Source: a virus
Lineage: Duplodnaviria > Caudoviricetes
IMG/VR virus record: IMGVR_UViG_3300027816_002956
Location: 1-62,651 of that record
Strand: one strand, 5' to 3'
DNA: 62,651 nt
The notes beneath the pieces were generated by a model, which worked only from the letters and a program-made list of their open reading frames with translations, was not told the DNA's origin and did no database searches. The position numbers were made by a program, and so were the translations under genes. Positions 1-62,651 of this stretch are shown one piece after another. The stretch's first letter is position 1, and the number at the start of each line of letters is the position of its first letter.

Positions 1-116
1 TCTCTTTCCCAAGGTAACATGTTATCCAATTCTGTCAAACTATATTTGTGGTGTTGCATCAATGCAAAATTAGTTTGATAGTAGTTACCTAAATTTTCAT
101 GACCAAAAATTAACCG
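1..116 (-). CDS. gp51: gp51-like baseplate hub assembly protein, truncated by the window edge; probably translated as a -1 frameshift extension of gp26
   Basis: Not in the ORF track. Manual translation of the minus strand gives RLIFGHENLGNYYQTNFALMQHHKYSLTELDNMLPWER, the typical T4-like gp51 motif. There is no in-frame ATG upstream of the HENL motif. Confidence 0.8.
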
Positions 117-829
117 AAAAAACTTTGAATTCCTTCTACATCAATATCTTCTTCATGATTACATTTATTACATTTAAACTGTAGTTTCTTTTTGATCTTT
201 GGCATTGATTCGAAAAACAATTTAAGTTTCTCCAACTCTTTTGACTGCAAAGAATCTATAAATTCTTCAAGTTCTTGCCGTAGAGTATCTTTAGCATAGT
301 ACATATTTTCTGCATCATAAATGTAATCAATGCAATCAATAATTAAATTTACAATTACACTAGCATCTTTTGCATCTTTGTATTTCTCAATCATTTCAAA
401 ACTAGGATACTTCATAACAATACCAAGTTTGTCATTTATTTCTATTTTATTGGTGTGGTCATTTTCTTTTGTTGGTTTTATATCCAACAAATTCAGATCA
501 AATTGAACTATGTTACCACACTTCTTATCTTCTTCAACTGTATTATTGCATTTGTATTTTAAAGTAACTAATTCTGAAATAGATCTAGCCCTGAGATTTA
601 AAAACAAATATTCCAAATCAAAAACTGGCAATGAATCTACATTTATATCACTTAAAATACAATTGTTTACGACTTGTTTTATTGTATTCAATACAGACTC
701 GGCATCTTGAGATTCCGAAGCCATCAGAAACAATTTTTCTTCTTTAACTGTAAATGGTCTAAACCTAATCTTTTTGTCTACAGATAATAATTTCAAATCA
801 TAAATTGGTACATCAACTTTTGGTAACAT
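110..829 (-). CDS. gp26: Baseplate hub subunit / assembly chaperone (T4 gp26-like)
   Basis: MLPK start, RPFTVKEEK, FDLEYLFLNLRARSISE, two Cys pairs (CNN...CGN; CNKC) and GIQSFF end; GAGG RBS upstream; adjacent to gp51 and gp54. Confidence 0.88.
   Translation of the reverse strand: MLPKVDVPIYDLKLLSVDKKIRFRPFTVKEEKLFLMASESQDAESVLNTIKQVVNNCILSDINVDSLPVFDLEYLFLNLRARSISELVTLKYKCNNTVEEDKKCGNIVQFDLNLLDIKPTKENDHTNKIEINDKLGIVMKYPSFEMIEKYKDAKDASVIVNLIIDCIDYIYDAENMYYAKDTLRQELEEFIDSLQSKELEKLKLFFESMPKIKKKLQFKCNKCNHEEDIDVEGIQSFFG
116..122 (-). promoter_or_regulatory. Putative -1 ribosomal frameshift slippery heptamer T TTT TTC
   Basis: Minus strand reads AGT TTT TTC GGT TAA, which fits X XXY YYZ in the gp26 frame; the -1 frame is open into the gp51 motif. 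Confidence 0.65.
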
Positions 830-844
830 AATTTCCTCACTTAA

Positions 845-1621
845 TTAAAAGAATATTCTCCCTACTGTCTGATCTACATTTCTTCCAAGACCAGTAACTA
901 ATCTTTCACCAGCACTTCCAAATAATGCAGCAGCTGCCTGAGATAAGTTATATGTGCCAGAATAAATTGTTCTATATTTTTGATATGCAAACTGAACAGA
1001 TAGTCTATGCACACCGTCATCCTGCCAAGATAATTGTTGTGATGACACTCCAACTGGAAACGCATCAATCAATTCTACTGCATAAATCTGTTTAATAAAT
1101 TCATCATATTGAATGATTTTTATGTTTGTTAGATACCGAGTTTCTTCGTCTTTTGCATATCTTAAATTATTTGTGTCTGTTGGCATGATTGCTTCCATCC
1201 AACGGTCAAATAACTTTCTTTCATAGAACTCATTTGTACATAGAAAAGTCAATGTTGTGTCGGCATATTGAGTTTGATATGGTACTTTAAATGTTGGACC
1301 ATAGATTTTTACATCAGCTGTTGCAAGTGTTTTACCTGGAAGTTCAGCTGATTCACATTGAAGGGCCAAGTATCGTGAGATCGAAGCGTTACTTGTTTTA
1401 GATTGAGGATCTTCCGGCTGACTTCCAAAAACTCCACCTAATATATCAGAAACATTTGTAAAGATTGTATTTGGTAAATTAAACAATTGTTCGAATACAG
1501 AATTACCAATAAAATTGTTTATGTAACGAGGTATTGGTAGAACAACCTCAAATCGATTCGGCCGTGCAAGACCATCTTTTGCACGAATGTTTGATAGAAA
1601 TAAATTTGGTGCGAATGACAT
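845..1621 (-). CDS. gp54: Baseplate tail-tube initiator (T4 gp54-like, tail tube fold)
   Basis: GLARPNRFEV, CESAELPG, FDRWM, LIDAFP and LSVQFAY motifs; located next to gp2. Confidence 0.75.
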   Translation of the reverse strand: MSFAPNLFLSNIRAKDGLARPNRFEVVLPIPRYINNFIGNSVFEQLFNLPNTIFTNVSDILGGVFGSQPEDPQSKTSNASISRYLALQCESAELPGKTLATADVKIYGPTFKVPYQTQYADTTLTFLCTNEFYERKLFDRWMEAIMPTDTNNLRYAKDEETRYLTNIKIIQYDEFIKQIYAVELIDAFPVGVSSQQLSWQDDGVHRLSVQFAYQKYRTIYSGTYNLSQAAAALFGSAGERLVTGLGRNVDQTVGRIFF

Positions 1622-2199
1622 TAGAATTTGCCCTTTGATTCTGCGTAAACTTTACTTGTGCCGGCGCCAACAAATGTTTCCATAGGTAACATACAAGCTA
1701 TGTCCCATTCGTCAGCAAATATTTCGATGAAGCGTGACCTTACATGTGAATACAAATATCTTTTAATACATGGAATGGCTTCAAATGCTTTTGTTGCGCC
1801 TTTTAAATATTGATAATTAACTCTTAGTTCTGTGTTCAAATCGAACCTAGTATCTGTTGCTGTTTGACTGAGTTTATCCAATAAAGTGATTCTGTATCTT
1901 GGGTGAATGTAATGCAAATTCAAACCGAGAAAACCATCATTGTATGGTTCAACAGGTATCACTAAAGGAAATCTGTCAAAATACGGTAACTTATCTTTTG
2001 TCTTTGGATCATAATAGAAAAAGTACATGCGACCAATAAATGGTGATTTTACTGTTCTTTCTCTATCTCTAAAAAATTCTTTTTCTGAAGGATTTAATGA
2101 CCTAACTTTAGACTGCAACCAGGTTCTTGCTTGTTGAGTGCGGGGTCTCAAACCTTCTTTTGCGAGCGATGATTGTATTCTGTCGAGTAATGTAGCCAT
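1621..2199 (-). CDS. gp2: DNA end protector protein (T4 gp2)
   Basis: GRMYFFYYDPKTKDKLPYFDRFPLV, GFLGLNLHY and PCIKRYLYSHVRS motifs. Confidence 0.93.
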   Translation of the reverse strand: MATLLDRIQSSLAKEGLRPRTQQARTWLQSKVRSLNPSEKEFFRDRERTVKSPFIGRMYFFYYDPKTKDKLPYFDRFPLVIPVEPYNDGFLGLNLHYIHPRYRITLLDKLSQTATDTRFDLNTELRVNYQYLKGATKAFEAIPCIKRYLYSHVRSRFIEIFADEWDIACMLPMETFVGAGTSKVYAESKGKF

Positions 2200-2203
2200 C
2201 TAT

Positions 2204-2211
2204 TATTTATG
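2204..2211 (-). promoter_or_regulatory. T4-type late promoter (CATAAATA) for gp2
   Basis: Matches the TATAAATA consensus at 7 of 8 positions and lies 4 nt upstream of the gp2 ATG in a short intergenic gap. Confidence 0.7.
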
Positions 2212-2643
2212 CTACAATCCCAAATCATTCTCCGTAAGTATTTTGAATTGCCAACCATGTTCTTTACAGAATATGTCGGCAGCTCTCCACTTTTCTTGGT
2301 TGATTGCGTATGTTGCAGCTTCCTGAATGAACTTCTTTGTGCGTCTTTTCTGTACAGGCATTTTGGTCTGAGATTCTGGTTTTACCTCTAAAATATATGT
2401 CATAACCAGACCATCTTTTCTCCGAACTTTTACTATAAAATCTGGAAAATACCTGTGAATTCGGTTGTCTATAGGTGAGCGATACGGTATGGGCAGTTCT
2501 TCAGATGCCCACCATATGACATTTGGATTTTCATCCAAATACTTCATTACTCTTACCTCCCAAGAAGAACGATATATGATATGATTAGGATCACCGTTGT
2601 ATTTCTTAGGATTGTTAGGTATAAACCTTCCTTTATATGACAT
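2212..2643 (-). CDS. gp4: Head completion nuclease (T4 gp4, TnsA-like PD-(D/E)xK)
   Basis: YKGRFIPNNPKKY, IYRSSWE, WASEE, HRYFPDF, EVKP, NQEKW and FKILTE motifs. Confidence 0.94.
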   Translation of the reverse strand: MSYKGRFIPNNPKKYNGDPNHIIYRSSWEVRVMKYLDENPNVIWWASEELPIPYRSPIDNRIHRYFPDFIVKVRRKDGLVMTYILEVKPESQTKMPVQKRRTKKFIQEAATYAINQEKWRAADIFCKEHGWQFKILTENDLGL

Positions 2644-2648
2644 AAATA
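2641..2648 (+). promoter_or_regulatory. T4-type late promoter (CATAAATA) for the gp48 operon
   Basis: Located at the divergence point between gp4 and gp48, 27 nt upstream of the gp48 ATG; overlaps the gp4 start codon on the other strand. Confidence 0.65.
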
Positions 2649-2675
2649 CTATCTAGTCAACTTTAAAGGCAAAAA

Positions 2676-3905
2676 ATGTCTATTTTTAAATTTACGGATA
2701 TATCATTTAATAAAAACCCGTACACTCGACCTAGTGATTCAAGAGAGAATTTGGTTGGCGGAAAATATAATTCAAATACATTAAGATATCCTATAGACTT
2801 AGGTTCTTACGATAAAGGTCATTACATGGTAATTCATGTTAATGAGCAAAATAAAACGAGTTACAAAGGTATTACTGGCTTTGGAGATGAACCTTCAATT
2901 ATTACAAATAGAAGAAATCTAAATTCTTCGGTTGGTGGCACAGGAATAGGTGGATTAGATTCTGTTTTATCGACAGTATCAAATTTTGCAGAAAAATCAA
3001 CAAATTTTGCAAAAGAAGCTAACAGTAAATTAGAGCAAATTGAAAGAAAATTGGGAATAGGAAATATTCCTAGTTCTGCTGCGAAAGTAGGCTCTACAAC
3101 AATTTCAGAAGCATCATCATATAAATCTTTAGCTGGTGTGCGAACAATAAAAAGAACAACGGATACGATTGCTCTTTATATGCCAGATACTTTAAATTTT
3201 ACTCATCAGCAAGGGTATAACGAAGTAGCTTTAGGTGGTGGATTATTTGCTGCTGCTGGAGCCGCAGCTTCAGCTTTAAGGGATACAACTTCTTTTAAAG
3301 ATGCAATGGACATTATTGGTAAAAATGCAAGTCCATTTATTGCAAACGCCGTTGCAGGAATGTTTGGTGATGTTGGTCGTGCAGCTTTTGCTGGAGGATT
3401 TGGAGCCGTTGCTAACCCGCAACTTGAAGTTTTATATGTATCACCTAAATTAAGAAACTTTAGATTCGACTTTATGTTTTATCCTAGATTATCTAGAGAA
3501 GCGTCTGAAGTACAAAGAATTTTAGATAGATTTAGATTTCATCAAGCACCAGAATTATTAGGTTCAGAAAATTCAGGTGGTGTTGGAGGATTCTTTTTAG
3601 TTCCGCCTTCAGAATTTGATATTAAATTTTATTACAATGGCCAAGAAAATCCTAACATTCCAAAAATATCAACTTGTGTTTTAACGAATGTAGATATAGA
3701 TTATGCACCAAATGGTTTTGCTACATATGAAGTGCCGAGTGATTTGACGGCTAGAAAAGGATTTACAGGTATGCCTGTTGCAATTAGATTGTCTTTGGAA
3801 TTCCAAGAAACAGAAATGTTGACAAAAGCAAACTTTGCAAGAGATGAGGGACGATTAAGTTTGAGAGAGAACTTTGGTCAAATTAATAGTAGTGAGAATG
3901 AATAA
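2676..3905 (+). CDS. gp48: Baseplate tail-tube cap (T4 gp48)
   Basis: LRYPIDL, IALYMP, NPQLEVLY..P.LRNFRFDFMFYPR, CVLTNVDIDYAPNG and LSLEFQETE motifs; divergent from gp4 and followed by gp53. Confidence 0.88.
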   Translation: MSIFKFTDISFNKNPYTRPSDSRENLVGGKYNSNTLRYPIDLGSYDKGHYMVIHVNEQNKTSYKGITGFGDEPSIITNRRNLNSSVGGTGIGGLDSVLSTVSNFAEKSTNFAKEANSKLEQIERKLGIGNIPSSAAKVGSTTISEASSYKSLAGVRTIKRTTDTIALYMPDTLNFTHQQGYNEVALGGGLFAAAGAAASALRDTTSFKDAMDIIGKNASPFIANAVAGMFGDVGRAAFAGGFGAVANPQLEVLYVSPKLRNFRFDFMFYPRLSREASEVQRILDRFRFHQAPELLGSENSGGVGGFFLVPPSEFDIKFYYNGQENPNIPKISTCVLTNVDIDYAPNGFATYEVPSDLTARKGFTGMPVAIRLSLEFQETEMLTKANFARDEGRLSLRENFGQINSSENE

Positions 3906-4552
3906 TGGCAAAATTTTTTAAATATTTTCCAAAAACACCATACACATTATCACCAGATAATATTGATTATCTAACCAATATTACATCAAAGGTTTCTTTT
4001 GAAAAAGAATTTAGAGACAATTCTGTGGTGTATTATGAATATTTAATTTCTGATGGAGAAACACCTGATATTATTGCACATAAAATTTATGGTTCATCTG
4101 AAAGGCATTGGATTATATTACTACTAAACGAAATTTTAAATCCACAATTTGACTGGCCTTTGAGTGATTCTTCACTTAAAAAATATATTGATGTAAAATA
4201 TCAATCAGAACAATATGCAAACAACTCAACCGAAGGTGCAGGAACAAATTGGGCTCAAACAAATATAAAGACCTATTTAAGAGTTGAAACCAAAACAAAT
4301 ACTAAGTTAAATGAAGTTTTGTCCATTGAAAAAACATCATTAACTCAAAATGCTTATGCAAATTTAACTTCTTCTTCATCTAATTATACTTTGCAAGATG
4401 GTACAGAATTGACGATTGATATAACAAAAGAATCTTTAAGTTATTACAATTATGAAGTTGAAGAAAATGAAAATAAGCGTTCAATAAAAATATTAAAACC
4501 AGAATTTGTACCTATAGTTGAAAATGAGTTTACTGAGGTTTTTAATTCATGA
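3905..4552 (+). CDS. gp53: Baseplate wedge protein (T4 gp53, LysM-like)
   Basis: FFKYFPK, GETPDIIAHKIYGS..HWIILLLN..NPQFDWP and YEVEENENKRSIKILKP motifs. Confidence 0.92.
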   Translation: MAKFFKYFPKTPYTLSPDNIDYLTNITSKVSFEKEFRDNSVVYYEYLISDGETPDIIAHKIYGSSERHWIILLLNEILNPQFDWPLSDSSLKKYIDVKYQSEQYANNSTEGAGTNWAQTNIKTYLRVETKTNTKLNEVLSIEKTSLTQNAYANLTSSSSNYTLQDGTELTIDITKESLSYYNYEVEENENKRSIKILKPEFVPIVENEFTEVFNS

Positions 4553-5898
4553 CAGTAAATGTTTCTGATTTTTTAATTAAAGAGTTGTCTTTAGTTTACA
4601 AAGAAAAAAAAGTAGATATTTCAGGTATATTTCAAGAATTAAATATCTACGATAGTATTTTATTACCTTGTATGCATGGCAATATTGTGATTTTAGACGC
4701 TAAAGGCCTAACAGATGAATTGTCACTTGATGGTTCTGAAAATTTAATTGTCAATATTCAAAAAAATGAGTTTGGTAGTGCTAGTGACCCTTTGACATTT
4801 ACAAAAGTCTTTAGAATTTTCAAACAATCAAATAGAAAAAATGTAAACTTAACATCGGAAGCTTACATATTACATTTCATTTCAGATGAATATATTTTAT
4901 CCGAACAACTTCGTGTAACTCAATCATATGAAAATACTTATGGAAATATTGCAACATCTATATTAAAAGAATACTTAAATGTTAATATAGACCGAGAAAC
5001 AAAAAATGGTGGATTATTTGCAGAAACAATAGGTATGAGAAAAGTTGTTATACCAAATTTACACCCATTAGATGCGATTGACTGGTGTGCAAAGAGAAGT
5101 TTAGATGAAAAAGAATCACCGACATTTTTATTTTTTGAAAATATAAAAGGATATAACTTTGTAAATCTTGCAAAATTGCTTTTAAATTCACCTGTTGCTA
5201 AATTAAATTTTATACCAAAGAATGTTGCATTAGGTGATAAAGCCGAAGAAACAACTTTTTTTGGTGTAAAGAATTTTAAAGTTTTAACACAGTTTGATTT
5301 CTTAAAGAATGTTCAAAATGGAGTTTATGCCGGTAAATTTATAGGATTTGATCCAATAACCAGAACAATAGCACAAAGAGAAATAAGTTTTGATGACCAC
5401 TATCACACTATGAAACACGGTAATAAAGTGCCTAATTTGACCGTTGTTAAAAATAAAAAAGGCAAACAAAATATTGAGATGTTTGATGCTAAACAATCTG
5501 TGTATGTTTTTGGATATTATCGAAATGAAAATGAATACATACAAGAAAACGATCCTGAGTCTTTAAATTTTGTTGATGACCCTTACAAGTATGTCTTTCA
5601 AAGAAAAGCAATTATTCAAAATTTTCTAACACAAAGAGTTCAAGTTTTAATTCCTGGTAATTTTTCAATTACATCAGGTGTGAATGTTGAATTATTAGTT
5701 CCAAAACTTGGAGAAAAATTAAAAGATGATGATAATTATGATAAAAGTCTTTATGGAAAATATATGGTCATAGCTGCACATCATTGTATAACTCCTACGA
5801 TACATGAGGTTGTTATCGAGTGCGCTAGTGATTCTTCTAACAGAGAAGCTGGAGTTATTCGAACAGCAACCGTAGATGATGCGAGGTATTACGCATGA
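4549..5898 (+). CDS. Baseplate hub protein (gp27-like / contractile tail hub)
   Basis: Lies between gp53 and gp5; ELNIYDSI, FLFFEN and GKYMVIAAHH motifs are typical of hub proteins in T4-like phages. Confidence 0.7.
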   Translation: MTVNVSDFLIKELSLVYKEKKVDISGIFQELNIYDSILLPCMHGNIVILDAKGLTDELSLDGSENLIVNIQKNEFGSASDPLTFTKVFRIFKQSNRKNVNLTSEAYILHFISDEYILSEQLRVTQSYENTYGNIATSILKEYLNVNIDRETKNGGLFAETIGMRKVVIPNLHPLDAIDWCAKRSLDEKESPTFLFFENIKGYNFVNLAKLLLNSPVAKLNFIPKNVALGDKAEETTFFGVKNFKVLTQFDFLKNVQNGVYAGKFIGFDPITRTIAQREISFDDHYHTMKHGNKVPNLTVVKNKKGKQNIEMFDAKQSVYVFGYYRNENEYIQENDPESLNFVDDPYKYVFQRKAIIQNFLTQRVQVLIPGNFSITSGVNVELLVPKLGEKLKDDDNYDKSLYGKYMVIAAHHCITPTIHEVVIECASDSSNREAGVIRTATVDDARYYA

Positions 5899-6947
5899 TA
5901 GTTACACAAACTAAAAAGGATTATGGTAATTTTGACCCGATGAATTGGGTTGGTATTATTGAGAATGCTCACGATCCATTAAACATTGGAATGTACAAGG
6001 TGAGAATTATTGGATTACACTCACCAAATATTGAAGAAAGTCCAGTAGATAACCTTCCATGGGCTCACGCTGTCGTTCCTTTGTCAACAGGAAGTACAAC
6101 ATCGATAGCTCGAGAGGGTGAATGGGTCGTTGGATACTTTTTAGATCCCGAAACTTTACAATATCCAATCATCGTAGGTATTCTACCAGGAATACAATCA
6201 ACAAGTGTAATTAATATTACAAGTTCAGCATCAAGAAATGGTTCTTCAACATACGGCCAATCAGCAGGATTTGTACCTCAATTAACACAAGAACAAGCAG
6301 ATAAAACTCCTAAACTTCCTCCTGGTGTGGTAACAAGAGCTGACGGCCAACCAACCACATCTCCTTTAGCGAGAGGTGAAATTGCAAACAGTACGATAGC
6401 TCTAACAAATAATGCAATTGAACATGTTTGTGATTTTAAAAAGAAATTGAGATTTGATATTGCAAAAGAAAAAATGTTAACTTATCAATTTGTACAACAA
6501 GCTCGAGAGGCAATAAAACAATTTTTTGCTGGTCTTTCTAGTGGTCCTATGGGTACGGCTGTTCAAGTAACAATTAGACAAATAAAAGAAGTATTAAAAA
6601 TGATAAAGAAGGCAGCAGATTTTATAACTGATGTAGTTAAAGCTACAGCAGATTTCTTAAAGTATTGTAATCAAATTTTGGCATATATTGCTAGTTTACC
6701 TGCAAAATTGGCACAGATGTTGAAAAAATGTGTACAAGAATTTACAGACGCTTTATCTGAATTATTATCTTTTGACGATCCAAATTCACCATCAGGTTCA
6801 ATATCACCTTTTGGTGAAATAAAAGATCTTTTTATTGAAGTTCAAAATACTGCTCAATCTTTACAGAATGTTGTGAGTGCTACAACTGAAACTGTTGCTC
6901 AAGCTCAATCATTAGCATATACTGCTAGATCTTTTGGAAGAGTATAA
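5895..6947 (+). CDS. gp5: Central spike protein gp5, N-terminal OB-fold part with helical C-terminal extension
   Basis: WVGIIEN..DPL.IG..KVRIIGLH, LPWA and GEWVVGYFLD....QYPIIVG motifs; no lysozyme domain visible. Confidence 0.85.
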   Translation: MIVTQTKKDYGNFDPMNWVGIIENAHDPLNIGMYKVRIIGLHSPNIEESPVDNLPWAHAVVPLSTGSTTSIAREGEWVVGYFLDPETLQYPIIVGILPGIQSTSVINITSSASRNGSSTYGQSAGFVPQLTQEQADKTPKLPPGVVTRADGQPTTSPLARGEIANSTIALTNNAIEHVCDFKKKLRFDIAKEKMLTYQFVQQAREAIKQFFAGLSSGPMGTAVQVTIRQIKEVLKMIKKAADFITDVVKATADFLKYCNQILAYIASLPAKLAQMLKKCVQEFTDALSELLSFDDPNSPSGSISPFGEIKDLFIEVQNTAQSLQNVVSATTETVAQAQSLAYTARSFGRV

Positions 6948-7738
6948 TGGCCGTAAACAAACCTGATGGTAATGATTGGACTGAACCAGAATCATCTTTT
7001 AAAGGTGAATATCCTTATGCACATGTAACTGAAACTGAATCTGGTCATTTGTTTGCATTAGATGACACTAAAGATTCTGAAACAGTTCGTTTAGCACACC
7101 GTATAGGAACATTTACAGAAATACAACCAGACGGTACAAGAATAGATAAAATTGTTGGTGATGGTTATCAAATAGTTGCAAAAAATAATCATGTTTTAAT
7201 TAAAGGTGTTTGCAACATTACGATTGAAGGTGATTCTGTACTTCATGTATTAGGTGATGCAGACATGAAAGTTGATGGCGATGCTTACTCTTTAGTAGAA
7301 GGTGATTCAATTACAAAAGTAAAAGGTGATGCATCAATTTTTGCTGGCGGAGATTTAGATTTATCAGCTGGCGGTGAATTAGGTACAGTAACAATAAATG
7401 CTCCTGATGGCATAAATTTAAATGGAGATGTTACTGTAAACGGAATGTTAAATGCTGTGAACAGTATATACGCAGGAGATAACATTCTTGCAGGAAAACA
7501 ATTGTTTTCATATTTTGGAATACAGACACTTGGTGGTATAAATTCTGGATTTACATCTGAATCTCCGGTGCCGGCTGGAATAATCACAGCAACAGTACAA
7601 GTTGAAGCACCTGGCATTATAGGTTCTGCTTATGTAAGAGACTCTGTTGGAACAATGCAAATGATAAGAAACATTTATAACGTACATCGACATCCTGCAC
7701 CGAAAGGTCCAACAGGAACACCATTTAACCCAATGTAA
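6947..7738 (+). CDS. Central spike protein gp5, C-terminal beta-helix part with His-x-His apex
   Basis: YPYAHVTETESGH...DDT...ETVRLAHRIGTFTEIQPDG followed by VxGD repeats; ends YNVHRHPAPKGPTGTP. Confidence 0.82.
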   Translation: MAVNKPDGNDWTEPESSFKGEYPYAHVTETESGHLFALDDTKDSETVRLAHRIGTFTEIQPDGTRIDKIVGDGYQIVAKNNHVLIKGVCNITIEGDSVLHVLGDADMKVDGDAYSLVEGDSITKVKGDASIFAGGDLDLSAGGELGTVTINAPDGINLNGDVTVNGMLNAVNSIYAGDNILAGKQLFSYFGIQTLGGINSGFTSESPVPAGIITATVQVEAPGIIGSAYVRDSVGTMQMIRNIYNVHRHPAPKGPTGTPFNPM

Positions 7739-7740
7739 AT

Positions 7741-10506
7741 ATGGCTTTTATTAAAGATAGATTAACTTTAAATTTTGATACCAGCAAGTTTGGTAGCGGA
7801 CTGTTTTTAAGTTCTGAATCTCAAAACACTCTAAACAATTCTCCTAGCGGATTAAGTGAATGGCAAAGAAAAGAAATTGCTAATTCAGCAGTAGGTCTAA
7901 CAAATTACTATAAAAATCCTGTACTGTCACAATGTAATAGACTTTTAGCAAACACTACGAATATAAGAAATTTGTGTTTAGGTGATGTTGCTAACAATTA
8001 TCCTTTAGCATCAGCACAAATATTAAGTCTTGCAAACACAGCAAATAATTTAATAATTCAATTAAATGAATTTAAATATCATACTGATAATATTTCTGGT
8101 TTGACAGTAACTATCTCTGATTCTGAAGCTGCCGATACATCTAATATTCCAAACTTTCAAAGTGCAGTAAGTATAGGTGCAGAAGCAACAAGAATTTTAT
8201 ATACAACCGAATCATTTAAAACTACAACTCCAATATTAGGTAACTTTACTAGTATTTTTATTGGTGATGAATTAAATGCAAATAGCAATTCTCTTTACAG
8301 TAGTTATTCTTCTCTAAGTACTTTAGGGGCTTCAATCACAAGTACTCAAGTAAATAGTATTATTTCAAATTTGCAATCTGTAAATACTTTTATATACACT
8401 CGAAGAACATCAGATTGGAATTTTTTCAAAGAAGTAAAATCTGTTGTTAATGACTATTACACAGTTTCAAAATTAAACAATTTAGGTAACACAGAAAATT
8501 ATTTAATAAAAAATTATATTGGTACAGATGCTTTAAAAGCAAACTTAAATAATGCATCTTCAATAGTACCTACAACAAGTGATATTGCTAACTTTTTTGC
8601 AAATACTGAAGCTACTGTAACTCCAGCAACAGTATCAACACAACTTACTTCAGCAATAACTGCGGCAACTGAAGCATCTGATTCTGCTGCGTCTGCTTTT
8701 GATACTGCTAACGCAGCATACAATACAGCAAATATTAGTCTATCAATTGCAACATCAGCAATTAGTATTGCAAATAATGCTTTAGTGAATGCTTTAAATG
8801 CTGTTGATGGTGTTGCACGTTCAAGTGCTTTAGCTGCTTTTGACCAAGCAAATTCGGCCGCATCTTTAGCAAGTTCTGTACCTTCATTAGGCACTATTGC
8901 AACTGATGCTCAAATTTTATCTGCTAGTGCTTTTTCAAAAGCTAATGCGGCATCTTTTCATGCTGATAGTTCTTACATTCACGCCAACGCTGCTTTTAAT
9001 ACTGCTAACAATGCAACCGATACTTGGGTTCGCAATGCCGCCAATGCCGCAAGTTCTTACGCTAATGGTGCTTTTGCGGCTGCTAATGCTGCAAATACAT
9101 TAGCTTTATCTGCATTTAATGCTGCTAATAATTCAATAGATACTTGGGTTCGCAATGCCGCCAATGCCGCAAGTTCTTACGCTAATGGTGCTTTTGCGGC
9201 TGCTAATTCAGCGATAAGTTCTGGTGTTTATGCCAATGCGGCTTTTGCGGCCGCCAATTCTGCAGCTTCTTCGTCAATAGATTCTTACGCACGAAATCAT
9301 TCTAATGCTGCTTTCAATTTAGCCAATACAGCATCAACAAGTACTGATACATACGTTAGAAATCATGCTAATGCAGCTTTTGAGGCTGCAAATACAAAAC
9401 TATCTTTAAATGGTGGTTCAATAACAGGTAATCTAGTAATAACTGGAAATTTAACCGTATCTGGTAATGTAACAACAGTTAGTGCTAATAATCTTGTTGT
9501 TAATGATAATATGATTTATCTTAACAATAATAATACTGTTTCTAATCCTGATTTAGGCTTTGCTGGTAATTATAATGATGGAACTTATAAACATTCTGGA
9601 TTATTTCGTGATGCTACTGATGGAATGTGGAAATTTTTTGACGGTTATACTCCTGAGCCTGATGCATCCCCTTACATTAATACTTCACATGCCAGTTTTC
9701 AACTTGGTACAGTAAATGCTCTTATACAATCTGTTTCTGTTGTATCTAGAGGTATAGATTTATTAGATCATTCAAATGGCGCTTTTAACACAGCAAATAC
9801 ATCTGACCAAAAAGCTACATCATCTGGAAGTTACGCTAACTCATCTTACCTTCATGCTAATTCATCTTATTTTCACGCTAATGCATCTTTTGTTAGAGCA
9901 AATACGGCATCAAATACAGCAACTTCAGCTGGTTCTTATGCTAACGGAGCTTTTGAAACCGCTAACGCAGCTTCTGCTCATGCAACGGGAGCTTTTAGTA
10001 CTGCAAATTCTAGAGTCTCATCTGTTGCAATATCAGGAACAAATATAACGGTATCAGGAAGTCCTATAACTTCATCAGGAACAATAACACTATCTATACC
10101 TCAAGCAATAGATACAACATCATCAGTTCGTTTTTTAAGTTTAGGTATTGGAACAAATGCAAGTGGTACAACAGGAGAAATAAGAGCTACAAATGACATA
10201 ACTGCTTTTTATTCAGATGATAGATTAAAGGTTCGTTTAGGATTAATTGAAAATGCTTTAGATAAATTAAACACTCTATCAGCATTTTATTATGAGCCTA
10301 ATGATGTAGCTCAAAAATTAGGATATGAGAAAAAGAAATATGTTGGTTTATCAGCTCAAGAAGTGCAAAAAATATTGCCAGAAGTTATTAGAGAAGCACC
10401 AATTAGTTCTGAGTATCTAACAATTCAATATCACAATATGATACCTTTATTAGTTGCTGCTATAAAAGAGTTAAAAGAAGAAATTGATAATTTGAAAAGT
10501 AGATAA
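7741..10506 (+). CDS. Tail fibre protein with Ala/Asn heptad stalk and C-terminal intramolecular chaperone (peptidase S74-like)
   Basis: xANxAxx heptads; C-terminus GEIRATNDITAFYSDDRLK...GLSAQEVQKILPEVI...IPLLVAAIKEL. Confidence 0.82.
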   Translation: MAFIKDRLTLNFDTSKFGSGLFLSSESQNTLNNSPSGLSEWQRKEIANSAVGLTNYYKNPVLSQCNRLLANTTNIRNLCLGDVANNYPLASAQILSLANTANNLIIQLNEFKYHTDNISGLTVTISDSEAADTSNIPNFQSAVSIGAEATRILYTTESFKTTTPILGNFTSIFIGDELNANSNSLYSSYSSLSTLGASITSTQVNSIISNLQSVNTFIYTRRTSDWNFFKEVKSVVNDYYTVSKLNNLGNTENYLIKNYIGTDALKANLNNASSIVPTTSDIANFFANTEATVTPATVSTQLTSAITAATEASDSAASAFDTANAAYNTANISLSIATSAISIANNALVNALNAVDGVARSSALAAFDQANSAASLASSVPSLGTIATDAQILSASAFSKANAASFHADSSYIHANAAFNTANNATDTWVRNAANAASSYANGAFAAANAANTLALSAFNAANNSIDTWVRNAANAASSYANGAFAAANSAISSGVYANAAFAAANSAASSSIDSYARNHSNAAFNLANTASTSTDTYVRNHANAAFEAANTKLSLNGGSITGNLVITGNLTVSGNVTTVSANNLVVNDNMIYLNNNNTVSNPDLGFAGNYNDGTYKHSGLFRDATDGMWKFFDGYTPEPDASPYINTSHASFQLGTVNALIQSVSVVSRGIDLLDHSNGAFNTANTSDQKATSSGSYANSSYLHANSSYFHANASFVRANTASNTATSAGSYANGAFETANAASAHATGAFSTANSRVSSVAISGTNITVSGSPITSSGTITLSIPQAIDTTSSVRFLSLGIGTNASGTTGEIRATNDITAFYSDDRLKVRLGLIENALDKLNTLSAFYYEPNDVAQKLGYEKKKYVGLSAQEVQKILPEVIREAPISSEYLTIQYHNMIPLLVAAIKELKEEIDNLKSR
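9019..9207 (+). repeat. Exact 69-bp direct repeat (9019-9087 and 9139-9207, period 120 bp) inside the fibre gene
   Basis: Both copies read gatacttgggttcgcaatgccgccaatgccgcaagttcttacgctaatggtgcttttgcggctgctaat. Confidence 0.92.
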
Positions 10507-11583
10507 ATGCCTTTACAGTCATCTGGCCAAATATCAATGTCGCAGATCAATACTGAGCTTGGTCAATCCTCTTCAGCCCAAATTTCTTTAGGATCAGCTA
10601 CCGTTAGATCACTTTTGGGTGTTTCAAGTGGTGCAATTTCTTTAAGTAATGCATATGGCAAATCATCAAGTTTTTCTGCGCCAGCTGTTACAAGTAGTTT
10701 GACAAATGTGAACTTACGAACTTTACTTTTATCTCAGGGTTGGGATGGCACATCAGCAGTAATATTTACAGTTAACGCTGGAGTTTACATTTATTCAACA
10801 TCAACAGGAACACCAGCTTTAACTATTAGCGGTTCTTGGCCAGGTGGTCTTTCAATAGTTAATAATGGATTTATAATTGGTTGTGGTGGTCAAGGTGCAA
10901 GTTTCAGTTCAATTCCTGCTTCTCATCTTCCTGGAAGTCCTGGAGGAGATGCCATTTCCACAAGTACAAATCTTACAATTACAAACAATGGTTATATTTG
11001 TGGCGGTGGTGGAGGTGGCGGTGGATCTTCATTAGGTACATTAAGTGGAGGGGATGTAATATTCATAGCTGCTCTTGGCGGCGGCGGAGGCGCCGGAGGA
11101 GGTAGTGGTGGAAATACTGTTAGAGGACCCAGCACAGTAACATTTACGGGTGGAGCTGGAGGAGGTATTGGCGCCGCAGGATCAAACGGCCAGGGTGCAA
11201 CTGATTTTCAGAATACTGGTACAGCTGGCGGCGGCGGAGGCCGAGTTCTTCCAGGTAGTGGTGGTGTTTATTCTGCCTACGGCGGCCAAGGCGGTGGAGC
11301 CGGTGGAGCAGGAGGTGACGGAACTAGAATCCTTTCAAACAATTTTGGCGGAGGTTTTCCTGCCGGCAATATGGGATCGGGTGGTGGAGGAGGTTGGGGA
11401 GCTTCTGGAGGTAACGGAGGAAGTGCAACTCCAGCCGGATCAGGAGGAAGTTCTAACAATGCAGGCGGCAGCGGAGCTGGAAATATCACAGGATCAGGTG
11501 GTGCCGGTGGTCGTGCAATAAGACTTAATGGCAATTCTGTTACTTGGACGAATTTTGGTACAACTTGGGGTTCTGTAAGTTAA
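10507..11583 (+). CDS. Glycine-rich receptor-recognition adhesin (T-even gp38-like)
   Basis: Immediately follows an S74-chaperone fibre; NNGFIIGCGGQG, GGDAI, NNGYICGGGGGGGG and many poly-Gly runs; locally GC-rich. Confidence 0.72.
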   Translation: MPLQSSGQISMSQINTELGQSSSAQISLGSATVRSLLGVSSGAISLSNAYGKSSSFSAPAVTSSLTNVNLRTLLLSQGWDGTSAVIFTVNAGVYIYSTSTGTPALTISGSWPGGLSIVNNGFIIGCGGQGASFSSIPASHLPGSPGGDAISTSTNLTITNNGYICGGGGGGGGSSLGTLSGGDVIFIAALGGGGGAGGGSGGNTVRGPSTVTFTGGAGGGIGAAGSNGQGATDFQNTGTAGGGGGRVLPGSGGVYSAYGGQGGGAGGAGGDGTRILSNNFGGGFPAGNMGSGGGGGWGASGGNGGSATPAGSGGSSNNAGGSGAGNITGSGGAGGRAIRLNGNSVTWTNFGTTWGSVS

Positions 11584-11599
11584 ATTTTTGGAGAAAATG

Positions 11600-11854
11600 A
11601 TGAAGTATGGAGTTTTTAATCCTTTAAATGGAGAAACAACTTTACTGGATAGTAAAGAAGAAGCTATGCAACTTTTTTGGATTAGAATGATACAGTTAAC
11701 TTTACCTCATTTTCACAATACTCCTTATATGACAATTATTAAAAATGAAGATGGTTCCGAAACTTGGAAAAATATTAATGACCAAGAAATAGATAAACCT
11801 TTATCATATGAAGAATTGTCAAATTTATATTTGCGGTCAATAAACAACACGTAA
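11600..11854 (+). CDS. Hypothetical protein
   Basis: Short ORF; GGAGA RBS at 11590-11594 favours an ATG start at 11600 (or 11597) over the TTG at 11588. Confidence 0.65.
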   Translation: MKYGVFNPLNGETTLLDSKEEAMQLFWIRMIQLTLPHFHNTPYMTIIKNEDGSETWKNINDQEIDKPLSYEELSNLYLRSINNT

Positions 11855-11879
11855 GTAAATAAAAAGTTTTAAATATAAA

Positions 11880-11887
11880 CATAAATA
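11880..11887 (+). promoter_or_regulatory. T4-type late promoter (CATAAATA) for gp25
   Basis: Lies 4 nt upstream of the gp25 ATG with no SD in between. Confidence 0.7.
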
Positions 11888-11891
11888 ACCG

Positions 11892-12296
11892 ATGGCTACC
11901 GTAACAACAAAAACAACAAGACAATATAAAGACTTAGACTTGTCTTTTAATGTTCATCCTGTTCGTAAAGATATAAACAAACATATTGACGAACAGGCAG
12001 TTATAAATTCATTAAAAAATATAATTTTAACAAATCATTATGAACGACCTTTTGAACCAGATTTTGGATCAAATATCCGATCAATGTTATTTGAAAATTT
12101 AGATTCAATAACAGCAATAACTTTAGAACGAGAGATATTACAGACTATTGAAAATTTTGAGCCTAGGGTAAGTGTGACCAAAGTAACTGCAATACCTGAT
12201 TATGACAATAACGGATATAATATAAAATTAGATTTTTTAGTAATTAACTTAACGAACCCAATAACAATTCAATTCTTTTTACAAAGAGTAAGATAA
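11892..12296 (+). CDS. gp25: Baseplate wedge subunit (T4 gp25)
   Basis: YKDLDLSF, SLKNIILT..YERPFEPDFGS and IENFEPRV motifs. Confidence 0.95.
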   Translation: MATVTTKTTRQYKDLDLSFNVHPVRKDINKHIDEQAVINSLKNIILTNHYERPFEPDFGSNIRSMLFENLDSITAITLEREILQTIENFEPRVSVTKVTAIPDYDNNGYNIKLDFLVINLTNPITIQFFLQRVR

Positions 12297-14368
12297 TGGC
12301 TGATCGCTTAAATGTAACCGAGTTAGATTTTGATACCATCAAATCAAACTTAAAAACTTTTCTAAAACAACAATCAGAATTTTCAGACTACGATTTTGAG
12401 GGAGCCGGTCTTTCGGTATTGTTAGATATTCTGGCGTATAATACCCATTACAATGCATATTATATGAATATGCTGGCAAATGAATCTTTTTTAGACTCCG
12501 CCATTCTCCGAAATTCTGTAGTATCCCATGCGAAAAAATATGGGTACACTCCAAGGTCTACTAGATCTCCAATAGCAAAAATTAATTTTACTGTCAATTC
12601 ACAATCATCAACACCAGGATCTTTAACATTACCTAAAGGTTATATGTTTGTTTCTAATTTGATTGATAGTCGTTCTTATAATTTTATAACATTAGATGAT
12701 GTAACTGTATCAAAAACTGGTAATAATTTTGTTTTCAATAGCGTGTCAATTTATGAAGGCACACTTGTTAATTATAGTTACACCCATAGTCAAGCAACAA
12801 ACCCAAAACAGATTTTTTTAATTCCAGATGAAAATATTGACACTACAACATTAAAAGTTACTGTACGCCAATCTTCTTCTAATTTAAACTCAGTAGTTTA
12901 TAATTTAAATACAGATGCTCTGACGATAGATCCTACATCAACAGTTTATTACTTGCAAGAAGGCCAAAATGGTAAATATGAAATTTATTTTGGTGATGAT
13001 ATTTTAGGTAAAAAAATTCCTGATGGTGGTGTGGTCACTTTAAATTACTTAGTAACAAATGGTAGTCTTTCAAATAAAGCAAATAATTTTATTGCTACTA
13101 CACCAATAGAATCGTTTACTAATTTTACTGTTTCTTCAGTATCATCAGCTTCTGGAGGATCAGAAAAAGAAAGTGTTGATCAAATTAAATTTGCAGCACC
13201 TCTACAATTTACTTCACAGAATCGTGCAGTAACAAAAAATGATTATATCAAATTAATTCAACAAAAATACCCACAATTTGAAGCTGTTACAGTTTGGGGT
13301 GGAGAAGAAAATGAACCACCAGTTTATGGTAAAGTTTTTATCGCAGCAAAACCTCGATTAGGTTTTGAAATAACTGATGCACAAAAAGAATTTGTAAAAG
13401 AAGAAATTATAAAACCAATTAGTGTTTTAACAGTTACACCAGAAATTGTAGATGTTGACTATAATTATTTAAAATTAATATCAAAAGTTTATTATGATCC
13501 AACAAAAACTATTAGTAATGTAAATAATTTAAAAACAAGTATTGAAACAAAAATAACAAATTTTTGTGAAGATAATTTAAATACTTTTAATTCTATTTTT
13601 AGGTCATCTTTACTTAAAACTGAAATTGATAATTTAGATAGTTCAATTATTTCAAATGAAATTGAATTATTTTTAACTAAAAAATTTAGACCTGATTTAA
13701 TAAATTCAAATAGTTATATTTTAGATTATGGAGTAGCTTTAGATAAAGGTACAACTCTTGATAATTTATATTCTAACCCTGAATTCACAATGTTAGATGA
13801 AGATGGAATACAAAGACAATGTTTCTTTGAAGAAGTACCTTCATCATTTACTGGTGTAGAATCTATTACTGTAACAAATCCAGGTATAGAATTTTCTACT
13901 ACACCAACAATAGAAATAGTTGGTGATGGTGAAGGTGCAATAGCTTCAGCAACAATTGTAAATGGAAAACTATCAAAAATAACAGTAATTAATCCAGGCG
14001 TTGGTTATACTACGGCTACTGTTCGCATTACTGGAGGTGGTGGAAAGTTAGCTGCAGCTTCTGCTGTTTTAGAAGGTAGATTTGGACAGTTAAGAATAGT
14101 TTATTACAAACCAGATGAAGTTACAAATGAAAACACAAAAGTAATTTTAAATTCAGGAAGAAATAACGGTGTCATGGGATCGATTGATTATTTTTTAGGT
14201 AAGATTTATATTAACGAATTTAACCCTCTGGCTGTTGCAAATGCTTTTGGAGAAATATCAGTTAACATTCGACCAAAAATAACGGTCATTTCATCTGTTA
14301 GAAATAAAATGTTAGCTTTTGATTCTGAAGATCCTACTAGTATTGTCGTAGAAGTTTATAAAGTATAA
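12296..14368 (+). CDS. gp6: Baseplate wedge subunit (T4 gp6)
   Basis: LDFDTIK.NLK, DYDFEGAGLSVLLDILAYNTHY, ESFLDSA..R.SVVSHAK, YEIYFGD, QNRAVT..DY and WGGEEN.PP.YGKVFI motifs. Confidence 0.95.
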   Translation: MADRLNVTELDFDTIKSNLKTFLKQQSEFSDYDFEGAGLSVLLDILAYNTHYNAYYMNMLANESFLDSAILRNSVVSHAKKYGYTPRSTRSPIAKINFTVNSQSSTPGSLTLPKGYMFVSNLIDSRSYNFITLDDVTVSKTGNNFVFNSVSIYEGTLVNYSYTHSQATNPKQIFLIPDENIDTTTLKVTVRQSSSNLNSVVYNLNTDALTIDPTSTVYYLQEGQNGKYEIYFGDDILGKKIPDGGVVTLNYLVTNGSLSNKANNFIATTPIESFTNFTVSSVSSASGGSEKESVDQIKFAAPLQFTSQNRAVTKNDYIKLIQQKYPQFEAVTVWGGEENEPPVYGKVFIAAKPRLGFEITDAQKEFVKEEIIKPISVLTVTPEIVDVDYNYLKLISKVYYDPTKTISNVNNLKTSIETKITNFCEDNLNTFNSIFRSSLLKTEIDNLDSSIISNEIELFLTKKFRPDLINSNSYILDYGVALDKGTTLDNLYSNPEFTMLDEDGIQRQCFFEEVPSSFTGVESITVTNPGIEFSTTPTIEIVGDGEGAIASATIVNGKLSKITVINPGVGYTTATVRITGGGGKLAAASAVLEGRFGQLRIVYYKPDEVTNENTKVILNSGRNNGVMGSIDYFLGKIYINEFNPLAVANAFGEISVNIRPKITVISSVRNKMLAFDSEDPTSIVVEVYKV

Positions 14369-17175
14369 TGGAACAATTACTCACTTCTACATTAGTTGAA
14401 AAACAACTTCCTGAATTTGTAAGGGAAGAATATCCAAAATTTGTTAATTTTTTGGAAAAGTATTATCAATGGTTACAAACAAATAATCAGATTTTAAAAG
14501 CAGTTCAATCTTTTTCAGATTCTAAAGATATAGATCTTGCTTCTGATTTTTATTTAAATATCATAAAAACAGAATTAACTCCATATTTTCCAGAAGAAAT
14601 ACTTCTTGATAAATCAAAATTATTAAAATTTGTTGGTCAATACTATAGATCAAAAGGTACTCCCGATTCTGTAAAATTTTTATTTAAAATTCTTTATAAT
14701 GAAGATATAGAAATTTATTATCCAAAAGAAGAAATTTTAAAAACTTCTGATGGTAAATGGGTTTTACCTTTAGCCTTACGAGTTGATACTGATGATGAAA
14801 ATATTTTTAATATTGTTGGTACAAAAATTACAGGATCTATATCAAAATCTACGGCAATTGTAGAAAGTGTGACACGATCAATTGATAGACAATTAGGTAT
14901 TGAGTATGTTGAATTGTTTATTTCTAATATTAAAAAGTTATTTCAAACTGGAGAAATAGTTCAAGCAAGTTATTATGATGATGATAATAATAAAATTGAT
15001 GTTAGTGCAAGATTAATTGGTTCTTTATCTGAAATAAAAATTAATCCAGAATTTAGAGGTTTATTTTATACTGCATTTGATCCTGAAACGGGTTATCAAG
15101 GAGATCCAGTCAGTATAGTTGGCGGTTTAAATCCTGTACCGCCTTCAGGATTAACACCAATTGGTGCTATAGCGACCGTTGGTGAAGTTACTAAAGGTTC
15201 TATTATTCAAGTTCAAGTTGTCAATGGTGGATTTGGTTTTAGAGATCCTACAATACAAAATTCTTCTTTAGTAGACTTTGTTGGAGGATTTAAAGATACA
15301 ATTTTAGGACAAGAATCAAGAGCTACAATACAACTTCTTGATCAAAGTACACATAGATTAGTAAATGTAAGTAATGTTGCTATAGAAACAATATATTCTT
15401 TAACTTTAGATGGTGCTGCAAATACAAGTAATATTGAAAATTGTCAAATTAATTTTGTTACAACAACTCAAACACTAAATGTTTTTCCAATTTCATTTGT
15501 TTCAACAGACGGTTCTGGAGGTGGTTATAAATCATTACCTGAATCTTTTTTCTACAGTTTTTACTTAGAAGATAATGATGATCTTTTGGTCATAGATTCT
15601 ACTGTTGCTATTAGAGACACTAGAGTATTAAGTGATTTCGACCAAGATTTAACTCTATCATTTGAAAAAGGTGATTTAATCAGATTGTTTTTAAATAATA
15701 AGTATGAAGAAATTAGAATAATTGAAAGTGTTTCAACAAATTCTATTACACTTGAAGGTTCTAATTTTGAAAATGATATTGTTGGATTAAGTGTATATAA
15801 ACTTTTAAGACGGCCAATAAATGATGTTGGTGCTCTTGGAAGAATAGAAATAACAAATGGCGGAGAAAATTATAACGTTGGTGATTATTTAATTTTTACA
15901 GGTGGTTCAGGATATGGAGCTAATGCACAAATTTCTGAAGTACATTTAGCAAACAATGGTATAAAATCTGTTGTATTTAATGACTCAGGCACACTTATAA
16001 AAGGTGGAGAAGGATACACACAAGATTCTTTACCTTTAATTACCATCAATAGTACAACAGGTGCGAACTCTCAACTATTTGTAAGAGAAATATTAGGTGA
16101 TGGTGTCGATGTTAATTTATTTACAACTCGAATTGGTTCAATAACAAAACTACGCATTATAAGTTACGGTTACGATTATGTAGAGGCACCAACAATTTCG
16201 TTAAGAAACGCTGATCTCGTTGTGTCAAATGTAACAGAAGGCCAGCTTTTCGTTTCGAATACAGTTATTTACCAAGGTGAATCGAGTAGCAATACTACCT
16301 TTAATGCCCGAGTTGAAAGGTATGAGCCATCAAGTGGACTACTAAGAATCTTTAATTACCGTGGTTCTTTAAATATTGCACTACCAATTACATCAAATAC
16401 CATTCCAGTCGTAACTGCTAATGTTTCATCGGTTGTTTATTATGGTGATGGAAAAGCTCGAGCAACTGCAAAATTTGAAAACGGACTTATTCGTTATCCA
16501 GGCATCTATTTAAATACAGATGGGCAACCAAGTTCAGACAAGAAACTACAGGATGATGAGAAATACCATAATTATTCATACTTAATAAAAACAGAGAACG
16601 ATTATAGTAAGTTCAAAAAATCTCTTAATGAAATTGTTCATCCATTAGGAACTAAAACTTTAGTTACTCGCATAAATTCAAATGTAGAAGATGTTACAGA
16701 TCCAGAAATTACTTCAATTCATTTGTCCAGAAAAACAATGGCTAACACCTTTAATGTAGTTTCTGGATCAAATAATATGGTTGCAACTGGTTCTACTCCT
16801 GATTTAGCAAATGTGGTAAACATTGGTGACATGGTAATTTTGACCAATCTTTATAAAGCAACTAACGGTACTATCAATGTAACACCTTCATCAAATGTGG
16901 TTACTGGTAATAATACTACATTTATTAATGATCTTCAAGATGGAGATACAATTTATATTAGTACAGGCAATACTGGATTAGTATCATCTATTTCCAACAC
17001 AACATCATTGGTTTTTGGTAACACTATAAATGTTACTGCAACTGGTCAAACAATCAATTTGATTTTCGATTCAGTCAAAACTGTCACTTTCGTTAATGCA
17101 AATACCATTATTGTTTCTGGAACATTCGAAGTTACTTCTAATTTAGTTACTACAATTCTTCAAAAAATCGAATAA
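14368..17175 (+). CDS. gp7: Baseplate wedge protein (gp7-like)
   Basis: QLPEFVREEYPKF..FLEKYY, YRSKGT..S..FLFKILY and LQDD..YHNYSY...IVHPLG motifs; lies between gp6 and gp8. Confidence 0.78.
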   Translation: MEQLLTSTLVEKQLPEFVREEYPKFVNFLEKYYQWLQTNNQILKAVQSFSDSKDIDLASDFYLNIIKTELTPYFPEEILLDKSKLLKFVGQYYRSKGTPDSVKFLFKILYNEDIEIYYPKEEILKTSDGKWVLPLALRVDTDDENIFNIVGTKITGSISKSTAIVESVTRSIDRQLGIEYVELFISNIKKLFQTGEIVQASYYDDDNNKIDVSARLIGSLSEIKINPEFRGLFYTAFDPETGYQGDPVSIVGGLNPVPPSGLTPIGAIATVGEVTKGSIIQVQVVNGGFGFRDPTIQNSSLVDFVGGFKDTILGQESRATIQLLDQSTHRLVNVSNVAIETIYSLTLDGAANTSNIENCQINFVTTTQTLNVFPISFVSTDGSGGGYKSLPESFFYSFYLEDNDDLLVIDSTVAIRDTRVLSDFDQDLTLSFEKGDLIRLFLNNKYEEIRIIESVSTNSITLEGSNFENDIVGLSVYKLLRRPINDVGALGRIEITNGGENYNVGDYLIFTGGSGYGANAQISEVHLANNGIKSVVFNDSGTLIKGGEGYTQDSLPLITINSTTGANSQLFVREILGDGVDVNLFTTRIGSITKLRIISYGYDYVEAPTISLRNADLVVSNVTEGQLFVSNTVIYQGESSSNTTFNARVERYEPSSGLLRIFNYRGSLNIALPITSNTIPVVTANVSSVVYYGDGKARATAKFENGLIRYPGIYLNTDGQPSSDKKLQDDEKYHNYSYLIKTENDYSKFKKSLNEIVHPLGTKTLVTRINSNVEDVTDPEITSIHLSRKTMANTFNVVSGSNNMVATGSTPDLANVVNIGDMVILTNLYKATNGTINVTPSSNVVTGNNTTFINDLQDGDTIYISTGNTGLVSSISNTTSLVFGNTINVTATGQTINLIFDSVKTVTFVNANTIIVSGTFEVTSNLVTTILQKIE

Positions 17176-17178
17176 ATA
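17171..17178 (+). promoter_or_regulatory. T4-type late promoter (AATAAATA) for gp8
   Basis: Lies 5 nt upstream of the gp8 ATG and overlaps the gp7 stop codon. Confidence 0.6.
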
Positions 17179-17183
17179 GACCC

Positions 17184-18524
17184 ATGGCTTCCTTACTCAC
17201 CTATCAATTTTCAACACTTTTAGCGGAAAGTATATACAATTTACTTGATGTAAGTGCTAATTCTTACCTACCTTTAAACAGAAGATCTTATGTTTTCGTC
17301 ACTTTAGGTAAAGAAACACCGTGGAATGCTGGAACAGAAGTTGCTCCTACTCCAGGCCAATCGATACAGAATCTTAATTCTTATTATGATAGAGCTATGG
17401 TTGCTAAGAGAGTAAGTCAAGAAAATGCATCATTCGTAGTACCAAGAGTAAATTGGACTGCAAACACATTATATACATTTGCTGCTTGTGGAGTATGCCC
17501 AGCAGGAACACCATTTTATGTTTTAAATTCAAAAGATCAAGTTTTTAAATGTCTTTGGAACAACGGCGGTACAAATTCTAATACTGAGCCGCAACTTTCA
17601 TTGTCATCCACATCTTTAGAAGAACCATTTTTTAAAACACCTGATGGTTATAAATGGAAGTATCTTTTCACATTAACCTCACAACAAAAACAAAAATTTT
17701 TAACACAAGATTTTATGCCTGTTAGTTTTAACAGGTTCGTTCGAGCTGCAGCCGTGAACAGGAGTATTGATATAGTAAGAGTTACTAATCAAGGGAATAA
17801 TTATGTAGACGGTACAGTACAAGATATTATCACAGTAAGTGGTGATGGAACAGATGCCGTTTTAAAAGCTAATGTGGCAAATGGTAAAATAATTGATATA
17901 GTTGTTCAAAATAGAGGTTCTGATTATACAAAAGCTAATCTAAGTTTTTCTGACGTTGCTGGTGGTATTGGTACGGCCGCAGCTGCTGAAGTGGTATTAT
18001 CACCACAAAATGGCCATGGATTTGATCCAATTGAAGAATTATATGCAAATACAATAATGTTTAATGTTGATTTTGATGGATCAGAGAATGGTGTTTTTCC
18101 AACAGACAATGAATATCGTGAAGTTACTCTATTAAAAAATCCTTATGAATTTGCAACTACTGAATTGGCTGGAGATTCTTTGTACACCATGTATACAAAA
18201 ATTAAAGTTTCTCCAGGTGTAGGAGATTTTAATAATGATGAGATAGTTTTTCAAGGAGTTAGTTTAGCCACTTCAACATTTAGTGCTGATGTTATTTCTT
18301 TTGATGAATTACAGAATTTATTGTATGTAAACAATATAAGAGGATCTTTATCAACAAACCAACCGATCAAAGGTCAAACAAGTGGTGCTATTCGAGTAGC
18401 TATAAATAAAACGGATCCAACATTAGAATTATACACAGGCAAAATTTTATATGTTTCAAATCAAACACCTGTTACAAGAGATGATGACCAGTTAGACAGA
18501 ATAAGATTTACATTAAAGTTTTAG
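17184..18524 (+). CDS. gp8: Baseplate wedge subunit (T4 gp8)
   Basis: VVPRVNW, FYVLNS...VFKCLWN, DGYKWKYLF, GHGFDP..EL and TGKILYV.N..PVTR motifs. Confidence 0.9.
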   Translation: MASLLTYQFSTLLAESIYNLLDVSANSYLPLNRRSYVFVTLGKETPWNAGTEVAPTPGQSIQNLNSYYDRAMVAKRVSQENASFVVPRVNWTANTLYTFAACGVCPAGTPFYVLNSKDQVFKCLWNNGGTNSNTEPQLSLSSTSLEEPFFKTPDGYKWKYLFTLTSQQKQKFLTQDFMPVSFNRFVRAAAVNRSIDIVRVTNQGNNYVDGTVQDIITVSGDGTDAVLKANVANGKIIDIVVQNRGSDYTKANLSFSDVAGGIGTAAAAEVVLSPQNGHGFDPIEELYANTIMFNVDFDGSENGVFPTDNEYREVTLLKNPYEFATTELAGDSLYTMYTKIKVSPGVGDFNNDEIVFQGVSLATSTFSADVISFDELQNLLYVNNIRGSLSTNQPIKGQTSGAIRVAINKTDPTLELYTGKILYVSNQTPVTRDDDQLDRIRFTLKF

Positions 18525-18532
18525 AGGAATAA

Positions 18533-21500
18533 ATGACAACTTTTTTTAATTACGACCCATATTTTGACGATTTTGATGAAGATAAGAACTACATGCGAGT
18601 TCTTTTTAGACCTGGATATTCTGTCCAGGCTAGAGAATTAACTCAATTACAAACCATACTTCAAAATCAAATTGAAAAATTTGGTAACCATATTTTCAAA
18701 AATGGAAGTCCAATAACTGGTGGTAAAATTTCTTTAGATGACAGAGCATTTTATTTAATTCTCAATAGTCAATATGAAAATGAAGATATTGATGTATCTT
18801 TATTTTTAGATAAAACTATTATAAGTTATAATTCTTCTAAAACAGTAAGAGCAAAAGTTATTGCTGTTGATGACACCACAACAAATCCTATTCTCATTTT
18901 AAAGTATTTAAGTGCCGATTTTTTCAATGAAGAAGATGAAATCAAAATATTTGGTCAAAATATTTTTGCTCAAGTAAAAGATACAAGTGCGGTAGGTCGT
19001 TCTTACGTTGCAAGTATACAAGACGGTGTTTACTATTTTAAAGGTAATTTTGTTAAAATAGTACCTCAGTTTTTAGTGCTTGAACTTTTTTATAAGGTAG
19101 GTTATAACGCAACAACAATTAATAAAAAACCAACTTATAAAGTAGGTATCGAATTCGAAGAAAATATTGTAGATGAGATTGACGATACCACATTATTAGA
19201 TCCAGCTCAAGGTGCTTCAAATTATCAAGCACCTGGCGCAACACGTTATGAAATTGCTACTCGATTATCAAAAAGAACTTTAGACTCAGCTGACGAATCT
19301 TCATTTTTTGAAGTTATTCGCCTTGTTGATGGAGTTAAAACAAAAGAAATTGATTATCCAGTTTATAGTGAGATTGAAAAAACTCTTGCTAGAAGAACAT
19401 TTGAAGAATCTGGTAATTATACTGTAGATCCATTTGTTCTTTCTTTAGAAGAAGAAGCTTATGATGCGAACAACACTTTAGATTCAAATTCATTTACGGC
19501 GGTATTAGATCCAGGTAAAGCATATGTCGGTGGTTACGAAGTTCAAACTATTGCTCCAACTAGAATTCAAATACCAAGAGCACGACAAACATCTAATGTT
19601 TCAGATTATGATTTACCAACAAACTATTCTAGTTTTGTCGTTTTAGCTAATACAACTGGAACATTAGATATTTCTTCTTTTCCTGAATTAGATATTCATT
19701 GTACTCCACATACAACAATTGATTTTAGTTCTACGAATGCTTATAATTCAACAAAAATTGGAACATTAAGAGCTAATATGATGAAGTATAATGATGCTTC
19801 TTCATCAGTTCTTGGAAGTACTCATACATTTACAGTAAATGTTTTTGATGTGTCGTCAAAACCAATTACAGGAACAGTTTTAACGGTAGGATCTACAAAT
19901 ACAGTTATTGAATTAGATGCTGCTACGTCAACAGGATCACAGGCAAATTGTTATGCAAATATGTACTTTAGAATTACTGATGGTGCTGGACAATTTTTAG
20001 CTCCAATTTTAATTAGAGAGTCTAATAGTATATCACAAACAGTTACATTGTCGCAAGCTTTACCTTTTATTCCTTCATCAAACACATATTCTATTGAATC
20101 AGATTTTAAAGTTGCTAGATCGATTTCGCAAAAATCAGGTTCTTCAAAAATCTTTGCAGCAGATGTTGGAAGTGATTCGAAAGATTCTACAACTGGTTTT
20201 TCTTTTATTACTGAACCAACAAAAACAAGTTTAGTATTTGATACACCATTTGAATCTATGAAATCAGGTAGTATTTCTAATTTTGATTTTTATGCTCGAA
20301 AATTATATTCTGATAATTTGTCAGACGGTACAGGTCAAATGACGATCTCAACAACAGGTACAGATACATTTGATTTTGCTGGTTCACCTGGTACATTGTC
20401 TGACAACCAAATATTAAACAACATTATTTGCTTTATCAGATACAATTCAACATCAAATTCTACTTCTGGAATAGCACCAAATACGGTCGTAAGTTTAGCT
20501 AATAACTTATTTACTGTTACAGCAATAAGTAATACTTCAATTACTGTTGATTTTGATACTGCCGGTGTTAGAGCAGATTTTATCATCACAACTAAAGTAA
20601 ACAATGCAGAAAACGGTACTACAGGTGCGATTCGTGGAAAACAACTGTTACCACTTTCAAACACTTCACATGAAAAAGTACCTTACAATTTAGATACGGC
20701 TGGAGACTCATTAGATTTTGCAAATACTGGTAGTGTAATAAACATTACAGATGGTTTAGTATTTGAAGATATAGGTGCAACATTTATTAATGGCGCCAAT
20801 ACAATCGCACAACTTAAAACTCCTGGCACAGTTGTAAGCTTACAAGTACCTGACATTTATGAAATCGTCAGAATTACTGATTCAAAATCCACAACAACGA
20901 ATGTAACAACTGCAATGTTGACAAATGATGACCATGATGTTACAAGTCACTACGAATTCGATAATGGTCAAAGAAAAACTCATTACGATCACGCAACAAT
21001 AAAATTAAAAAGAGGATATAGTTCACCAACAGGTTCTTCTTTATTGATTCAATACAAATATTTAAAACATCAAGCGGCACCATCACCACAAAATGAAGGT
21101 TTATTTACTGTTGATTCTTATTTAAAAACAGGATCTAATTTTACATATAATGAAATGTCTAAGTTTTTAAGTAATGAAGATGGTAAATTAATTTCTCTAC
21201 GTTCATGTTTAGATTTTAGACCTACTAGAACGATTGCTTCTAATACTTTTTTTGGTGCTGTAAATGTTGACCCAGATAGAACAGCAGAACTTTCTTTTGA
21301 ATATTACCTTAGTAGAATTGACCGACTTGTTGTTAAACCGTCAAAAGAATTTTCTGTTTTGTCAGGCAAATCTGCTGTATCACCAATTCCTCCACCTGTG
21401 GATACTAATGATATGTTGATTTATACGTTAGATATTCCTCCGTATACTGAAACAGTTAAAGAAATAAAAGCAGAATTTAAAAACAATAAAAGATTTACAA

Positions 21501-24500
21501 TGAATGATATTGGATCTTTTGAAAAGAGAATCAAAGGTCTAGAATATTATGTTGCATTAACTTCGTTAGAAAAAAATGCAGCTGACTCAAAAGTATTAGA
21601 TGCTGATGGATTAGAAAGATCTAAGTACGGCATTTTAGTTGATAACTTTACTAATCGTGATGTTCAATCAACATATGGTGATGTTGGATTTGATAACAGA
21701 AACCTTATTGAAGAAGGCGAACTGAAACCTGCATCTTTAATGAGAACTTTTAAAATGAAATGGTCATCTGCCAATTCATCAGGTTCTTATGCGGCTATTG
21801 GTGTAAATGACCAAAAGTCTTTGATGTTGAATTATACAACAAGTTCTTTTGCTTCGCAACCATATGCCACCAAATTTGTACCTGTCGCAAATGCTTTATT
21901 TGCTAATTTTAAAGGTACAATGAGATTATTTCCAGAATATACAGGTGATGTAGATACTGGACATACTGCCAGAGTAACATTAAACTCTACTCAAGGTTTA
22001 GATAATGCTTTTAATTTTATTAATGAAGCATTTAAATTTATTTCTGATCAAAATCCAACATGGGTAAATGATAAAGACAATCCTTTTGCTAAAGTAGTTG
22101 ATACTAAATGGTTTGAGACCGTAACAACAGTAGATAACAGTACAGTACAATTAGGTCGCAGAGAATTTGGTAATTTACAAACTACAACAGATAGAGTTTA
22201 TATCTCAAAAGGTGCTGAATTAAACATGAAACAAATCAGTAGTTCAACATCGCAAGTTGATGTTGGTACTTTTGTTACTGATTTAGCAATTCAGCCATAT
22301 TTAAAACCAAGAGATATTACTTTTACAGCATCTTCATTAAAACCTAATGCAAGATACTATGCATTTTTTGATGGTGTTAATATCGACCAATACGTTGTAG
22401 TACCATCAAAAATTAAAGTTCTTTCAGGTGTTAATTCAAATTCCGTATTCATTTCTGGTGAATTAGCTATTATTGCTAATAATGGTACAGAGTTAAACAG
22501 TTTTATAGCGTCTTATCAAAGTGGTGGTACATCATATAGAATGGTTGTTGTTACGAATAGTGAAAGAGGTTCATCAAATGTTAGTGTTGTAAACGAAACA
22601 GGATTAGCTTTAACAGGCAGTAAAGTTATTTGGGGTGTAGACAGCAAATCAGTATATGGTATTGATTCTGTATTAGAACATAAATCAGGATTAACTAGAG
22701 GTATAACTTCTAGTACAATAACTTTGGCACCAGATGCACCTTCTGTAAATATTGCTGGAAATACAATAACATTTGTTCATAGATCTGGAAGTTCTGATGG
22801 TTATGGAGCTGTTTATAATGTTATTGCTTATAACACTTCTACAAAAGTGGCAACAATTCAAGAAACAACATCTTCTGTTGAACAATCTTCTACTTGGGTT
22901 TACAGTATCGGTGTTAATAGAGCAAATAAGTTAGGACAAGTTTCGGGAGTATTTTATCCTCCTGCAGCTACATTTAGAAACGGTGAAAGAGTTTTACGTT
23001 TAACAGAATCATTTAATAACACTTATGATGAAGATGCAATTTCGTTTGCTGAAAAATCATATGTTTCTTCTGGCATAAAAGTAAATAAAACTAATCTTGT
23101 AAATACAGTTTATAATGTTGATGTTGGTGTTAAATTTGTCGGAAATGCATCTTCACCATTATTGCAATCTACAGCTGTTAGGCAAGAAATTACTTCAACG
23201 TGGCGTGTTGATCCAATGGCTCAAACATTCTTCATTGATCCTGAAGTTTATCCAAATGGTTTATTTGTTGAGAATGTTAAATTATTTTTTGCAAACAAAG
23301 ATGAGGACAATATTCCTGTAAGTGTTCAAATAAGACCTACGGTTAATGGATTACCATCTTCTGACTTTATTTACCCAGAGTCTATTGTTACAAAATATCC
23401 ATTTGAAGTAAATACAACTACAAGTCCAAATTTCAATTCATCTTCAAATTATACTAAATTTACTTTTGCATCTCCTGTTTTCTTAAAGGCAGGTTTATAT
23501 GCTCTTGTTGTTTTAACAGACAGTCCTTCTTACTCACTTTGGGTTGCTGAAAAAGGAGCCACCACGACAGGTAACCAATATGTGTCCGTAAATCCATATG
23601 TTGGTACATTGTATAAATCTCAAAATGCAATGGAATATGTACCTTACTTAAATGAAGATTTGATGTTTGATATGGATCGTTGCATATTCTCAAGTTCACC
23701 TGCAACATTTATTTTAGAAAATGAAAGACAGAGTGCAAAATATAATATTGATAAATTCAGATTAATAACTAGACAATTAGAAACTCAATCTGATACACCA
23801 TTTACAATTGATTATAAGTTTAAATCAAAAATGGCAGGTGGTGCAAAAGAAACTGCTTATAGAGATCTAATCCCATTCGTCACATATTCTATGGGTGATG
23901 ATGATTTATATACTGTAGGCAATAGAAGAAAAGATATAGAAAATCAAGGAGATTTTTCAGTATCTTTAACTATCTCAACAACAGACAATGCTGTTTCACC
24001 ACTCGTTTCACTTGAAAGCATTTTTCTAAATGCTTGGGAAAACTTTGTTGATAATGCTGAAATTACTGTAGATGATTTTAATATTATTACACCAGGAGGT
24101 GGTTATTCTAACAGTAATGTCGTGACAATTACTTCAAATACTGGAACAGGAGCTCTTGTTTACTTAGTAACAAACGGTGCTCAAGGTAATGTTATTGGAT
24201 TAAATGTTGCTTCTTCTGGTTCTGGTTATTATGATGATTTTTCTATATCTGTACCCGGAACAGGATTTGGCACAATTACTTCAAATGCTGAAATTGTTCT
24301 TAATTCTGAATACGACAGTAGTGGTGGCCCATGTTTAGCAAGGTATATTACTAAACCAATTACTTTGGCAGATGGATTTGATGCTGGTGATTTGCGAGTA
24401 TTTTTATCTGCAAATCGAAGAGGTGTTTCTGATATCCATGTATATTATAAAATACTTTCTGGATCTGATTCCACAACATTTAAAGACCGTCCATATCAAA

Positions 24501-24730
24501 AGATGGAATGTTTTAACCCATCTACAACCGCATCTCTAACAGAAGATGATTTTAGAGAGTTTGAATATAGGCCGTCATTAACTTCTGATTCGGTAACATA
24601 TACTTCAACAAATGGTGGTACATTTGATTCGTTTAAAACATTTGCTATTAAAATTGTTTTAACAACAAGTGATCCATCAATTGTTCCAAAAGTAAAAGAT
24701 TTTCGTGTAATTGCTTTACCATCAGGTTAA
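18533..24730 (+). CDS. Large virion structural protein (VrlC-like / DUF4815-type)
   Basis: PYFDDFDEDKNY.RVLFRPG.SVQARELTQLQ, APGA.RY, LARRTFEESGNY, DFRP, YYL.RID, DPMAQTF and FAIKIVL....P.VKDFRVIAL motifs; follows gp8 as in T4-like cyanophages. Confidence 0.88.
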   Translation: MTTFFNYDPYFDDFDEDKNYMRVLFRPGYSVQARELTQLQTILQNQIEKFGNHIFKNGSPITGGKISLDDRAFYLILNSQYENEDIDVSLFLDKTIISYNSSKTVRAKVIAVDDTTTNPILILKYLSADFFNEEDEIKIFGQNIFAQVKDTSAVGRSYVASIQDGVYYFKGNFVKIVPQFLVLELFYKVGYNATTINKKPTYKVGIEFEENIVDEIDDTTLLDPAQGASNYQAPGATRYEIATRLSKRTLDSADESSFFEVIRLVDGVKTKEIDYPVYSEIEKTLARRTFEESGNYTVDPFVLSLEEEAYDANNTLDSNSFTAVLDPGKAYVGGYEVQTIAPTRIQIPRARQTSNVSDYDLPTNYSSFVVLANTTGTLDISSFPELDIHCTPHTTIDFSSTNAYNSTKIGTLRANMMKYNDASSSVLGSTHTFTVNVFDVSSKPITGTVLTVGSTNTVIELDAATSTGSQANCYANMYFRITDGAGQFLAPILIRESNSISQTVTLSQALPFIPSSNTYSIESDFKVARSISQKSGSSKIFAADVGSDSKDSTTGFSFITEPTKTSLVFDTPFESMKSGSISNFDFYARKLYSDNLSDGTGQMTISTTGTDTFDFAGSPGTLSDNQILNNIICFIRYNSTSNSTSGIAPNTVVSLANNLFTVTAISNTSITVDFDTAGVRADFIITTKVNNAENGTTGAIRGKQLLPLSNTSHEKVPYNLDTAGDSLDFANTGSVINITDGLVFEDIGATFINGANTIAQLKTPGTVVSLQVPDIYEIVRITDSKSTTTNVTTAMLTNDDHDVTSHYEFDNGQRKTHYDHATIKLKRGYSSPTGSSLLIQYKYLKHQAAPSPQNEGLFTVDSYLKTGSNFTYNEMSKFLSNEDGKLISLRSCLDFRPTRTIASNTFFGAVNVDPDRTAELSFEYYLSRIDRLVVKPSKEFSVLSGKSAVSPIPPPVDTNDMLIYTLDIPPYTETVKEIKAEFKNNKRFTMNDIGSFEKRIKGLEYYVALTSLEKNAADSKVLDADGLERSKYGILVDNFTNRDVQSTYGDVGFDNRNLIEEGELKPASLMRTFKMKWSSANSSGSYAAIGVNDQKSLMLNYTTSSFASQPYATKFVPVANALFANFKGTMRLFPEYTGDVDTGHTARVTLNSTQGLDNAFNFINEAFKFISDQNPTWVNDKDNPFAKVVDTKWFETVTTVDNSTVQLGRREFGNLQTTTDRVYISKGAELNMKQISSSTSQVDVGTFVTDLAIQPYLKPRDITFTASSLKPNARYYAFFDGVNIDQYVVVPSKIKVLSGVNSNSVFISGELAIIANNGTELNSFIASYQSGGTSYRMVVVTNSERGSSNVSVVNETGLALTGSKVIWGVDSKSVYGIDSVLEHKSGLTRGITSSTITLAPDAPSVNIAGNTITFVHRSGSSDGYGAVYNVIAYNTSTKVATIQETTSSVEQSSTWVYSIGVNRANKLGQVSGVFYPPAATFRNGERVLRLTESFNNTYDEDAISFAEKSYVSSGIKVNKTNLVNTVYNVDVGVKFVGNASSPLLQSTAVRQEITSTWRVDPMAQTFFIDPEVYPNGLFVENVKLFFANKDEDNIPVSVQIRPTVNGLPSSDFIYPESIVTKYPFEVNTTTSPNFNSSSNYTKFTFASPVFLKAGLYALVVLTDSPSYSLWVAEKGATTTGNQYVSVNPYVGTLYKSQNAMEYVPYLNEDLMFDMDRCIFSSSPATFILENERQSAKYNIDKFRLITRQLETQSDTPFTIDYKFKSKMAGGAKETAYRDLIPFVTYSMGDDDLYTVGNRRKDIENQGDFSVSLTISTTDNAVSPLVSLESIFLNAWENFVDNAEITVDDFNIITPGGGYSNSNVVTITSNTGTGALVYLVTNGAQGNVIGLNVASSGSGYYDDFSISVPGTGFGTITSNAEIVLNSEYDSSGGPCLARYITKPITLADGFDAGDLRVFLSANRRGVSDIHVYYKILSGSDSTTFKDRPYQKMECFNPSTTASLTEDDFREFEYRPSLTSDSVTYTSTNGGTFDSFKTFAIKIVLTTSDPSIVPKVKDFRVIALPSG

Positions 24731-24731
24731 T

Positions 24732-24959
24732 ATGAAAATACCTGTAAAAGGAACAAACTTTGTTAAAGACACATCAAGTGGTGCTCTTTTAACGGTGAAT
24801 CGTGGAGTTTTGTTAGAAAATGAAGCCAGATTACGTTTGAAATCAAAATTAAATTCAAAAAATGATGAAATAAATAATTTAAAAATTCAAGTGGATTCTT
24901 TAAATAAAGATATTGGTGAAATAAAAAATATGTTACAACAGTTAATTAAGAGAGATTAA
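24732..24959 (+). CDS. Small coiled-coil protein following the VrlC-like gene
   Basis: ATG at 24732, 1 nt after the upstream stop (the ORF track starts it at 24711); VKG..FVKD..SGALL followed by a heptad tail. Confidence 0.75.
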   Translation: MKIPVKGTNFVKDTSSGALLTVNRGVLLENEARLRLKSKLNSKNDEINNLKIQVDSLNKDIGEIKNMLQQLIKRD

Positions 24960-24967
24960 AGTACCAA

Positions 24968-27900
24968 ATGACTATTCCTATCATAACAAGAACGAATACC
25001 ATTGATGAATGGCGAATTCAAACAAATTTGTCAGCTATAGAATTAAATAATTTAAAAGCTAACAATTATACAAAATCAAATGGTACTTTAGAATTAGCTA
25101 ACAACTCTGTACTTTTAATAAGTGCAAACGGTACCGCACTCCAAGTTTCAAATAGTGCTTTTATCGGTAGAAATTTAGCAGTAACAAATAACGTTTCTGT
25201 TGGTGCAGTTGGTTCTGGTGTTGGTAATGTCTCTATAGGTAACTCTGTTTTGATTGCTGGACCCGGAGAAGCAGTTAACGTTTCAAATAGTGTTTATGTT
25301 GGTGGCAATAGCAATGTTAGAGGCAACGTGTATGCGAACAATGCAGTTGTCAATAATTCTGTTTATGTTGGTGGTACTGCAAACATTGCTGGTATTGTTA
25401 CACTATCAGGAACAGGTAAAGTATTGGAAGCAAATACTGGAACTGTATATGTTAATAATGCATATCTAACTACTGCAACACTAGATCAAGCAAACGTTGA
25501 ATTGATCTATGCTCTTGAAGCTAAAATTGACAACCTTTCTGATATTGCTTCTGCTGTAATTGGTATTTTGCGTGTAACAACAGGTAATATTTATTATCTA
25601 ACATCGAACACTTTATATGCTAATACTGGAACGATCAGAGATTTTGTTGCAAACAGCACAGGTAATGTAGTAACACTTATATCAAATGTTGCAACAATTA
25701 ATACCGCAACTATTGGTAACTTAAACGCAACAAATGGTACGATTATCAATGGTAATGTAGTAACACTTATATCAAACAATGCTACTTTAAATACATCTAC
25801 TTTAGTTAATATAACAGTAACTAACGCTGCAATTGCAAATGCCGTTATTTCTTCGGCTGCAATTACGACTGGTCAAATTACAAATGGTACAATTACAAAT
25901 GGTACTATCATTAATGGTAATATAGTTACTTTAATTTCAAATAGTGCAACACTTAATAATTCTACATTGTTAAGTTCAAATGTTGTTTCTGCAAATATTA
26001 TAAATGCTAATGTTTCTGGTAATGTAAACTTTACCAATGGATCAACATTAAGATTTAATTCTGGATCAGCAAATGATGCTCTTGTTGTAGATTCAGGTAT
26101 AACTTCTTTACAGACTGTCGTTGTTGAAGGAAACTTAACTGTTGCAGGATCATTTACTCAAACAGGTAATATTAATTTTGAAACAGATAGATTCATTTTC
26201 AATGCAAATACACCTGATAATAAAGATGCTCTTATAATAAACCGTAGAGTTGCTGGAAATAATGCTCAAATTATTTGGAATGAAACAAATGATCGTTGGG
26301 AAGTTTCAACAGGTAATACTTGGACAACAACTTATAAGATTTTAGATGGCGCAGACATTTATACAGGTGTTGATTCTGATAGTACAACACTTGTAGCTTC
26401 TGCGAGTGCTGTTAAATTTGCATATCAAGCTGGTGGTGTTGTAGCCGGTGGCTATGCTAATGCAGCTTATAGACATGCCAATTCTGCATTTGTAAGTCAA
26501 AATACAACAGGTGTTTATGCCAATACTGGATATGCTCATGCAAATTCAGCACATGATGTGGCAAATTCTGCTTTTAGTGGAGTAAGTGGTACACATGCAA
26601 ATGCGGCCTACAGACATGCAAATTCATCTTATGCACATGCAAATACGGCTAATGTATCTGCTCAAGCTGCCTTTGATGCGGCTAACAATGCTTTTGCAGC
26701 TGGTGGTCAATTTGCTTATAGACATGCTAATTCAGCACACGATATTGCAAACTCAGCTTTTGCTGGAACAACAGGTACTCATGCCAACTCAGCATATTTT
26801 ACTGCAAATACCGCTTTAACAAATGCTGAAATTGCTGACCAAAAAGCTGTAGCAGCTAATACTAGAGCCGCTTTAGCTAACGTTCATGCAAATGCCGCAT
26901 ATAATTTTTCAAACACAATAAACAACTTTGCTTTTCATGCTTATACTCATGCTAATGCAGCGTTTGCTCGAGCAAATACAGGAATTACATCTACTGGAGG
27001 TACTATAACAGGTGATTTAACAGTTAATGGAACATTGAATGCTACTGGAGCTTCAATTTTTGCAAATGATATGAAAATTGCAGATGGAATTATAACACTT
27101 AATTCTGACATATTACAAACTGCATCACCAATTGAAAATGCTGGATTAGAAATAGATCGAGGCGCTTCACCTAATGTATTCTTTTTATGGGATGAAACTT
27201 CCGATAGGTGGAGATTTACAAATGATGGTACAAATTATCAAGACGTTGCAGGTCAAACAACAATTAATTCATCTTTAGCCGCATATGTACCTTTAGCAGG
27301 TGGAACCATGACTGGTTTCTTGACTCTGAGTGCAAGTCCATCAAGTGCGATGCATGCTGCTACAAAAGCTTATGTTGATGCTACAATAGGATCAGCAGAC
27401 CTAACAAATTTAAATGCTTCAAATTTAACAAGTGGTACTGTTCCAGTTGCTCGCTTGAGTGGATTATATAATATCAATGTTAATGGTAATGCTAACTATG
27501 CAACAACAGCTGGATCTGCCACAAGTGCAACGACCGCTAGCACCGCTTCCAGTTTAAATGGTGGTAATATTCAAAACTGTACTGGTTTCGCACAAAGTAG
27601 TGGAGCATTTTCAATGACCGGAAGTTCTTTCGGTGTAAATCCCTATGCACAATTTTATGGAGGCATAAGATCTTTTGCTGATATAAATGCATCTGGAGCA
27701 AATATAACAGCAAGTACTTTTTATGGTAATTTAAGTGGAACAGCAACACGAGCTCTTTATGGTGACTTGGCAGAAAAGTATCTAGCTGACGGCGAATACG
27801 ATGAAGGTACCGTAATGGCCATAGGCGGCGAAAAAGAAATAACAGCAGCAACAATTGCCAACTTTAGAGCTCTAGGTGTAGTATCATTGAGACCTGCACA

Positions 27901-28111
27901 CTTAATGAATGCTGATTTGGAAAACGGAACAATTGTTGCTTTAAAAGGTAGAGTTCCTGTAAAAGTTATAGGCAAAGTAATCAAAGGTCAACCTTTAGGA
28001 TTAAGTAACATAGCAGGAGTAGCAAGTGTTAATGAAATGAATTACTTTGCATTATCTCTGATAGATAAGAACGATGATGGTGAAGGTATAGTCGAAGCAG
28101 TTATTTTATAA
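24968..28111 (+). CDS. Tail fibre protein with C-terminal autocleaving chaperone-like domain
   Basis: NTIDEWR N-terminus, beta-rich and Ala/Asn repeats, HAATKAYVD, and C-terminal YGDLAEKY...GVVS..PAHLMN...VALKGRVPVKV (peptidase G2/IMC-like). Confidence 0.78.
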   Translation: MTIPIITRTNTIDEWRIQTNLSAIELNNLKANNYTKSNGTLELANNSVLLISANGTALQVSNSAFIGRNLAVTNNVSVGAVGSGVGNVSIGNSVLIAGPGEAVNVSNSVYVGGNSNVRGNVYANNAVVNNSVYVGGTANIAGIVTLSGTGKVLEANTGTVYVNNAYLTTATLDQANVELIYALEAKIDNLSDIASAVIGILRVTTGNIYYLTSNTLYANTGTIRDFVANSTGNVVTLISNVATINTATIGNLNATNGTIINGNVVTLISNNATLNTSTLVNITVTNAAIANAVISSAAITTGQITNGTITNGTIINGNIVTLISNSATLNNSTLLSSNVVSANIINANVSGNVNFTNGSTLRFNSGSANDALVVDSGITSLQTVVVEGNLTVAGSFTQTGNINFETDRFIFNANTPDNKDALIINRRVAGNNAQIIWNETNDRWEVSTGNTWTTTYKILDGADIYTGVDSDSTTLVASASAVKFAYQAGGVVAGGYANAAYRHANSAFVSQNTTGVYANTGYAHANSAHDVANSAFSGVSGTHANAAYRHANSSYAHANTANVSAQAAFDAANNAFAAGGQFAYRHANSAHDIANSAFAGTTGTHANSAYFTANTALTNAEIADQKAVAANTRAALANVHANAAYNFSNTINNFAFHAYTHANAAFARANTGITSTGGTITGDLTVNGTLNATGASIFANDMKIADGIITLNSDILQTASPIENAGLEIDRGASPNVFFLWDETSDRWRFTNDGTNYQDVAGQTTINSSLAAYVPLAGGTMTGFLTLSASPSSAMHAATKAYVDATIGSADLTNLNASNLTSGTVPVARLSGLYNINVNGNANYATTAGSATSATTASTASSLNGGNIQNCTGFAQSSGAFSMTGSSFGVNPYAQFYGGIRSFADINASGANITASTFYGNLSGTATRALYGDLAEKYLADGEYDEGTVMAIGGEKEITAATIANFRALGVVSLRPAHLMNADLENGTIVALKGRVPVKVIGKVIKGQPLGLSNIAGVASVNEMNYFALSLIDKNDDGEGIVEAVIL

Positions 28112-28130
28112 TCTAGGAAAAAAATAAATT

Positions 28131-29555
28131 ATGAATCAGCCTTTAAATTTTTATGCAAAAAAATCTATGAAAGGAAATCCTCATGTTTTTGATGATTACT
28201 TTCAATTGAGTGCTTTAACAATTACTGTAACGAGCGCATGTAATTTACATTGCGATTATTGTTTTGAAGAACATGAAAGTAGGTTAATAAAACCCGATGA
28301 AGTAGTTGACATTATTGATGTTGCATATAAGAATTTTAGAAAAAATAATCCTACTGGTTCAATGCCATTATCTTTTTTTGGTGGTGAACCTTTTATCGCA
28401 TGGAAAACTATTCAAAGATGTATTGAACACGCTAAAGAAAAAGGTTATGATCTTTCTGTTGGCATAACAACAAACTTAACTTTGTTGACTGATGAACAAA
28501 TGGAGTTCATTGATGAGAATGATATTGGTTTGTTAGTTTCAATAGACGGCACCAAAGAAGTTCATGATAGATTACGTGATAATTCTTATGATGTTGTTTC
28601 TAAAAATGTCAAAAAACTAATAGACAATGGCATGAAAAGGTTAATAGAAGCTCGGATGACAGTTCCGCCAGGTGAATTTCATAATCTTTTAGCTGGAGTT
28701 CAAAACATTTTTTCTTTAGGTGTTGATAACATTGCTCCTGTTCCTGTTACCGATCAAGTTTGGACTAAAGATCAAGTTAAATTATTAGAAAATGAACTTG
28801 ATAAATTGTATGAATGGACAATTTCAATATACGAAGATCCAAACAATAAAAGAAACATTAGTGTGAAAATGATTGATGATTATTTGTTTCAATGCATACA
28901 TGACGAATTTGATATGAAAGGTACACCTTGTAGTTTTGGAAGTAATAAATGGCTGAGTATAGGTCCTAGTGGTGAAATGTATCCATGTCACCAAATACAT
29001 ACACGAAAAGATCAACAAGAATTGTTTTACATGGGAAATATTTTAAAAGGTGAAATACTTCCACATAGAATTTTAGGTCAGGTTTTGCCACATTCATGGA
29101 AAAAAGCTGACGATCCAGAATATACATGCGACACATGTGAGGCATATAATATTTGTAGAGGTTCTTGCCCAAGTGAAAACTATGATTTAAATAAAGATTA
29201 TTTAAAAACTCCAGATGAATGGTGTGATTGGGTTAGAATGTCAAAACGAATCACGAAAAAATACCAGAATCAACTTTTAAATAGTAAAAATTTGAGAAAT
29301 AAAAGATTAAATTCTATAAAACTAAATTTAGAGATTATGGAAATGATTGATAGGGTGAGAGAATATAATGTATACTCCCGAGAATTTCCTCTTGTTGTTC
29401 TTGATTTATATGAAAAAGTTTTAAGTTGTGAACATAATTTGTTACCTGGTTTTTCTGACTTATCAAAAAATAAATTAGCAAAATTTAGAGAACAACTAAC
29501 ACAAATTAGAGATGAATTAATTAAAAAAGAATCAATGCAAAAGGAAACAGTTTAA
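28131..29555 (+). CDS. Radical SAM/SPASM enzyme 1 (putative peptide/protein maturase)
   Basis: CNLHCDYC, FFGGEP, TTN and VSIDG motifs; SPASM cysteines C(SFG)...YPCH...CDTCEAYNICRGSCP...C. Confidence 0.93.
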   Translation: MNQPLNFYAKKSMKGNPHVFDDYFQLSALTITVTSACNLHCDYCFEEHESRLIKPDEVVDIIDVAYKNFRKNNPTGSMPLSFFGGEPFIAWKTIQRCIEHAKEKGYDLSVGITTNLTLLTDEQMEFIDENDIGLLVSIDGTKEVHDRLRDNSYDVVSKNVKKLIDNGMKRLIEARMTVPPGEFHNLLAGVQNIFSLGVDNIAPVPVTDQVWTKDQVKLLENELDKLYEWTISIYEDPNNKRNISVKMIDDYLFQCIHDEFDMKGTPCSFGSNKWLSIGPSGEMYPCHQIHTRKDQQELFYMGNILKGEILPHRILGQVLPHSWKKADDPEYTCDTCEAYNICRGSCPSENYDLNKDYLKTPDEWCDWVRMSKRITKKYQNQLLNSKNLRNKRLNSIKLNLEIMEMIDRVREYNVYSREFPLVVLDLYEKVLSCEHNLLPGFSDLSKNKLAKFREQLTQIRDELIKKESMQKETV

Positions 29556-30154
29556 TGGGTACCTCTGTACATCAATCACAAAATACGATCATCGAAAACG
29601 ATGATTATAATCCAAATACTGAAAATGATGCTTGGAATATTCGAAGAAGATATGTTGGATTAGCTGCCATTTGGAGTAATCCAAACGCTGGAGATACTGG
29701 TTGTGCTAGAACGCAAACATATAGTACGTCCATAAGAGTTAGAAAATTTTCAGATGCTGGAAGACCTTATAGTGATGGTACTATTCTTGGTCTTACTGTA
29801 AGACAGCCTGTAGACAATCAAGAAATTTTAGCTACAGATTTAGATAATGCAAGACGAATTATCAATGAAGGTGTTGCAGCTGTAAATCAATCTTTTTTAA
29901 ATTCAACAACTGGATTTATTAATCCAGCTTCTGGGTATGCAAGTCGAGATCAAGAAATTTTAGCTTCACACATCAATAATTTAATTAATACTATTATAAT
30001 CACAGAAACTAAGTTAGACATATACAATTCATATTATGATGGAGCTGACTTATGTCAAAGAAGTTGCCAAATACAATGTCAGACAGCATGCCAAACAAGT
30101 TGTCAAGGATGTAATACTTCACAATGCCACAATCAAAAATGTGGAGTGCATTGA
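29555..30154 (+). CDS. Cys-rich putative radical SAM substrate with SCIFF/CxxxC-repeat-like C-terminus
   Basis: Ends CQRSCQIQCQTACQTSCQGCNTSQCHNQKCGVH (8 Cys in 33 aa); start overlaps the rSAM1 stop (TAATG) and the stop lies 1 nt before rSAM2. Confidence 0.85.
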   Translation: MGTSVHQSQNTIIENDDYNPNTENDAWNIRRRYVGLAAIWSNPNAGDTGCARTQTYSTSIRVRKFSDAGRPYSDGTILGLTVRQPVDNQEILATDLDNARRIINEGVAAVNQSFLNSTTGFINPASGYASRDQEILASHINNLINTIIITETKLDIYNSYYDGADLCQRSCQIQCQTACQTSCQGCNTSQCHNQKCGVH

Positions 30155-30155
30155 T

Positions 30156-31481
30156 ATGTTTGATGTAATTTCCAAAGTAACATTAAAACTCAGCACATAT
30201 TGTAATTTAGCTTGTGAGTATTGTCATCAAATGACTGATGATAAAAAACATCATGTTACTTTTGAAAAATATAAAGAAATGTATGACTTTTTACTAAAGA
30301 CAAATTTGTCTGATGTTGTTGAAGTAACTTTAACTGGTGGAGAAATTTCCCTTTTAGAAGAAGAATATGAAACAGCTGTAAAATGGTTCAGAAAGATTGA
30401 AAGACAGAGAGATGTAAAGTTTACTTTTGCTGTTGTTTCAAATGGTACAAATATAAAACAATTATTTAAATTAATAAAACAAGGTGATTTAAATCCTAAA
30501 AGAACAACAATTAGTTGGGATGGATTATACACCATGTCAAAGAGTCGTAAAAGTAAATTTGAAAAATTCAATGATGATTTCTTTAAAAATGTTGTTACTG
30601 AAATTGGCCAAAGTCCATGGGCAAAGCAATTAAACATTACACATGCAATAACACCTACTACCATCCCTTATTTACACGATAGTTTAGTTTTTGCTTTAGA
30701 TGCTGGTGTAAAAAATTTTGGTTTTTATTATATACATGAAGCCGATTATAGCGACAAAGAATTTTTAAAAATTTATGATGAACAAGTTACAAAATTAGGT
30801 GAAGAATTTGTAAAACGATATGAAGATTTGTCAACAAGATTTGTTTATTATAATTGGCAATTATTATATGCTAAAGAAAATTTGCCAACAGATAACAAAG
30901 AATTAATGAGAGCCACAACTCTTTGTCACAAATTAGGAAGAACGGTGCATTTTGACCCATTAGGTGACATTTATGGTTGTATTTATTTTGGAGACCATAG
31001 AGCTCTAAAACTAGGTGATTTGGAAAATGGTAATATAGATAAAACGAAATATCAAAAATTTAGTGATCAATACTTCGAAATGCCAGGTTGCAAATTAGAT
31101 AGTTGTGGCAATTCACATTGTTTTGAATGTCCAGCAAGTAACTATGTACATAAAGGAAAAATGGCGAATAGATTTAGTAACACATGCGAAATGTTATCTA
31201 TTGAAAAAAGAATTTACTATGATTTAAAACCTAAACTTAAAATAGATGAATTTGATAAAGCTTTTTATTGGATGGAAGAAGATCATTTAGAACAAAAAAA
31301 CTATGATGATAAGTATGAAACATATTTAAATGATATAGTAGGTATACCTTTAACTGAGGAAGCTTATGTTGAAGATGATGAGTACTCAAATAGATTAAGT
31401 CCAACGTATAAAAATGTTGTTACTTGGATGAAAAAAACTCCTAAGAAAAAAGAATTTACTCTAAATTTAGAAACCATATGA
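30156..31481 (+). CDS. Radical SAM/SPASM enzyme 2
   Basis: CNLACEYC, TGGEI, VSNG and ISWDG motifs; divergent SPASM CHKLG...YGC...CKLDSCGNSHCFECP...C. Start moved to ATG 30156, with GGAG RBS at 30143. Confidence 0.9.
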   Translation: MFDVISKVTLKLSTYCNLACEYCHQMTDDKKHHVTFEKYKEMYDFLLKTNLSDVVEVTLTGGEISLLEEEYETAVKWFRKIERQRDVKFTFAVVSNGTNIKQLFKLIKQGDLNPKRTTISWDGLYTMSKSRKSKFEKFNDDFFKNVVTEIGQSPWAKQLNITHAITPTTIPYLHDSLVFALDAGVKNFGFYYIHEADYSDKEFLKIYDEQVTKLGEEFVKRYEDLSTRFVYYNWQLLYAKENLPTDNKELMRATTLCHKLGRTVHFDPLGDIYGCIYFGDHRALKLGDLENGNIDKTKYQKFSDQYFEMPGCKLDSCGNSHCFECPASNYVHKGKMANRFSNTCEMLSIEKRIYYDLKPKLKIDEFDKAFYWMEEDHLEQKNYDDKYETYLNDIVGIPLTEEAYVEDDEYSNRLSPTYKNVVTWMKKTPKKKEFTLNLETI

Positions 31482-32767
31482 AAAAGAAGTTTTCAAAAAT
31501 AGGTTCTAATATCAATCATGTTTATCTTATGATGACAGAGGCTTGTCCTTTAGATTGTGAATACTGTTACATAAAAGATAGAAAAACAAAAAACAATGTA
31601 AGTGATGAAGATATTGATACTTTAATAAATGCTTTTGAGTATCATACTCCTAGAATAATTTATTTTGGTGGAGAACCTTTACTCGAAGTTGAACATATAA
31701 AAAGAGTTACTGAAAGATGGAAACATAGGTGTCAGTTTCAAGTTATAACTTCTGGATTAGTAAACTTCGATAAATTTGTTGATGAAGTTTATTTACCTAA
31801 TAAAGAAAAATTTGATATTCAAATATCTTGGGATGGTTTCGAAAATGACAACCGAGTTTTAAGAAATGGTAAAAATAAACAAGATAGAGTTATGGCCACC
31901 ATATTAAGTACCTTAGAAATGGGTATACCTCTACAAGTAAGAAGTGTTATAAATGACGAAAATGTTGATAATCTCGTTAAGATTTATGAGACCTATAGAT
32001 ATTTAAAACTTCAGTATCCACATTTGACGGGTGATATAACTATTGCTCATCAAAAACATTTCAAAGATGATTTTCCAGAAAAGTTTAGGCAACAATTTAA
32101 AACAACACTTGAAATAATTGAAGATGATATTAATAATGGTATAGAGCCTTATTTTCCATTAGAGTACATGAAAAAAATGACTAGTGCGTTAAATGGAAGA
32201 CATGTTAGTTCGTGTGATGCTGGAAATTATTTGGTTTTAAAACCAAGTGGCGCACTATATCCTTGTACAATATTAAGTCAACAAAATGATGATGTTGATT
32301 TTATCATGGGTCATATTTCTGATAGAGACTTAGATTATGATATGATGGATAAAATGCGAAAGCCAAGTGAAGCTGAAATTTGCAAAACTTGTGGAGTTAG
32401 ATCTGTATGTGATGGTGGTTGTCGATATGAAAGAGTTGCAAATTATGGTAAAGATTGGATGGGAAAAGTTTGTGGTTTTACCTGTGGTGTTTCTGAAGCC
32501 TGGTTTCATGAAACAAAAAATTGGGTTTTAAACATGAATGAAAATGTTTATGAAAAAGTAATTCAGAGATTGGTATTATTTAATAATTGGGTTATTCATT
32601 ATGATACTGGTCACCATGACGAAGCAAAAAAACACCAGACTTTTGATAGAGAACAATTGAAATTAGGTAAAAGATTAGATTTTTATAATTTTTATAAAGA
32701 CACTACTGAGAAAAAGATTATACCTATTTTGCCATTGAGTAAAGAAAAAAATGTCTTTGTCACCTAA
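31478..32767 (+). CDS. Radical SAM/SPASM enzyme 3
   Basis: CPLDCEYC, YFGGEP and ISWDG motifs; SPASM SCDAG...YPC...CKTCGVRSVCDGGC...C. Confidence 0.92.
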   Translation: MKKKFSKIGSNINHVYLMMTEACPLDCEYCYIKDRKTKNNVSDEDIDTLINAFEYHTPRIIYFGGEPLLEVEHIKRVTERWKHRCQFQVITSGLVNFDKFVDEVYLPNKEKFDIQISWDGFENDNRVLRNGKNKQDRVMATILSTLEMGIPLQVRSVINDENVDNLVKIYETYRYLKLQYPHLTGDITIAHQKHFKDDFPEKFRQQFKTTLEIIEDDINNGIEPYFPLEYMKKMTSALNGRHVSSCDAGNYLVLKPSGALYPCTILSQQNDDVDFIMGHISDRDLDYDMMDKMRKPSEAEICKTCGVRSVCDGGCRYERVANYGKDWMGKVCGFTCGVSEAWFHETKNWVLNMNENVYEKVIQRLVLFNNWVIHYDTGHHDEAKKHQTFDREQLKLGKRLDFYNFYKDTTEKKIIPILPLSKEKNVFVT

Positions 32768-33983
32768 TTTTAAAAAATCTGTTGATGGTATCGCTAAAGT
32801 AGGTAGACAAAATAAAAGATTTGAAATATTTTTAAATCTTACCTATAAATGCCCTTTGAGATGTACTTATTGTTATGTGGATTACAATAGGGCTCCTCCA
32901 ATGACACAAGAGCAGGTTGATTATGTCATTGAAAAACTTCTCATTGAACCTAAAAAAACTGATATAAAGCTTGTCACCTTTTTTGGAGGTGAACCTGCTT
33001 TAGAGATGGACATCATAGAAAATACCTTAGACAAATATTCTCATGTTGAGAAAATAAAAAATGTTCATTTTGGAATCATAACAAGTTTTTCTGTCAATCA
33101 AGATAGACTTTTAAAGTTACAAAAAAAATATCCAAAATTAGAAATAGCTATAAGTTTTGATGTTGATATGAAAGAAAGAGTCTTTATCAATAAAAAACAA
33201 TTTGATTTATTAGGTGTGGCTAAGAAAAAATTTGATATTGATTTAGAAAAGATGAAAGAAAATAAAAATAATATTTTCTTTAATAAAGTTATTACAGGGC
33301 AAGAAACAGATTTATTTGGTGATTTGAAATGGCTTCACGATACTTATAGGGACTATAAATTATTTTATAGTTTATCGTTTACGAAAACGCCTAAGTTTCC
33401 TTTTCATCCAGAAGGAAGAATAGAGGAAGGTTGGTATAAATATTTAAACTATATTTTTTCTAAGTATTTAACTAATGAAGTAGTATTTTTACCTATGTTA
33501 GTTTTACAATACTTAGATCGTTATTGGAAACAAAAAAAGAACACAGCCACTTCTGGTTGTGGTTTGGGTGGTGAATATTTTATTGATAGTAATGGGACAG
33601 TTAGTCCATGCAGTATAAGTCATCATAGAACAGATTTAATGCTTTATCATGAAGGAAAGTTTCTCGACAATAATGAACACTTTCAAGAATTAGAAGATAG
33701 TTATTGGAACAATCCTACATGTCAGAAGTGTGAATATAAAGGTTTTTGTCCTGGCGGTTGCATGGTTTTTAGGTATACTGAAAATAACGATTACAATATA
33801 CCAAATGAGGGCCAATGTATTTTGATGGAAGAAATTTTTAAGGCCTATGACAGATTTTTAAATGAACGTACAGAAAAAGAAATAACTGAGTTAACTTTTA
33901 TTCTAGCAAAAGATTTACAGAAATATCATTCGTATTGTCATCATGATGATGAACATATAGATTTACAAGCAATTTATAACTAA
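32751..33983 (+). CDS. Radical SAM/SPASM enzyme 4
   Basis: CPLRCTYC, FFGGEP and ISFD motifs; SPASM GCGLG...SPC...CQKCEYKGFCPGGC...C. Confidence 0.92.
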   Translation: MSLSPNFKKSVDGIAKVGRQNKRFEIFLNLTYKCPLRCTYCYVDYNRAPPMTQEQVDYVIEKLLIEPKKTDIKLVTFFGGEPALEMDIIENTLDKYSHVEKIKNVHFGIITSFSVNQDRLLKLQKKYPKLEIAISFDVDMKERVFINKKQFDLLGVAKKKFDIDLEKMKENKNNIFFNKVITGQETDLFGDLKWLHDTYRDYKLFYSLSFTKTPKFPFHPEGRIEEGWYKYLNYIFSKYLTNEVVFLPMLVLQYLDRYWKQKKNTATSGCGLGGEYFIDSNGTVSPCSISHHRTDLMLYHEGKFLDNNEHFQELEDSYWNNPTCQKCEYKGFCPGGCMVFRYTENNDYNIPNEGQCILMEEIFKAYDRFLNERTEKEITELTFILAKDLQKYHSYCHHDDEHIDLQAIYN

Positions 33984-33994
33984 GTGAGAACATT

Positions 33995-35146
33995 ATGCAC
34001 ATTTTTTTACCTGAATTAATATACAATGAAATAAAAGAAAATGATAAATTTAAATCTATTTACAATTCTTTAAATGATTTTTTTGATACAAAAACTAAGT
34101 GTTTAATTGATTACAATAATGAAATCAATAATGATGATTATTATAAAGATTTGAATGATTTTTTAAAGAAAAATTTATCAGAAAAAAATAATAAAATATG
34201 GAATTGTTTTAAAGTCTGTGTAGATTTTGATGAAAAAGATAGTAATAAAGATTGGGAAAAAATTAGAGAAGTAATTGATTCGTGCAAAAAAGACGATGAT
34301 TTAGAAGTAAAATTGTATGCGTACTATATGGAAATGGCAAATACTGCTGATCATGAATCTGAAAAATGGATAGAAAATGTTGAAGAATCTTTAAAATTGT
34401 TCGATCAAAATAAAGATAAAGTTTTTGATACAAGATTGTATACAAAATTTTATTGGGATGTACACGAAAAAAATAATTTTTATTTAAAAAATAAAAAAGA
34501 AAAAGATTTAATTGATGAATTTAAAAATTATCAAAAATTAGATTTAGAAACTAAAGATTTTATATTTTCAAAACATAATGATACATACACTAAAGATATA
34601 ATTAACCATAAAACAATATATACTGCAATTCAATTCTGGCATGCAAATTTAAATTCGGCGGAAAACGATCAAAAAAGTGCTGAATATGTTCTAAAAAAAT
34701 TAGATGATAAAATTGCAAATTTAGATTTCAAATATAATTCTTTTAACATGCATTTAATGGAATGGCTATGGTTAAATTTTAAATGGCATTTAGATAGAGA
34801 TAATATTCTAGCGGTTGATGTGGTAGAAATTATGATACAAATTGTTGAAGAAACATTAAAAAATAAAAATTACATGATAAGATCTTTACGTCATCATAAT
34901 TTTAATTATATTTCTAATTTTTTAATTTTAATGCAAAATTTAAATGAAGTTGAAAAAATCTTTGAAAAAGTGTTAGTAAACTATGAAAGAAAATTAAACA
35001 AATTAAATTGGACAGAAAAAGAATATAAAGTTATTATTGATAATGATCTATCAATTACTAATAACTGGTGGAACGAAAGAAGTAGAACACTCAACAATTA
35101 CAAAGAAAATATGATTTCTTCTATAAAAAATAAATTTTTAGGATAA
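33995..35146 (+). CDS. Hypothetical helical protein, paralog A (rSAM cluster accessory)
   Basis: Long AT-rich ORF; starts MHIFLPELIY and shares the DFKYxxFN motif with the next gene. Confidence 0.75.
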   Translation: MHIFLPELIYNEIKENDKFKSIYNSLNDFFDTKTKCLIDYNNEINNDDYYKDLNDFLKKNLSEKNNKIWNCFKVCVDFDEKDSNKDWEKIREVIDSCKKDDDLEVKLYAYYMEMANTADHESEKWIENVEESLKLFDQNKDKVFDTRLYTKFYWDVHEKNNFYLKNKKEKDLIDEFKNYQKLDLETKDFIFSKHNDTYTKDIINHKTIYTAIQFWHANLNSAENDQKSAEYVLKKLDDKIANLDFKYNSFNMHLMEWLWLNFKWHLDRDNILAVDVVEIMIQIVEETLKNKNYMIRSLRHHNFNYISNFLILMQNLNEVEKIFEKVLVNYERKLNKLNWTEKEYKVIIDNDLSITNNWWNERSRTLNNYKENMISSIKNKFLG

Positions 35147-35149
35147 AAA

Positions 35150-36355
35150 ATGTTAGTTTGGCTACCAGAAAATATCTATCAATTAGTAAAAAATAATTCT
35201 GAATATATTTCAATAATTGAAGAATTAGAAAAAGTTTCTTTTGACGGAGAACTTTCTTCTACTGTACCTGAAAATACTCCAGAAACATGGCCTATCTATA
35301 GAAAATTATATTCATTTTTAAATTCTGTTGAGAAAAATGAGTACGAACAGATTACTTGGGAGTTGAATAAAATTCTATTTGATAAGTTGTTTCTCGAAAT
35401 AGATAATGAAAATTTTTCATATACAGACAAATTATTATCTTTAAAAGATACCTTAGTAAACATAAAAAATAAAATAGATTCTTTAGATGATTCTGTTATA
35501 AAAAACCTTCTAAAAATTAATTTTTTACAATATGAAATTTTAGCTTTGTCTGAAAATAATAGTTTTTTTTCTGCTGATTTGATTGCAAAAAGGCAAGAAT
35601 TGTTATCAACATTTGATTCGATTAAAAAAGAAAATGTGACTTATGATTCTGTAATAGATTATTTTGAAAATTATTTTAATCTATACATGGTAAATTTAAT
35701 AAAAAATGAAAGTTTGGTGGTAAAATCTTTTAATGATTTACAATTAAATTTTAATAAATTTAGAATGGATCTTGATTTAAAAATTGATGAAGTAAAAAAT
35801 TCATCAATTGAACACAACTACTTTAAACTTTTTGATGTTCTAAATTATTTAAAATTGTACTTTATAAACTTTTATTATGAAAGTTTTATACCAATGGTTA
35901 ATTTAACTGATGATGAAAAATTGATAATTGACAAAAATATTGTAAAATATGCAAAGAGTGTAGATTTTAAATACAAAAATTTCAATATTATTACCTTACA
36001 TTTTTATTGGATAAGAATGAAAATGTTTTTTTCATTTAAAGACTATGATCAGTTTTTAAAAGTTTTTAATGAAATGTGTCTATATTTAAAGTTAAATTTA
36101 GATAATAATAAAAAAGATGTGATTAAATCTATAATTTTTCATACGCAATCTGACCACATAGATTTTTTAATTTTGATCAAAGTTTTATTAGAATTAGATG
36201 AGGAAATGAGTAAATTTTTTAAACAAGAAAAACAATTAGAAAATTTAAATTTATCTGAAAAAGATATTACTTTGATAAATGCAAATAATGATAACTATAA
36301 AAATTCATCTTACTTTTTTGATATTAATTTCATAAAGAATAGGTTCTATGGATAA
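35150..36355 (+). CDS. Hypothetical helical protein, paralog B (rSAM cluster accessory)
   Basis: Starts [10 protein letters not shown], contains DFKYKNFN and ends IKNRFYG (paralog A ends IKNKFLG); overlaps erpA. Confidence 0.75.
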
Positions 36356-36683
36356 TTCTCAAATTACGATAACAGATAATGCTGCCTTTAAAATTGCAGA
36401 AATTATAAAAGATTCTGAAGCTGAAGGTCAATTTATTAGAACTTTTGTTCAAGGAGGCGGTTGTTCTGGTTTTCAGTATGGTTTTACTTTTGAAAATGAA
36501 ATAAATGATGATGATTTTGTGGTTGAAAAAAATGACATAAAATTACTCGTTGATAGTATGAGTATGACATATTTAACTGGTGCAAAAATAGATTACAAAG
36601 AAGATTTAAATGGATCACAATTTGTCATTGAAAATCCTAACGCTCAGTCCACATGCGGTTGTGGGAGTAGTTTCTCAGTTTAA
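36348..36683 (+). CDS. erpA: A-type iron-sulfur cluster carrier (ErpA/IscA/HesB family)
   Basis: [29 protein letters not shown] and [14 protein letters not shown]; all three Cys ligands are present. Confidence 0.95.
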
Positions 36684-36686
36684 ATT

Positions 36687-36736
36687 GCCAGTTTGACTAA
36701 ATAGACGATAAATGTCTTTTAGGAGTCTCAATTGGC
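36687..36736 (+). promoter_or_regulatory. Late promoter-like ACTAAATA (36696-36703) within a hairpin that pairs with the AGGAG RBS and TTG start of the next gene
   Basis: GCCAGTT.GACT (36687-36698) pairs with AGTC..AATTGGC (36724-36736); there is also an inner AGAC/GTCT stem. Confidence 0.55.
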
Positions 36737-37064
36737 CGAATTTGTCGAACTAACCCTCGAACAGGGTGCAACTTTCAATACAGTAATTAATGTAAATGAT
36801 GGTACCGGCTCTCCTCAAAATCTAGTTGGATACACGGCACGCTCAATGATGCGCCGGTCCTACTATACTTCCTCATCCAAAGAATTTCAAGTTTCTGTTT
36901 CAACACCAGCCTTAGGTGAAATAACCATGTCTATGTCTGCGGCCAATACTGCAAATTTGACTCCAGGAAGATATGTTTATGATGTGGAGATAGATGATGG
37001 TGCAGGTGAAGTTACAAGAATTTTTGAAGGTATTATTACCGTTTTGCCTAACGTAACGAGATAA
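36732..37064 (+). CDS. Small beta-sandwich virion-associated protein
   Basis: TTG start with AGGAG RBS; EQGATF...GYTARSMMRRSY...GRYVYDVEI...RIFEG.ITV.P.VTR, a family I recognise from tail regions of T4-like phages. Confidence 0.72.
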   Translation: MAEFVELTLEQGATFNTVINVNDGTGSPQNLVGYTARSMMRRSYYTSSSKEFQVSVSTPALGEITMSMSAANTANLTPGRYVYDVEIDDGAGEVTRIFEGIITVLPNVTR

Positions 37065-37066
37065 AA

Positions 37067-37267
37067 ATGGCTATCACAGTACAAGTAAAACCTAGAAAAA
37101 CTACTATATCTTCTGTAACTGTTGCAAGAACAGCTAACCTCAATCTTGCACAAATTAATAATGTTGATATTATTACGCCTGCAAATAATCAAGTTTTGAT
37201 GTATGAGACTGGTACTGAACGTTGGGTAAATAAAGAAATTCCAACAATTAGTGGCGGTACATTCTAA
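37067..37267 (+). CDS. Small hypothetical fibre-associated protein
   Basis: Tightly coupled 66-aa ORF ending ISGGTF, with an L....NV......NNQVL.Y.....W.N motif. Confidence 0.65.
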   Translation: MAITVQVKPRKTTISSVTVARTANLNLAQINNVDIITPANNQVLMYETGTERWVNKEIPTISGGTF

Positions 37268-40200
37268 TGACAATAATTCAGATAAAGTATTCAACAGCGA
37301 ATACTGAACCAGCTAATGGACAACTATCTGCTGGAGAATTAGCTTACTCTGAAGTATCTAAAAAATTATTTATTGGTAATGATTTTGGTACTGCCAATGT
37401 TATTGGTGGCCAAAAATATATTGACCTTCTTGAATCAAATACTTCTTTTGCATCACCTGGTGCAATTGTAATTCGTGATTCTCAAGGTTCTTTTTTTGGA
37501 AATGTAATTACAGCCAATTCTTTTGTTGGTAATCTTGCTGGAAATTTAGATGGTAATGCTGCAACAGCTTCACGACTAGCAAATAACTTTACAATTACAT
37601 TGACTGGTAATGCAAACGGTAATGTAAGTCTCGATGGTTCTTCAAATGTAACTTTAAATGTTACACTTGTAAATACATCGGTTACAAGTGGTTCATACGG
37701 CAATACAAGATTTATTCCTACATTTACTGTTGGATCAGATGGTCGTATTACAGGCGTAACAAATGTCGCTATAGACTTTCCAGATTCAGCCGACTTTTCT
37801 CAAGATTCTTATAATCAAGCAAACTCTGCATATGCACATGCTAATGCAGCTTATCAAACTGCTAACACAGCAATTTACTCTAATGCACATTCTAATGCAT
37901 CATTTAATGTAGCAAATTTAGCTTTAACTACTGCAAATTCAGCATCTTCATATGCAAATAGTGGTTTTGCGGTAGCTAATGTTGCAAATATTAACGCAAT
38001 TTCGGCATCATCTTATGCCAATTCAGCATATCAAACAGCCAATTCTGCAAGTTCGTATGCAAATAGTGCCTTTATGGCCGCAAATACAGGATTATTATCA
38101 TTCAATACTGCAAATGCGGCTTTTAATACTGCAAATACAGCATTAACTACTTCTATTAATACTGCTTTATTGTTAGTAGAAATATTTGCTAATGTCACTT
38201 CGACCGAAGAATCTATTGCAACAGCTGGCAGATATGCTAATTCAGCTTATCGACATGCAAATGCTTCATTTAATACGGCAAATACTAAGTTTAATACTTC
38301 TGGTGGTACAATTTCAGGTGATGTTAATGTTACTGGTAATCTTACAGTTACAGGAAATGTAACTTATGTAGCAACAAATCAATTGAATTTAGGTGATGCA
38401 GTTATAACTTTAAATGCAGATTTAGGACAAGCTGCTTTACCAACAGAAGATGCTGGTATAGAAATAGAACGTGGTAGGTATCAAAATTCTTCCATACTTT
38501 GGAACGAAACTTTAGACCGGTGGCAGTTTACTGATAATGTTTCAACAAGTAACATAGGTTCGGCTGCGGCTGAAGTCTATGCTAATGCGGCTTATGATGC
38601 CGCCAATGCTGCATATGCTTTTGCTGGTCAAGCGACTATTGCTGTTTCAGGTTCAGCTTTAGCTGCTAACGCTGCGGGGTCATATGCTAATGCGGCATTT
38701 TTAAGAGCCAACGCTGCATTTAGTGGTACAACTGGAACACATTCTAATTCTGCATATGCTCATGCTAATGCAGCTTTTGCGGCGGCAAATTCTGCAACAC
38801 CTCAAGCCGTTCAATCAGCTTTTGATAAAGCCAATTCTGCTTTTGATGCTGCAAATAATGCTTTTATTGCAGGTGGTCAAATTGCAGGATCATATGCTAA
38901 CTCAGCATACATTCAAGCCAATGCTGCTTTTAATCGTGCTAATTCTGCCAATAACTTAGTATTAGAAACCAGAACACATGCTAATTCTGCATTTAGTGAA
39001 GCAAATAATGCTACGTTGATTGGTCTTGCTGCTTTTGCTCTTGCAAATAGTATTCAGTTTTCTCAAGGTACTGAAATTGCAACATATGCTTGGGTCAATA
39101 GTAATGCAGCTTATAATCATGCAAACGGAGCTTTTGTACAAGCTAATACCGCTAATGTACAATCTGTAGTATCGGGAATATATGCTAATGCCGCATTTGC
39201 TTTAGCTAATACAAAGTTTAATAACTCTGGTGGTACGATCTCTGGTGATGTGGTTGTTTCAGGTAATTTACGTGTAGATGGAGATAGAGCACAATTTTTC
39301 GTTTCTTCTATTTCCATTGAAGATAACTTAATTGATATTGCAACAGATCAAACTGGCGCACCATCATTAAATTCAGGCATTCGAGTTATTCGTGGTGATG
39401 AATCGCCAGTTTTATTACGTTGGAATGAATCCAACGATTATTGGCAGTTTACAAATGATGGTATATCATATTCAAATATAGGTTCTTATGCAGCCGAATC
39501 GTATGCCAACTCTGCATTTGGTGTTGCAAATACCGCCAATGCACATTCAATCTCTGCATTTAGTTTAGCAAATACAGTAAATGCAATCGCACAGGCCGCA
39601 TATGATACTGCTAACAACGCTGGTAGTAGTGCAATCTTACAAGCAGCTTTTAATACTGCTAACTCTGCTGGTTCATATGCAAATGGAGCTTTTGGTGCCG
39701 CAAATTCTGCTGGATCATTTGCAAACTCCGCACTAGGTGCCGCAACTACCGCAGATCAACGTGCTGTAACTGCTGGTGTATTTGCTAATGCTGCATTTGA
39801 AATTGCTAATGTTTCAAACGAAAAAGCTGCATCAGGTTATAGACACGCAAACGCATCTTTCAATTGGGCAAATTCTGCTTACAATGCAGCCAATTCTAAA
39901 CTTGATTTAAGTGGTGGTACTCTGACAGGACCATTGACTGTACAGGGTGGTGTGACCATCGTTGGTGGTTTACTGTATGCAAATTCAAGTACTGTAATTC
40001 TTGCAGACAATATCATAACTCTTAACGCTGCAATTGATCAGGCATCAGCACCTGCATTTAATGCTGGTATTGAAGTTGATCGTGGTACTTCAGATAATGT
40101 TGCTTTTATTTGGAATGAATCTGATGATCATTGGCAGTTTACAAATGATGGTACAAATTATATAAATGTCGCTTCTGAGGCTGCTGAATTCTATGCTAAC

Positions 40201-41019
40201 TCTGCATTTTCAAAAGGAAATGCTGCAGCTTCACACGCAACATCCGCATACGATCAGGCAAACTTATCAACAACCATAGTTCAATCGGCTTTCAATAAAG
40301 CAAACACAGGTAATATAACCGCTCAAGCTGCTTTCGATAGAGCAAATTCTGCATATGATTTGGCAAATGGAAAAAGTACCTTCTACTTCAGTTCATTCCC
40401 ACCAGGTAGTGCCAATGAAGGTGACCGTTGGATTGATGCTGATTTAGGACAAGAATTTATCTATGTGAACGATGGTGATTCTCTGCAATGGATTGAACTA
40501 TCAGCCTTTGTTGATCAGAATTTAGTAGATGATAACATTTACTATGTTTTAGGAAGTGATGATGCTGGTAGTGATTTGAATACCGTACAAAGTATTTTCG
40601 GTGTTGCTGTCAATCTGGCTGCTAATACGGTATATGAATTTGAAGCATCATTCGCACTAAAGAAAACTGGTGGTACTAATTCACACAGTTTAGGTCTTGG
40701 TTTTGCAGGTTCTATTGGTGTAAATCATATACTATATCATGTAACTCATACAAGTTCTGCATTGAATAGTCCATCAACACCAACCTTAATTATGATAAAT
40801 ACCGTATCAAACACGACAGTTTCATCGAATACCAATGTGGATAACCACAATGTGTTCTTGAAAGGAATGATTTCTGTTGGATCCGCAGGTAGTTTTGTGC
40901 CGCAATATAGATTATCGGATGCACCTGGCGCCGCATTTAGCACTTTGGCTGGATCATATTTTAAAATGGAACCAGTAGGTTCATCTAATACAAACATAAA
41001 CGTAGGATCTTGGTCTTAA
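37267..41019 (+). CDS. Long tail fibre-like protein
   Basis: IQIK....P....L..GELAY....KLFIG anchor domain, xANxAxx heptad stalks and three GG.I.G...GNL.V...D..I.LN...AGIEV.RG...WNE..D.WQFT modules. Confidence 0.8.
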   Translation: MTIIQIKYSTANTEPANGQLSAGELAYSEVSKKLFIGNDFGTANVIGGQKYIDLLESNTSFASPGAIVIRDSQGSFFGNVITANSFVGNLAGNLDGNAATASRLANNFTITLTGNANGNVSLDGSSNVTLNVTLVNTSVTSGSYGNTRFIPTFTVGSDGRITGVTNVAIDFPDSADFSQDSYNQANSAYAHANAAYQTANTAIYSNAHSNASFNVANLALTTANSASSYANSGFAVANVANINAISASSYANSAYQTANSASSYANSAFMAANTGLLSFNTANAAFNTANTALTTSINTALLLVEIFANVTSTEESIATAGRYANSAYRHANASFNTANTKFNTSGGTISGDVNVTGNLTVTGNVTYVATNQLNLGDAVITLNADLGQAALPTEDAGIEIERGRYQNSSILWNETLDRWQFTDNVSTSNIGSAAAEVYANAAYDAANAAYAFAGQATIAVSGSALAANAAGSYANAAFLRANAAFSGTTGTHSNSAYAHANAAFAAANSATPQAVQSAFDKANSAFDAANNAFIAGGQIAGSYANSAYIQANAAFNRANSANNLVLETRTHANSAFSEANNATLIGLAAFALANSIQFSQGTEIATYAWVNSNAAYNHANGAFVQANTANVQSVVSGIYANAAFALANTKFNNSGGTISGDVVVSGNLRVDGDRAQFFVSSISIEDNLIDIATDQTGAPSLNSGIRVIRGDESPVLLRWNESNDYWQFTNDGISYSNIGSYAAESYANSAFGVANTANAHSISAFSLANTVNAIAQAAYDTANNAGSSAILQAAFNTANSAGSYANGAFGAANSAGSFANSALGAATTADQRAVTAGVFANAAFEIANVSNEKAASGYRHANASFNWANSAYNAANSKLDLSGGTLTGPLTVQGGVTIVGGLLYANSSTVILADNIITLNAAIDQASAPAFNAGIEVDRGTSDNVAFIWNESDDHWQFTNDGTNYINVASEAAEFYANSAFSKGNAAASHATSAYDQANLSTTIVQSAFNKANTGNITAQAAFDRANSAYDLANGKSTFYFSSFPPGSANEGDRWIDADLGQEFIYVNDGDSLQWIELSAFVDQNLVDDNIYYVLGSDDAGSDLNTVQSIFGVAVNLAANTVYEFEASFALKKTGGTNSHSLGLGFAGSIGVNHILYHVTHTSSALNSPSTPTLIMINTVSNTTVSSNTNVDNHNVFLKGMISVGSAGSFVPQYRLSDAPGAAFSTLAGSYFKMEPVGSSNTNINVGSWS

Positions 41020-41036
41020 AATAACGAGAGAAAAAT

Positions 41037-42959
41037 ATGCCAACAATTAATTTTCCAACCGGTCCAACCCTAAATGACGAATATTCCTTCGGTGGTAAAA
41101 CGTGGAAGTATAACGGTACTGCATGGGAATTAATTTCTACCGGTGTAACCTCAACAATACGACTACATGCAAATGCAGCCTTTGAAGCGGCCAATACCGC
41201 AGATCAAAAAGGAGTAAGTGCAGGTAGTTACGCAAATAGTGCCTTTACTAAGGCCAATAGTGCAACTACTTTAGCGCAAGCTGCGTTTGATGCAGCTAAC
41301 GTTGGTGCGAGTGTCGTTGCAGCTGCGGCTTTTAATGCGGCAAATTTAGCTTCTTCTAATGCGGCTAGTGCTAGTTCATATGCAAATAGTGCTTTCTTAG
41401 CCGCAAATACAGCCGATCAAAGAGCAGTAACTTCTGGATCATACGCTAATTCAGCATTTGGTGTTGCCAACTCAGCATCTTCATATGCAAATGGTGCCTT
41501 TGCAGCTGCCAATACAGCTGATCAAAGAGCAGTAACTTCTGGTGACTATGCTAACTCAGCTTTTGGTGTTGCCAACTCAGCATCTTCATACGCCAATGGT
41601 GCCTTTGCAGCTGCTAATACCGCAGACCAAAGAGCAGTAACATCAGGTACATATGCCAATGCGGCCTTTGCTGCTGCCAATACAGCAGATCAGAAAGCAA
41701 CTTCAGCGGGATCATATGCTAATGGTGCTTTTGCTGAAGCCAATCTTAAATTTAATACTTCTGGTGGTACAATCTCTGGTGATGTAACGATTACTGGTAA
41801 CTTAACAGTTGAAGGCAATACTTTAATTGTTAATGTATCTACATTGGCTGTTGAAGATTCATTAATTCAATTAGCTCGCAATAACATTTCTGATGCAGTA
41901 GACATTGGTTTCTTAGGCCACTATGATGCTGGTTCTGGTAATGTTCATGCTGGTCTTATTCGCCGAGCAGCTGACGATAAATTCTATCTCTTTGAAAATT
42001 TACCAACAGAAACATTAACAAATGTTGTTGATGTTGCTAATGCTTCAATTGCAACAATTTATGCAAATGTAATTGCAACATCTATTTTATTAAGAGATAA
42101 TGATCCATTAACACAAGCAAACGCCGCTTTTGCAGCTGCCAATGTTGCTGATCAAAGAGCAGTTACATCTGGATCATATGCGAATAGTGCCTATGCAGCT
42201 GCTAATACCGCAGATGAGAAAGCAACTTCGGCAGGATCATATGCTAATGGTGCTTTCTTAGCGGCTAATACCGCAGACCAAAGAGCAGTAACATCAGGTA
42301 CATATGCCAATGCATCCTTTGATGTTGCTAATTCGGCGTCTAGTTATGCTAACGGTGCATTTTCAGCTGCTAATACAGCTGATCAACGAGCAGTAACATC
42401 AGGTACATATGCTAACTCAGCATTTTCTGCGGCTAATTCTGCCAGCTCATATGCAAATGGAGCGTTTCTCGCTGCTAATACCGCAGACCAAAGAGCGGTA
42501 ACTTCAGGTGATTATGCAAATTCTGCTTACGCATGGGCAAATGCGGCTTACAATGCTGCGAATAATGCGTTTACTGCTGGTGGCACAATCGCAGGTTCTT
42601 ATGCTAACTCTGCGTTTATTAAGGCCAACTCTGCATTTGATGCTGCAAACTCTGCTGCTTCTAATGCTGCAAGTGCTTCAAGTTATGCTAATGGTGCCTT
42701 TGCAGCCGCTAATACTGCTGACCAACGTGCAGTAACAAGTGGAACATATGCTAATGCTGCATATCAAACTGCCAATTCAGCATCTTCATATGCTAACGGT
42801 GCTTTTGCATCTGCTAATAGTAAAGTTAGATTCTACTACCAAGATACTCCGCCAAGTGGAGTTAACGCAGGAGATCAATGGTATGAATCTGATTCAGCAA
42901 TTTTATTCACTTACATAAATGATGGTGATACTTCGCAATGGGTACAAGTTAGTCTGTAA
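41037..42959 (+). CDS. Fibre-like protein with Ala/Asn heptad repeats
   Basis: INFPTGPTLNDEY...KTWKYNGTAW N-terminus, many ANTADQRAVTSG.YANSAF repeats and a central DIGFLGHY module. Confidence 0.8.
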   Translation: MPTINFPTGPTLNDEYSFGGKTWKYNGTAWELISTGVTSTIRLHANAAFEAANTADQKGVSAGSYANSAFTKANSATTLAQAAFDAANVGASVVAAAAFNAANLASSNAASASSYANSAFLAANTADQRAVTSGSYANSAFGVANSASSYANGAFAAANTADQRAVTSGDYANSAFGVANSASSYANGAFAAANTADQRAVTSGTYANAAFAAANTADQKATSAGSYANGAFAEANLKFNTSGGTISGDVTITGNLTVEGNTLIVNVSTLAVEDSLIQLARNNISDAVDIGFLGHYDAGSGNVHAGLIRRAADDKFYLFENLPTETLTNVVDVANASIATIYANVIATSILLRDNDPLTQANAAFAAANVADQRAVTSGSYANSAYAAANTADEKATSAGSYANGAFLAANTADQRAVTSGTYANASFDVANSASSYANGAFSAANTADQRAVTSGTYANSAFSAANSASSYANGAFLAANTADQRAVTSGDYANSAYAWANAAYNAANNAFTAGGTIAGSYANSAFIKANSAFDAANSAASNAASASSYANGAFAAANTADQRAVTSGTYANAAYQTANSASSYANGAFASANSKVRFYYQDTPPSGVNAGDQWYESDSAILFTYINDGDTSQWVQVSL

Positions 42960-42988
42960 CGGACTAATTGAAGGGTGTGTGTTAGATA

Positions 42989-45004
42989 ATGCCAAGTATA
43001 AACTTTCCTACAAGTCCAGCTTTAAACGACCAGTATTCGTTTGAAGGTAAAACCTGGACTTATAATGGAACAGCATGGGTATTAACATCTAGTCCTACAA
43101 CGATTAGATTGGATTCGGCTTTCTCTAAAGCCAATGGTGCCTATCTTCATGCAAATGCGGCATTTGATACTGCCAATAATTCTAATGGTGTTCTTGCACT
43201 ATCTACAGCAAATTCTGCCTTAAACTTATCTTCTTTTGCGGCAAATACTGCAAACGCAGCCTCAAATACTGCAAACATCGCTAATAATACTGCGAACGTA
43301 GCAATACTAGTTGCTCATACAGCAAATGTTACGGCTCAAATAGCATATACACATGCAAATGCATCATTTAATGCTGCAAATTTATCTTTTACTAATAGTG
43401 TAGTTGCTGAATCATTTGCCGCTGAAGCATTGAGTGGAGTATATTTTGCTTTTACTCATGCAAACTCAGCATATGACAAAGCAAATTCTGCAAATGTACT
43501 AGCACAAGCTGCCTTTAATGCAGCTAATACTGGTGCTCCAGATTCTTGGGCTAGAAGTTCTGCTAATTCAGCATCTTCATATGCTAATGGAGCTTTCACC
43601 AAAGCCAATTCTGCAAATGTATTGGCTCAAGCTGCTTTTGATGCAGCCAATAATGCAACTGATACATGGGTAAGAAATGCTACAAATGCGGCCAGTTCTT
43701 ATGCCAACTCGGCATATCAAACTGCTAATAGTGGTTCATCTTATGCTAATGGTGCCTTTGCGGCAGCTAACACAAAATATAGTTCTTCTGGTGGTACAAT
43801 CTCTGGTGATGTAACGATTACAGGTAATTTAACGATTGAAGGTAATACAGTAATAGTTAATGTGTCTACATTGGCTGTTGAAGATTCTTTAATACAACTT
43901 GCAAAAAATAATACTTCAGATGCAGTAGACATTGGATTTTTAGGGCATTATAATACTGGTTCTGGTAATATTCATACAGGTCTTATTCGGCATGCTTCAG
44001 ATGATACTTATTATTTGTTTGATAATTATCCAATTGAACCAACTACAAATGTAATTGATACTTCAAATGCTCAATTTAGAATTGCAACACTTAAAGCAAA
44101 TTTAATCTCTGATGTTTTAACCATACGTGGTTATGATCCCCTAAATCATGCAAATAATGCTTATCAAGCGGCTAACTCTGCTGGTTCTTATGCAAATTCA
44201 GCCTTTGAAGCTGCCAATAATGCTACAGATACTTGGGTAAGACAAGCTGCCAATTCAGCATCTTCATATGCTAACGGTGCTTTTGCAGCCGCAAACGTTG
44301 CGGATCAACGAGCTTTAACTTCTGGATCTTATGCAAATAGTTCTTACCTTCATGCAAATGCAGCCTTCAATGCAGCTAATAATGCTACTGACAGTTGGGT
44401 AAGAGATGCGGCTAATAGTGCTAGTTCTTACGCTAACGGTGCTTTTGCAGCCGCCAATACGGCCGATCAAAGAGCAGTAACATCTGGTTCTTATGCGAAT
44501 AGTTCTTTCTTAAAAGCTAATTCTGCAAACGTATTGGCTCAGGCTGCTTTTGATGCAGCTAATAATGCTGTAGATACTTGGGTTCGTGATGCTGCAAATA
44601 GTGCTTCTAGTTACGCTAACGGTGCATTTACAAAAGCCAATTCTTCAAATGTTTTGGCTCAGGCTGCTTTTGATGCAGCCAATAATGCTACAGATACTTG
44701 GGTAAGACAAGCTGCCAATTCAGCATCTAGTTATGCAAATGGTGCCTTCGCAGTTGCTAATACAGCCGACCAAAAAGCAGTCACATCGGGCACTTATGCT
44801 AATGCTTCTTATATTCACGCTAATGCTGCTTTCAATGCGGCCAACACGGCAGTATCAGGTACAATAGATGTATATGCAAGAAATCATGCAAATGCCGCAT
44901 ATGATAAAGCTAATACGGCACCAACCCCTGTAAGCGGTATTTTTGATTACGGATTAGTAACAGAAGTAACAAGTTATACAGCTTACGATTATGGAACACT
45001 ATAA
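42989..45004 (+). CDS. Fibre-like protein, paralog of 41037-42959
   Basis: Same N-terminus (INFPTSPALNDQYSFEGKTWTYNGTAW) and DIGFLGHY module; TDTWVR-punctuated heptads; ends FDYG...YDYGTL. Confidence 0.8.
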   Translation: MPSINFPTSPALNDQYSFEGKTWTYNGTAWVLTSSPTTIRLDSAFSKANGAYLHANAAFDTANNSNGVLALSTANSALNLSSFAANTANAASNTANIANNTANVAILVAHTANVTAQIAYTHANASFNAANLSFTNSVVAESFAAEALSGVYFAFTHANSAYDKANSANVLAQAAFNAANTGAPDSWARSSANSASSYANGAFTKANSANVLAQAAFDAANNATDTWVRNATNAASSYANSAYQTANSGSSYANGAFAAANTKYSSSGGTISGDVTITGNLTIEGNTVIVNVSTLAVEDSLIQLAKNNTSDAVDIGFLGHYNTGSGNIHTGLIRHASDDTYYLFDNYPIEPTTNVIDTSNAQFRIATLKANLISDVLTIRGYDPLNHANNAYQAANSAGSYANSAFEAANNATDTWVRQAANSASSYANGAFAAANVADQRALTSGSYANSSYLHANAAFNAANNATDSWVRDAANSASSYANGAFAAANTADQRAVTSGSYANSSFLKANSANVLAQAAFDAANNAVDTWVRDAANSASSYANGAFTKANSSNVLAQAAFDAANNATDTWVRQAANSASSYANGAFAVANTADQKAVTSGTYANASYIHANAAFNAANTAVSGTIDVYARNHANAAYDKANTAPTPVSGIFDYGLVTEVTSYTAYDYGTL

Positions 45005-45007
45005 ATA
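45000..45007 (+). promoter_or_regulatory. T4-type late promoter (perfect TATAAATA)
   Basis: Lies 5 nt upstream of the ATG at 45013. Confidence 0.75.
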
Positions 45008-45012
45008 GAACT

Positions 45013-46941
45013 ATGGCTATAACAGTACAACATCGCAGAGGTAATACAGCACAAACCGCATCTTTTACTGGTGCTCTTGCTGAACTTACCGTAGATACAG
45101 ATAAAAAAGTAGTAGTTGTCCATGATGGTACAACTGCTGGTGGATTTGCACTTGCTAGGGAAACAGCAGTAACATCTACTGGTAATTATGCAAATTCTTC
45201 ATACATTCACGCAAATGCAGCTTTTGATTTTGCAAATACATTAGTTGTTTCTGGTGGAGCAATTGATAATACTGCAAGAGCGTTAGCCAATGCAGCACAG
45301 ATTCATGCTCAAGGTGCCTTTGAGTTAGCAAATTCTATAGATTCTTTTGTAACATTTTCAGCAAATGGAACAAACGTTGTTGCTGATGCAAGAAATGATA
45401 CAATCACATTAACACCTGCAAACGGTGTCACTCTATTAGCAAATGCCACAGCAGATGGAATTACATTTGGCCTTACAGAACTTGCACAAGGTAATACAGG
45501 ATCACAAGTTTTCGTTGCACCAAATGGTGATGACAGTAATGACGGTTTAGCATTTAGTAGACCAAAGAGAACGATTCGAGCAGCTATGAATGCTGCAAAA
45601 CCTTTTCAACAAGTTACTATTGCATCTGGCATATATGAGGAAGTTACACCAATTATTGTGCCACAATTCGTTCAAGTAAAAGGTGATGGTGAAAGAACTT
45701 GCGTAATCAAACCTGCAAATACAAGTAAAGATGTATTTTGGGTTAACAATGGATGTTGGATTAGTGGTCTTAAATTTGAAGGGTATTTGGCAAATGGAGT
45801 TGCTTTCCCGGCCGAAACCATTTCTTCGAATACTGCTCAGTCTGGTGGTGCATCAACAATTACACTTGCAACGAGTGAAGAAACATTAAGTGATTATTAT
45901 AAAGATATGGAAATTACCATCACAAGTGGTACAGGTTCCGGTCAAACAAAAACAGTTAGTGCTTATAACGGATCGACAAAAGTTATTACTGCAAATTCTG
46001 CTTGGGCAACACAACCAGATAATACATCGGTATATGCAATTAAGATTCCATTAAGAACATCACCTGCAGCCAATACTGCAAGATGGTCAACATATATTAC
46101 TGCATCACCATATGTTTATGTTTGTTCTTCTGGTACAACAACAGGCACAGGCCTTCGTGTGGATGGTTCAAGAGCAACAGGTAATAAAAGTATGGTGTCT
46201 GCTCAGTTTACACAAATTAATATTGGCGGAAAAGGTTTTCATGTTTCAAATGATGGCTATGCACAGTTGGTTTCCATATATGCAATTTTCTGCGATACTG
46301 GATTCTTAGCAGATAGTGGTGGTACTGCTTCAATGGGTAACTGTAACGTCAACTTTGGTAATAAAGGCTTAGTTGCAAATGGTAAAGGTGCCTTAGCAAT
46401 GTCTGCCACATTTAACGGCGCAACTTCGATAGGATCATTTACAGCCAATCTAAATAATGTGGCAGCAAATACAGACCCTTATTTCAATATTTCTGCCACA
46501 GAACCATATGTTGGTTTAATTGGAATTGTAAATGGTGATACATCAGGAACATATTACTATGTTACAAGTTCAACACCAATTGCTGGTGGTCAAACGATTG
46601 TAACATTTAGAGAATCACTTGATAATGTATTCTCAAACGGAACAACAATTAATTTTTATCAACAAAGTCAACTTAGAGCTTCAGGACAAACTTTTGAATT
46701 TGTTGGTGCAGGAACAAGTTTAAGTACCGCATTACCAAGAAATGGTGGTGTGCCAAATACTCAATTACAAATTATAAGGCAAAATGAAGGTGCTGTGTTC
46801 TGTACATCAACCGATCAAGACGGTAATTTTTTAGTATCAGACTTGACAATTGACCAAGCAACAGGTACAATTTCAGGTACAACATTTTCCAAGAGTTTGT
46901 TTGCTCAGATGACACCATTCATACTTGCACTAGAAGGCTAA
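45013..46941 (+). CDS. Tailspike-like protein: Mtd-type N-terminal anchor plus pectin-lyase-like beta-helix
   Basis: VQHRRG.TAQ...FTGA.AELTVDTDKK.VVVHDG.TAGG (major tropism determinant N-terminal motif); VFVAPNGDDSNDG....PKRTIRAA...I.SG.YEE (beta-helix cap). Confidence 0.72.
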   Translation: MAITVQHRRGNTAQTASFTGALAELTVDTDKKVVVVHDGTTAGGFALARETAVTSTGNYANSSYIHANAAFDFANTLVVSGGAIDNTARALANAAQIHAQGAFELANSIDSFVTFSANGTNVVADARNDTITLTPANGVTLLANATADGITFGLTELAQGNTGSQVFVAPNGDDSNDGLAFSRPKRTIRAAMNAAKPFQQVTIASGIYEEVTPIIVPQFVQVKGDGERTCVIKPANTSKDVFWVNNGCWISGLKFEGYLANGVAFPAETISSNTAQSGGASTITLATSEETLSDYYKDMEITITSGTGSGQTKTVSAYNGSTKVITANSAWATQPDNTSVYAIKIPLRTSPAANTARWSTYITASPYVYVCSSGTTTGTGLRVDGSRATGNKSMVSAQFTQINIGGKGFHVSNDGYAQLVSIYAIFCDTGFLADSGGTASMGNCNVNFGNKGLVANGKGALAMSATFNGATSIGSFTANLNNVAANTDPYFNISATEPYVGLIGIVNGDTSGTYYYVTSSTPIAGGQTIVTFRESLDNVFSNGTTINFYQQSQLRASGQTFEFVGAGTSLSTALPRNGGVPNTQLQIIRQNEGAVFCTSTDQDGNFLVSDLTIDQATGTISGTTFSKSLFAQMTPFILALEG

Positions 46942-46944
46942 ATA
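46937..46944 (+). promoter_or_regulatory. Possible late promoter variant (GCTAAATA)
   Basis: Lies 4 nt upstream of the ATG at 46949, the same geometry as the other late sites. Confidence 0.45.
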
Positions 46945-46948
46945 AAAA

Positions 46949-47290
46949 ATGGCACAAAATATTCCTTTAAATACTTTTAAAACCGTTGCATTACCGGTGA
47001 CAACAGTAGCAAATACTGTTTATACATGCCCAGCAGGTGTGACTACTGTTGTTCTTCTTGCTCAAGTTTCTAATATTAATACTTCAAGTACAGTAGATGT
47101 TACTGCTTCACATGTTAGAAATGGTAACACAACAAGATTAATTGCAAACACCGCAATACCTGTTGAGGATGCAGCATCGTTGCTGTTAGGTAAATTAGTT
47201 TTAGAAACAGGTGATGGATTTTCGATTTCAGCAAGTGCAAATGGAAGCGCAGAATTAGCATTATCAATACTAGAAACTTCAAATGGCTAA
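46949..47290 (+). CDS. Small beta-sandwich virion protein
   Basis: NTFKT...VYTCP...VVLLAQVSN...GKLVLETGD...LSILE, a family I recognise from phage tail regions. Confidence 0.7.
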   Translation: MAQNIPLNTFKTVALPVTTVANTVYTCPAGVTTVVLLAQVSNINTSSTVDVTASHVRNGNTTRLIANTAIPVEDAASLLLGKLVLETGDGFSISASANGSAELALSILETSNG

Positions 47291-50200
47291 ACATAAATTA
47301 CTAAGTGGTCGAGTTAAGACAACACCGGCAGCTAATGTAACTGCTGATCGTTATGATTTTCTCGGTCTTGAACAAGCAGAACCAAATTTAGGTACAGCTG
47401 CACAAGATGGTTATGTTCTGATATATGATTCTAATGCACCAGGTAAAAGAAACTGGTCATCATCTTCATTACTTTCTGGTGGTATAACAGCTCAGTCAGC
47501 TTTTGAATCTGCTAACTCTGCAAGTTCGTATGCAAATAGTGCTTTCATTGTAAGTAATTCAGCTGCAATTTACGCCAATTCAGCTTTTGTTTCTGCCAAC
47601 TCAGCATCTTCATATGCTAATGGTGCGTTTATAACTGCTAATTCTGCATCTAATTATGCAAATGCTTCTTTTGAAACTGCTAACTCGGCTGGAGTTTATG
47701 CTAATGCTGCTTTTGATAAAGCCAATTCTGCAAATATATTAGCTCAAGCTTCATTTAATACTGCCAATTTAAAATTTAATACTTCCGGTGGCACAATCTC
47801 TGGTGATGTAACAATTACTGGCAATTTAACGATTGAAGGTAATACAGTAATTGTCAACGTATCTACATTGGCTGTTGAAGATTCAATCATTCAATTAGCT
47901 CGCAATAACACTTCTGATGCCGTTGATATTGGTTTTTTAGGACACTATGATGCTGGTTCTGGTAATGTTCATGCTGGCCTTATTCGTAGAGCATCAGATG
48001 ATACATTTTACCTATTTGACAATTTAACAACAGAAACATTAACAAATGTTGTTGATATTGCTAATTCTTCTATAGCAACTCTTAGAGCAAATTTAATTTC
48101 AAATAATGTTTTAATTCGTGGTTATGATCCAGTTAATCATACGAATAACGCATATCAAGTAGCAAATAGTGGTTCTTCTTACGCTAATGGTGCTTTTGCT
48201 GCTGCTAATACCGCAGATCAAAGAGCCGTTACATCAGGCACCTATGCCAATGCGGCCTTTGTTGTTGCTAATTCTGCATCTTCATACGCTAATGGAGCTT
48301 TTGGTGCAGCCAATGTTGCAGACCAGAAAGCTGTAACATCTGGTGATTATGCTAATTCAGCTTTCTTAGCTGCAAATACTGCCGATCAGAAAGCAGTTTC
48401 AGCAGGTTCATACGCCAACTCTGCATTTGGAGTGGCTAATTCTGCCAGTTCTTATGCGAATGGTGCCTTCACAGCTGCAAATACAGCCGATCAAAAAGCG
48501 GTTACATCTGGTTTATATGCTAATAGTGCTTACATTCATGCCAATGCGGCCTTTAATGCGGCTAATGCAGCTAGTTCTTATGCCAACGGTGCTTTTGCGG
48601 CGGCCAATACGGCCGATCAAAGAGCAGTAACTTCTGGATCTTATGCGAATAGTGCATACCAAACTGCTAATAGTGGATCATCTTATGCTAACGGTGCCTT
48701 TGCTGCCGCTAACACCGCAGACCAAAGAGCTGTAACTTCTGGAATATATGCTAACTCAGCTTTTGCAGCTGCTAACTCAAATTACACAAGTGCTGTAACA
48801 AGATTAACCGTCACAAATAGTGGTGCTTCGGCATTTTTAATTGATCAATATACAGGAAATAATCCAACAATTTACGTATCAGCTGGAGAAACAATTGCTT
48901 TCCAGTTAAGTGGTATTACTGGTCATCCATTTATGATTCGTGTATCATCAGGCGGATCAAATTACGATACTGGATTAACTCATGTATCTACAACAGGAAC
49001 AGTTTCAACAGATTCAAGTGCTCAAGCTAAAGAATCTGGCACTTTATATTGGAAAGTTCCTTTTGACTTAGTTGGATTAACTTATGTTTATCAATGTCAA
49101 GCTCATTCAGGAATGGTTGGAAGTATTGTTATTCAACAACCAGCTTCTTTTGTCGCATCAAATACTCAATTAGCATTTACAGCAGCCAATACCGCAGATC
49201 AAAGAGCAGTAACATCTGGTTCATATGCTAATTCTTCTTATATTCATGCTAATGCTGCTTTCAATGCCGCTAATAGTGCAACCGATACATGGGTACGTAA
49301 TGCGGCTAACGCTGCTTCAAGTTATGCCAACTCAGCATATGCTCAAGCGAATACCGGAACAACACTAGCACAAGCCGCCTTTGATCAAGCAAATACAGGT
49401 GGTGGTGCAGGTACAGATTCTTATGCTAGAAATACAGCAAATGCGGCATCTTCTTATGCTAATTCTGCATATCTTCATGCTAATGCTGCGTTCAATGCTG
49501 CAAATACTGGTGGTGCCGCAACGGATAGTTTTGCTAGAACGCAAGCTAATGCTGCTTTCAATCAAGCAAATTCAGCCGCATCTGGTGGACAAACAATTTA
49601 CGTTGCTGCTATAGACACATTTACAAGTAACGGTCAAAATACAACATTTACTTTAAGTACTACACCAACATCTGCAAACCAAATTATGGTGTATATTGAT
49701 GGTGTTTACCAACAATCATCTGGATATACATTAAGTGGTGCAACACTTACAATGTCTGAAGCTGTTGATGCAAATTCATCACTACAAGTTAGAACATTTG
49801 CTAACACAGCAACTTCACAACTTGGTGTTACAATTGATACATTTACTGGTACTGGTGCATGTACTACATTTACATTATCTACTGTACCTACAAGTAAAAA
49901 TCTTACATCAGTAATTGTTGGTGGTGTACCACAACTTAAATCCGCTTATAGTATTACTGGTACTTCTTTAGTATTTACTGGCGCTCCTGCAAACAACTCT
50001 GTTATTGAAGTGGCCACATACAAAGGTGGTGGTTCATACGCAACATCGTTTACAGCTGTTGTTGATAAATTTACAGGTAATGGTGCTCAAACAACATTTG
50101 GTCTATCAACAATACCTAATTCTGAAAATGAAACCTTTGTTTATTTAAATGGTGTTTATCAAAATAAAGATACATATTCTGTATCAGGTGCAAATGTCGT

Positions 50201-50486
50201 ATTAACTGGTACTGCAACATCAAATGATACGATTGAAGTCGTAACAGTTGCTGGTTCAGAGATGAATGTAACATCTTCTCGTTACAATAGTAGAGTTTAT
50301 ACTGGTACAGGTGCATGTACTCAATTTACAATTTCTTCAAGTCATAGTGCAAATTCTGTTCTTGTATTTGAAAATGGTATTTGCCAAGAACCAATTACAG
50401 ATTATACAGTTTCAGGTACAACATTAACATTTACAACTGCACCAGGAAATGGTTTTAAAATTCAAATTAGAGAGCTACCAGTTTAA
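47283..50486 (+). CDS. Multidomain fibre protein: heptad stalk, cupredoxin-like domain and four C-terminal beta-sandwich repeats
   Basis: DIGFLGHY module; GHPF...YQCQAHSGM; four (F/Y)TG.G..T.F.LS..P......V...GV.Q....Y..SG..L.F..AP repeats. Confidence 0.78.
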   Translation: MAKHKLLSGRVKTTPAANVTADRYDFLGLEQAEPNLGTAAQDGYVLIYDSNAPGKRNWSSSSLLSGGITAQSAFESANSASSYANSAFIVSNSAAIYANSAFVSANSASSYANGAFITANSASNYANASFETANSAGVYANAAFDKANSANILAQASFNTANLKFNTSGGTISGDVTITGNLTIEGNTVIVNVSTLAVEDSIIQLARNNTSDAVDIGFLGHYDAGSGNVHAGLIRRASDDTFYLFDNLTTETLTNVVDIANSSIATLRANLISNNVLIRGYDPVNHTNNAYQVANSGSSYANGAFAAANTADQRAVTSGTYANAAFVVANSASSYANGAFGAANVADQKAVTSGDYANSAFLAANTADQKAVSAGSYANSAFGVANSASSYANGAFTAANTADQKAVTSGLYANSAYIHANAAFNAANAASSYANGAFAAANTADQRAVTSGSYANSAYQTANSGSSYANGAFAAANTADQRAVTSGIYANSAFAAANSNYTSAVTRLTVTNSGASAFLIDQYTGNNPTIYVSAGETIAFQLSGITGHPFMIRVSSGGSNYDTGLTHVSTTGTVSTDSSAQAKESGTLYWKVPFDLVGLTYVYQCQAHSGMVGSIVIQQPASFVASNTQLAFTAANTADQRAVTSGSYANSSYIHANAAFNAANSATDTWVRNAANAASSYANSAYAQANTGTTLAQAAFDQANTGGGAGTDSYARNTANAASSYANSAYLHANAAFNAANTGGAATDSFARTQANAAFNQANSAASGGQTIYVAAIDTFTSNGQNTTFTLSTTPTSANQIMVYIDGVYQQSSGYTLSGATLTMSEAVDANSSLQVRTFANTATSQLGVTIDTFTGTGACTTFTLSTVPTSKNLTSVIVGGVPQLKSAYSITGTSLVFTGAPANNSVIEVATYKGGGSYATSFTAVVDKFTGNGAQTTFGLSTIPNSENETFVYLNGVYQNKDTYSVSGANVVLTGTATSNDTIEVVTVAGSEMNVTSSRYNSRVYTGTGACTQFTISSSHSANSVLVFENGICQEPITDYTVSGTTLTFTTAPGNGFKIQIRELPV

Positions 50487-50495
50487 GAGATAACT

Positions 50496-52223
50496 ATGGC
50501 ATTTACACAAATATCAACTACAAATATTAAAGAAAATACGGTAGTTTCTTATGCCGAATATGCAGCATTTACGGCGAATGTTTTGCCCAAAATTTCGTCT
50601 GTTCAGTACGCAGACGAAACTTTTACTGCACTTGATGATACTGCTGCCAATACTTCTGGTACTGCAAGATTGGTTATCAATGGAAGTGGATTTCAAACTG
50701 GTGCAACTGTTATTGTAGGAACAACATCAGCTTCAAGTACTGCAAGAGTAAGCACGGAACAATTAAGAGCAAACGTAACTGCATTAAGTTCTGGTAGTTA
50801 TACTTTGTATGTACAAAATCCAGATGGCGGCACAGCTATTCGTGTAAATGGAGCTACATTTTCAAATACTCCTGTTTGGAGTACTGCAGCTGCATTAAGC
50901 AATCAAGAGGCTAATACTGCCTTTGCTGTAAGTATTAGTGCAAACTCTGATTCTAATGTAACTTATTCTAATACTACATCATTACCTGCTGGTACCACAT
51001 TATTGGCTAACGGACTATTTTATGGTACTGTTACAGTTGGAGTAGAAACAGCCTTTACTTTTGGTGTTAAAGCTACTGACGTTGAATTACAAGATGAAAC
51101 AAGAACATTTAGTTTGACGGTGACAGTTGGACCCCCAGCAGGACAATTGTTTGCTTTTGGCCAAAATAATCGTGGCCAATTAGGATTTAATGATACAACG
51201 TATAGATCTAGTCCAACTCAAGTTGGTTCTTCTACAAATTGGATTTCATTAAATTTAATAGGACCAACAGGTTATTCAGGTTTTGGTATTAAGTCTGACA
51301 ATACTTTGTGGTCATGGGGACAAAATGGACACGGTCAATTAGGACTTGATGATACAACATATAGATCTAGTCCAGTTCAAGTTGGATCTGCTACAAACTG
51401 GAATTTAATTTCTTCATCTACTAATTACCATGTTTTATTGACAAAAACGAATGGAACATTGTGGGGTATGGGTAGGAATACATTTGGCAATTTAGGATTA
51501 GGAAATAGTACATATAAATCTAGTCCAACTCAAGTAGGAACTGATACTAATTGGAATAATATATCTCAAGGAACATTTCGTTCAGCAGCGACCAAAACAG
51601 ATGGTACTTTATGGTTGTGGGGACGTAATAATTATGGAACTTTAGGTTTAAATGATACGACAGACAGAAATAGTCCAACTCAAGTAGGAACAGGAACTAA
51701 TTGGAGCAAAGTTGCAGTAACCGGAGCAGATGCACTTGCAACTAAAACTGATGGCACATTATGGGCCATTGGTGGATCTAATGATGGAGGAAGATTAGGA
51801 CTTAGTGAAATACCTTATTCTTCACCTGGAGCAATATTTAGATCAAGTCCAGTTCAAATAGGAGCTAATACTAATTGGAATTTACTAGTACCAGCAGGAG
51901 AATCTTTTGCAGCTACAAAAACGGATGGAACATTGTGGTCTTGGGGACCAAATATTAACGGCCAATTAGGACATAATAATTCTTCATATAAATCCAGTCC
52001 AGTACAAGTAGGAACAAATACTAATTGGAGTAAAATAGATGGTGGTTCTACTAGTTTTGGTGGAATTAAAACAGATGGTACTTTGTGGTTATGGGGAAAT
52101 AATGGTCAAGGACAGTTAGGACTTAATGATAGAGTTAATAAATCAAGTCCTACTCAAGTAGGATCAGGAACTACTTGGGTTTTAGTTGCGACTGCTCGTA
52201 GTACTCTTGCAATAAGACAATAA
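50496..52223 (+). CDS. IPT/Ig-like domains plus RCC1/BLIP-II repeat beta-propeller (putative receptor-binding protein), paralog 1
   Basis: INGSGFQTGATV...V.NPDGG N-terminal domain; seven KTDGTLW.WG.N..GQLGL......SSP.QVG..TNW repeats. Confidence 0.85.
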   Translation: MAFTQISTTNIKENTVVSYAEYAAFTANVLPKISSVQYADETFTALDDTAANTSGTARLVINGSGFQTGATVIVGTTSASSTARVSTEQLRANVTALSSGSYTLYVQNPDGGTAIRVNGATFSNTPVWSTAAALSNQEANTAFAVSISANSDSNVTYSNTTSLPAGTTLLANGLFYGTVTVGVETAFTFGVKATDVELQDETRTFSLTVTVGPPAGQLFAFGQNNRGQLGFNDTTYRSSPTQVGSSTNWISLNLIGPTGYSGFGIKSDNTLWSWGQNGHGQLGLDDTTYRSSPVQVGSATNWNLISSSTNYHVLLTKTNGTLWGMGRNTFGNLGLGNSTYKSSPTQVGTDTNWNNISQGTFRSAATKTDGTLWLWGRNNYGTLGLNDTTDRNSPTQVGTGTNWSKVAVTGADALATKTDGTLWAIGGSNDGGRLGLSEIPYSSPGAIFRSSPVQIGANTNWNLLVPAGESFAATKTDGTLWSWGPNINGQLGHNNSSYKSSPVQVGTNTNWSKIDGGSTSFGGIKTDGTLWLWGNNGQGQLGLNDRVNKSSPTQVGSGTTWVLVATARSTLAIRQ

Positions 52224-52232
52224 GTATGCCTC

Positions 52233-52240
52233 ACTAAATA
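52233..52240 (+). promoter_or_regulatory. Late promoter-like ACTAAATA upstream of the modification-enzyme cluster
   Basis: Intergenic; same octamer as 36696-36703. A TACAAT -10-like hexamer also follows at 52248-52253. Confidence 0.5.
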
Positions 52241-52281
52241 CTTGTAGTACAATATAATAATGTTTTTGATGGAATTTTAAA

Positions 52282-54051
52282 ATGAAAAATATATACTTTC
52301 TTGCCGGATTGCCACGGTCTGGTTCTACTTTACTTGCGGCAATTCTCAACCAAAATCCAAAGATTCACGCATCTTCTACCTCAGGTCTTTTAGACACAAT
52401 GGTAGGCACACTTCGTGCATGGGCAGATAGCTTCAACACTCTTGCTCAAAAAGACCGTGATGCTTCTGAACAAGAAATTCAGCGTATACTGAATAACATT
52501 ACGCAAACCAAATATGCACACATAGACAAACCAATTATTCTTGATAAGGCTCGTGGTTGGGCAGATGATACTAACATTCGCACAATGACCCGAGTGTTTG
52601 AGCGTAAGCCTAAAATTATTGCTACGGTTAGGAATGTCGAAGATTGTGCTGCATCATTTGTTCGTATTGCCAAACCAACCGATTTAGATGATTTCTGTGT
52701 CAATGGTGAATTAATGGGACACCTTAAAGAATCATATCAAACATTTCAAAAAGGATATTCATTTGCACCTGAATGTTTTTTAATTGTTGACTATGATGAT
52801 TTACTATCAAACCCCAAAAAAGAAATTGAAAAAATACATCAGTTTCTAGAAATTGAAAATGATTTTGAATATGATTTTGATCATATAGATGGTTCAAATT
52901 TACAAGAACGTGATGAAGAAATTTGGATGGTACCTGGTTTACATGATGTAAAGCCAAAACTAGGGTACCAACACAAAAAAGATTCACAAGAAATACTTAA
53001 ACATCGTTTCTATGATTTTGTTCAACCAAGATTCTGGTTAGGTGAAGAAAAGGCTAATAAACCAGCCCACAAACTAGACACGCAATTAGCAGCCGGACTC
53101 ATGGGTGATTTCCAGTTAGGTCTTAAAATTGCAAATGAATTAGAAGCAGAAGAACCATGGAATAATCGTGCTGCGTTTAATCGTGGTTGGTACAGAATGT
53201 ATGAAGGTAAATTGTTAGAGGGTGAACAATTACTTTTCCGTGGACGATTAGAGAAAGTATTTGGTAATGAACCGCCAAGGTCACCAATGCCAATGTGGGA
53301 TGGCGAATCAAAAGGAACAATACTCTTAAATCTTGAAGGCGGTCTTGGCGACCAGATTCATGGTGTAAGATATGCAAGAGAGTTTGCAAAAAAAGGATGT
53401 GAAACTATTGTTGCGTGTTCTGGCCCGTTGGCCACTATGTTTAGGGATGTTGAAGGTGTTGTTGCCGTATGCCAGCATGAAGCAACATTTGGTATTGTTC
53501 ATGACTTTTGGGTACCATCTATGTCAACAATACCTATTCTCAAGTATGAATATAAAGACATTTCTGGAAAGCCATATATAAGTAAATCAGAAGTGACACC
53601 ACATAAAGGTCTAAGAATAGGCCTAAGATGGCAAGGAAATCCACAGTTTGAACATGAACAGCATAGGATTTTCCCACCTAAATTATTATTTGATGCAGTA
53701 GAAGATATTGATGCTGAATTTATTTCTCTCCAGCGTGATGAAGGTTCACAGTATTGTCCTTATTGGGTCAAGAAAGTTCCTTTGGGTCATTGGGAAGAAA
53801 CAAGAATGGCAATTGCATCATGTGATTTGGTGATTACTTCTTGTACATCTATTGCTCACTTGTCTGGTGCGATGGGTGTACCAACTTGGATTATTCCACC
53901 AGTTTTACCTTATTACTTGTGGGCTTATCCAATTAACAAAACAGTATGGTATAATAGTGTGAGATTGTTTAGACAAAAAATGTATGGTTCTTGGAATGAA
54001 CCATTTAAACAAATTAAACTAGCATTACAAAAAGGAGAAATAAATGCCTAA
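52282..54051 (+). CDS. Sulfotransferase fused to a TPR-like linker and GT9-like (GT-B) glycosyltransferase
   Basis: N-terminal GLPRSGSTLL PAPS-binding loop, IATVRN...AS and YDDL...P; C-terminal EGGLGDQI, GLRWQGNP, SLQ and DLVITSCTSIAHLSGAMGVPTW...WY.SVRLFRQ. Confidence 0.85.
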   Translation: MKNIYFLAGLPRSGSTLLAAILNQNPKIHASSTSGLLDTMVGTLRAWADSFNTLAQKDRDASEQEIQRILNNITQTKYAHIDKPIILDKARGWADDTNIRTMTRVFERKPKIIATVRNVEDCAASFVRIAKPTDLDDFCVNGELMGHLKESYQTFQKGYSFAPECFLIVDYDDLLSNPKKEIEKIHQFLEIENDFEYDFDHIDGSNLQERDEEIWMVPGLHDVKPKLGYQHKKDSQEILKHRFYDFVQPRFWLGEEKANKPAHKLDTQLAAGLMGDFQLGLKIANELEAEEPWNNRAAFNRGWYRMYEGKLLEGEQLLFRGRLEKVFGNEPPRSPMPMWDGESKGTILLNLEGGLGDQIHGVRYAREFAKKGCETIVACSGPLATMFRDVEGVVAVCQHEATFGIVHDFWVPSMSTIPILKYEYKDISGKPYISKSEVTPHKGLRIGLRWQGNPQFEHEQHRIFPPKLLFDAVEDIDAEFISLQRDEGSQYCPYWVKKVPLGHWEETRMAIASCDLVITSCTSIAHLSGAMGVPTWIIPPVLPYYLWAYPINKTVWYNSVRLFRQKMYGSWNEPFKQIKLALQKGEINA

Positions 54052-54466
54052 GATTAATACTGGATATTGGGTTCGTGTTGTAGACGGCCGAGTATATGAT
54101 GTTTGGGATTCCGCACCTGATGAAAGACCAGGTTGGAGAGAAGCTATTGAGGTTGTGCCTGATGTTATTGGTCGTGACCGTGAAGTAATTGAAGGACATA
54201 TTTTTGATTTGGAAAAAACGCCTGTTGAGATTGTATATCAGAAGCGTCCTGTTTCTTTTGAAGAACGCCAAGGTTCTTACATTTCTCATGCAGAATTCAA
54301 AGCAAAGATGGTTGAGCGTGACCAAGAAATGCGTCAGAACTTAAACAATCCAGAAATGCCATTTGATCAGTCTGCCATTGATGCTGCAAATGCTGAGCGT
54401 GATGCTCGTGTTGCCGCACTCAGAGCATGTAATAATCACGATGATTTGGATGCACTAGACGCTTAA
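54044..54466 (+). CDS. Hypothetical protein (possibly fibre-assembly chaperone-like)
   Basis: AGGAG RBS; overlaps the upstream gene; no catalytic motif recognised. Confidence 0.65.
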   Translation: MPKINTGYWVRVVDGRVYDVWDSAPDERPGWREAIEVVPDVIGRDREVIEGHIFDLEKTPVEIVYQKRPVSFEERQGSYISHAEFKAKMVERDQEMRQNLNNPEMPFDQSAIDAANAERDARVAALRACNNHDDLDALDA

Positions 54467-54481
54467 CTTTAAAGGTTTGTT

Positions 54482-55201
54482 ATGGATTCGTTATTTTTTA
54501 AATATGATTTGGCAGTAGAAAAGGCTTATATTATTCGGGTCAAAGAGAATGAAAGATCCGAAAGTATGGCCAAAAGGTGTTCTGATTCTTGTAACTCTGT
54601 AGGCATGCCATGGGAATATTGGGATGCCTACAATGGTTATAATCGCCGCATTAAAGAGCCTGATAATTCCAAAAACAACCCTCTGATGAAGATGATGAAG
54701 GTAACAGATCATTATCTCACCAGAGGTGAAGTTGCTTGTGCGTTATCACATATCTCTCTTTGGTCACATTGTGCTGAGATTGATAAACCAATTGTAATTT
54801 TAGAACATGATGCTATAATGATACAATCATATCCTTTGCATCAAGTTTATAATTCAATTTGTTATCTTGGTGGTAATGAACAGGTGAACCTTGGTTGGAA
54901 ACAATTACCAACACCTCCACATGCTTCAGAAGGACCAAACTATCATTTTATTTGCCGTGCTCATGCATATGCAATTGATCCTTGTGTAGCAAAAAATCTT
55001 CTTTCACATGCACTTAAATTTGGTATCTGTGCGCCGCTTGACATTATGATCCGTGCAGATATATTTCCTATTCACCAGATGGGAGTGTTTGCGTATGATA
55101 TGAAAGAAACTGAAGAAGATAATAAAACTCTTAAAACAACCATACTTGGCCGGCCATTAGAAGGCCGTTCAACAGTTCGAAACGATGATCTAAGTATCTG
55201 A
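54482..55201 (+). CDS. Glycosyltransferase family 25-like
   Basis: AYII....ERS, WDAYNG, GEVACALSHISLW, ILEHDA, AHAYAI and PLD motifs. Confidence 0.85.
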   Translation: MDSLFFKYDLAVEKAYIIRVKENERSESMAKRCSDSCNSVGMPWEYWDAYNGYNRRIKEPDNSKNNPLMKMMKVTDHYLTRGEVACALSHISLWSHCAEIDKPIVILEHDAIMIQSYPLHQVYNSICYLGGNEQVNLGWKQLPTPPHASEGPNYHFICRAHAYAIDPCVAKNLLSHALKFGICAPLDIMIRADIFPIHQMGVFAYDMKETEEDNKTLKTTILGRPLEGRSTVRNDDLSI

Positions 55202-55818
55202 TGTACCCATTAAACATAGATGAACGAATGTATATTGTCGATGGATTTTATACAAATCCTGATGGTATTCGTCAATATGCTATCAATGAACAAAAAGAAC
55301 CTGAAAGCGGTGGAAACTATGCAGGTGTAATGACCGAAAGCAGATTCATTACAGATGAGCATTTAGAAATACTTGGTCGTTTGGTTGGCCATTTTGTAGA
55401 ACCAAGTACAGGTTTATCTGGTAAATTTAGATTCACAAAAGAAGGTGACACATACAGTCAAGATATACATTTTGATGCAGGTGATAATTTATGGGCAGGT
55501 GTTTGTTATCTCACGCCAAATATTGAAACTGATGGTACTATTTTTTGGCGGCATAATCGAACTGGTCTTGAATCTATACCGCATACGCAAGAAGGTATAG
55601 AAAAACATGGTTGGTATAATGTTGATGACCTTAAAAAATTCCTTGAAACTGACGGTATAAATCATTCTTTATGGACAAAAACATTGACAATTCCTTTCAG
55701 ATATAATAGACTAGTATTGTTTAGGCCTTGGATGTTTCATTCACCAGGCAAAGCATTTGGTGATACTTTACAGAATTGCCGACTTATACAAACATTTTTT
55801 CTTAAAGGAAAGTTGTGA
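55201..55818 (+). CDS. 2OG-Fe(II) oxygenase-like protein (DUF6445-type)
   Basis: IVDGFYTNPD, HFD (HxD), WAGVCYL, GT.FW, YNRLVLF, MFHS (distal His) and RLIQTFF motifs. Confidence 0.82.
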   Translation: MYPLNIDERMYIVDGFYTNPDGIRQYAINEQKEPESGGNYAGVMTESRFITDEHLEILGRLVGHFVEPSTGLSGKFRFTKEGDTYSQDIHFDAGDNLWAGVCYLTPNIETDGTIFWRHNRTGLESIPHTQEGIEKHGWYNVDDLKKFLETDGINHSLWTKTLTIPFRYNRLVLFRPWMFHSPGKAFGDTLQNCRLIQTFFLKGKL

Positions 55819-56396
55819 AATTTACAGTTCGTTTTCATGATCATATAATTACAAGTATTGAAAGTATATGCCGACAAGTAGGATATCCAAAAACTGTAAT
55901 TGAAATTGGAGTATTTCAAGGTGAAACAACCTTTAATATGGTCAATCAAATATCTAAAAAAATTAATGATTATAAGCATTATGCTATCGATACATTTGAT
56001 ACAAGTACCGATTTACCAGAAGAAAACATTGAATCGACAAAAGAAATTTTCTTAAACAATCTAAAAGAATCACCACCAGGATTGGTTGAGTTTATGAATA
56101 TGAAATCTTTTGATGCTTTAATTGAATTGAGAAACCGTGGTGTCAAAGCTGATTTAATCTATGTAGATGGTGATCATAGAGCACCAGAAGTATTACAAGA
56201 TGCGGTTCTTGGTTTTGAGTTACTCAGTATAGGTGGTGTTATGTTGTTTGATGATTCTGTAACTTGGAGATATAAAGGTGATATTACAAACTCCCCTAAA
56301 ATTGCAGTAGATAATTTTATACAATGTTATTGGGATCGTTTAGAAGTGATAGAAGTGTCTAATGGTTACCAATTAGCAATAAGGAGAAAAAAGTGA
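55815..56396 (+). CDS. Class I SAM-dependent methyltransferase (Methyltransf_24-like)
   Basis: IEIGVFQG, AIDTF, DLIYVDGDH and GGVMLFDD motifs. Confidence 0.88.
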   Translation: MKFTVRFHDHIITSIESICRQVGYPKTVIEIGVFQGETTFNMVNQISKKINDYKHYAIDTFDTSTDLPEENIESTKEIFLNNLKESPPGLVEFMNMKSFDALIELRNRGVKADLIYVDGDHRAPEVLQDAVLGFELLSIGGVMLFDDSVTWRYKGDITNSPKIAVDNFIQCYWDRLEVIEVSNGYQLAIRRKK

Positions 56397-57223
56397 AAAA
56401 GATTTTAATTATGGGTTTACCTGGTTCAGGTAAAACTATGTTGGCATCAGCATTACAAAAATATTTACAAGATCATAGTATATTGTTTCATGTAAATTCA
56501 GAATCAATTGATGCAAGTAAAGCAGTAGTTAAATGGATTAATGCTGATGATGTACGTAAAAAATATAATGATTGGGACTTCTCTCATGAAGGTCGTATCC
56601 GTCAATCTATTCGTATGCGTGAATTAGCTGATAGTTTTCTAAATGATTTTGTGATTGCAGATTTTGTTGCACCATTACCAGAAATGCGTAATAATTTTAA
56701 GGCTGACTGGACAATTTGGGTTGACACGATTGATAAAGGTCGTTTTGAAGATACAAATAAAATGTTTGTGCCGCCTGAAGTATATGACTTCCGTGTGACA
56801 GAACAAAACTGTGAAAAATGGGCTGAGTTTATTGGCAACCATATTTTAGAAAATCGCCGTAGACCGGTATTTGATTGGAAAAAAGAAACTGTTGAAATGT
56901 TAGGTCGTTGGCAACCATGGCATCCTGGCCATCGTGCATTATTTGAGCGTGCGATTGCAAAAACTGGTCAGGTTTGCATTATGATTCGTGACTGCCAAGG
57001 TTGGAATGGTTCAAATCCTTTTGCTGCGAATCAAGTAAAAGAATTAATTAAACGTGACCTTGATCCACTTTTTCAGGGTCAATATGAGATTCTTTTGGTA
57101 CCAAATATCGTCAATATAACTTATGGTCGTGATGTAGGATATAAAATTGAACAAGAGGTTTTTGATGATCAAATACATGCCATCTCTGCTACGAAAATTC
57201 GTGAGCAAATGGGTCTAAAATAG
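56393..57223 (+). CDS. Adenylyl-sulfate kinase-like domain fused to an HxGH nucleotidyltransferase domain
   Basis: MGLPGSGKT P-loop, INADDVR, DFS.EGR and ADFVAP; C-terminal LGRWQPWHPGH, GRDVGY and ISATKIR. Confidence 0.82.
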   Translation: MKKILIMGLPGSGKTMLASALQKYLQDHSILFHVNSESIDASKAVVKWINADDVRKKYNDWDFSHEGRIRQSIRMRELADSFLNDFVIADFVAPLPEMRNNFKADWTIWVDTIDKGRFEDTNKMFVPPEVYDFRVTEQNCEKWAEFIGNHILENRRRPVFDWKKETVEMLGRWQPWHPGHRALFERAIAKTGQVCIMIRDCQGWNGSNPFAANQVKELIKRDLDPLFQGQYEILLVPNIVNITYGRDVGYKIEQEVFDDQIHAISATKIREQMGLK

Positions 57224-57228
57224 TAACC

Positions 57229-57290
57229 TGAAATCGACCAGAGGGAATAAATTATAAATAGACTATAAAACACCCCTCAGGATCGATTCA
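57229..57290 (+). promoter_or_regulatory. Imperfect inverted repeat sequestering the AGGA RBS, with a perfect late promoter TATAAATA (57253-57260) in its loop
   Basis: TGAAATCGACCAGAGGG (57229-57245) pairs with CCCTCAGGATCGATTCA (57274-57290) over about 15 bp; ATG at 57293. Confidence 0.75.
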
Positions 57291-57292
57291 AA

Positions 57293-59005
57293 ATGACAAC
57301 AAAAATTTCTGGCGCACAGATTCAAAATTATACAGTTGAAACAGAACAACTATCTAATACCGCAGTAGCTGCCTTTGCAAAATCTCTAGCACCAAAAATT
57401 ACCACAGTTAATGTTGCAAATAGTTCTTATACTGTACTAGACGATACAGCTGTAAATGTAGGTGGTGGTTACATTGTCATTACTGGTGCTGAATTTCAAT
57501 CGGGAGCATCCGTATTAATTGATGCTACTCCTGCAACTTCTGTAACATACATAAACTCAACAACACTTAGAGCAGAAGTTCCTTCAAAGTCTGCTGCATC
57601 ATATAATCTCTACGTGGTCAATCCAGATGGAGGCACAGGTATTCGTGTTGCTGGGATTACTTATTCAGCAACACCAACTTGGGTTACTGCAAGTCCATTA
57701 TCAAATCAACCTGCTAATGTATCATTTAATGTATCTTTAAGTGCTACATCAGCAACATCTTATTCTAATACCACAGCATTACCAGCAGACACTCAATTAT
57801 TAAGTAACGGTTATTTTTATGGTACAGTTACAATTGGTGCCGAAACTACTTATACATTTACTGTAAGAGCAACTGATGCTGAATTGCAAGATGCGGATAA
57901 GACATTTCAGGTTACGGTGACGGTTGGGCCGCCACCTGGATCTTTGTATATTTTAGCATGGCTATCTGAATTTGGAGGTTCTGGCTTAAATGATACAGTA
58001 AGTAGATCCAGTCCAGTTCAACTTGGATCTAGTACAAATTGGTCAATTCTTGCTACAAGAAACTATAGTGTAGCAGCAATTAAAACTGGTGGCACGCTAT
58101 GGACATGGGGTTACAATGGCCAGGGCCAGTTAGGACTTAATGCTATAGTAAATATATCCAGTCCAGTTCAAGTAGGAGCCAGTACTAATTGGAGTTCAGT
58201 TAGTGAGGCAGCTCAAACTTATTGTTCAATTAAAACCGATGGCACTTTATGGGTCTGGGGGACTGCTGATAGCGGTAAGTTAGGACTCAACTCAATTACA
58301 GTACATAGATCCAGTCCAACTCAAGTAGGATCTGCTACCAATTGGAGTAAAGTAGTAGGTGATTATAATACAAGATTTTTAGCACTTAAAACGGATGGTA
58401 CATTGTGGGGATGGGGAAATAATACCTGGGGCGAGCTAGGACTTGGAGATAGAATCAATAGATCCAGTCCGACTCAAGTAGCTGGTATTACTTGGAATAA
58501 TATTTGGGCCGGCCGCAATCATGTAATGGCTTCAAAAACAGATAATACTATATGGGGTTGGGGATATGTTGCGGCAGGCTCATTAGGAAATAATTCTATT
58601 GTCAACAGATCCAGTCCAGTTCAAGTTTTGTCTACAATTGATTGGAGTAAATTAGTTTTAGGTGATTATTTTACGGTTGGTTTAAAAAGTAATGGCACTC
58701 TTTGGTCTTGGGGTAGTGATACTTATGGAAATTTAGGATTAAATAGTCGAAATGTTTATAGATCTAGTCCAACTCAAATTGGAAGTAACACGACATGGAG
58801 AAATGTTTTTCTGGAACCAGGATCATCGAGTCCAATAGCCATTAAAACTGATGGCACTTTATGGGTATGGGGTGGTAATATGGGCACTCTTTTAAATTTA
58901 CCATTGGCAACTCATAGATCCAGCCCCGTTCAAATAGGAACACAAACATATTGGGCAAATACTAATATCTTCGGAACTAATTATGCATATTTAGCCAAAT
59001 TTTAA
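57293..59005 (+). CDS. IPT/Ig-like domains plus RCC1/BLIP-II repeat propeller, paralog 2
   Basis: Same architecture as 50496-52223 (LDDTA.N, V.NPDGGT.IRV.G, ATD.ELQD...TF..TVTVGPP) and seven SSP.Q repeats. Confidence 0.85.
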   Translation: MTTKISGAQIQNYTVETEQLSNTAVAAFAKSLAPKITTVNVANSSYTVLDDTAVNVGGGYIVITGAEFQSGASVLIDATPATSVTYINSTTLRAEVPSKSAASYNLYVVNPDGGTGIRVAGITYSATPTWVTASPLSNQPANVSFNVSLSATSATSYSNTTALPADTQLLSNGYFYGTVTIGAETTYTFTVRATDAELQDADKTFQVTVTVGPPPGSLYILAWLSEFGGSGLNDTVSRSSPVQLGSSTNWSILATRNYSVAAIKTGGTLWTWGYNGQGQLGLNAIVNISSPVQVGASTNWSSVSEAAQTYCSIKTDGTLWVWGTADSGKLGLNSITVHRSSPTQVGSATNWSKVVGDYNTRFLALKTDGTLWGWGNNTWGELGLGDRINRSSPTQVAGITWNNIWAGRNHVMASKTDNTIWGWGYVAAGSLGNNSIVNRSSPVQVLSTIDWSKLVLGDYFTVGLKSNGTLWSWGSDTYGNLGLNSRNVYRSSPTQIGSNTTWRNVFLEPGSSSPIAIKTDGTLWVWGGNMGTLLNLPLATHRSSPVQIGTQTYWANTNIFGTNYAYLAKF

Positions 59006-59036
59006 GTAATTATAACAAGTATAATACAGGACTATT

Positions 59037-59987
59037 ATGGCCGCTCCAGCTACCAGACAACAATTCAAAGATTACTGCCTACGTAGGTTAGGGTTTCCAG
59101 TAATTCAAATTAACGTTGATGATGATCAAGTAGAAGATCGTATTGACGATGCACTTCAGTTTTTTCATGACTATCATTTTGAAGGTTGTGAAAAAATTTA
59201 CATGAAGCATAAATTTATACAAGAAGATATTGATAGACAATGGATATATTGTCCTGATCCAGTTCTTTTTGTAATTGGTGTTATGCCATTCGATGATTCT
59301 AATTCATCGGTAAATATGTTTGACTTGCGTTATCAATTGCGCCTGCATGACCTCTATGACTTTACATCAGTATCTTATGTGTCATATGAAATTACTATGC
59401 AACACATTCGTACATTAAATCTGTTGTTCTCAGGTACTCCACAGTTTCGTTTCAATCGTCACCAAAACAAACTCCATCTTGACATTGATTGGGAAAGAGA
59501 TGCGACAGTTGGTGAATATGTTGTCATCGAATGTTATCGTAAAATGAATCCAGATACCGTGTCAATTACAGGTTCAGTATCGGCCACAAATGCAGCCAAT
59601 ACACTTACAGGTACAAATACTAAATTTGACCAGGAATTATTAGAAGGTGATATTGTAACGGTCAATGGTACTGATCTACAAATCAAAAGAATTTTATCAC
59701 CAACAGAAATACAATTAACAAAAACACCAACAGAAGGCATTTCTGGTACAGCAACGATTGCTGGACTTTCAGATGTTTGGGACAATCGTTTTATGAAAAG
59801 ATATACCACCGCTCTTATCAAAAAACAATGGGGTGAGAACATGAAAAAGTTTGGTGGTATACAAATGCCAGGTGGTGTAACATTAAATGGTAAAGAAATT
59901 TATGATGAAGCAGTTGAAGAAATTACAAAGATAGAAGAAGAAATGATTGCAAACAATGTTCTGCCATCAGACTTCATAATGGGATAA
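59037..59987 (+). CDS. gp13: Neck protein (T4 gp13)
   Basis: YCLRRLG.PVIQINVDDDQVEDRIDDALQ and ALIKKQWG.N..KF.G.QMPGGVTLNG..IYDEA motifs. Confidence 0.94.
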   Translation: MAAPATRQQFKDYCLRRLGFPVIQINVDDDQVEDRIDDALQFFHDYHFEGCEKIYMKHKFIQEDIDRQWIYCPDPVLFVIGVMPFDDSNSSVNMFDLRYQLRLHDLYDFTSVSYVSYEITMQHIRTLNLLFSGTPQFRFNRHQNKLHLDIDWERDATVGEYVVIECYRKMNPDTVSITGSVSATNAANTLTGTNTKFDQELLEGDIVTVNGTDLQIKRILSPTEIQLTKTPTEGISGTATIAGLSDVWDNRFMKRYTTALIKKQWGENMKKFGGIQMPGGVTLNGKEIYDEAVEEITKIEEEMIANNVLPSDFIMG

Positions 59988-59990
59988 TGT

Positions 59991-60941
59991 GTGGCTACAA
60001 ACTTTTATTTCCAACTTTTCCCACAAGAGCAGATCACCAATGAACAACTGCTTGTTGAAGATTTAGTGATTGAAGCTATGGGAATCTATGGCATGGATGT
60101 TTACTATCTGCCAAGATCCAGTCGAGCAACAGAAGATTATTTGTATGGTGAAGATACAGTAAAACAATATCGTTCAGCACATCCAATTGAAATGTACCTT
60201 GAAAATGTCACAGGTATGGATGGCGAACAAGATTTTATTTCTAAATTTGGTTTAGAAATTCGTGATGAAATTACATTCTTAGTTTCTCGCCGCAGATTCA
60301 AGTATACTGTAGGCGCCACAAACTTTCAAACACCTATTCTTGGTGATATTATACCAGAAGAAAACAGAGCACCAACTCGACCAAGAGAGGGAGATTTAGT
60401 TTACATTCCTCTCATGAGGAACTTCTTTGAGATTACATTTGTAGAACATGAAAACGATCAGGCCATGTATTATACTTTAGGCCGTGGTCGTGGCGGTAAT
60501 GTTTATGTCTATGCACTAAAATTAAAACAATACGTATTCTCTGAAGAAATTATTTCTACAGGTATACAAGAGATTGATGATGAAGTATTTGACCTGTACA
60601 AGAGAACAAGACTTACAGTACAATTAACTGGGGGTTCTGGTACATTTACACCAGGAGAAATAGTATATCAAGGTGCAGATTTGGCCAATGCAAGTGTTCA
60701 GGCAGTTGCACATACATGGAAACAAGGCCAATGGCTTGATGTAATTAAAACACAAGGTACATTTGTTGCCAATGTTCGTGTAAAAGGTGCAGACAGTAAT
60801 GCATCTTGGACAATGGCAAGTACAGATGATAAAGTTAATTTTGATACCGCATTTGAAGATATTGCAGATAATAATCGTATAGAAACTGAGTCTGATTTAA
60901 TTGTAGATTGGACAGAAACAAACCCATTTGGTGGTGATTAA
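59991..60941 (+). CDS. gp14: Neck protein (T4 gp14)
   Basis: EQLLVEDLVIE...IYG.DVYYLPR, SKFGLEIRDE, RPREGDLVY.P....FEITFVEHE and E.NPFG end; GTG start. Confidence 0.93.
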   Translation: MATNFYFQLFPQEQITNEQLLVEDLVIEAMGIYGMDVYYLPRSSRATEDYLYGEDTVKQYRSAHPIEMYLENVTGMDGEQDFISKFGLEIRDEITFLVSRRRFKYTVGATNFQTPILGDIIPEENRAPTRPREGDLVYIPLMRNFFEITFVEHENDQAMYYTLGRGRGGNVYVYALKLKQYVFSEEIISTGIQEIDDEVFDLYKRTRLTVQLTGGSGTFTPGEIVYQGADLANASVQAVAHTWKQGQWLDVIKTQGTFVANVRVKGADSNASWTMASTDDKVNFDTAFEDIADNNRIETESDLIVDWTETNPFGGD

Positions 60942-61768
60942 TGTTAAACAACCCTTTTTATTATAATCGAACAATAAGAAAGGTGGTTGTTGCCTTTGGT
61001 ACTTTGTTTAATGATATACAGGTACAAAGATTTGTAAACAATACACCAAAAGAAATTTTTAAAGTGCCGTTGTCATATGGTTCTAAAGAAAAATATATGA
61101 CACGACTGGCTGCTGACCCCAATTTGACCAAGTCGGTTGCAACAGTTGTACCGAGAATTTCATTTGATCTTACAGGTATAAGTTATGATACTAGCAGAAA
61201 ACAAATTACAACACTAAAAAACTTTTCTGCAAATACTTCTACGGCTTTCAATAGACAGTATGTTCCTGTACCATATGATTTTAATTTTTCTATGTCGATC
61301 TATGTTCGGAATACAGAAGATGGTACACAGATATTAGAACAGATTTTACCATTCTTTACACCAGATTTTACGGTAACTGTAGACTTTATTCCTACAATGG
61401 ATCAAAAATATGATTTGCCTATCATATTGAATTCTGTAAATACGATCACAGATTATGAAGGCGATATGATGAGTACTCGTTTAATTACATGGGACTTAGA
61501 GTTTACTGCAAAAGGATATATTTGGCCAATTCTTAAAACTGGTAAAGTTATTCGTCAGGCCAATACCAATATATACTTACAGGCTAATACAACAACATAC
61601 AATTTGGTGCAGTCATATATTATAACACCTAATCCAATTGATGCTGAACCTGATGATGAGTTTGGATTTACAGAACAAACTAGTGAAGAATTAAATTATA
61701 CGTATTTGGTTGATTCAAATGGTAATTATATTATAACCGAAACCGGATTAAAAATAAGAGAAGAATAA
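60941..61768 (+). CDS. gp15: Tail sheath stabilizer / tail terminator (T4 gp15)
   Basis: FYYNRTIRKVVVAFGTLFNDI, VPLSYG.KEK, PRISF, PVPY, QILEQILPFF.P and L.FTAK motifs. Confidence 0.94.
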   Translation: MLNNPFYYNRTIRKVVVAFGTLFNDIQVQRFVNNTPKEIFKVPLSYGSKEKYMTRLAADPNLTKSVATVVPRISFDLTGISYDTSRKQITTLKNFSANTSTAFNRQYVPVPYDFNFSMSIYVRNTEDGTQILEQILPFFTPDFTVTVDFIPTMDQKYDLPIILNSVNTITDYEGDMMSTRLITWDLEFTAKGYIWPILKTGKVIRQANTNIYLQANTTTYNLVQSYIITPNPIDAEPDDEFGFTEQTSEELNYTYLVDSNGNYIITETGLKIREE

Positions 61769-62140
61769 ATGGCAACAAAAACCATACCACAATTATCAGC
61801 ATTAGATAATGTTTCGTCTAATTTAGCAACTACACTTTTTGTTGTATATGATACTACATCAGGTACTACAAGAAAAGCCACATTATCACAAATAGATTCT
61901 GCGATTGAATCAGAATTAGGTCAAGCAATTTCAGGTGCTGTTTATGCTAATGCAGCTTTTGAAGTTGCTAATACTGCATATGCAAGCCCTATTATGTTAG
62001 AACCACTTAGTGGTTTAACAATTACTCAAAACTATACTATACCTAATAATTACAGAGGTGTTAGCAGAGGCATTGTTACTATCAATAGTAATGTTGTTGT
62101 AACTGTTTCTGAAACTGCTGAATGGGTTATCGATAACTAA
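61769..62140 (+). CDS. Hypothetical virion-associated protein
   Basis: TIPQL N-terminus, one YANAAF..AN heptad pair and an ITQNYTIP...GIVTI...VTV....WVI tail. Confidence 0.7.
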   Translation: MATKTIPQLSALDNVSSNLATTLFVVYDTTSGTTRKATLSQIDSAIESELGQAISGAVYANAAFEVANTAYASPIMLEPLSGLTITQNYTIPNNYRGVSRGIVTINSNVVVTVSETAEWVIDN

Positions 62141-62153
62141 AAAGGAATAAAAA

Positions 62154-62651
62154 ATGAGTTCAATAGTTCTAAAAGGATCAACATCAGGTACAGTAACATT
62201 ACAACCTGCTGCTACGATTTCACCTAACGTAACATTTATTTTACCGTCAACTGATGGTAGTGCAGGACAAGTTCTTGCAACAAACGGTTCAGGTACACTT
62301 TCATTCATTACAAATGATGGTAGTGCATCATATCAGGCAGCAAACTCGGCTGGTTCATATGCTAACGGTGCCTTTACATCTGCCAATACTGCTGATCAAA
62401 AAGGTGTAAGTGCTGGTTCATATGCTAATTCTGCATTTGGTGTAGCTAATTCAGCTTCAAGTTATGCTAATGGTGCCTTTGCAGCAGCTAACACCGCAGA
62501 CCAAAGAGCTGTAACTTCTGGTGACTATGCTAATTCTGCATTTGCCAAAGCTAACACACTATTTAATGCCACAGCTGTAATTCATGCAAATACGATTACT
62601 GCAAATACTATTTCTTCGATAAATTTAGTTTCATCAAATACTGTTGTAGCA
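62154..62651 (+). CDS. Fibre-like protein, truncated by the window end
   Basis: Not in the ORF track. AGGA RBS, then MSSIVLKGSTSGTVTLQPAA...LPSTDGSAGQVLATNGSGTLSF followed by the same ANSASSYANGAF/ANTADQRAVTSG heptads; open to the end of the window. Confidence 0.82.
   Translation, partial: MSSIVLKGSTSGTVTLQPAATISPNVTFILPSTDGSAGQVLATNGSGTLSFITNDGSASYQAANSAGSYANGAFTSANTADQKGVSAGSYANSAFGVANSASSYANGAFAAANTADQRAVTSGDYANSAFAKANTLFNATAVIHANTITANTISSINLVSSNTVVA

Follow-up and report, generated by a model that had tools for sequence, protein, structure and literature searches.

We identified, in a 62,651-nt stretch of phage DNA (the window), a cassette of eight genes (28131–36683, + strand) that encodes four radical SAM enzymes, a cysteine-rich protein and putative helpers. 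We propose, with moderate confidence, that it is a maturation cassette carried by the phage, with a protein as its target instead of a small peptide, and that the four enzymes and their helpers most likely staple chemically a near-invariant C-terminal tail containing eight cysteines. The adjacency of the enzyme and tail genes, and the kinship of the enzymes with thioether-forming maturases, support the RiPP-like protein-modification cassette that had been claimed in an earlier, sequence-only reading of this DNA.

Organization of the cassette

The eight ORFs encode four radical SAM/SPASM proteins, a Cys-repeat protein, two helical proteins and ErpA. All eight are on the + strand, and their junctions are overlaps of 1–17 nt or gaps of 1–11 nt, in agreement with the tight coupling and shared orientation noticed before. 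A gene-neighbourhood search, proposed at that stage as a check, recovered the same gene order in other phage contigs, and the cassette is therefore not a chance arrangement. The conserved core consists of rSAM1, the tagged protein, rSAM2, rSAM3 and sometimes rSAM4, followed by a helical protein.

The radical SAM enzymes

rSAM1 (28131–29555, 474 aa), rSAM2 (30156–31481, 441 aa), rSAM3 (31478–32767, 429 aa) and rSAM4 (32751–33983, 410 aa), all encoded on the + strand, score 63.9, 38.2, 48.1 and 42.6 bits, respectively, against the Pfam Radical_SAM model, each above its cut-off of 29.5 bits. The ORF of rSAM2 begins at 30036, and its true start is most likely 30156, from where the first residues of the protein and its orthologs coincide in the alignment (1–435 versus 1–434). 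With this start, rSAM2 would not overlap the Cys-rich gene but begin 1 nt beyond its stop.

The CxxxCxxC and GGE motifs are present in all four enzymes. The canonical seven SPASM cysteines are found in rSAM1 and rSAM4, where they are conserved across orthologs; in rSAM1, Cys 37/41/44 and 267/286/333/336/342/346/365 are kept in 14 out of 14 sequences. In rSAM2, seven auxiliary cysteines (257/275/312/317/322/325/344) are likewise kept in 14 of 14 sequences, with the non-canonical spacing Cx4Cx4Cx2C, and in rSAM3 five auxiliary cysteines are invariant across orthologs and two are partly conserved. The claim that all four enzymes keep these motifs thus stands, with the peculiarities of rSAM2 and rSAM3 added.

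In a phylogenetic tree the enzymes form four old, separately conserved and well-supported orthogroups with parallel branching, which indicates that the cassette genes travel together. rSAM4 is the sister paralog of rSAM3 (clade support 96/91). Orthologs of rSAM3 occur in every cassette with three or four enzymes, and those of rSAM4 only in loci L001, L011–L014 and L020.

The top NCBIfam matches of all four enzymes are maturases that form thioethers in peptides or proteins (PapB, QhpD-type and SCIFF) and not cofactor or small-molecule families, which would have spoken against the proposed function. Against the PapB family (cut-off 340 bits) the scores are 180.5 bits for rSAM1, 96.3 for rSAM2, 106.7 for rSAM3 and 87.6 for rSAM4; rSAM1 also matches the QhpD-type (141.4 bits) and SCIFF maturase (124.6 bits) models, and rSAM2 weakly the CXXX repeat maturase model TIGR04119 (E 7.9e-6). 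The SPASM domain model TIGR04085 (cut-off 27 bits) is matched by rSAM3 (48.8 bits) and rSAM4 (43.9 bits). Because the scores are far below the cut-off of every named NCBIfam family, the type of reaction is a guess. The best PDB match of rSAM1 is 5wgg/5why (E 6e-25), which is CteB according to the available text of PMC13692751. rSAM1 has a conserved C-terminal extension of ~110 aa, and an N-terminal RRE domain was found on none of the four enzymes.

The tagged protein

The gene directly after rSAM1 (29555–30154, + strand) encodes a protein of 199 aa with 31 metagenome homologs and no matches in Pfam, NCBIfam or PHROG. In an alignment of 30 sequences (A1) the final 33 residues, CQRSCQIQCQTACQTSCQGCNTSQCHNQKCGVH (residues 167–199; 30053–30151, + strand), are nearly invariant and follow the motif CxxxCQxxCQxxCQxxCQxCxxxxCH(N/D)QxCG. 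Invariant in A1 are eight cysteines (C167, C171, C175, C179, C183, C186, C191 and C196) and six glutamines (Q172, Q176, Q180, Q184, Q190 and Q194), and the single His of this tag is invariant in both A1 and a further alignment, A6. A conserved helix and an aromatic-Asp motif precede the tag. The AF2 model of the protein (pLDDT 69.6) is a helical bundle with long loops (helices 21–41, 93–113 and 137–162), in which the tag is modelled as disordered with a pLDDT below 50; the model is therefore uninformative on the structure of the tag.

A profile of the tag retrieved 129 protein clusters of 71–950 aa, and the tag is at the extreme C-terminus in 114 of the 124 proteins that were rescanned. The eight cysteines and four CQ pairs are almost invariant throughout the family, and the N-terminal parts are hypervariable and modular. 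Among the 62 longer members, Pfam domains include Gly_rich_2 (7), CBM_5_12 (2), F5/8 type C (2) and, in one more, F5_F8_type_C_2; at least 43 have no Pfam domain in the variable part. PHROG labels for the same 62, which are automatic annotations, are tail protein (9), tail fibre assembly (6), minor tail (3) and tail fibre (2).

From these patterns we infer that modification presumably takes place on the tag and that the 199-aa protein is the best candidate substrate. The acceptors in PapB substrates are Asp and Glu, and the tag contains neither; that Gln or Asn may serve as thioether acceptors is only suggested, by analogy.

The near-invariant tag on an otherwise hypervariable and modular protein speaks for a modified protein, as had been proposed, and against a released antibiotic. 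It thereby bears on the possibility that the product is a released RiPP, in which the ~165 N-terminal residues would be a long leader and the 33-residue tag would be cleaved off by a protease of the host or an unlinked one, to act on its own, for example by inhibiting competitors as an antibiotic, by signalling or by helping lysis. The succession of a recognition part and a C-terminal Cys-rich core does resemble leader and core, the enzymes are like ranthipeptide and SCIFF maturases, a BFVD homolog is automatically named ‘Six-cysteine peptide SCIFF’, and the cassettes of a jumbo-phage clade are surrounded by DNA-metabolism genes rather than structural genes. However, conservation is reversed with respect to typical RiPPs, with a near-invariant ‘core’ behind a hypervariable ‘leader’ in proteins of 71–950 aa, and some of these ‘leaders’ have folded carbohydrate-binding or tail-like domains, for which a disposable leader would have no need. 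Neither a peptidase nor an exporter was found in the cassette interior with Pfam or NCBIfam, which bears out the absence noted from the sequence. We consider a released peptide unlikely.

Linkage of enzymes and tag

Among IMG/VR viral loci fetched through rSAM1 alone, a gene for a Cys-tagged protein directly follows rSAM1 in ten out of ten, and in loci fetched through the specific tag, a radical SAM gene is adjacent in six out of six. This strict adjacency supports the earlier proposal that the Cys-rich protein is the substrate, in so far as it is the best candidate, and the opposite case, radical SAM homologs occurring without a Cys-rich gene, was not encountered for orthologs. Not every locus has three or four enzymes side by side: in L002, rSAM1 is the sole enzyme beside its tagged protein. 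A CXXX-repeat protein with ~45 repeats directly adjoins a single radical SAM gene in a viral contig (L016), as does a long CXXX-repeat protein in an archaeal MAG (L021), and a CQ-repeat protein lies near a radical SAM gene in a clostridial MAG (L022), which fits enzyme–substrate pairs.

Helical proteins and ErpA

Helical protein 1 (33995–35146, + strand, 383 aa) is predicted by AF2 to be all-alpha (pLDDT 90.8). The model resembles TPR proteins in an Atlas structure search (TM 0.59), and a fold search of the PDB gave no significant match. Distant cassettes have a homolog of it as the ORF behind their last radical SAM gene (hhalign probability 96.5%, E 1e-9), and a family HMM detected a helical protein at this position in all 13 loci that extend that far. 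The helical protein is thus a conserved fifth component of the cassette, a weight that was missed when it was described as one of two paralogous proteins of unknown function. The paralogy itself is detectable, but weak: helical protein 2 (35150–36355, + strand, 401 aa) is 27% identical to helical protein 1 over 159 aa (BLASTP E 2e-5), and the HMM of the helical-1 family matches its residues 1–385 (E 3.9e-13). A second helical copy, cut by the contig end, is also present in L001.

The last gene (36348–36683, + strand, 111 aa) shares its first 8 nt with the end of the gene for helical protein 2 and encodes an A-type Fe-S carrier of the ErpA type, with 165.1 bits against the NCBIfam ErpA equivalog (cut-off 117), 77.2 bits against Pfam Fe-S_biosyn, and the three Cys ligands (C39, C103 and C105) visible in the translation. 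The identity of this carrier is as claimed before, but its membership of the system is not, since ErpA is absent from all 11 other cassettes with a downstream flank. Eight other viral contigs encode homologs with 45–64% identity, and their fetched flanks contain no cassette. ErpA is an accessory of this lineage and not a conserved part of the system.

These observations also weigh on a reading in which the tag is not a substrate, but a module that binds a metal or Fe-S cluster as a structural site or electron donor; ErpA might then load the tag, and the enzymes might act elsewhere, on neighbouring fibres or a host molecule. Eight invariant cysteines with one invariant His would suit such a module, as would the adjacent A-type carrier gene in this phage. 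However, the usual ferredoxin spacing differs from the CxxxC of the tag with its invariant Gln after each Cys, and ErpA is missing from the 11 other cassettes. Enzyme–tag adjacency moreover persists where fibre genes are not nearby, so neighbouring fibres cannot be the general substrate, and the repeat proteins beside radical SAM genes in L016, L021 and L022 also point away from metal binding. Although metal binding was raised for the cysteine-rich protein CrpA by its authors (PMC13692751, available text), we regard it as quite improbable for the tag.

Genomic context

The cassette is flanked in the window by tail and host-recognition genes, with matches to baseplate wedge PHROGs, DUF4815, Mtd_N, GP38 and Peptidase_S74. 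Upstream, a 1047-aa protein with repetitive, fibre-like sequence (24968–28111, + strand) has its stop 19 nt before rSAM1, and its C-terminal 125 aa are 49.6% identical to a collagen-repeat protein upstream of the L001 cassette. Downstream (36732–41019, + strand) are a small protein of 110 aa with matches to phrog_1084 and phrog_3304 (‘L-shaped tail fiber protein assembly’), another small protein of 66 aa, and a fibre-like 1250-aa protein, which weakly matches a tail-fibre PHROG.

The embedding in a tail module, on which the sequence-only reading had relied, holds for the window and L001 only. Eight loci (L002, L006–L010, L015 and L020) form a syntenic jumbo-phage clade in which the cassette is located after ThyX; five of them (L006–L010) have an NAD-DNA ligase gene downstream. 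The position varies by lineage and therefore does not show a virion role; of the earlier proposal of a modified virion protein, the modified protein is favoured by the conservation pattern, but the virion part is weakened by the position after ThyX. A virion role is the weakest step in our reading, and one that we lean against while holding it quite possible. The wider alternative, that the modified protein is intracellular, for example in anti-defence or takeover, with neither a virion nor a host-recognition role and a fibre location due to an accident of insertion, has only a slim chance in our view: it would fit the occurrence of the cassette in at least three different genomic contexts and the description of radical SAM cassettes as additions between similar host-recognition clusters in pelagimyophages (PMC7029224, available text), but the CBM_5_12, F5/8 type C and PHROG-tail domains of tagged proteins point, though not decisively, to carbohydrate or surface binding.

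Comparison with known systems

PapB (freyrasin, NF047865) and CteB (SCIFF, TIGR03974; 5wgg/5why) are likewise SPASM radical SAM enzymes that act on Cys-rich ribosomal substrates. They belong to the best-matching families, yet the scores here are 88–181 bits, against cut-offs of 340 and 425. In contrast to these systems, the phage enzymes have no N-terminal RRE, instead of a short peptide the substrate would be a protein of 199 aa (up to 950 aa), Gln and Asn stand in the tag in place of the Asp/Glu of PapB substrates or the SCIFF motif, and three or four different enzymes, rather than one, are present per substrate.

In QhpD–QhpC (quinohemoprotein amine dehydrogenase maturation) and CrpC–CrpA, SPASM radical SAM enzymes introduce thioether links and the substrate stays a protein. 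The available text of PMC13692751 (2026) describes a Cys-rich protein of 28.8 kDa with C-X-X-Q/D motifs that receives ranthionine links from a SPASM enzyme. The Cys motifs of CrpA are repeated and have Gln/Asp acceptors, and its gene shares a small cluster with that of a helper-like paralog. The second-best match of rSAM1 is to the QhpD-type model, but the score of 141 bits compares with a cut-off of 453, and a score of 57.6 bits against TIGR04463 with 525. QhpD and CrpC are cellular, single enzymes, whereas the phage cassette has three or four plus a helical protein, and, in contrast to QhpC and CrpA, variable proteins share one short and constant C-terminal module, the tag.

The CXXX-repeat system (TIGR04115, rSAM_Cxxx_rpt; TIGR04119, CXXX_matur), for which a literature search found no paper, shares consecutive CxxxC units with the tag. 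The matches of rSAM1 to TIGR04115 (E 1e-23) and of rSAM2 orthologs to TIGR04119 (E 8e-6 to 4e-9) are both well below the cut-offs (84 versus 350 bits, and 25–36 versus 150). In contrast to an open-ended repeat, the phage tag is fixed at eight cysteines and has a specific CH(N/D)QxCG ending.

Proposed mechanism

In the model that we favour, the substrate would be the protein encoded directly after rSAM1, with its last 33 residues as the tag. The core enzymes rSAM1–3, joined by rSAM4 in some lineages, would each bind the SAM-cleaving [4Fe-4S] cluster and auxiliary clusters, and the reducing cytoplasm would be where they modify the tag. The most probable reaction is a linkage of Cys sulfurs with carbon atoms of residues nearby (the invariant Gln/Asn or others), which would yield several thioether rings, with different enzymes making different links. 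As the enzymes lack an N-terminal RRE, the substrate may be held or presented by the conserved helical-repeat protein(s) or by the enzymes’ own C-terminal extensions. ErpA, presumably co-translated with the cassette here, probably assists, as an optional add-on, in supplying the four enzymes with up to about twelve clusters in total. The product would stay full-length, with the stapled tag as a constant module and an exchangeable remainder that is carbohydrate-binding or tail-like in some members. The modified protein most likely serves in host recognition or adhesion, possibly attached to the virion.

The window DNA is from freshwater-labelled data, and the phage is T4-like. T4-like marine viral genomes have been reported to carry an A-type carrier gene together with many radical SAM genes (PMC5332604), and pelagimyophages to have radical SAM cassettes within their tail-fibre and host-recognition cluster (PMC7029224); these phages have in common that they are T4-like, aquatic and low in G+C. 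The system is uncharacterised, as the sequence-only reading held, but its layout had been noticed before. In their available text these two reports name no substrate, tag family or RiPP-like reading.

Layout of the cassette and its surroundings

The cassette spans positions 28131-36683 of the window and consists of eight co-oriented ORFs, which either overlap their neighbours by 1-17 nt or are separated from them by 1-11 nt. They encode a radical SAM enzyme (rSAM1), a 199-aa Cys-rich protein, three further radical SAM enzymes (rSAM2, rSAM3 and rSAM4), two helical proteins and the A-type carrier ErpA. All genes listed in the sequence-only reading are present as described, but the start of rSAM2 lies most likely at 30156 and not at 30036, because its orthologs align end to end from 30156. 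The G+C content is 0.29-0.31 across the enzymes and 0.21 across the two helical-protein genes, versus 0.38-0.40 in the fibre genes (28000-36000 compared with 38000-50000), which fits acquisition or exchange of the cassette separate from the fibre genes.

The window has an estimated completeness of ~15% (IMG/VR record, 62,651 bases) and holds a T4-like baseplate and a long series of fibre or host-recognition genes. A 921-aa fibre protein with Peptidase_S74 (endosialidase chaperone), followed by a 358-aa GP38 adhesin-like protein, is encoded at 7741-11583, PHROG matches to baseplate wedge proteins lie at 12296-18524, and a giant DUF4815 protein occupies 18533-24730. On the other side of the cassette, a 642-aa protein carries an N-terminal Mtd_N domain (major tropism determinant N-terminal domain; 45013-46941, 54.7 bits); Mtd in another phage is a target of diversity-generating retroelements. 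Two RCC1-repeat beta-propeller proteins are encoded in the fibre region (50496-52223 and 57293-59005), one of them also with a He_PIG Ig-like domain. Scans of the window for promoters and terminators, and for the T4 late-promoter motif, gave counts at or below chance, or were uninformative.

Helical protein 1 is recorded, with identical sequence, from 43 contigs, the longest of 169,051 bases, which suggests that the phage genome is probably well above 62.6 kb and that this phage has been seen repeatedly. The whole stretch is found in contigs of runs labelled freshwater, plus four labelled fungus metagenome, all flagged as possible sources; these labels do not amount to habitat evidence. One RNA-labelled run contains 0.44 of the sampled words, which does not count as evidence of expression.

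A near-invariant C-terminal tag on variable proteins

The 199-aa protein has 31 metagenome homologs and matches no Pfam or PHROG family. In an alignment of the protein with its homologs (A1, 30 sequences) the mean column identity is 49% overall; the first ~165 residues are variable, and the last 33 are almost invariant (CxRSCQxxCQTACQTSCQGCNTSQCHNQKCGxH). This eight-Cys stretch, hereafter the tag, comprises residues 167-199 (30053-30151) and reads CQRSCQIQCQTACQTSCQGCNTSQCHNQKCGVH in the window. It is devoid of Asp and Glu, its Gln and Asn residues are invariant, and its Cys residues are spaced as four consecutive CxxxC, then CxxC, CxxxxC and CxxxxC. The family consensus is an aromatic-Asp motif followed by CxxxCQxxCQxxCQxxCQxCxxxxCH(N/D)QxCG.

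A profile of the last 55 residues (A6, built from the window and nine loci on other contigs) matched 129 clusters with E <=1e-3, and 72 with E <=1e-10, among 1.84 billion representative proteins. Upon local rescanning of 125 proteins (123 of the 129 clusters and two locus proteins) the tag was matched in 124, and it ends at most six residues from the C-terminus in 114 rescanned proteins (71-950 aa, median 275). The variable parts of 62 chosen longer members are mostly without a Pfam domain; Gly_rich_2 is found in seven, CBM_5_12 in two and F5/8 type C in two, and a third longer member matches the related F5_F8_type_C_2. The PHROG labels among these 62, which may overlap, are tail protein (9), tail fibre assembly (6), minor tail (3) and tail fibre (2). 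Among the tagged proteins of the loci fetched from other contigs, the one in L002 carries CBM_5_12, and the one in L005 has a weak F5/8 type C match under the cut-off.

The AF2 model of the 199-aa protein, with a pLDDT of 69.6, contains long loops as well as three long helices, and the tag lies at pLDDT <50. Fold searches with this model gave no match with E <=0.001 in PDB or BFVD; the top BFVD match is probably a member of the same family. An HMM of the N-terminal 62 alignment columns, compared with the tag proteins, was significant in short family members only, so that a common N-terminal recognition helix is not established for the long forms.

Four enzymes related to peptide and protein maturases

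All four enzymes score 38.2-63.9 bits with Radical_SAM (PF04055), above the Pfam cut-off of 29.5, and each contains CxxxCxxC and GGE. Conservation of Cys residues was judged across orthologs, using the SPASM pattern C..GxxxxC ... CxxCx5Cx3C ... C for two auxiliary clusters. The canonical seven SPASM Cys are present in 14/14 sequences of rSAM1 and 6/6 of rSAM4; rSAM3 has five that are invariant and two that are partly conserved, and in rSAM2 seven Cys are conserved but unusually spaced (Cx4Cx4Cx2C). The cut-off of TIGR04085 is exceeded by rSAM3 and rSAM4. With Pfam SPASM, rSAM1, rSAM3 and rSAM4 fall under the cut-off and rSAM2 gives no match.

The top NCBIfam model for all four enzymes is the PapB family ranthipeptide maturase (NF047865), and the next-best models, in varying order, represent families that modify peptides or proteins, among them the QhpD-type, SCIFF and CXXX-repeat families; every family score is far under its curated cut-off. 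The matching pattern is the same for orthologs from one distant locus. The sequence-only reading had named a grouping with cofactor or small-molecule families as an outcome that would speak against it; every top match is instead a maturase of peptides or proteins, and we reject a role of the enzymes in cofactor or small-molecule chemistry. Among solved structures, rSAM1 matches 5wgg/5why best (E 6e-25), an entry identified as CteB in PMC13692751.

Matches to families that bear an RRE domain begin at about model position 80-100 and query residue ~25, so that the four enzymes have no N-terminal RRE domain. In a maximum-likelihood tree of 37 sequences, the enzymes form four well-supported orthogroups, with rSAM3 sister to rSAM4. 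The branching within each orthogroup is parallel, so the paralogs are old and were inherited together.

Linkage of enzymes and tag

Twelve IMG/VR loci were retrieved, all through an alignment of rSAM1; IMG/VR gave no matches when searched with the single rSAM1 sequence, the substrate, alignment A1 or a degenerate DNA pattern encoding QCHNQKCG. Ten of the twelve contain rSAM1 orthologs (33-41% identity), and in each of these ten an ORF with the Cys tail lies directly after rSAM1, followed by two or three further radical SAM genes. Six loci were retrieved independently of the enzymes, via the specific tag, five from metagenomes and one (L020) from 185,579 species genomes, and a radical SAM gene adjoins the tag in 6/6. 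The 16 loci include near-identical copies and represent about eight distinct lineages. Four enzymes are present in the window, L001, L011-L014 and L020, three in L005-L010 and L015, and rSAM1 alone in L002, while the cassettes of L003 and L004 are truncated by contig ends. The full cassette of L020 lies on a contig of 283 kb, binned as 'uncultured bacterium', which we take to be phage-like.

The two remaining IMG/VR loci are distant (25-26% identity). In L017 no Cys-rich neighbour of the radical SAM gene was seen. L016 (6202-10734), a viral contig, encodes a 1079-aa protein with ~45 consecutive C-terminal C-x-x-x units (CQxx/CExx), and a single PapB-like radical SAM gene lies directly downstream; the repeat stretch resembles the eight-Cys tag, as a far longer relative would. 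The scan of species genomes also yielded two MAGs. In a Bathyarchaeota MAG (L021, 6612-9597), a lone radical SAM gene is immediately preceded by the gene of a 529-aa protein with a CXXX-repeat C-terminus, and in a Clostridiales MAG (L022, 5700-10184) a 799-aa protein with a CQ-repeat stretch is encoded near a single radical SAM gene. The latter two pairs indicate that such pairing is broader than the phage tag.

In a collection of 50,697 phage records, the cassette gave no match by megablast and the substrate none by tblastn, a search in which the BLAST low-complexity filter may mask the tag. With rSAM1, tblastn of these records found distant matches only (21-30% identity), two of which were viewed: an unannotated faecal phage contig and Phage Phass-1 (L018, 5953-7146). 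In Phass-1 a recoded stop divides the radical SAM gene, and no Cys-rich partner was seen. A 48-aa 'hypothetical protein' annotated upstream of that gene is the N-terminus of the enzyme itself, with CxxxCxxC, ended by a table 11 stop; according to the taxonomy of the record, the phage belongs to a 'code 15' clade.

The description of the cassette as embedded in the tail module holds only for the window and L001, where it lies behind a fibre gene; the fibre proteins encoded upstream in these two share 49.6% identity over their C-terminal 125 residues. It does not extend to L002, L006-L010, L015 and L020, where the cassette follows ThyX and the upstream genes are common to these loci. NAD-DNA ligase is encoded downstream in L006-L010, the major capsid gene comes next on the opposite strand in L002, and the neighbours in L011-L014 have no assigned identity. 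The adjacency of enzymes and tag persists where fibre genes are absent nearby, and we therefore reject the neighbouring fibre proteins as the general substrate.

Helical proteins and ErpA

The AF2 model of helical protein 1 (33995-35146) is an all-alpha repeat protein (pLDDT 90.8). Its likeness to TPR proteins is weak: TPR clusters were matched in the Atlas structure search with a TM of 0.59, the top PDB matches are TPR proteins with E >=0.05 and TM <=0.35, and there is no Pfam or NCBIfam match. The protein has nine close homologs and is also homologous to an ORF of ~370-380 aa located after the last radical SAM gene in distant cassettes (hhalign probability 96.5%, E 1e-9). An HMM of this family matched an ORF in 13/13 loci that reach past the last radical SAM gene; five of the 13 were in the model and match by construction, and independent matches are those of L020 (E 4e-38) and of a fragment in L005 (E 3e-7). 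Helical protein 2 (35150-36355) is a distant paralog, and two copies are also found in L001. By homology, the helical proteins are a conserved fifth part of the cassette. Complex prediction for helical protein 1 and the substrate returned 'no answer' (score 0.00), which is evidence in neither direction.

The ErpA gene (36348-36683) overlaps the end of helical protein 2 by 8 nt. Its product reaches 165.1 bits with the ErpA equivalog (NF010147; cut-off 117), and the three Cys ligands, one central (C39) and two in a CGC near the C-terminus (C103 and C105), are present in the translation. No ErpA homolog was found in the 11 other cassettes with a downstream flank (L006-L015 and L020). The carrier, counted as part of the system in the sequence-only reading, is thus genuine but optional. 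Eight other viral contigs encode ErpA homologs (45-64% identity), with no cassette within the fetched flanks, and ErpA is rare in the phage record collection, where eleven records match, several of them bacterial-looking by name.

In three of the viral contigs with an ErpA homolog, L024 (8898-10324), L025 (9645-10321) and L026 (9102-10178), a second, more distant A-type carrier paralog is encoded at most ~1 kb from the ErpA homolog. These paralogs are 31-36% identical to the ErpA of the window.

Comparison with known systems

The PapB family (cut-off 340 bits) is approached by the enzymes of the window with 180.5, 96.3, 106.7 and 87.6 bits for rSAM1 to rSAM4. PapB substrates carry Cys-X3-Asp/Glu motifs, according to two reports (PMC9413430, PMC10739248), a motif that the tag does not match. 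For the SCIFF maturase CteB (TIGR03974, cut-off 425 bits) the score is 124.6 bits, and the match begins at model position 96 and query residue 26, so that the CteB-type N-terminal RRE domain is absent; only one of the 62 tag proteins touches the SCIFF precursor family (PF13165, E 9e-4). The CXXX-repeat models are likewise missed (TIGR04115, cut-off 350, 84.3 bits for rSAM1; TIGR04119, cut-off 150, 25.4 bits for rSAM2 and 36.3 bits for the rSAM2 of L006), although the tag, with its run of CxxxC spacings, resembles the substrates of those systems, which consist of consecutive C-x-x-x units. The scores of rSAM1 also stay below the cut-offs of QhpD (TIGR03906; 141.4 versus 453) and CrpC-type enzymes (TIGR04463; 57.6 versus 525).

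A 2026 report (PMC13692751) describes a SPASM enzyme that introduces ranthionine links into a Cys-rich protein of 28.8 kDa bearing C-X-X-Q/D motifs. According to PMC5332604, some marine viral genomes of T4-like type encode an A-type carrier together with as many as 12 radical SAM proteins, and its authors propose that Fe-S proteins encoded by the virus are served by this carrier. PMC12801897 deals with a cyanophage that has one radical SAM gene, of a different kind. PMC7029224 reports radical SAM cassettes in the host-recognition cluster of pelagimyophages. In the main-text passages covered, neither PMC5332604 nor PMC7029224 names a substrate. With the same scope, no description of the tag, or of the cassette as a protein-maturation system, was found in the literature; related genes may appear in Table S1E (PMC5332604) and in Supplemental Data set 1 (PMC13692751).

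Discussion

The observation behind the sequence-only reading is confirmed, and its interpretation is supported in part. The tag is most likely the substrate of the radical SAM enzymes, because the adjacency of enzymes and tag is strict and independent of genomic context. This assignment is also supported by the relationship of the enzymes to maturases that form thioethers, by the invariance of the Cys-Gln pattern, and by the lack of any peptidase or exporter. The product would most likely be a set of thioether rings, and we consider the SPASM enzyme and Cys-rich protein of PMC13692751 a direct precedent.

The conservation pattern is the reverse of that in ordinary RiPPs, in that the 'core' is constant and the rest variable and modular. 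It is therefore more likely that the protein is not cleaved and that the stapled tag forms its constant module. A role of the tagged protein in host recognition or adhesion is plausible, because of the carbohydrate-binding and tail-like inserts and the position in the window; the ThyX context in other phages calls for caution about its putative incorporation into the virion.

We speculate, and regard it as rather doubtful, that phages use RiPP-type radical chemistry in making part of their infection apparatus. The stapled tag would then be a rigid, irreducible polycyclic plug that anchors exchangeable lectin-like receptor-binding proteins on the virion, or a constant, colicin-like warhead on variable targeting domains. 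Stapling by three or four dedicated enzymes would occur in the reducing cytoplasm. If true, no virion or host-recognition protein stapled enzymatically through thioethers would have been described before, and protein engineering would gain a modular 'tag and staple' system.

As judged from its genes, the cassette is most likely a system for radical SAM/SPASM modification of a ribosomally made protein, set apart by its phage origin, multiple enzymes, conserved helical partner and a portable C-terminal tag with eight Cys that is carried by modular proteins. Very few whole proteins are known to undergo RiPP-like radical SAM chemistry (QhpC; CrpA, 2026), none that we came across being viral, and the cassette is conserved in phage-like contigs from the collections searched (IMG/VR, metagenomes, species genomes). 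Since a short, near-invariant tag ends otherwise unrelated proteins, co-expression offers direct access to both chemistry and biology. Stapling of the tag, if it occurs as proposed, would explain the many radical SAM genes and Fe-S carriers in some aquatic T4-like phages, an observation that dates from 2017. It could also yield a portable tag-and-enzyme set for protein cross-linking, and could reveal a new phage route to stable extracellular protein modules inside the reducing cell.

Follow-up and report, generated by a model that had tools for sequence, protein, structure and literature searches.

The DNA analysed here, called the window below, is a stretch of 62,651 nucleotides from the IMG/VR virus record IMGVR_UViG_3300027816_002956. 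It comes from a huge freshwater phage, and it has a gene cassette inside its tail-fibre module, where a gene for a protein with a Cys-rich end lies among genes for radical SAM/SPASM (rSAM) enzymes. The features are the following:

24968-28111, + strand: fibre-like protein, 1047 aa, directly upstream of the cassette, with a phrog_22593 C-terminal domain
28131-29555, + strand: rSAM_A, 474 aa, Pfam Radical_SAM 63.9 bits, NCBIfam PapB 180.5 bits
29555-30154, + strand: Cys-tail ORF, 199 aa by translation
29555-30052, + strand: N-terminal helical domain (AF2 model), 166 aa, fast-evolving, with an IWxNPNAG motif
29817-29848, + strand: internal direct repeat, copy 1, start of helix 2, NQEILATDLDN
29949-29980, + strand: internal direct repeat, copy 2, start of helix 3, DQEILASHINN
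30053-30154, + strand: Cys-rich C-terminal tail, 33 aa and stop codon, presumed modification site, ending in CGVH
30156-31481, + strand: rSAM_B, 441 aa, with the PapB and CXXX-repeat maturases as its nearest relatives
31478-32767, + strand: rSAM_C, 429 aa, PapB 106.7 bits, TIGR04085 48.8 bits (cut-off 27)
32751-33983, + strand: rSAM_D, 410 aa, PapB 87.6 bits, TIGR04085 43.9 bits
33995-35146, + strand: accessory protein 1 (orf383), 383 aa, all-helical and TPR-like in the predicted model
35150-36355, + strand: accessory protein 2 (orf401), 401 aa, with the same N-terminal motif as orf383
36348-36683, + strand: ErpA/IscA-type A-type Fe-S carrier, 111 aa, ErpA 165.1 bits (NCBIfam, cut-off 117)
36732-37064, + strand: phrog_1084/phrog_3304 protein, 110 aa, 'L-shaped tail fiber protein assembly'

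The tail starts at codon 167 (30053) and reads CQRS-CQIQ-CQTA-CQTS-CQG-CNTSQ-CHNQK-CGVH, with eight Cys, five consecutive CQ units and the spacing C-x3-C-x3-C-x3-C-x3-C-x2-C-x4-C-x4-C. The 166 residues before it contain one Cys, C50, and the translation confirms what the preliminary description had said about this composition. The stop codon of rSAM_A and the ATG of the Cys-tail gene share 1 nt, and 1 nt separates the stop codon of the Cys-tail gene from the start of rSAM_B. A start of rSAM_B at 30036 was considered and dropped; the true start is the ATG at 30156, and the homologues begin with MF..I.K right past the stop codon. The Cys tail is therefore not an artefact of overlapping genes.

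An alignment of homologues for Cys spacing, a comparison suggested in the preliminary description, showed that the spacing is kept and that the tail is almost invariant and C-terminal. Among 30 homologues, 33-85% identical overall, 22 of the 26 invariant columns fall in the tail. When 149 family proteins are compared, C167, C171 and C175 are invariant, and Q172, Q176, C179, Q180, C183, Q184, C196 and G197 are conserved in at least 90%; Gln follows Cys 2-5 in 89-98%, and there are also one or two conserved His in the tail. The spacing of six Cys is kept in 128 of the 149, and 114 of these 128 proteins end exactly 33 or 34 residues past the first Cys. Forms of the tail with three or seven Cys occur as well. 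Judged from the sequences, the tail pattern is far beyond chance. The AF2 model has low confidence in the tail (pLDDT 39-53); residues 166-182 are modelled, also with low confidence, as a helix that would put the i/i+4 Cys on one face. No signal peptide was seen by eye in the translation of the Cys-tail protein.

The family is large, 124 cluster representatives, and almost purely viral or metagenomic. The length of its members varies from 71 to 950 aa with a median of 212, and 52 of 128 are longer than 250 aa. The long relatives keep helices 1-3 and have beta domains inserted between helices 2 and 3, with Pfam matches to Gly_rich_2 (n=6), F5_F8_type_C (n=3), F5_F8_type_C_2 (n=2) and CBM_5_12 (n=2), and the inserts gave 134 Foldseek matches in the PDB (E <= 1e-3) to CBM32/F5-8-C lectin domains. 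The lectin insert is absent from the 199-aa protein of the window.

For comparison we used 15 loci (9 viral, 5 metagenome and 1 MAG). Viral and genome contigs were searched with degenerate DNA patterns. The first pattern, in which Lys was fixed, found 0. The second gave 15 stretches in viral contigs, of which 9 are real members, and at least 120 in genome contigs, with 1 real member among the matches listed. Protein- or alignment-based pattern searches of the viral and genome contigs gave matches, none of which was confirmed by tblastn. Among the GenBank phages, tblastn with four family members did not find the family in cultured phages, megablast of the cassette gave no match, and we found no description in the literature of a phage system of this kind. 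A tblastn search with rSAM_A in phages gave only relatives of 24-30%; of these, the Ralstonia phages RP12 and RP31 are without a Cys-tail protein, and RP31 has three rSAM genes with a small protein encoded beside them. A 48-aa CDS upstream of the rSAM gene in Phass-1 was considered as a precursor and dropped, as it is the N-terminus of the enzyme itself.

The AF2 model of the Cys-tail protein (pLDDT 69.6, pTM 0.69) has long helices at residues 21-41, 93-113 and 137-162, and W40 and N42 are invariant among the 30 homologues. The exact 17-bp repeat reported earlier at 29817-29833 and 29949-29965 is present, and these are the first nucleotides of a direct repeat that in the repeat search reaches 32 nt at 81% identity. 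TIIENDDYN, which had been read as a weaker first copy, was not recovered as a repeat and is dropped as a third copy; this stretch precedes the first long helix, and the repeat search instead pairs 29608-29634 with 29677-29703. It had also been proposed that the domain looks like a virion protein. We found nothing to bear this out; neither the N-terminal domain nor the Cys-tail protein as a whole matched any family in Pfam, NCBIfam or PHROGs, and Foldseek against the PDB gave nothing specific for the model (best E 1.4). VIA-align of the model returned generic helical bundles only (Z <=9), and no match with E < 0.2 came from a profile search against the sequences in the PDB. The best match in BFVD is another 200-aa phage protein, labelled 'SCIFF' (E 7e-3). 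A homotrimer prediction, with three copies and the family alignment, had a score of 0.01 and returned no answer.

The N-terminal part evolves fast. It is 29-32% identical to that of the closest relative (L143), as compared to 70-77% for the flanking enzymes, and it was the faster-evolving part in all nine locus pairs, for example 31.7% against 74-77%. Its rate is about two to three times that of the neighbouring enzymes. The earlier suggestion that the apparent leader may be an uncleaved structural domain holds in so far as this is a conserved, folded helical domain, but no homologue among structural proteins was detected. The position of the tail among radical SAM/SPASM genes, together with a 'leader' that is a conserved folded domain, argues for an uncleaved protein substrate. 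The place in the tail-fibre module, the lectin inserts of the long relatives and the fast N-terminal part suggest, indirectly, a structural or adhesin role for the Cys-tail protein.

All four enzymes have the CX3CX2C motif and 7-8 Cys in the SPASM region; in rSAM_A the motif is at residues 37-44, followed by eight C-terminal Cys. Their scores for Pfam Radical_SAM are 38-64 bits, above the cut-off of 29.5, and rSAM_C and rSAM_D also pass the cut-off for the SPASM model TIGR04085. The best NCBIfam model for all of them is PapB, followed by QhpD, ScfB-related, SCIFF and CXXX-repeat maturases, but the PapB equivalog cut-off of 340 bits was missed by each (180.5, 96.7, 106.7 and 87.6 bits for A to D). 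For rSAM_B the scores with TIGR04115 (55.6 bits) and TIGR04119 (26.5 bits) are, like the one with PapB, under the cut-off. CteB (5WGG/5WHY) is the best PDB match of rSAM_A (E 6e-25), with residues 25-360 of the query aligned to 95-430 of the chain. An RRE leader-binding domain was not found in any of the four, rSAM_A included; the alignments begin at residue 95 of CteB and at positions 84-96 of the models. By these sequence comparisons the enzymes are the nearest relatives of the ranthisynthases (PapB, ScfB, QhpD) and not members. Their candidate reaction is probably the formation of thioether bridges in the tail, a reaction type taken from the nearest neighbours because the scores (88-181 bits against 340 for PapB) are far under the curated cut-offs.

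At least one rSAM/SPASM gene abuts the Cys-tail gene in 15 of the 15 loci. The cassettes hold three to five paralogous maturases, with at least three conserved orthogroups, which in the paralogue tree are A (11 rows, support 99), B (14 rows, support 100) and C (10 rows, support 98), each with one or more genes per locus. An A-type gene lies directly upstream in all 11 loci where the DNA reaches upstream, and 11 loci have genes of the B or C type on the downstream side. One locus (L144) has an A-type enzyme alone within 15 kb. An orthologue of rSAM_D was seen only in L143, with 69.9% identity, and the two form a two-row clade in the tree.

Accessory protein orf383 has no family in Pfam, NCBIfam or PHROG; its structure matches in the Atlas are TPR proteins, with TM 0.40-0.59. 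According to a motif census, its N-terminal motif [IL][FWY]LPE.IY..IK.N is common to cassette proteins of other phages, and tblastn gave 43% identity to L143. The neighbouring orf401 appears to be a paralogue, from the shared motif and a weak tblastn match to the L143 homologue of orf383; a phmmer search with both proteins against all ORFs of the loci found no homologues, which makes the N-terminal motif the only link. The Fe-S carrier also matches Pfam Fe-S_biosyn (77.2 bits) and presumably supplies clusters to the four enzymes. An ErpA-type gene gave no tblastn match in the other 15 loci.

The cassette is surrounded by structural genes on its own strand. Baseplate wedge genes are found upstream, at 12296-18524, the phrog_1084/phrog_3304 gene marks the return to tail-fibre genes, and 37267-50486 is tail-fibre-like; thus the Cys-tail gene lies within the structural (late) module of the window. 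The fibre-like protein next to the cassette has no Pfam family, but its C-terminal domain of about 125 aa matches phrog_22593 at residues 917-1023 (E 7e-13). Residues 922-1042 are 49.6% identical to L143 by tblastn, and there the same domain lies directly upstream of rSAM_A as well, on a collagen-like fibre (ORF 1094-2710). The L144 locus adjoins gp23/gp21 head genes. The neighbourhoods of the other loci are mostly unannotated, with weak or no structural (tail-like) matches; a search of five related records for phrog_219 was negative, as it was for the control genomes. A scan of the cassette for promoters and terminators showed no promoter enrichment and no convincing + strand terminator inside it.

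The preliminary description had called the tail a SCIFF-like (CQxx)n core. The likeness exists at a sub-threshold level, in the C-terminal run of Cys with four-residue spacing and CQ units, in CteB being the best solved relative of the neighbouring enzyme, and in the lack of an obvious protease in either cluster. Membership in SCIFF was dropped because of the wrong length, HMM scores under the threshold, a different maturase architecture and different taxa. The SCIFF model has 44 positions and six Cys for peptides of about 45 residues, as compared to 199 aa, eight Cys and a fixed CHNQxCG end here; the single ScfB maturase (CteB, acting on CteA) carries an N-terminal RRE, whereas the phages have three to five paralogues, none with an RRE; and SCIFF is clostridial, while the phage family is viral or metagenomic. 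With the 199-aa protein, no SCIFF HMM matched at E <= 0.01 (Pfam, NCBIfam) or at E <= 1 (NCBIfam). Of the 149 family members, two matched PF13165 below the threshold (best E 8.8e-4; the L012 homologue has 18.2 bits against 27) and 13 matched TIGR03973 at E <= 1 (best E 1.7e-3). The ScfB model TIGR03974 gave 124.6, 52.7, 58.3 and 44 bits for the four enzymes, with a cut-off of 425 and alignments that begin at model position 92-99.

CXXX-repeat systems (TIGR04115/04117/04119) and CefB (NF038107) are similar in having periodic Cys repeats as predicted rSAM targets. TIGR04117 matched 29 of the 149 members weakly (E 1.2e-3 to 1) and did not match the 199-aa protein, and the rSAM_B scores have to be compared with cut-offs of 350 (TIGR04115) and 150 (TIGR04119). 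As far as the models tell, neither the target nor the maturase belongs to a CXXX-repeat system; these have a variable repeat array, in contrast to the one fixed-length tail, several enzymes and lectin-carrying N-terminal domain of the phage family. As a lead only, viral clusters with PF27846 'tSAM_targ_Cxxx_rpt' were found near the 199-aa protein in the ESM Atlas. The freyrasin system PapA/PapB is similar in its multiple thioether rings with regular spacing in one core and in PapB being the best model for the enzymes. In freyrasin a single enzyme, PapB, forms all the rings, at Cys-x3-Asp motifs, whereas the i+4 position here is another Cys, the tail is without Asp or Glu, and several enzymes are conserved. 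Among proteins, QhpC/QhpD and CrpA/CrpC are known cases of ranthionine cross-linking, and CrpA has C-terminal Cys motifs including C-X-X-Q/D (PMC13692751). These systems also use RiPP-type SPASM enzymes that form Cys thioethers on a protein-sized substrate which keeps its non-core part. They differ in that QhpD and CrpC have an RRE, a leader-like N-terminus and one enzyme per substrate, as compared to several enzymes without RRE, and in that they are cellular (an amine dehydrogenase subunit and a methanogen protein), while the present system is found in a phage with tail genes as neighbours.

The explanation that we consider to have almost an even chance is that the Cys-tail protein is an uncleaved structural or adhesin-scaffold protein of the phage, and that several enzymes introduce thioether cross-links into its tail in the cytoplasm. 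The 199-aa protein would then be the smallest form of a phage-specific family with a three-helix scaffold and a constant eight-Cys tail, made late together with the tail genes. Modification of the tail would take place in the reducing cytoplasm of the host by several non-redundant enzymes, rSAM_A, which is always immediately upstream, and the B-, C- and here D-type paralogues, presumably assigned to different bridges. The most likely product would be thioether (ranthionine) bridges from Cys sulphur to side-chain carbons, with two sets of candidate acceptors, the Gln that is conserved behind Cys 2-5 and the Asn or Gln in the CHNQxCG end. Since the enzymes are without the RRE leader-binding domain, it would probably be the fast-evolving, TPR-like orf383 and orf401 that hold the equally fast helical domain and offer the tail to the enzymes. 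The ErpA-like carrier would feed the roughly twelve [4Fe-4S] clusters needed. In this way a protein working outside the cell would obtain a covalent, redox-proof knot as its constant anchor or cap, and the loop between helices 2 and 3 may be a variable outward-facing site, where the longer relatives have their glycan-binding modules.

The same protein might be modified and stabilised by thioethers without ever being part of the particle, as an intracellular or released factor in the interaction with the host; it could for instance be a lectin-like effector, act in exclusion or anti-defence, or serve as a chaperone in assembly. A fast N-terminal part fits any protein in an arms race, structural homology was not found with Foldseek against the PDB or VIA-align, the genes around the other loci are not clearly of a structural kind, and in one locus (G003) the cassette is interleaved with signal-peptide proteins. 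We hold this to be rather improbable, because the gene is surrounded by baseplate and tail-fibre genes on the same strand, the L144 locus adjoins capsid genes, the same fibre domain precedes the cassette in two phages, and the protein has by inspection no signal peptide of its own. It is quite unlikely that the helical domain is a giant recognition or carrier leader from which the cross-linked 33-aa tail is cut off as a free ranthipeptide, which could for example serve in signalling, inhibit competitors or act in anti-defence. Neither the cassette of the window nor the annotated genes around L012, L014, L017 and L144 gave a match to a peptidase or exporter family, the 'leaders' are up to 950 aa with folded lectin domains, the 'leader' is variable and the 'core' constant, and there is no RRE to read a leader; to our knowledge the junction [WFY][WFY]D-x4-C does not correspond to any recognised motif for cleavage either. 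What speaks for a free peptide is the sub-threshold resemblance of the tail to SCIFF and CXXX-repeat cores (2/149 Pfam, 13/149 TIGR03973, 29/149 TIGR04117), its C-terminal position, as in RiPPs, and the closeness of the enzymes to RiPP maturases. Furthermore, the core of SCIFF is conserved as well and its cluster is without a protease, so the invariance of the core is compatible with a peptide-like role too.

The eight Cys, with the one or two conserved His, could also bind zinc, iron or an Fe-S cluster, and the rSAM enzymes would then act elsewhere or assist. There are phage tail-tip proteins that carry Fe-S clusters and fibres that bind metal through His, an Fe-S carrier gene is present in the cassette, and the low-confidence helix would bring the i/i+4 Cys together on one face. 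However, all 15 loci have the linkage to the multi-rSAM cassette, with three conserved orthogroups, and the cassettes showed no further Cys-rich protein as a candidate substrate. The other 15 loci have no ErpA gene, and metal binding does not require the Gln after Cys, which is 89-98% conserved. We regard a metal site as very unlikely.

With the cross-linked structural or adhesin protein as the preferred explanation, it can be suggested more tentatively, with distinctly less than an even chance, that these phages put a thioether 'knot' on a virion protein in the reducing cytoplasm through a dedicated multi-enzyme rSAM pathway, where the invariant knot is a universal C-terminal anchor and the glycan-binding modules above it are swappable. 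The known substrates of rSAM thioether chemistry are small peptides and two cellular proteins, QhpC and CrpA. Here the family is large and phage-borne, the target of the chemistry is apparently the constant tail of a protein that is modular, evolves fast and often bears lectin domains, and the chemistry would be carried out by three to five conserved enzymes without the usual leader-reading domain. If this is true, it would be the first case of a virion or receptor-binding protein with a RiPP-type modification, and an enzymatic, disulfide-independent covalent stapling of an extracellular structure, and an enzymatic cross-link would join the known ways of stabilising phage proteins. It would also imply a new mode of substrate recognition by SPASM enzymes, possibly with TPR-like accessories in place of the RRE. 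A compact, multiply cross-linked tag of 33 residues that tolerates large N-terminal fusions would be of interest for protein engineering. Freshwater hosts are suggested by four freshwater metatranscriptome runs, in which 6-59% of the sampled words of 28131-31481 were present.

The window, an IMG/VR virus record 62,651 bases long with a completeness estimate of ~15%, represents part of a very large phage and contains T4-like baseplate wedge genes. The gene of the Cys-tail protein P0001 has radical SAM/SPASM genes on both sides, and the cassette lies among fibre-like genes.

Features around the Cys-tail gene in the window
24968-28111 (+), fibre-like protein, 1047 aa, upstream of the cassette
28131-29555 (+), rSAM_A; its TAA stop shares one base with the ATG of P0001
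29555-30154 (+), P0001, 199-aa ORF
start 30156 (+), rSAM_B, beginning one base past the P0001 stop
31478-32767 (+), rSAM_C, overlapping the preceding gene
32751-33983 (+), rSAM_D, overlapping the preceding gene
33995-35146 and 35150-36355 (+), two paralogous all-helical proteins (orf383 and orf401) without any family
downstream of this pair, ErpA-type Fe-S carrier (165 bits, passing the cut-off of 117)
downstream of the ErpA-type gene, phrog_1084/phrog_3304 protein
downstream of the latter, up to 50486, series of tail-fibre-like proteins

The baseplate wedge genes are separated from the fibre by a 2065-aa protein of phrog_358 (18533-24730, 1018 bits, function unassigned), and a 575-aa protein with RCC1-type repeats (50496-52223; phrog_7220, 4219, 16766) is found among the tail-fibre genes. 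The protein at 24968-28111 and a collagen-like G-X-Y fibre of the closest relative, L143 (1094-2710), have only a C-terminal domain of ~125 aa in common (phrog_22593, 'YADLAE.Y'), directly 5' of rSAM_A in both. DNA near-identical to 28131-31481 occurs in freshwater or lake (and 'fungus metagenome'-labelled) runs from 16 studies, and four freshwater metatranscriptome runs contain 6-59% of the sampled words from this segment.

Translation of P0001 gave eight Cys in the last 33 residues, with five CQ units, and a single Cys in the first 166 (the N-part), just as the preliminary description had it. The tail spacing is C-x3-C-x3-C-x3-C-x3-C-x2-C-x4-C-x4-C, with CGVH as the final residues. The exact 17-bp repeat reported for the gene is also present; over 32 nt the two copies are still 81% identical, and they code for the initial turns of two helices in the predicted structure. 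A proposed third copy was not recovered by the repeat search. The DNA identity follows from that of the peptide, since the five residues QEILA are encoded by identical codons at both sites and the genome is AT-rich; in the alignment, other family members retain no more than a loose version, x-I-x-A-x-x-[IL/V]-[ND], in the two places. In the AF2 model (pLDDT 69.6) residues 21-41, 93-113 and 137-162 are helical, and the tail is poorly predicted.

A word-indexed search gave 31 homologues (125-217 aa); the 30 aligned ones are 33-85% identical to P0001 overall, and 22 of the 26 invariant columns are in the tail. Among 1.84 billion cluster representatives, a profile search found 124 proteins at E <= 1e-3, 88 at E <= 1e-10. 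The six-Cys spacing is kept in 128 of 149 family sequences, and the first Cys is exactly 33 or 34 residues from the end in 114 of these 128. Gln directly follows Cys 2, 3, 4 and 5 in 96, 98, 89 and 93%, and the terminal CH[ND]Q.CG is 89-96% conserved per position. Tail variants lack the sixth Cys or have a three-Cys stub. The stub (GYCQRSCQINCQT..QKS) replaces the eight-Cys tail in P0138, P0142, P0144, P0146-P0148 and P0150, a sub-family in which it is often carried by 740-911-aa proteins with Gly_rich_2 domains.

More than 250 aa, and up to 950, are found in 52 of the 128 members with the six-Cys spacing. What the long members have in common is the helix at the N-terminus (R-Y-x-x-x-x-x-I-W-x-N-P), helix 2 and the final helix, with large domains inserted between helices 2 and 3. 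Pfam matches among the 149 were to Gly_rich_2 (6), F5_F8_type_C (3), a NedA-like galactose-binding domain (2) and CBM_5_12 (2). The AF2 model of the 564-aa member P0040 (pLDDT 69.5, beta part 80-96) has the same three helices around a beta-rich insert that resembles CBM32/F5-8-C lectin domains (134 PDB chains at E <= 1e-3, best E 2.7e-6). P0001 is the minimal form of the family, scaffold and tail without an insert.

Searching with a degenerate DNA pattern based on the CHNQxCG end, we identified nine true members on viral contigs (18-254 kb long), one in a 5-kb MAG contig among the 120 genome stretches listed, and five more in a metagenome scan; context was compared in 15 loci, all with full-tail variants. 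A radical SAM/SPASM gene adjoins the Cys-tail gene in all 15. The upstream enzyme is an A-type orthologue (30-75% identity) in all 11 loci that reach upstream, and B- or C-type genes lie downstream in 11 loci. A quick maximum-likelihood tree of 38 rSAM sequences gave clades A (11 rows, SH-aLRT 99) and C (10 rows, 98), a B super-clade with 14 rows, support 100 and from one to three genes in each locus, and a D pair from the window and L143. Because these groups separate, the paralogues predate the phage lineages and have been retained side by side, which argues for different jobs. In the T4-like phage L144, the Cys-tail gene, with a CBM_5_12 insert, is beside gp23 and gp21, and the A-type enzyme is the only one seen within 15 kb. 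The N-terminal motif [IL][FWY]LPE.IY recurs in accessory proteins of the window, L012 and L015 (two copies each), L143, L007 and the G003 type. In L014 an HNH endonuclease ORF (2342-3214, -) lies between the Cys-tail gene and rSAM_C. The complete 254-kb phage G003 (L017) has two Cys-free proteins inside the rSAM cassette (6924-8252 and 8323-10851, -), with signal-peptide-like N-termini, C-terminal coiled coils and weak PHROG matches to tail needle and adhesin families.

Each of the four window enzymes combines CX3CX2C with a SPASM region that contains 7-8 more Cys. Their top NCBIfam model is the PapB ranthipeptide maturase (180.5, 96.7, 106.7 and 87.6 bits for rSAM_A-D, cut-off 340), followed by QhpD, ScfB-related, SCIFF, CXXX-repeat and Cys-every-fifth maturases, assignments that denote the nearest neighbour and not membership. 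Among solved structures, rSAM_A is closest to CteB (5WGG/5WHY, E 6e-25). In CteB, QhpD and CrpC an N-terminal RRE reads the leader, according to PMC13692751 (section 5). The alignment places query residue 25 onto CteB chain residue 95 onward, so that rSAM_A has no counterpart of this domain. The first all-helical protein has an Atlas model resembling TPR proteins (TM 0.40-0.59), and the missing RRE together with co-varying TPR-like accessories suggests that the folded domain is recognised.

We favour thioether stapling of an uncleaved P0001 by several enzymes. Modification of the tail by the rSAM enzymes is likely, considering the enzyme class, the strict synteny, the conserved Gln/Asn next to Cys and the precedents, and we lean, less firmly, towards thioethers as the chemistry. 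A plausible register would bridge each Cys(i) with the residue just past the following Cys (i+5), reportedly the geometry of CteB (Cys32-Thr37). That the tail instead serves as a metal or Fe-S site is quite improbable; the ErpA gene was seen in the window only, among the loci compared.

A cleaved RiPP with a giant leader is also improbable, though slightly less so. RiPPs usually have a conserved leader and a variable core, and the rate pattern of the Cys-tail family is the reverse. In 9 of 9 locus pairs (not independent of one another) conservation of the N-part falls far below that of the flanking enzymes, and tail conservation is at least at enzyme level in the pairs compared. Between the window and L143 the N-part is 31.7% identical, the tail 87.9% and the enzymes 74-77%, with just 43% for orf383; the N-part and enzyme values are 41.7% and 77-89% for L012 and L016, and 33% and 79-81% for L146 and L147. 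This is consistent with a protein that faces the host with its variable portion, while the constant portion contacts conserved partners (the enzymes or else a docking site). The N-part had been described as virion-like; judged from the tail-module position, the lectin inserts of relatives and the fast N-part, the chances of a virion or adhesin role are about even. The rationale for such a role is that virions are built in the cytoplasm, where thioethers can form and disulfides cannot. No homology of P0001 to virion proteins was found, and a non-virion effector is a less likely alternative to that role.

The tail had also been called SCIFF-like. Membership of SCIFF itself is rejected: P0001 matches neither PF13165 nor TIGR03973, and the SCIFF matches in the family (2 of 149 with Pfam, 13 with NCBIfam) are all below threshold. 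P0001 is four times too long and has eight Cys, the window maturases, without RRE, score 44-125 bits against a SCIFF maturase cut-off of 425, and the family is viral (Atlas neighbours 85-100% viral, one real member in the 120 genome stretches listed). Nearest in idea is the CXXX-repeat target system, with weak TIGR04117 matches in 29 of 149 members and rSAM_B far below the cut-off of TIGR04115/04119; the protein substrates QhpC and CrpA are also close. In the Atlas, a newer Pfam family, PF27846, is found on neighbouring viral clusters.

Full-text literature searches found no description of a phage Cys-tail/rSAM system. PMC12801897 has no more than a listing of a radical SAM maturase in a cyanophage, and PMC5468394 gives three rSAM genes in Ralstonia phages RP12 and RP31, without a substrate. 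In RP12 (L022, NC_041911, 4284-11009) these genes, ORF076, 077 and 079, are beside 'virion structural protein' genes. The small ORF074 encodes a Cys-free protein of 125 aa whose two helices have an I-x-A-x-x-[IV]-N-x-L motif as in P0001, each ending in H-T-H and an aromatic run; it could be a cousin of the cassette without Cys. In Phage Phass-1 (L021, OQ749652, 6953-8146) a 48-aa CDS 5' of an rSAM gene was rejected as a precursor peptide; it contains the enzyme's own CX3CX2C, and is apparently the result of split annotation in a phage with genetic code 15.
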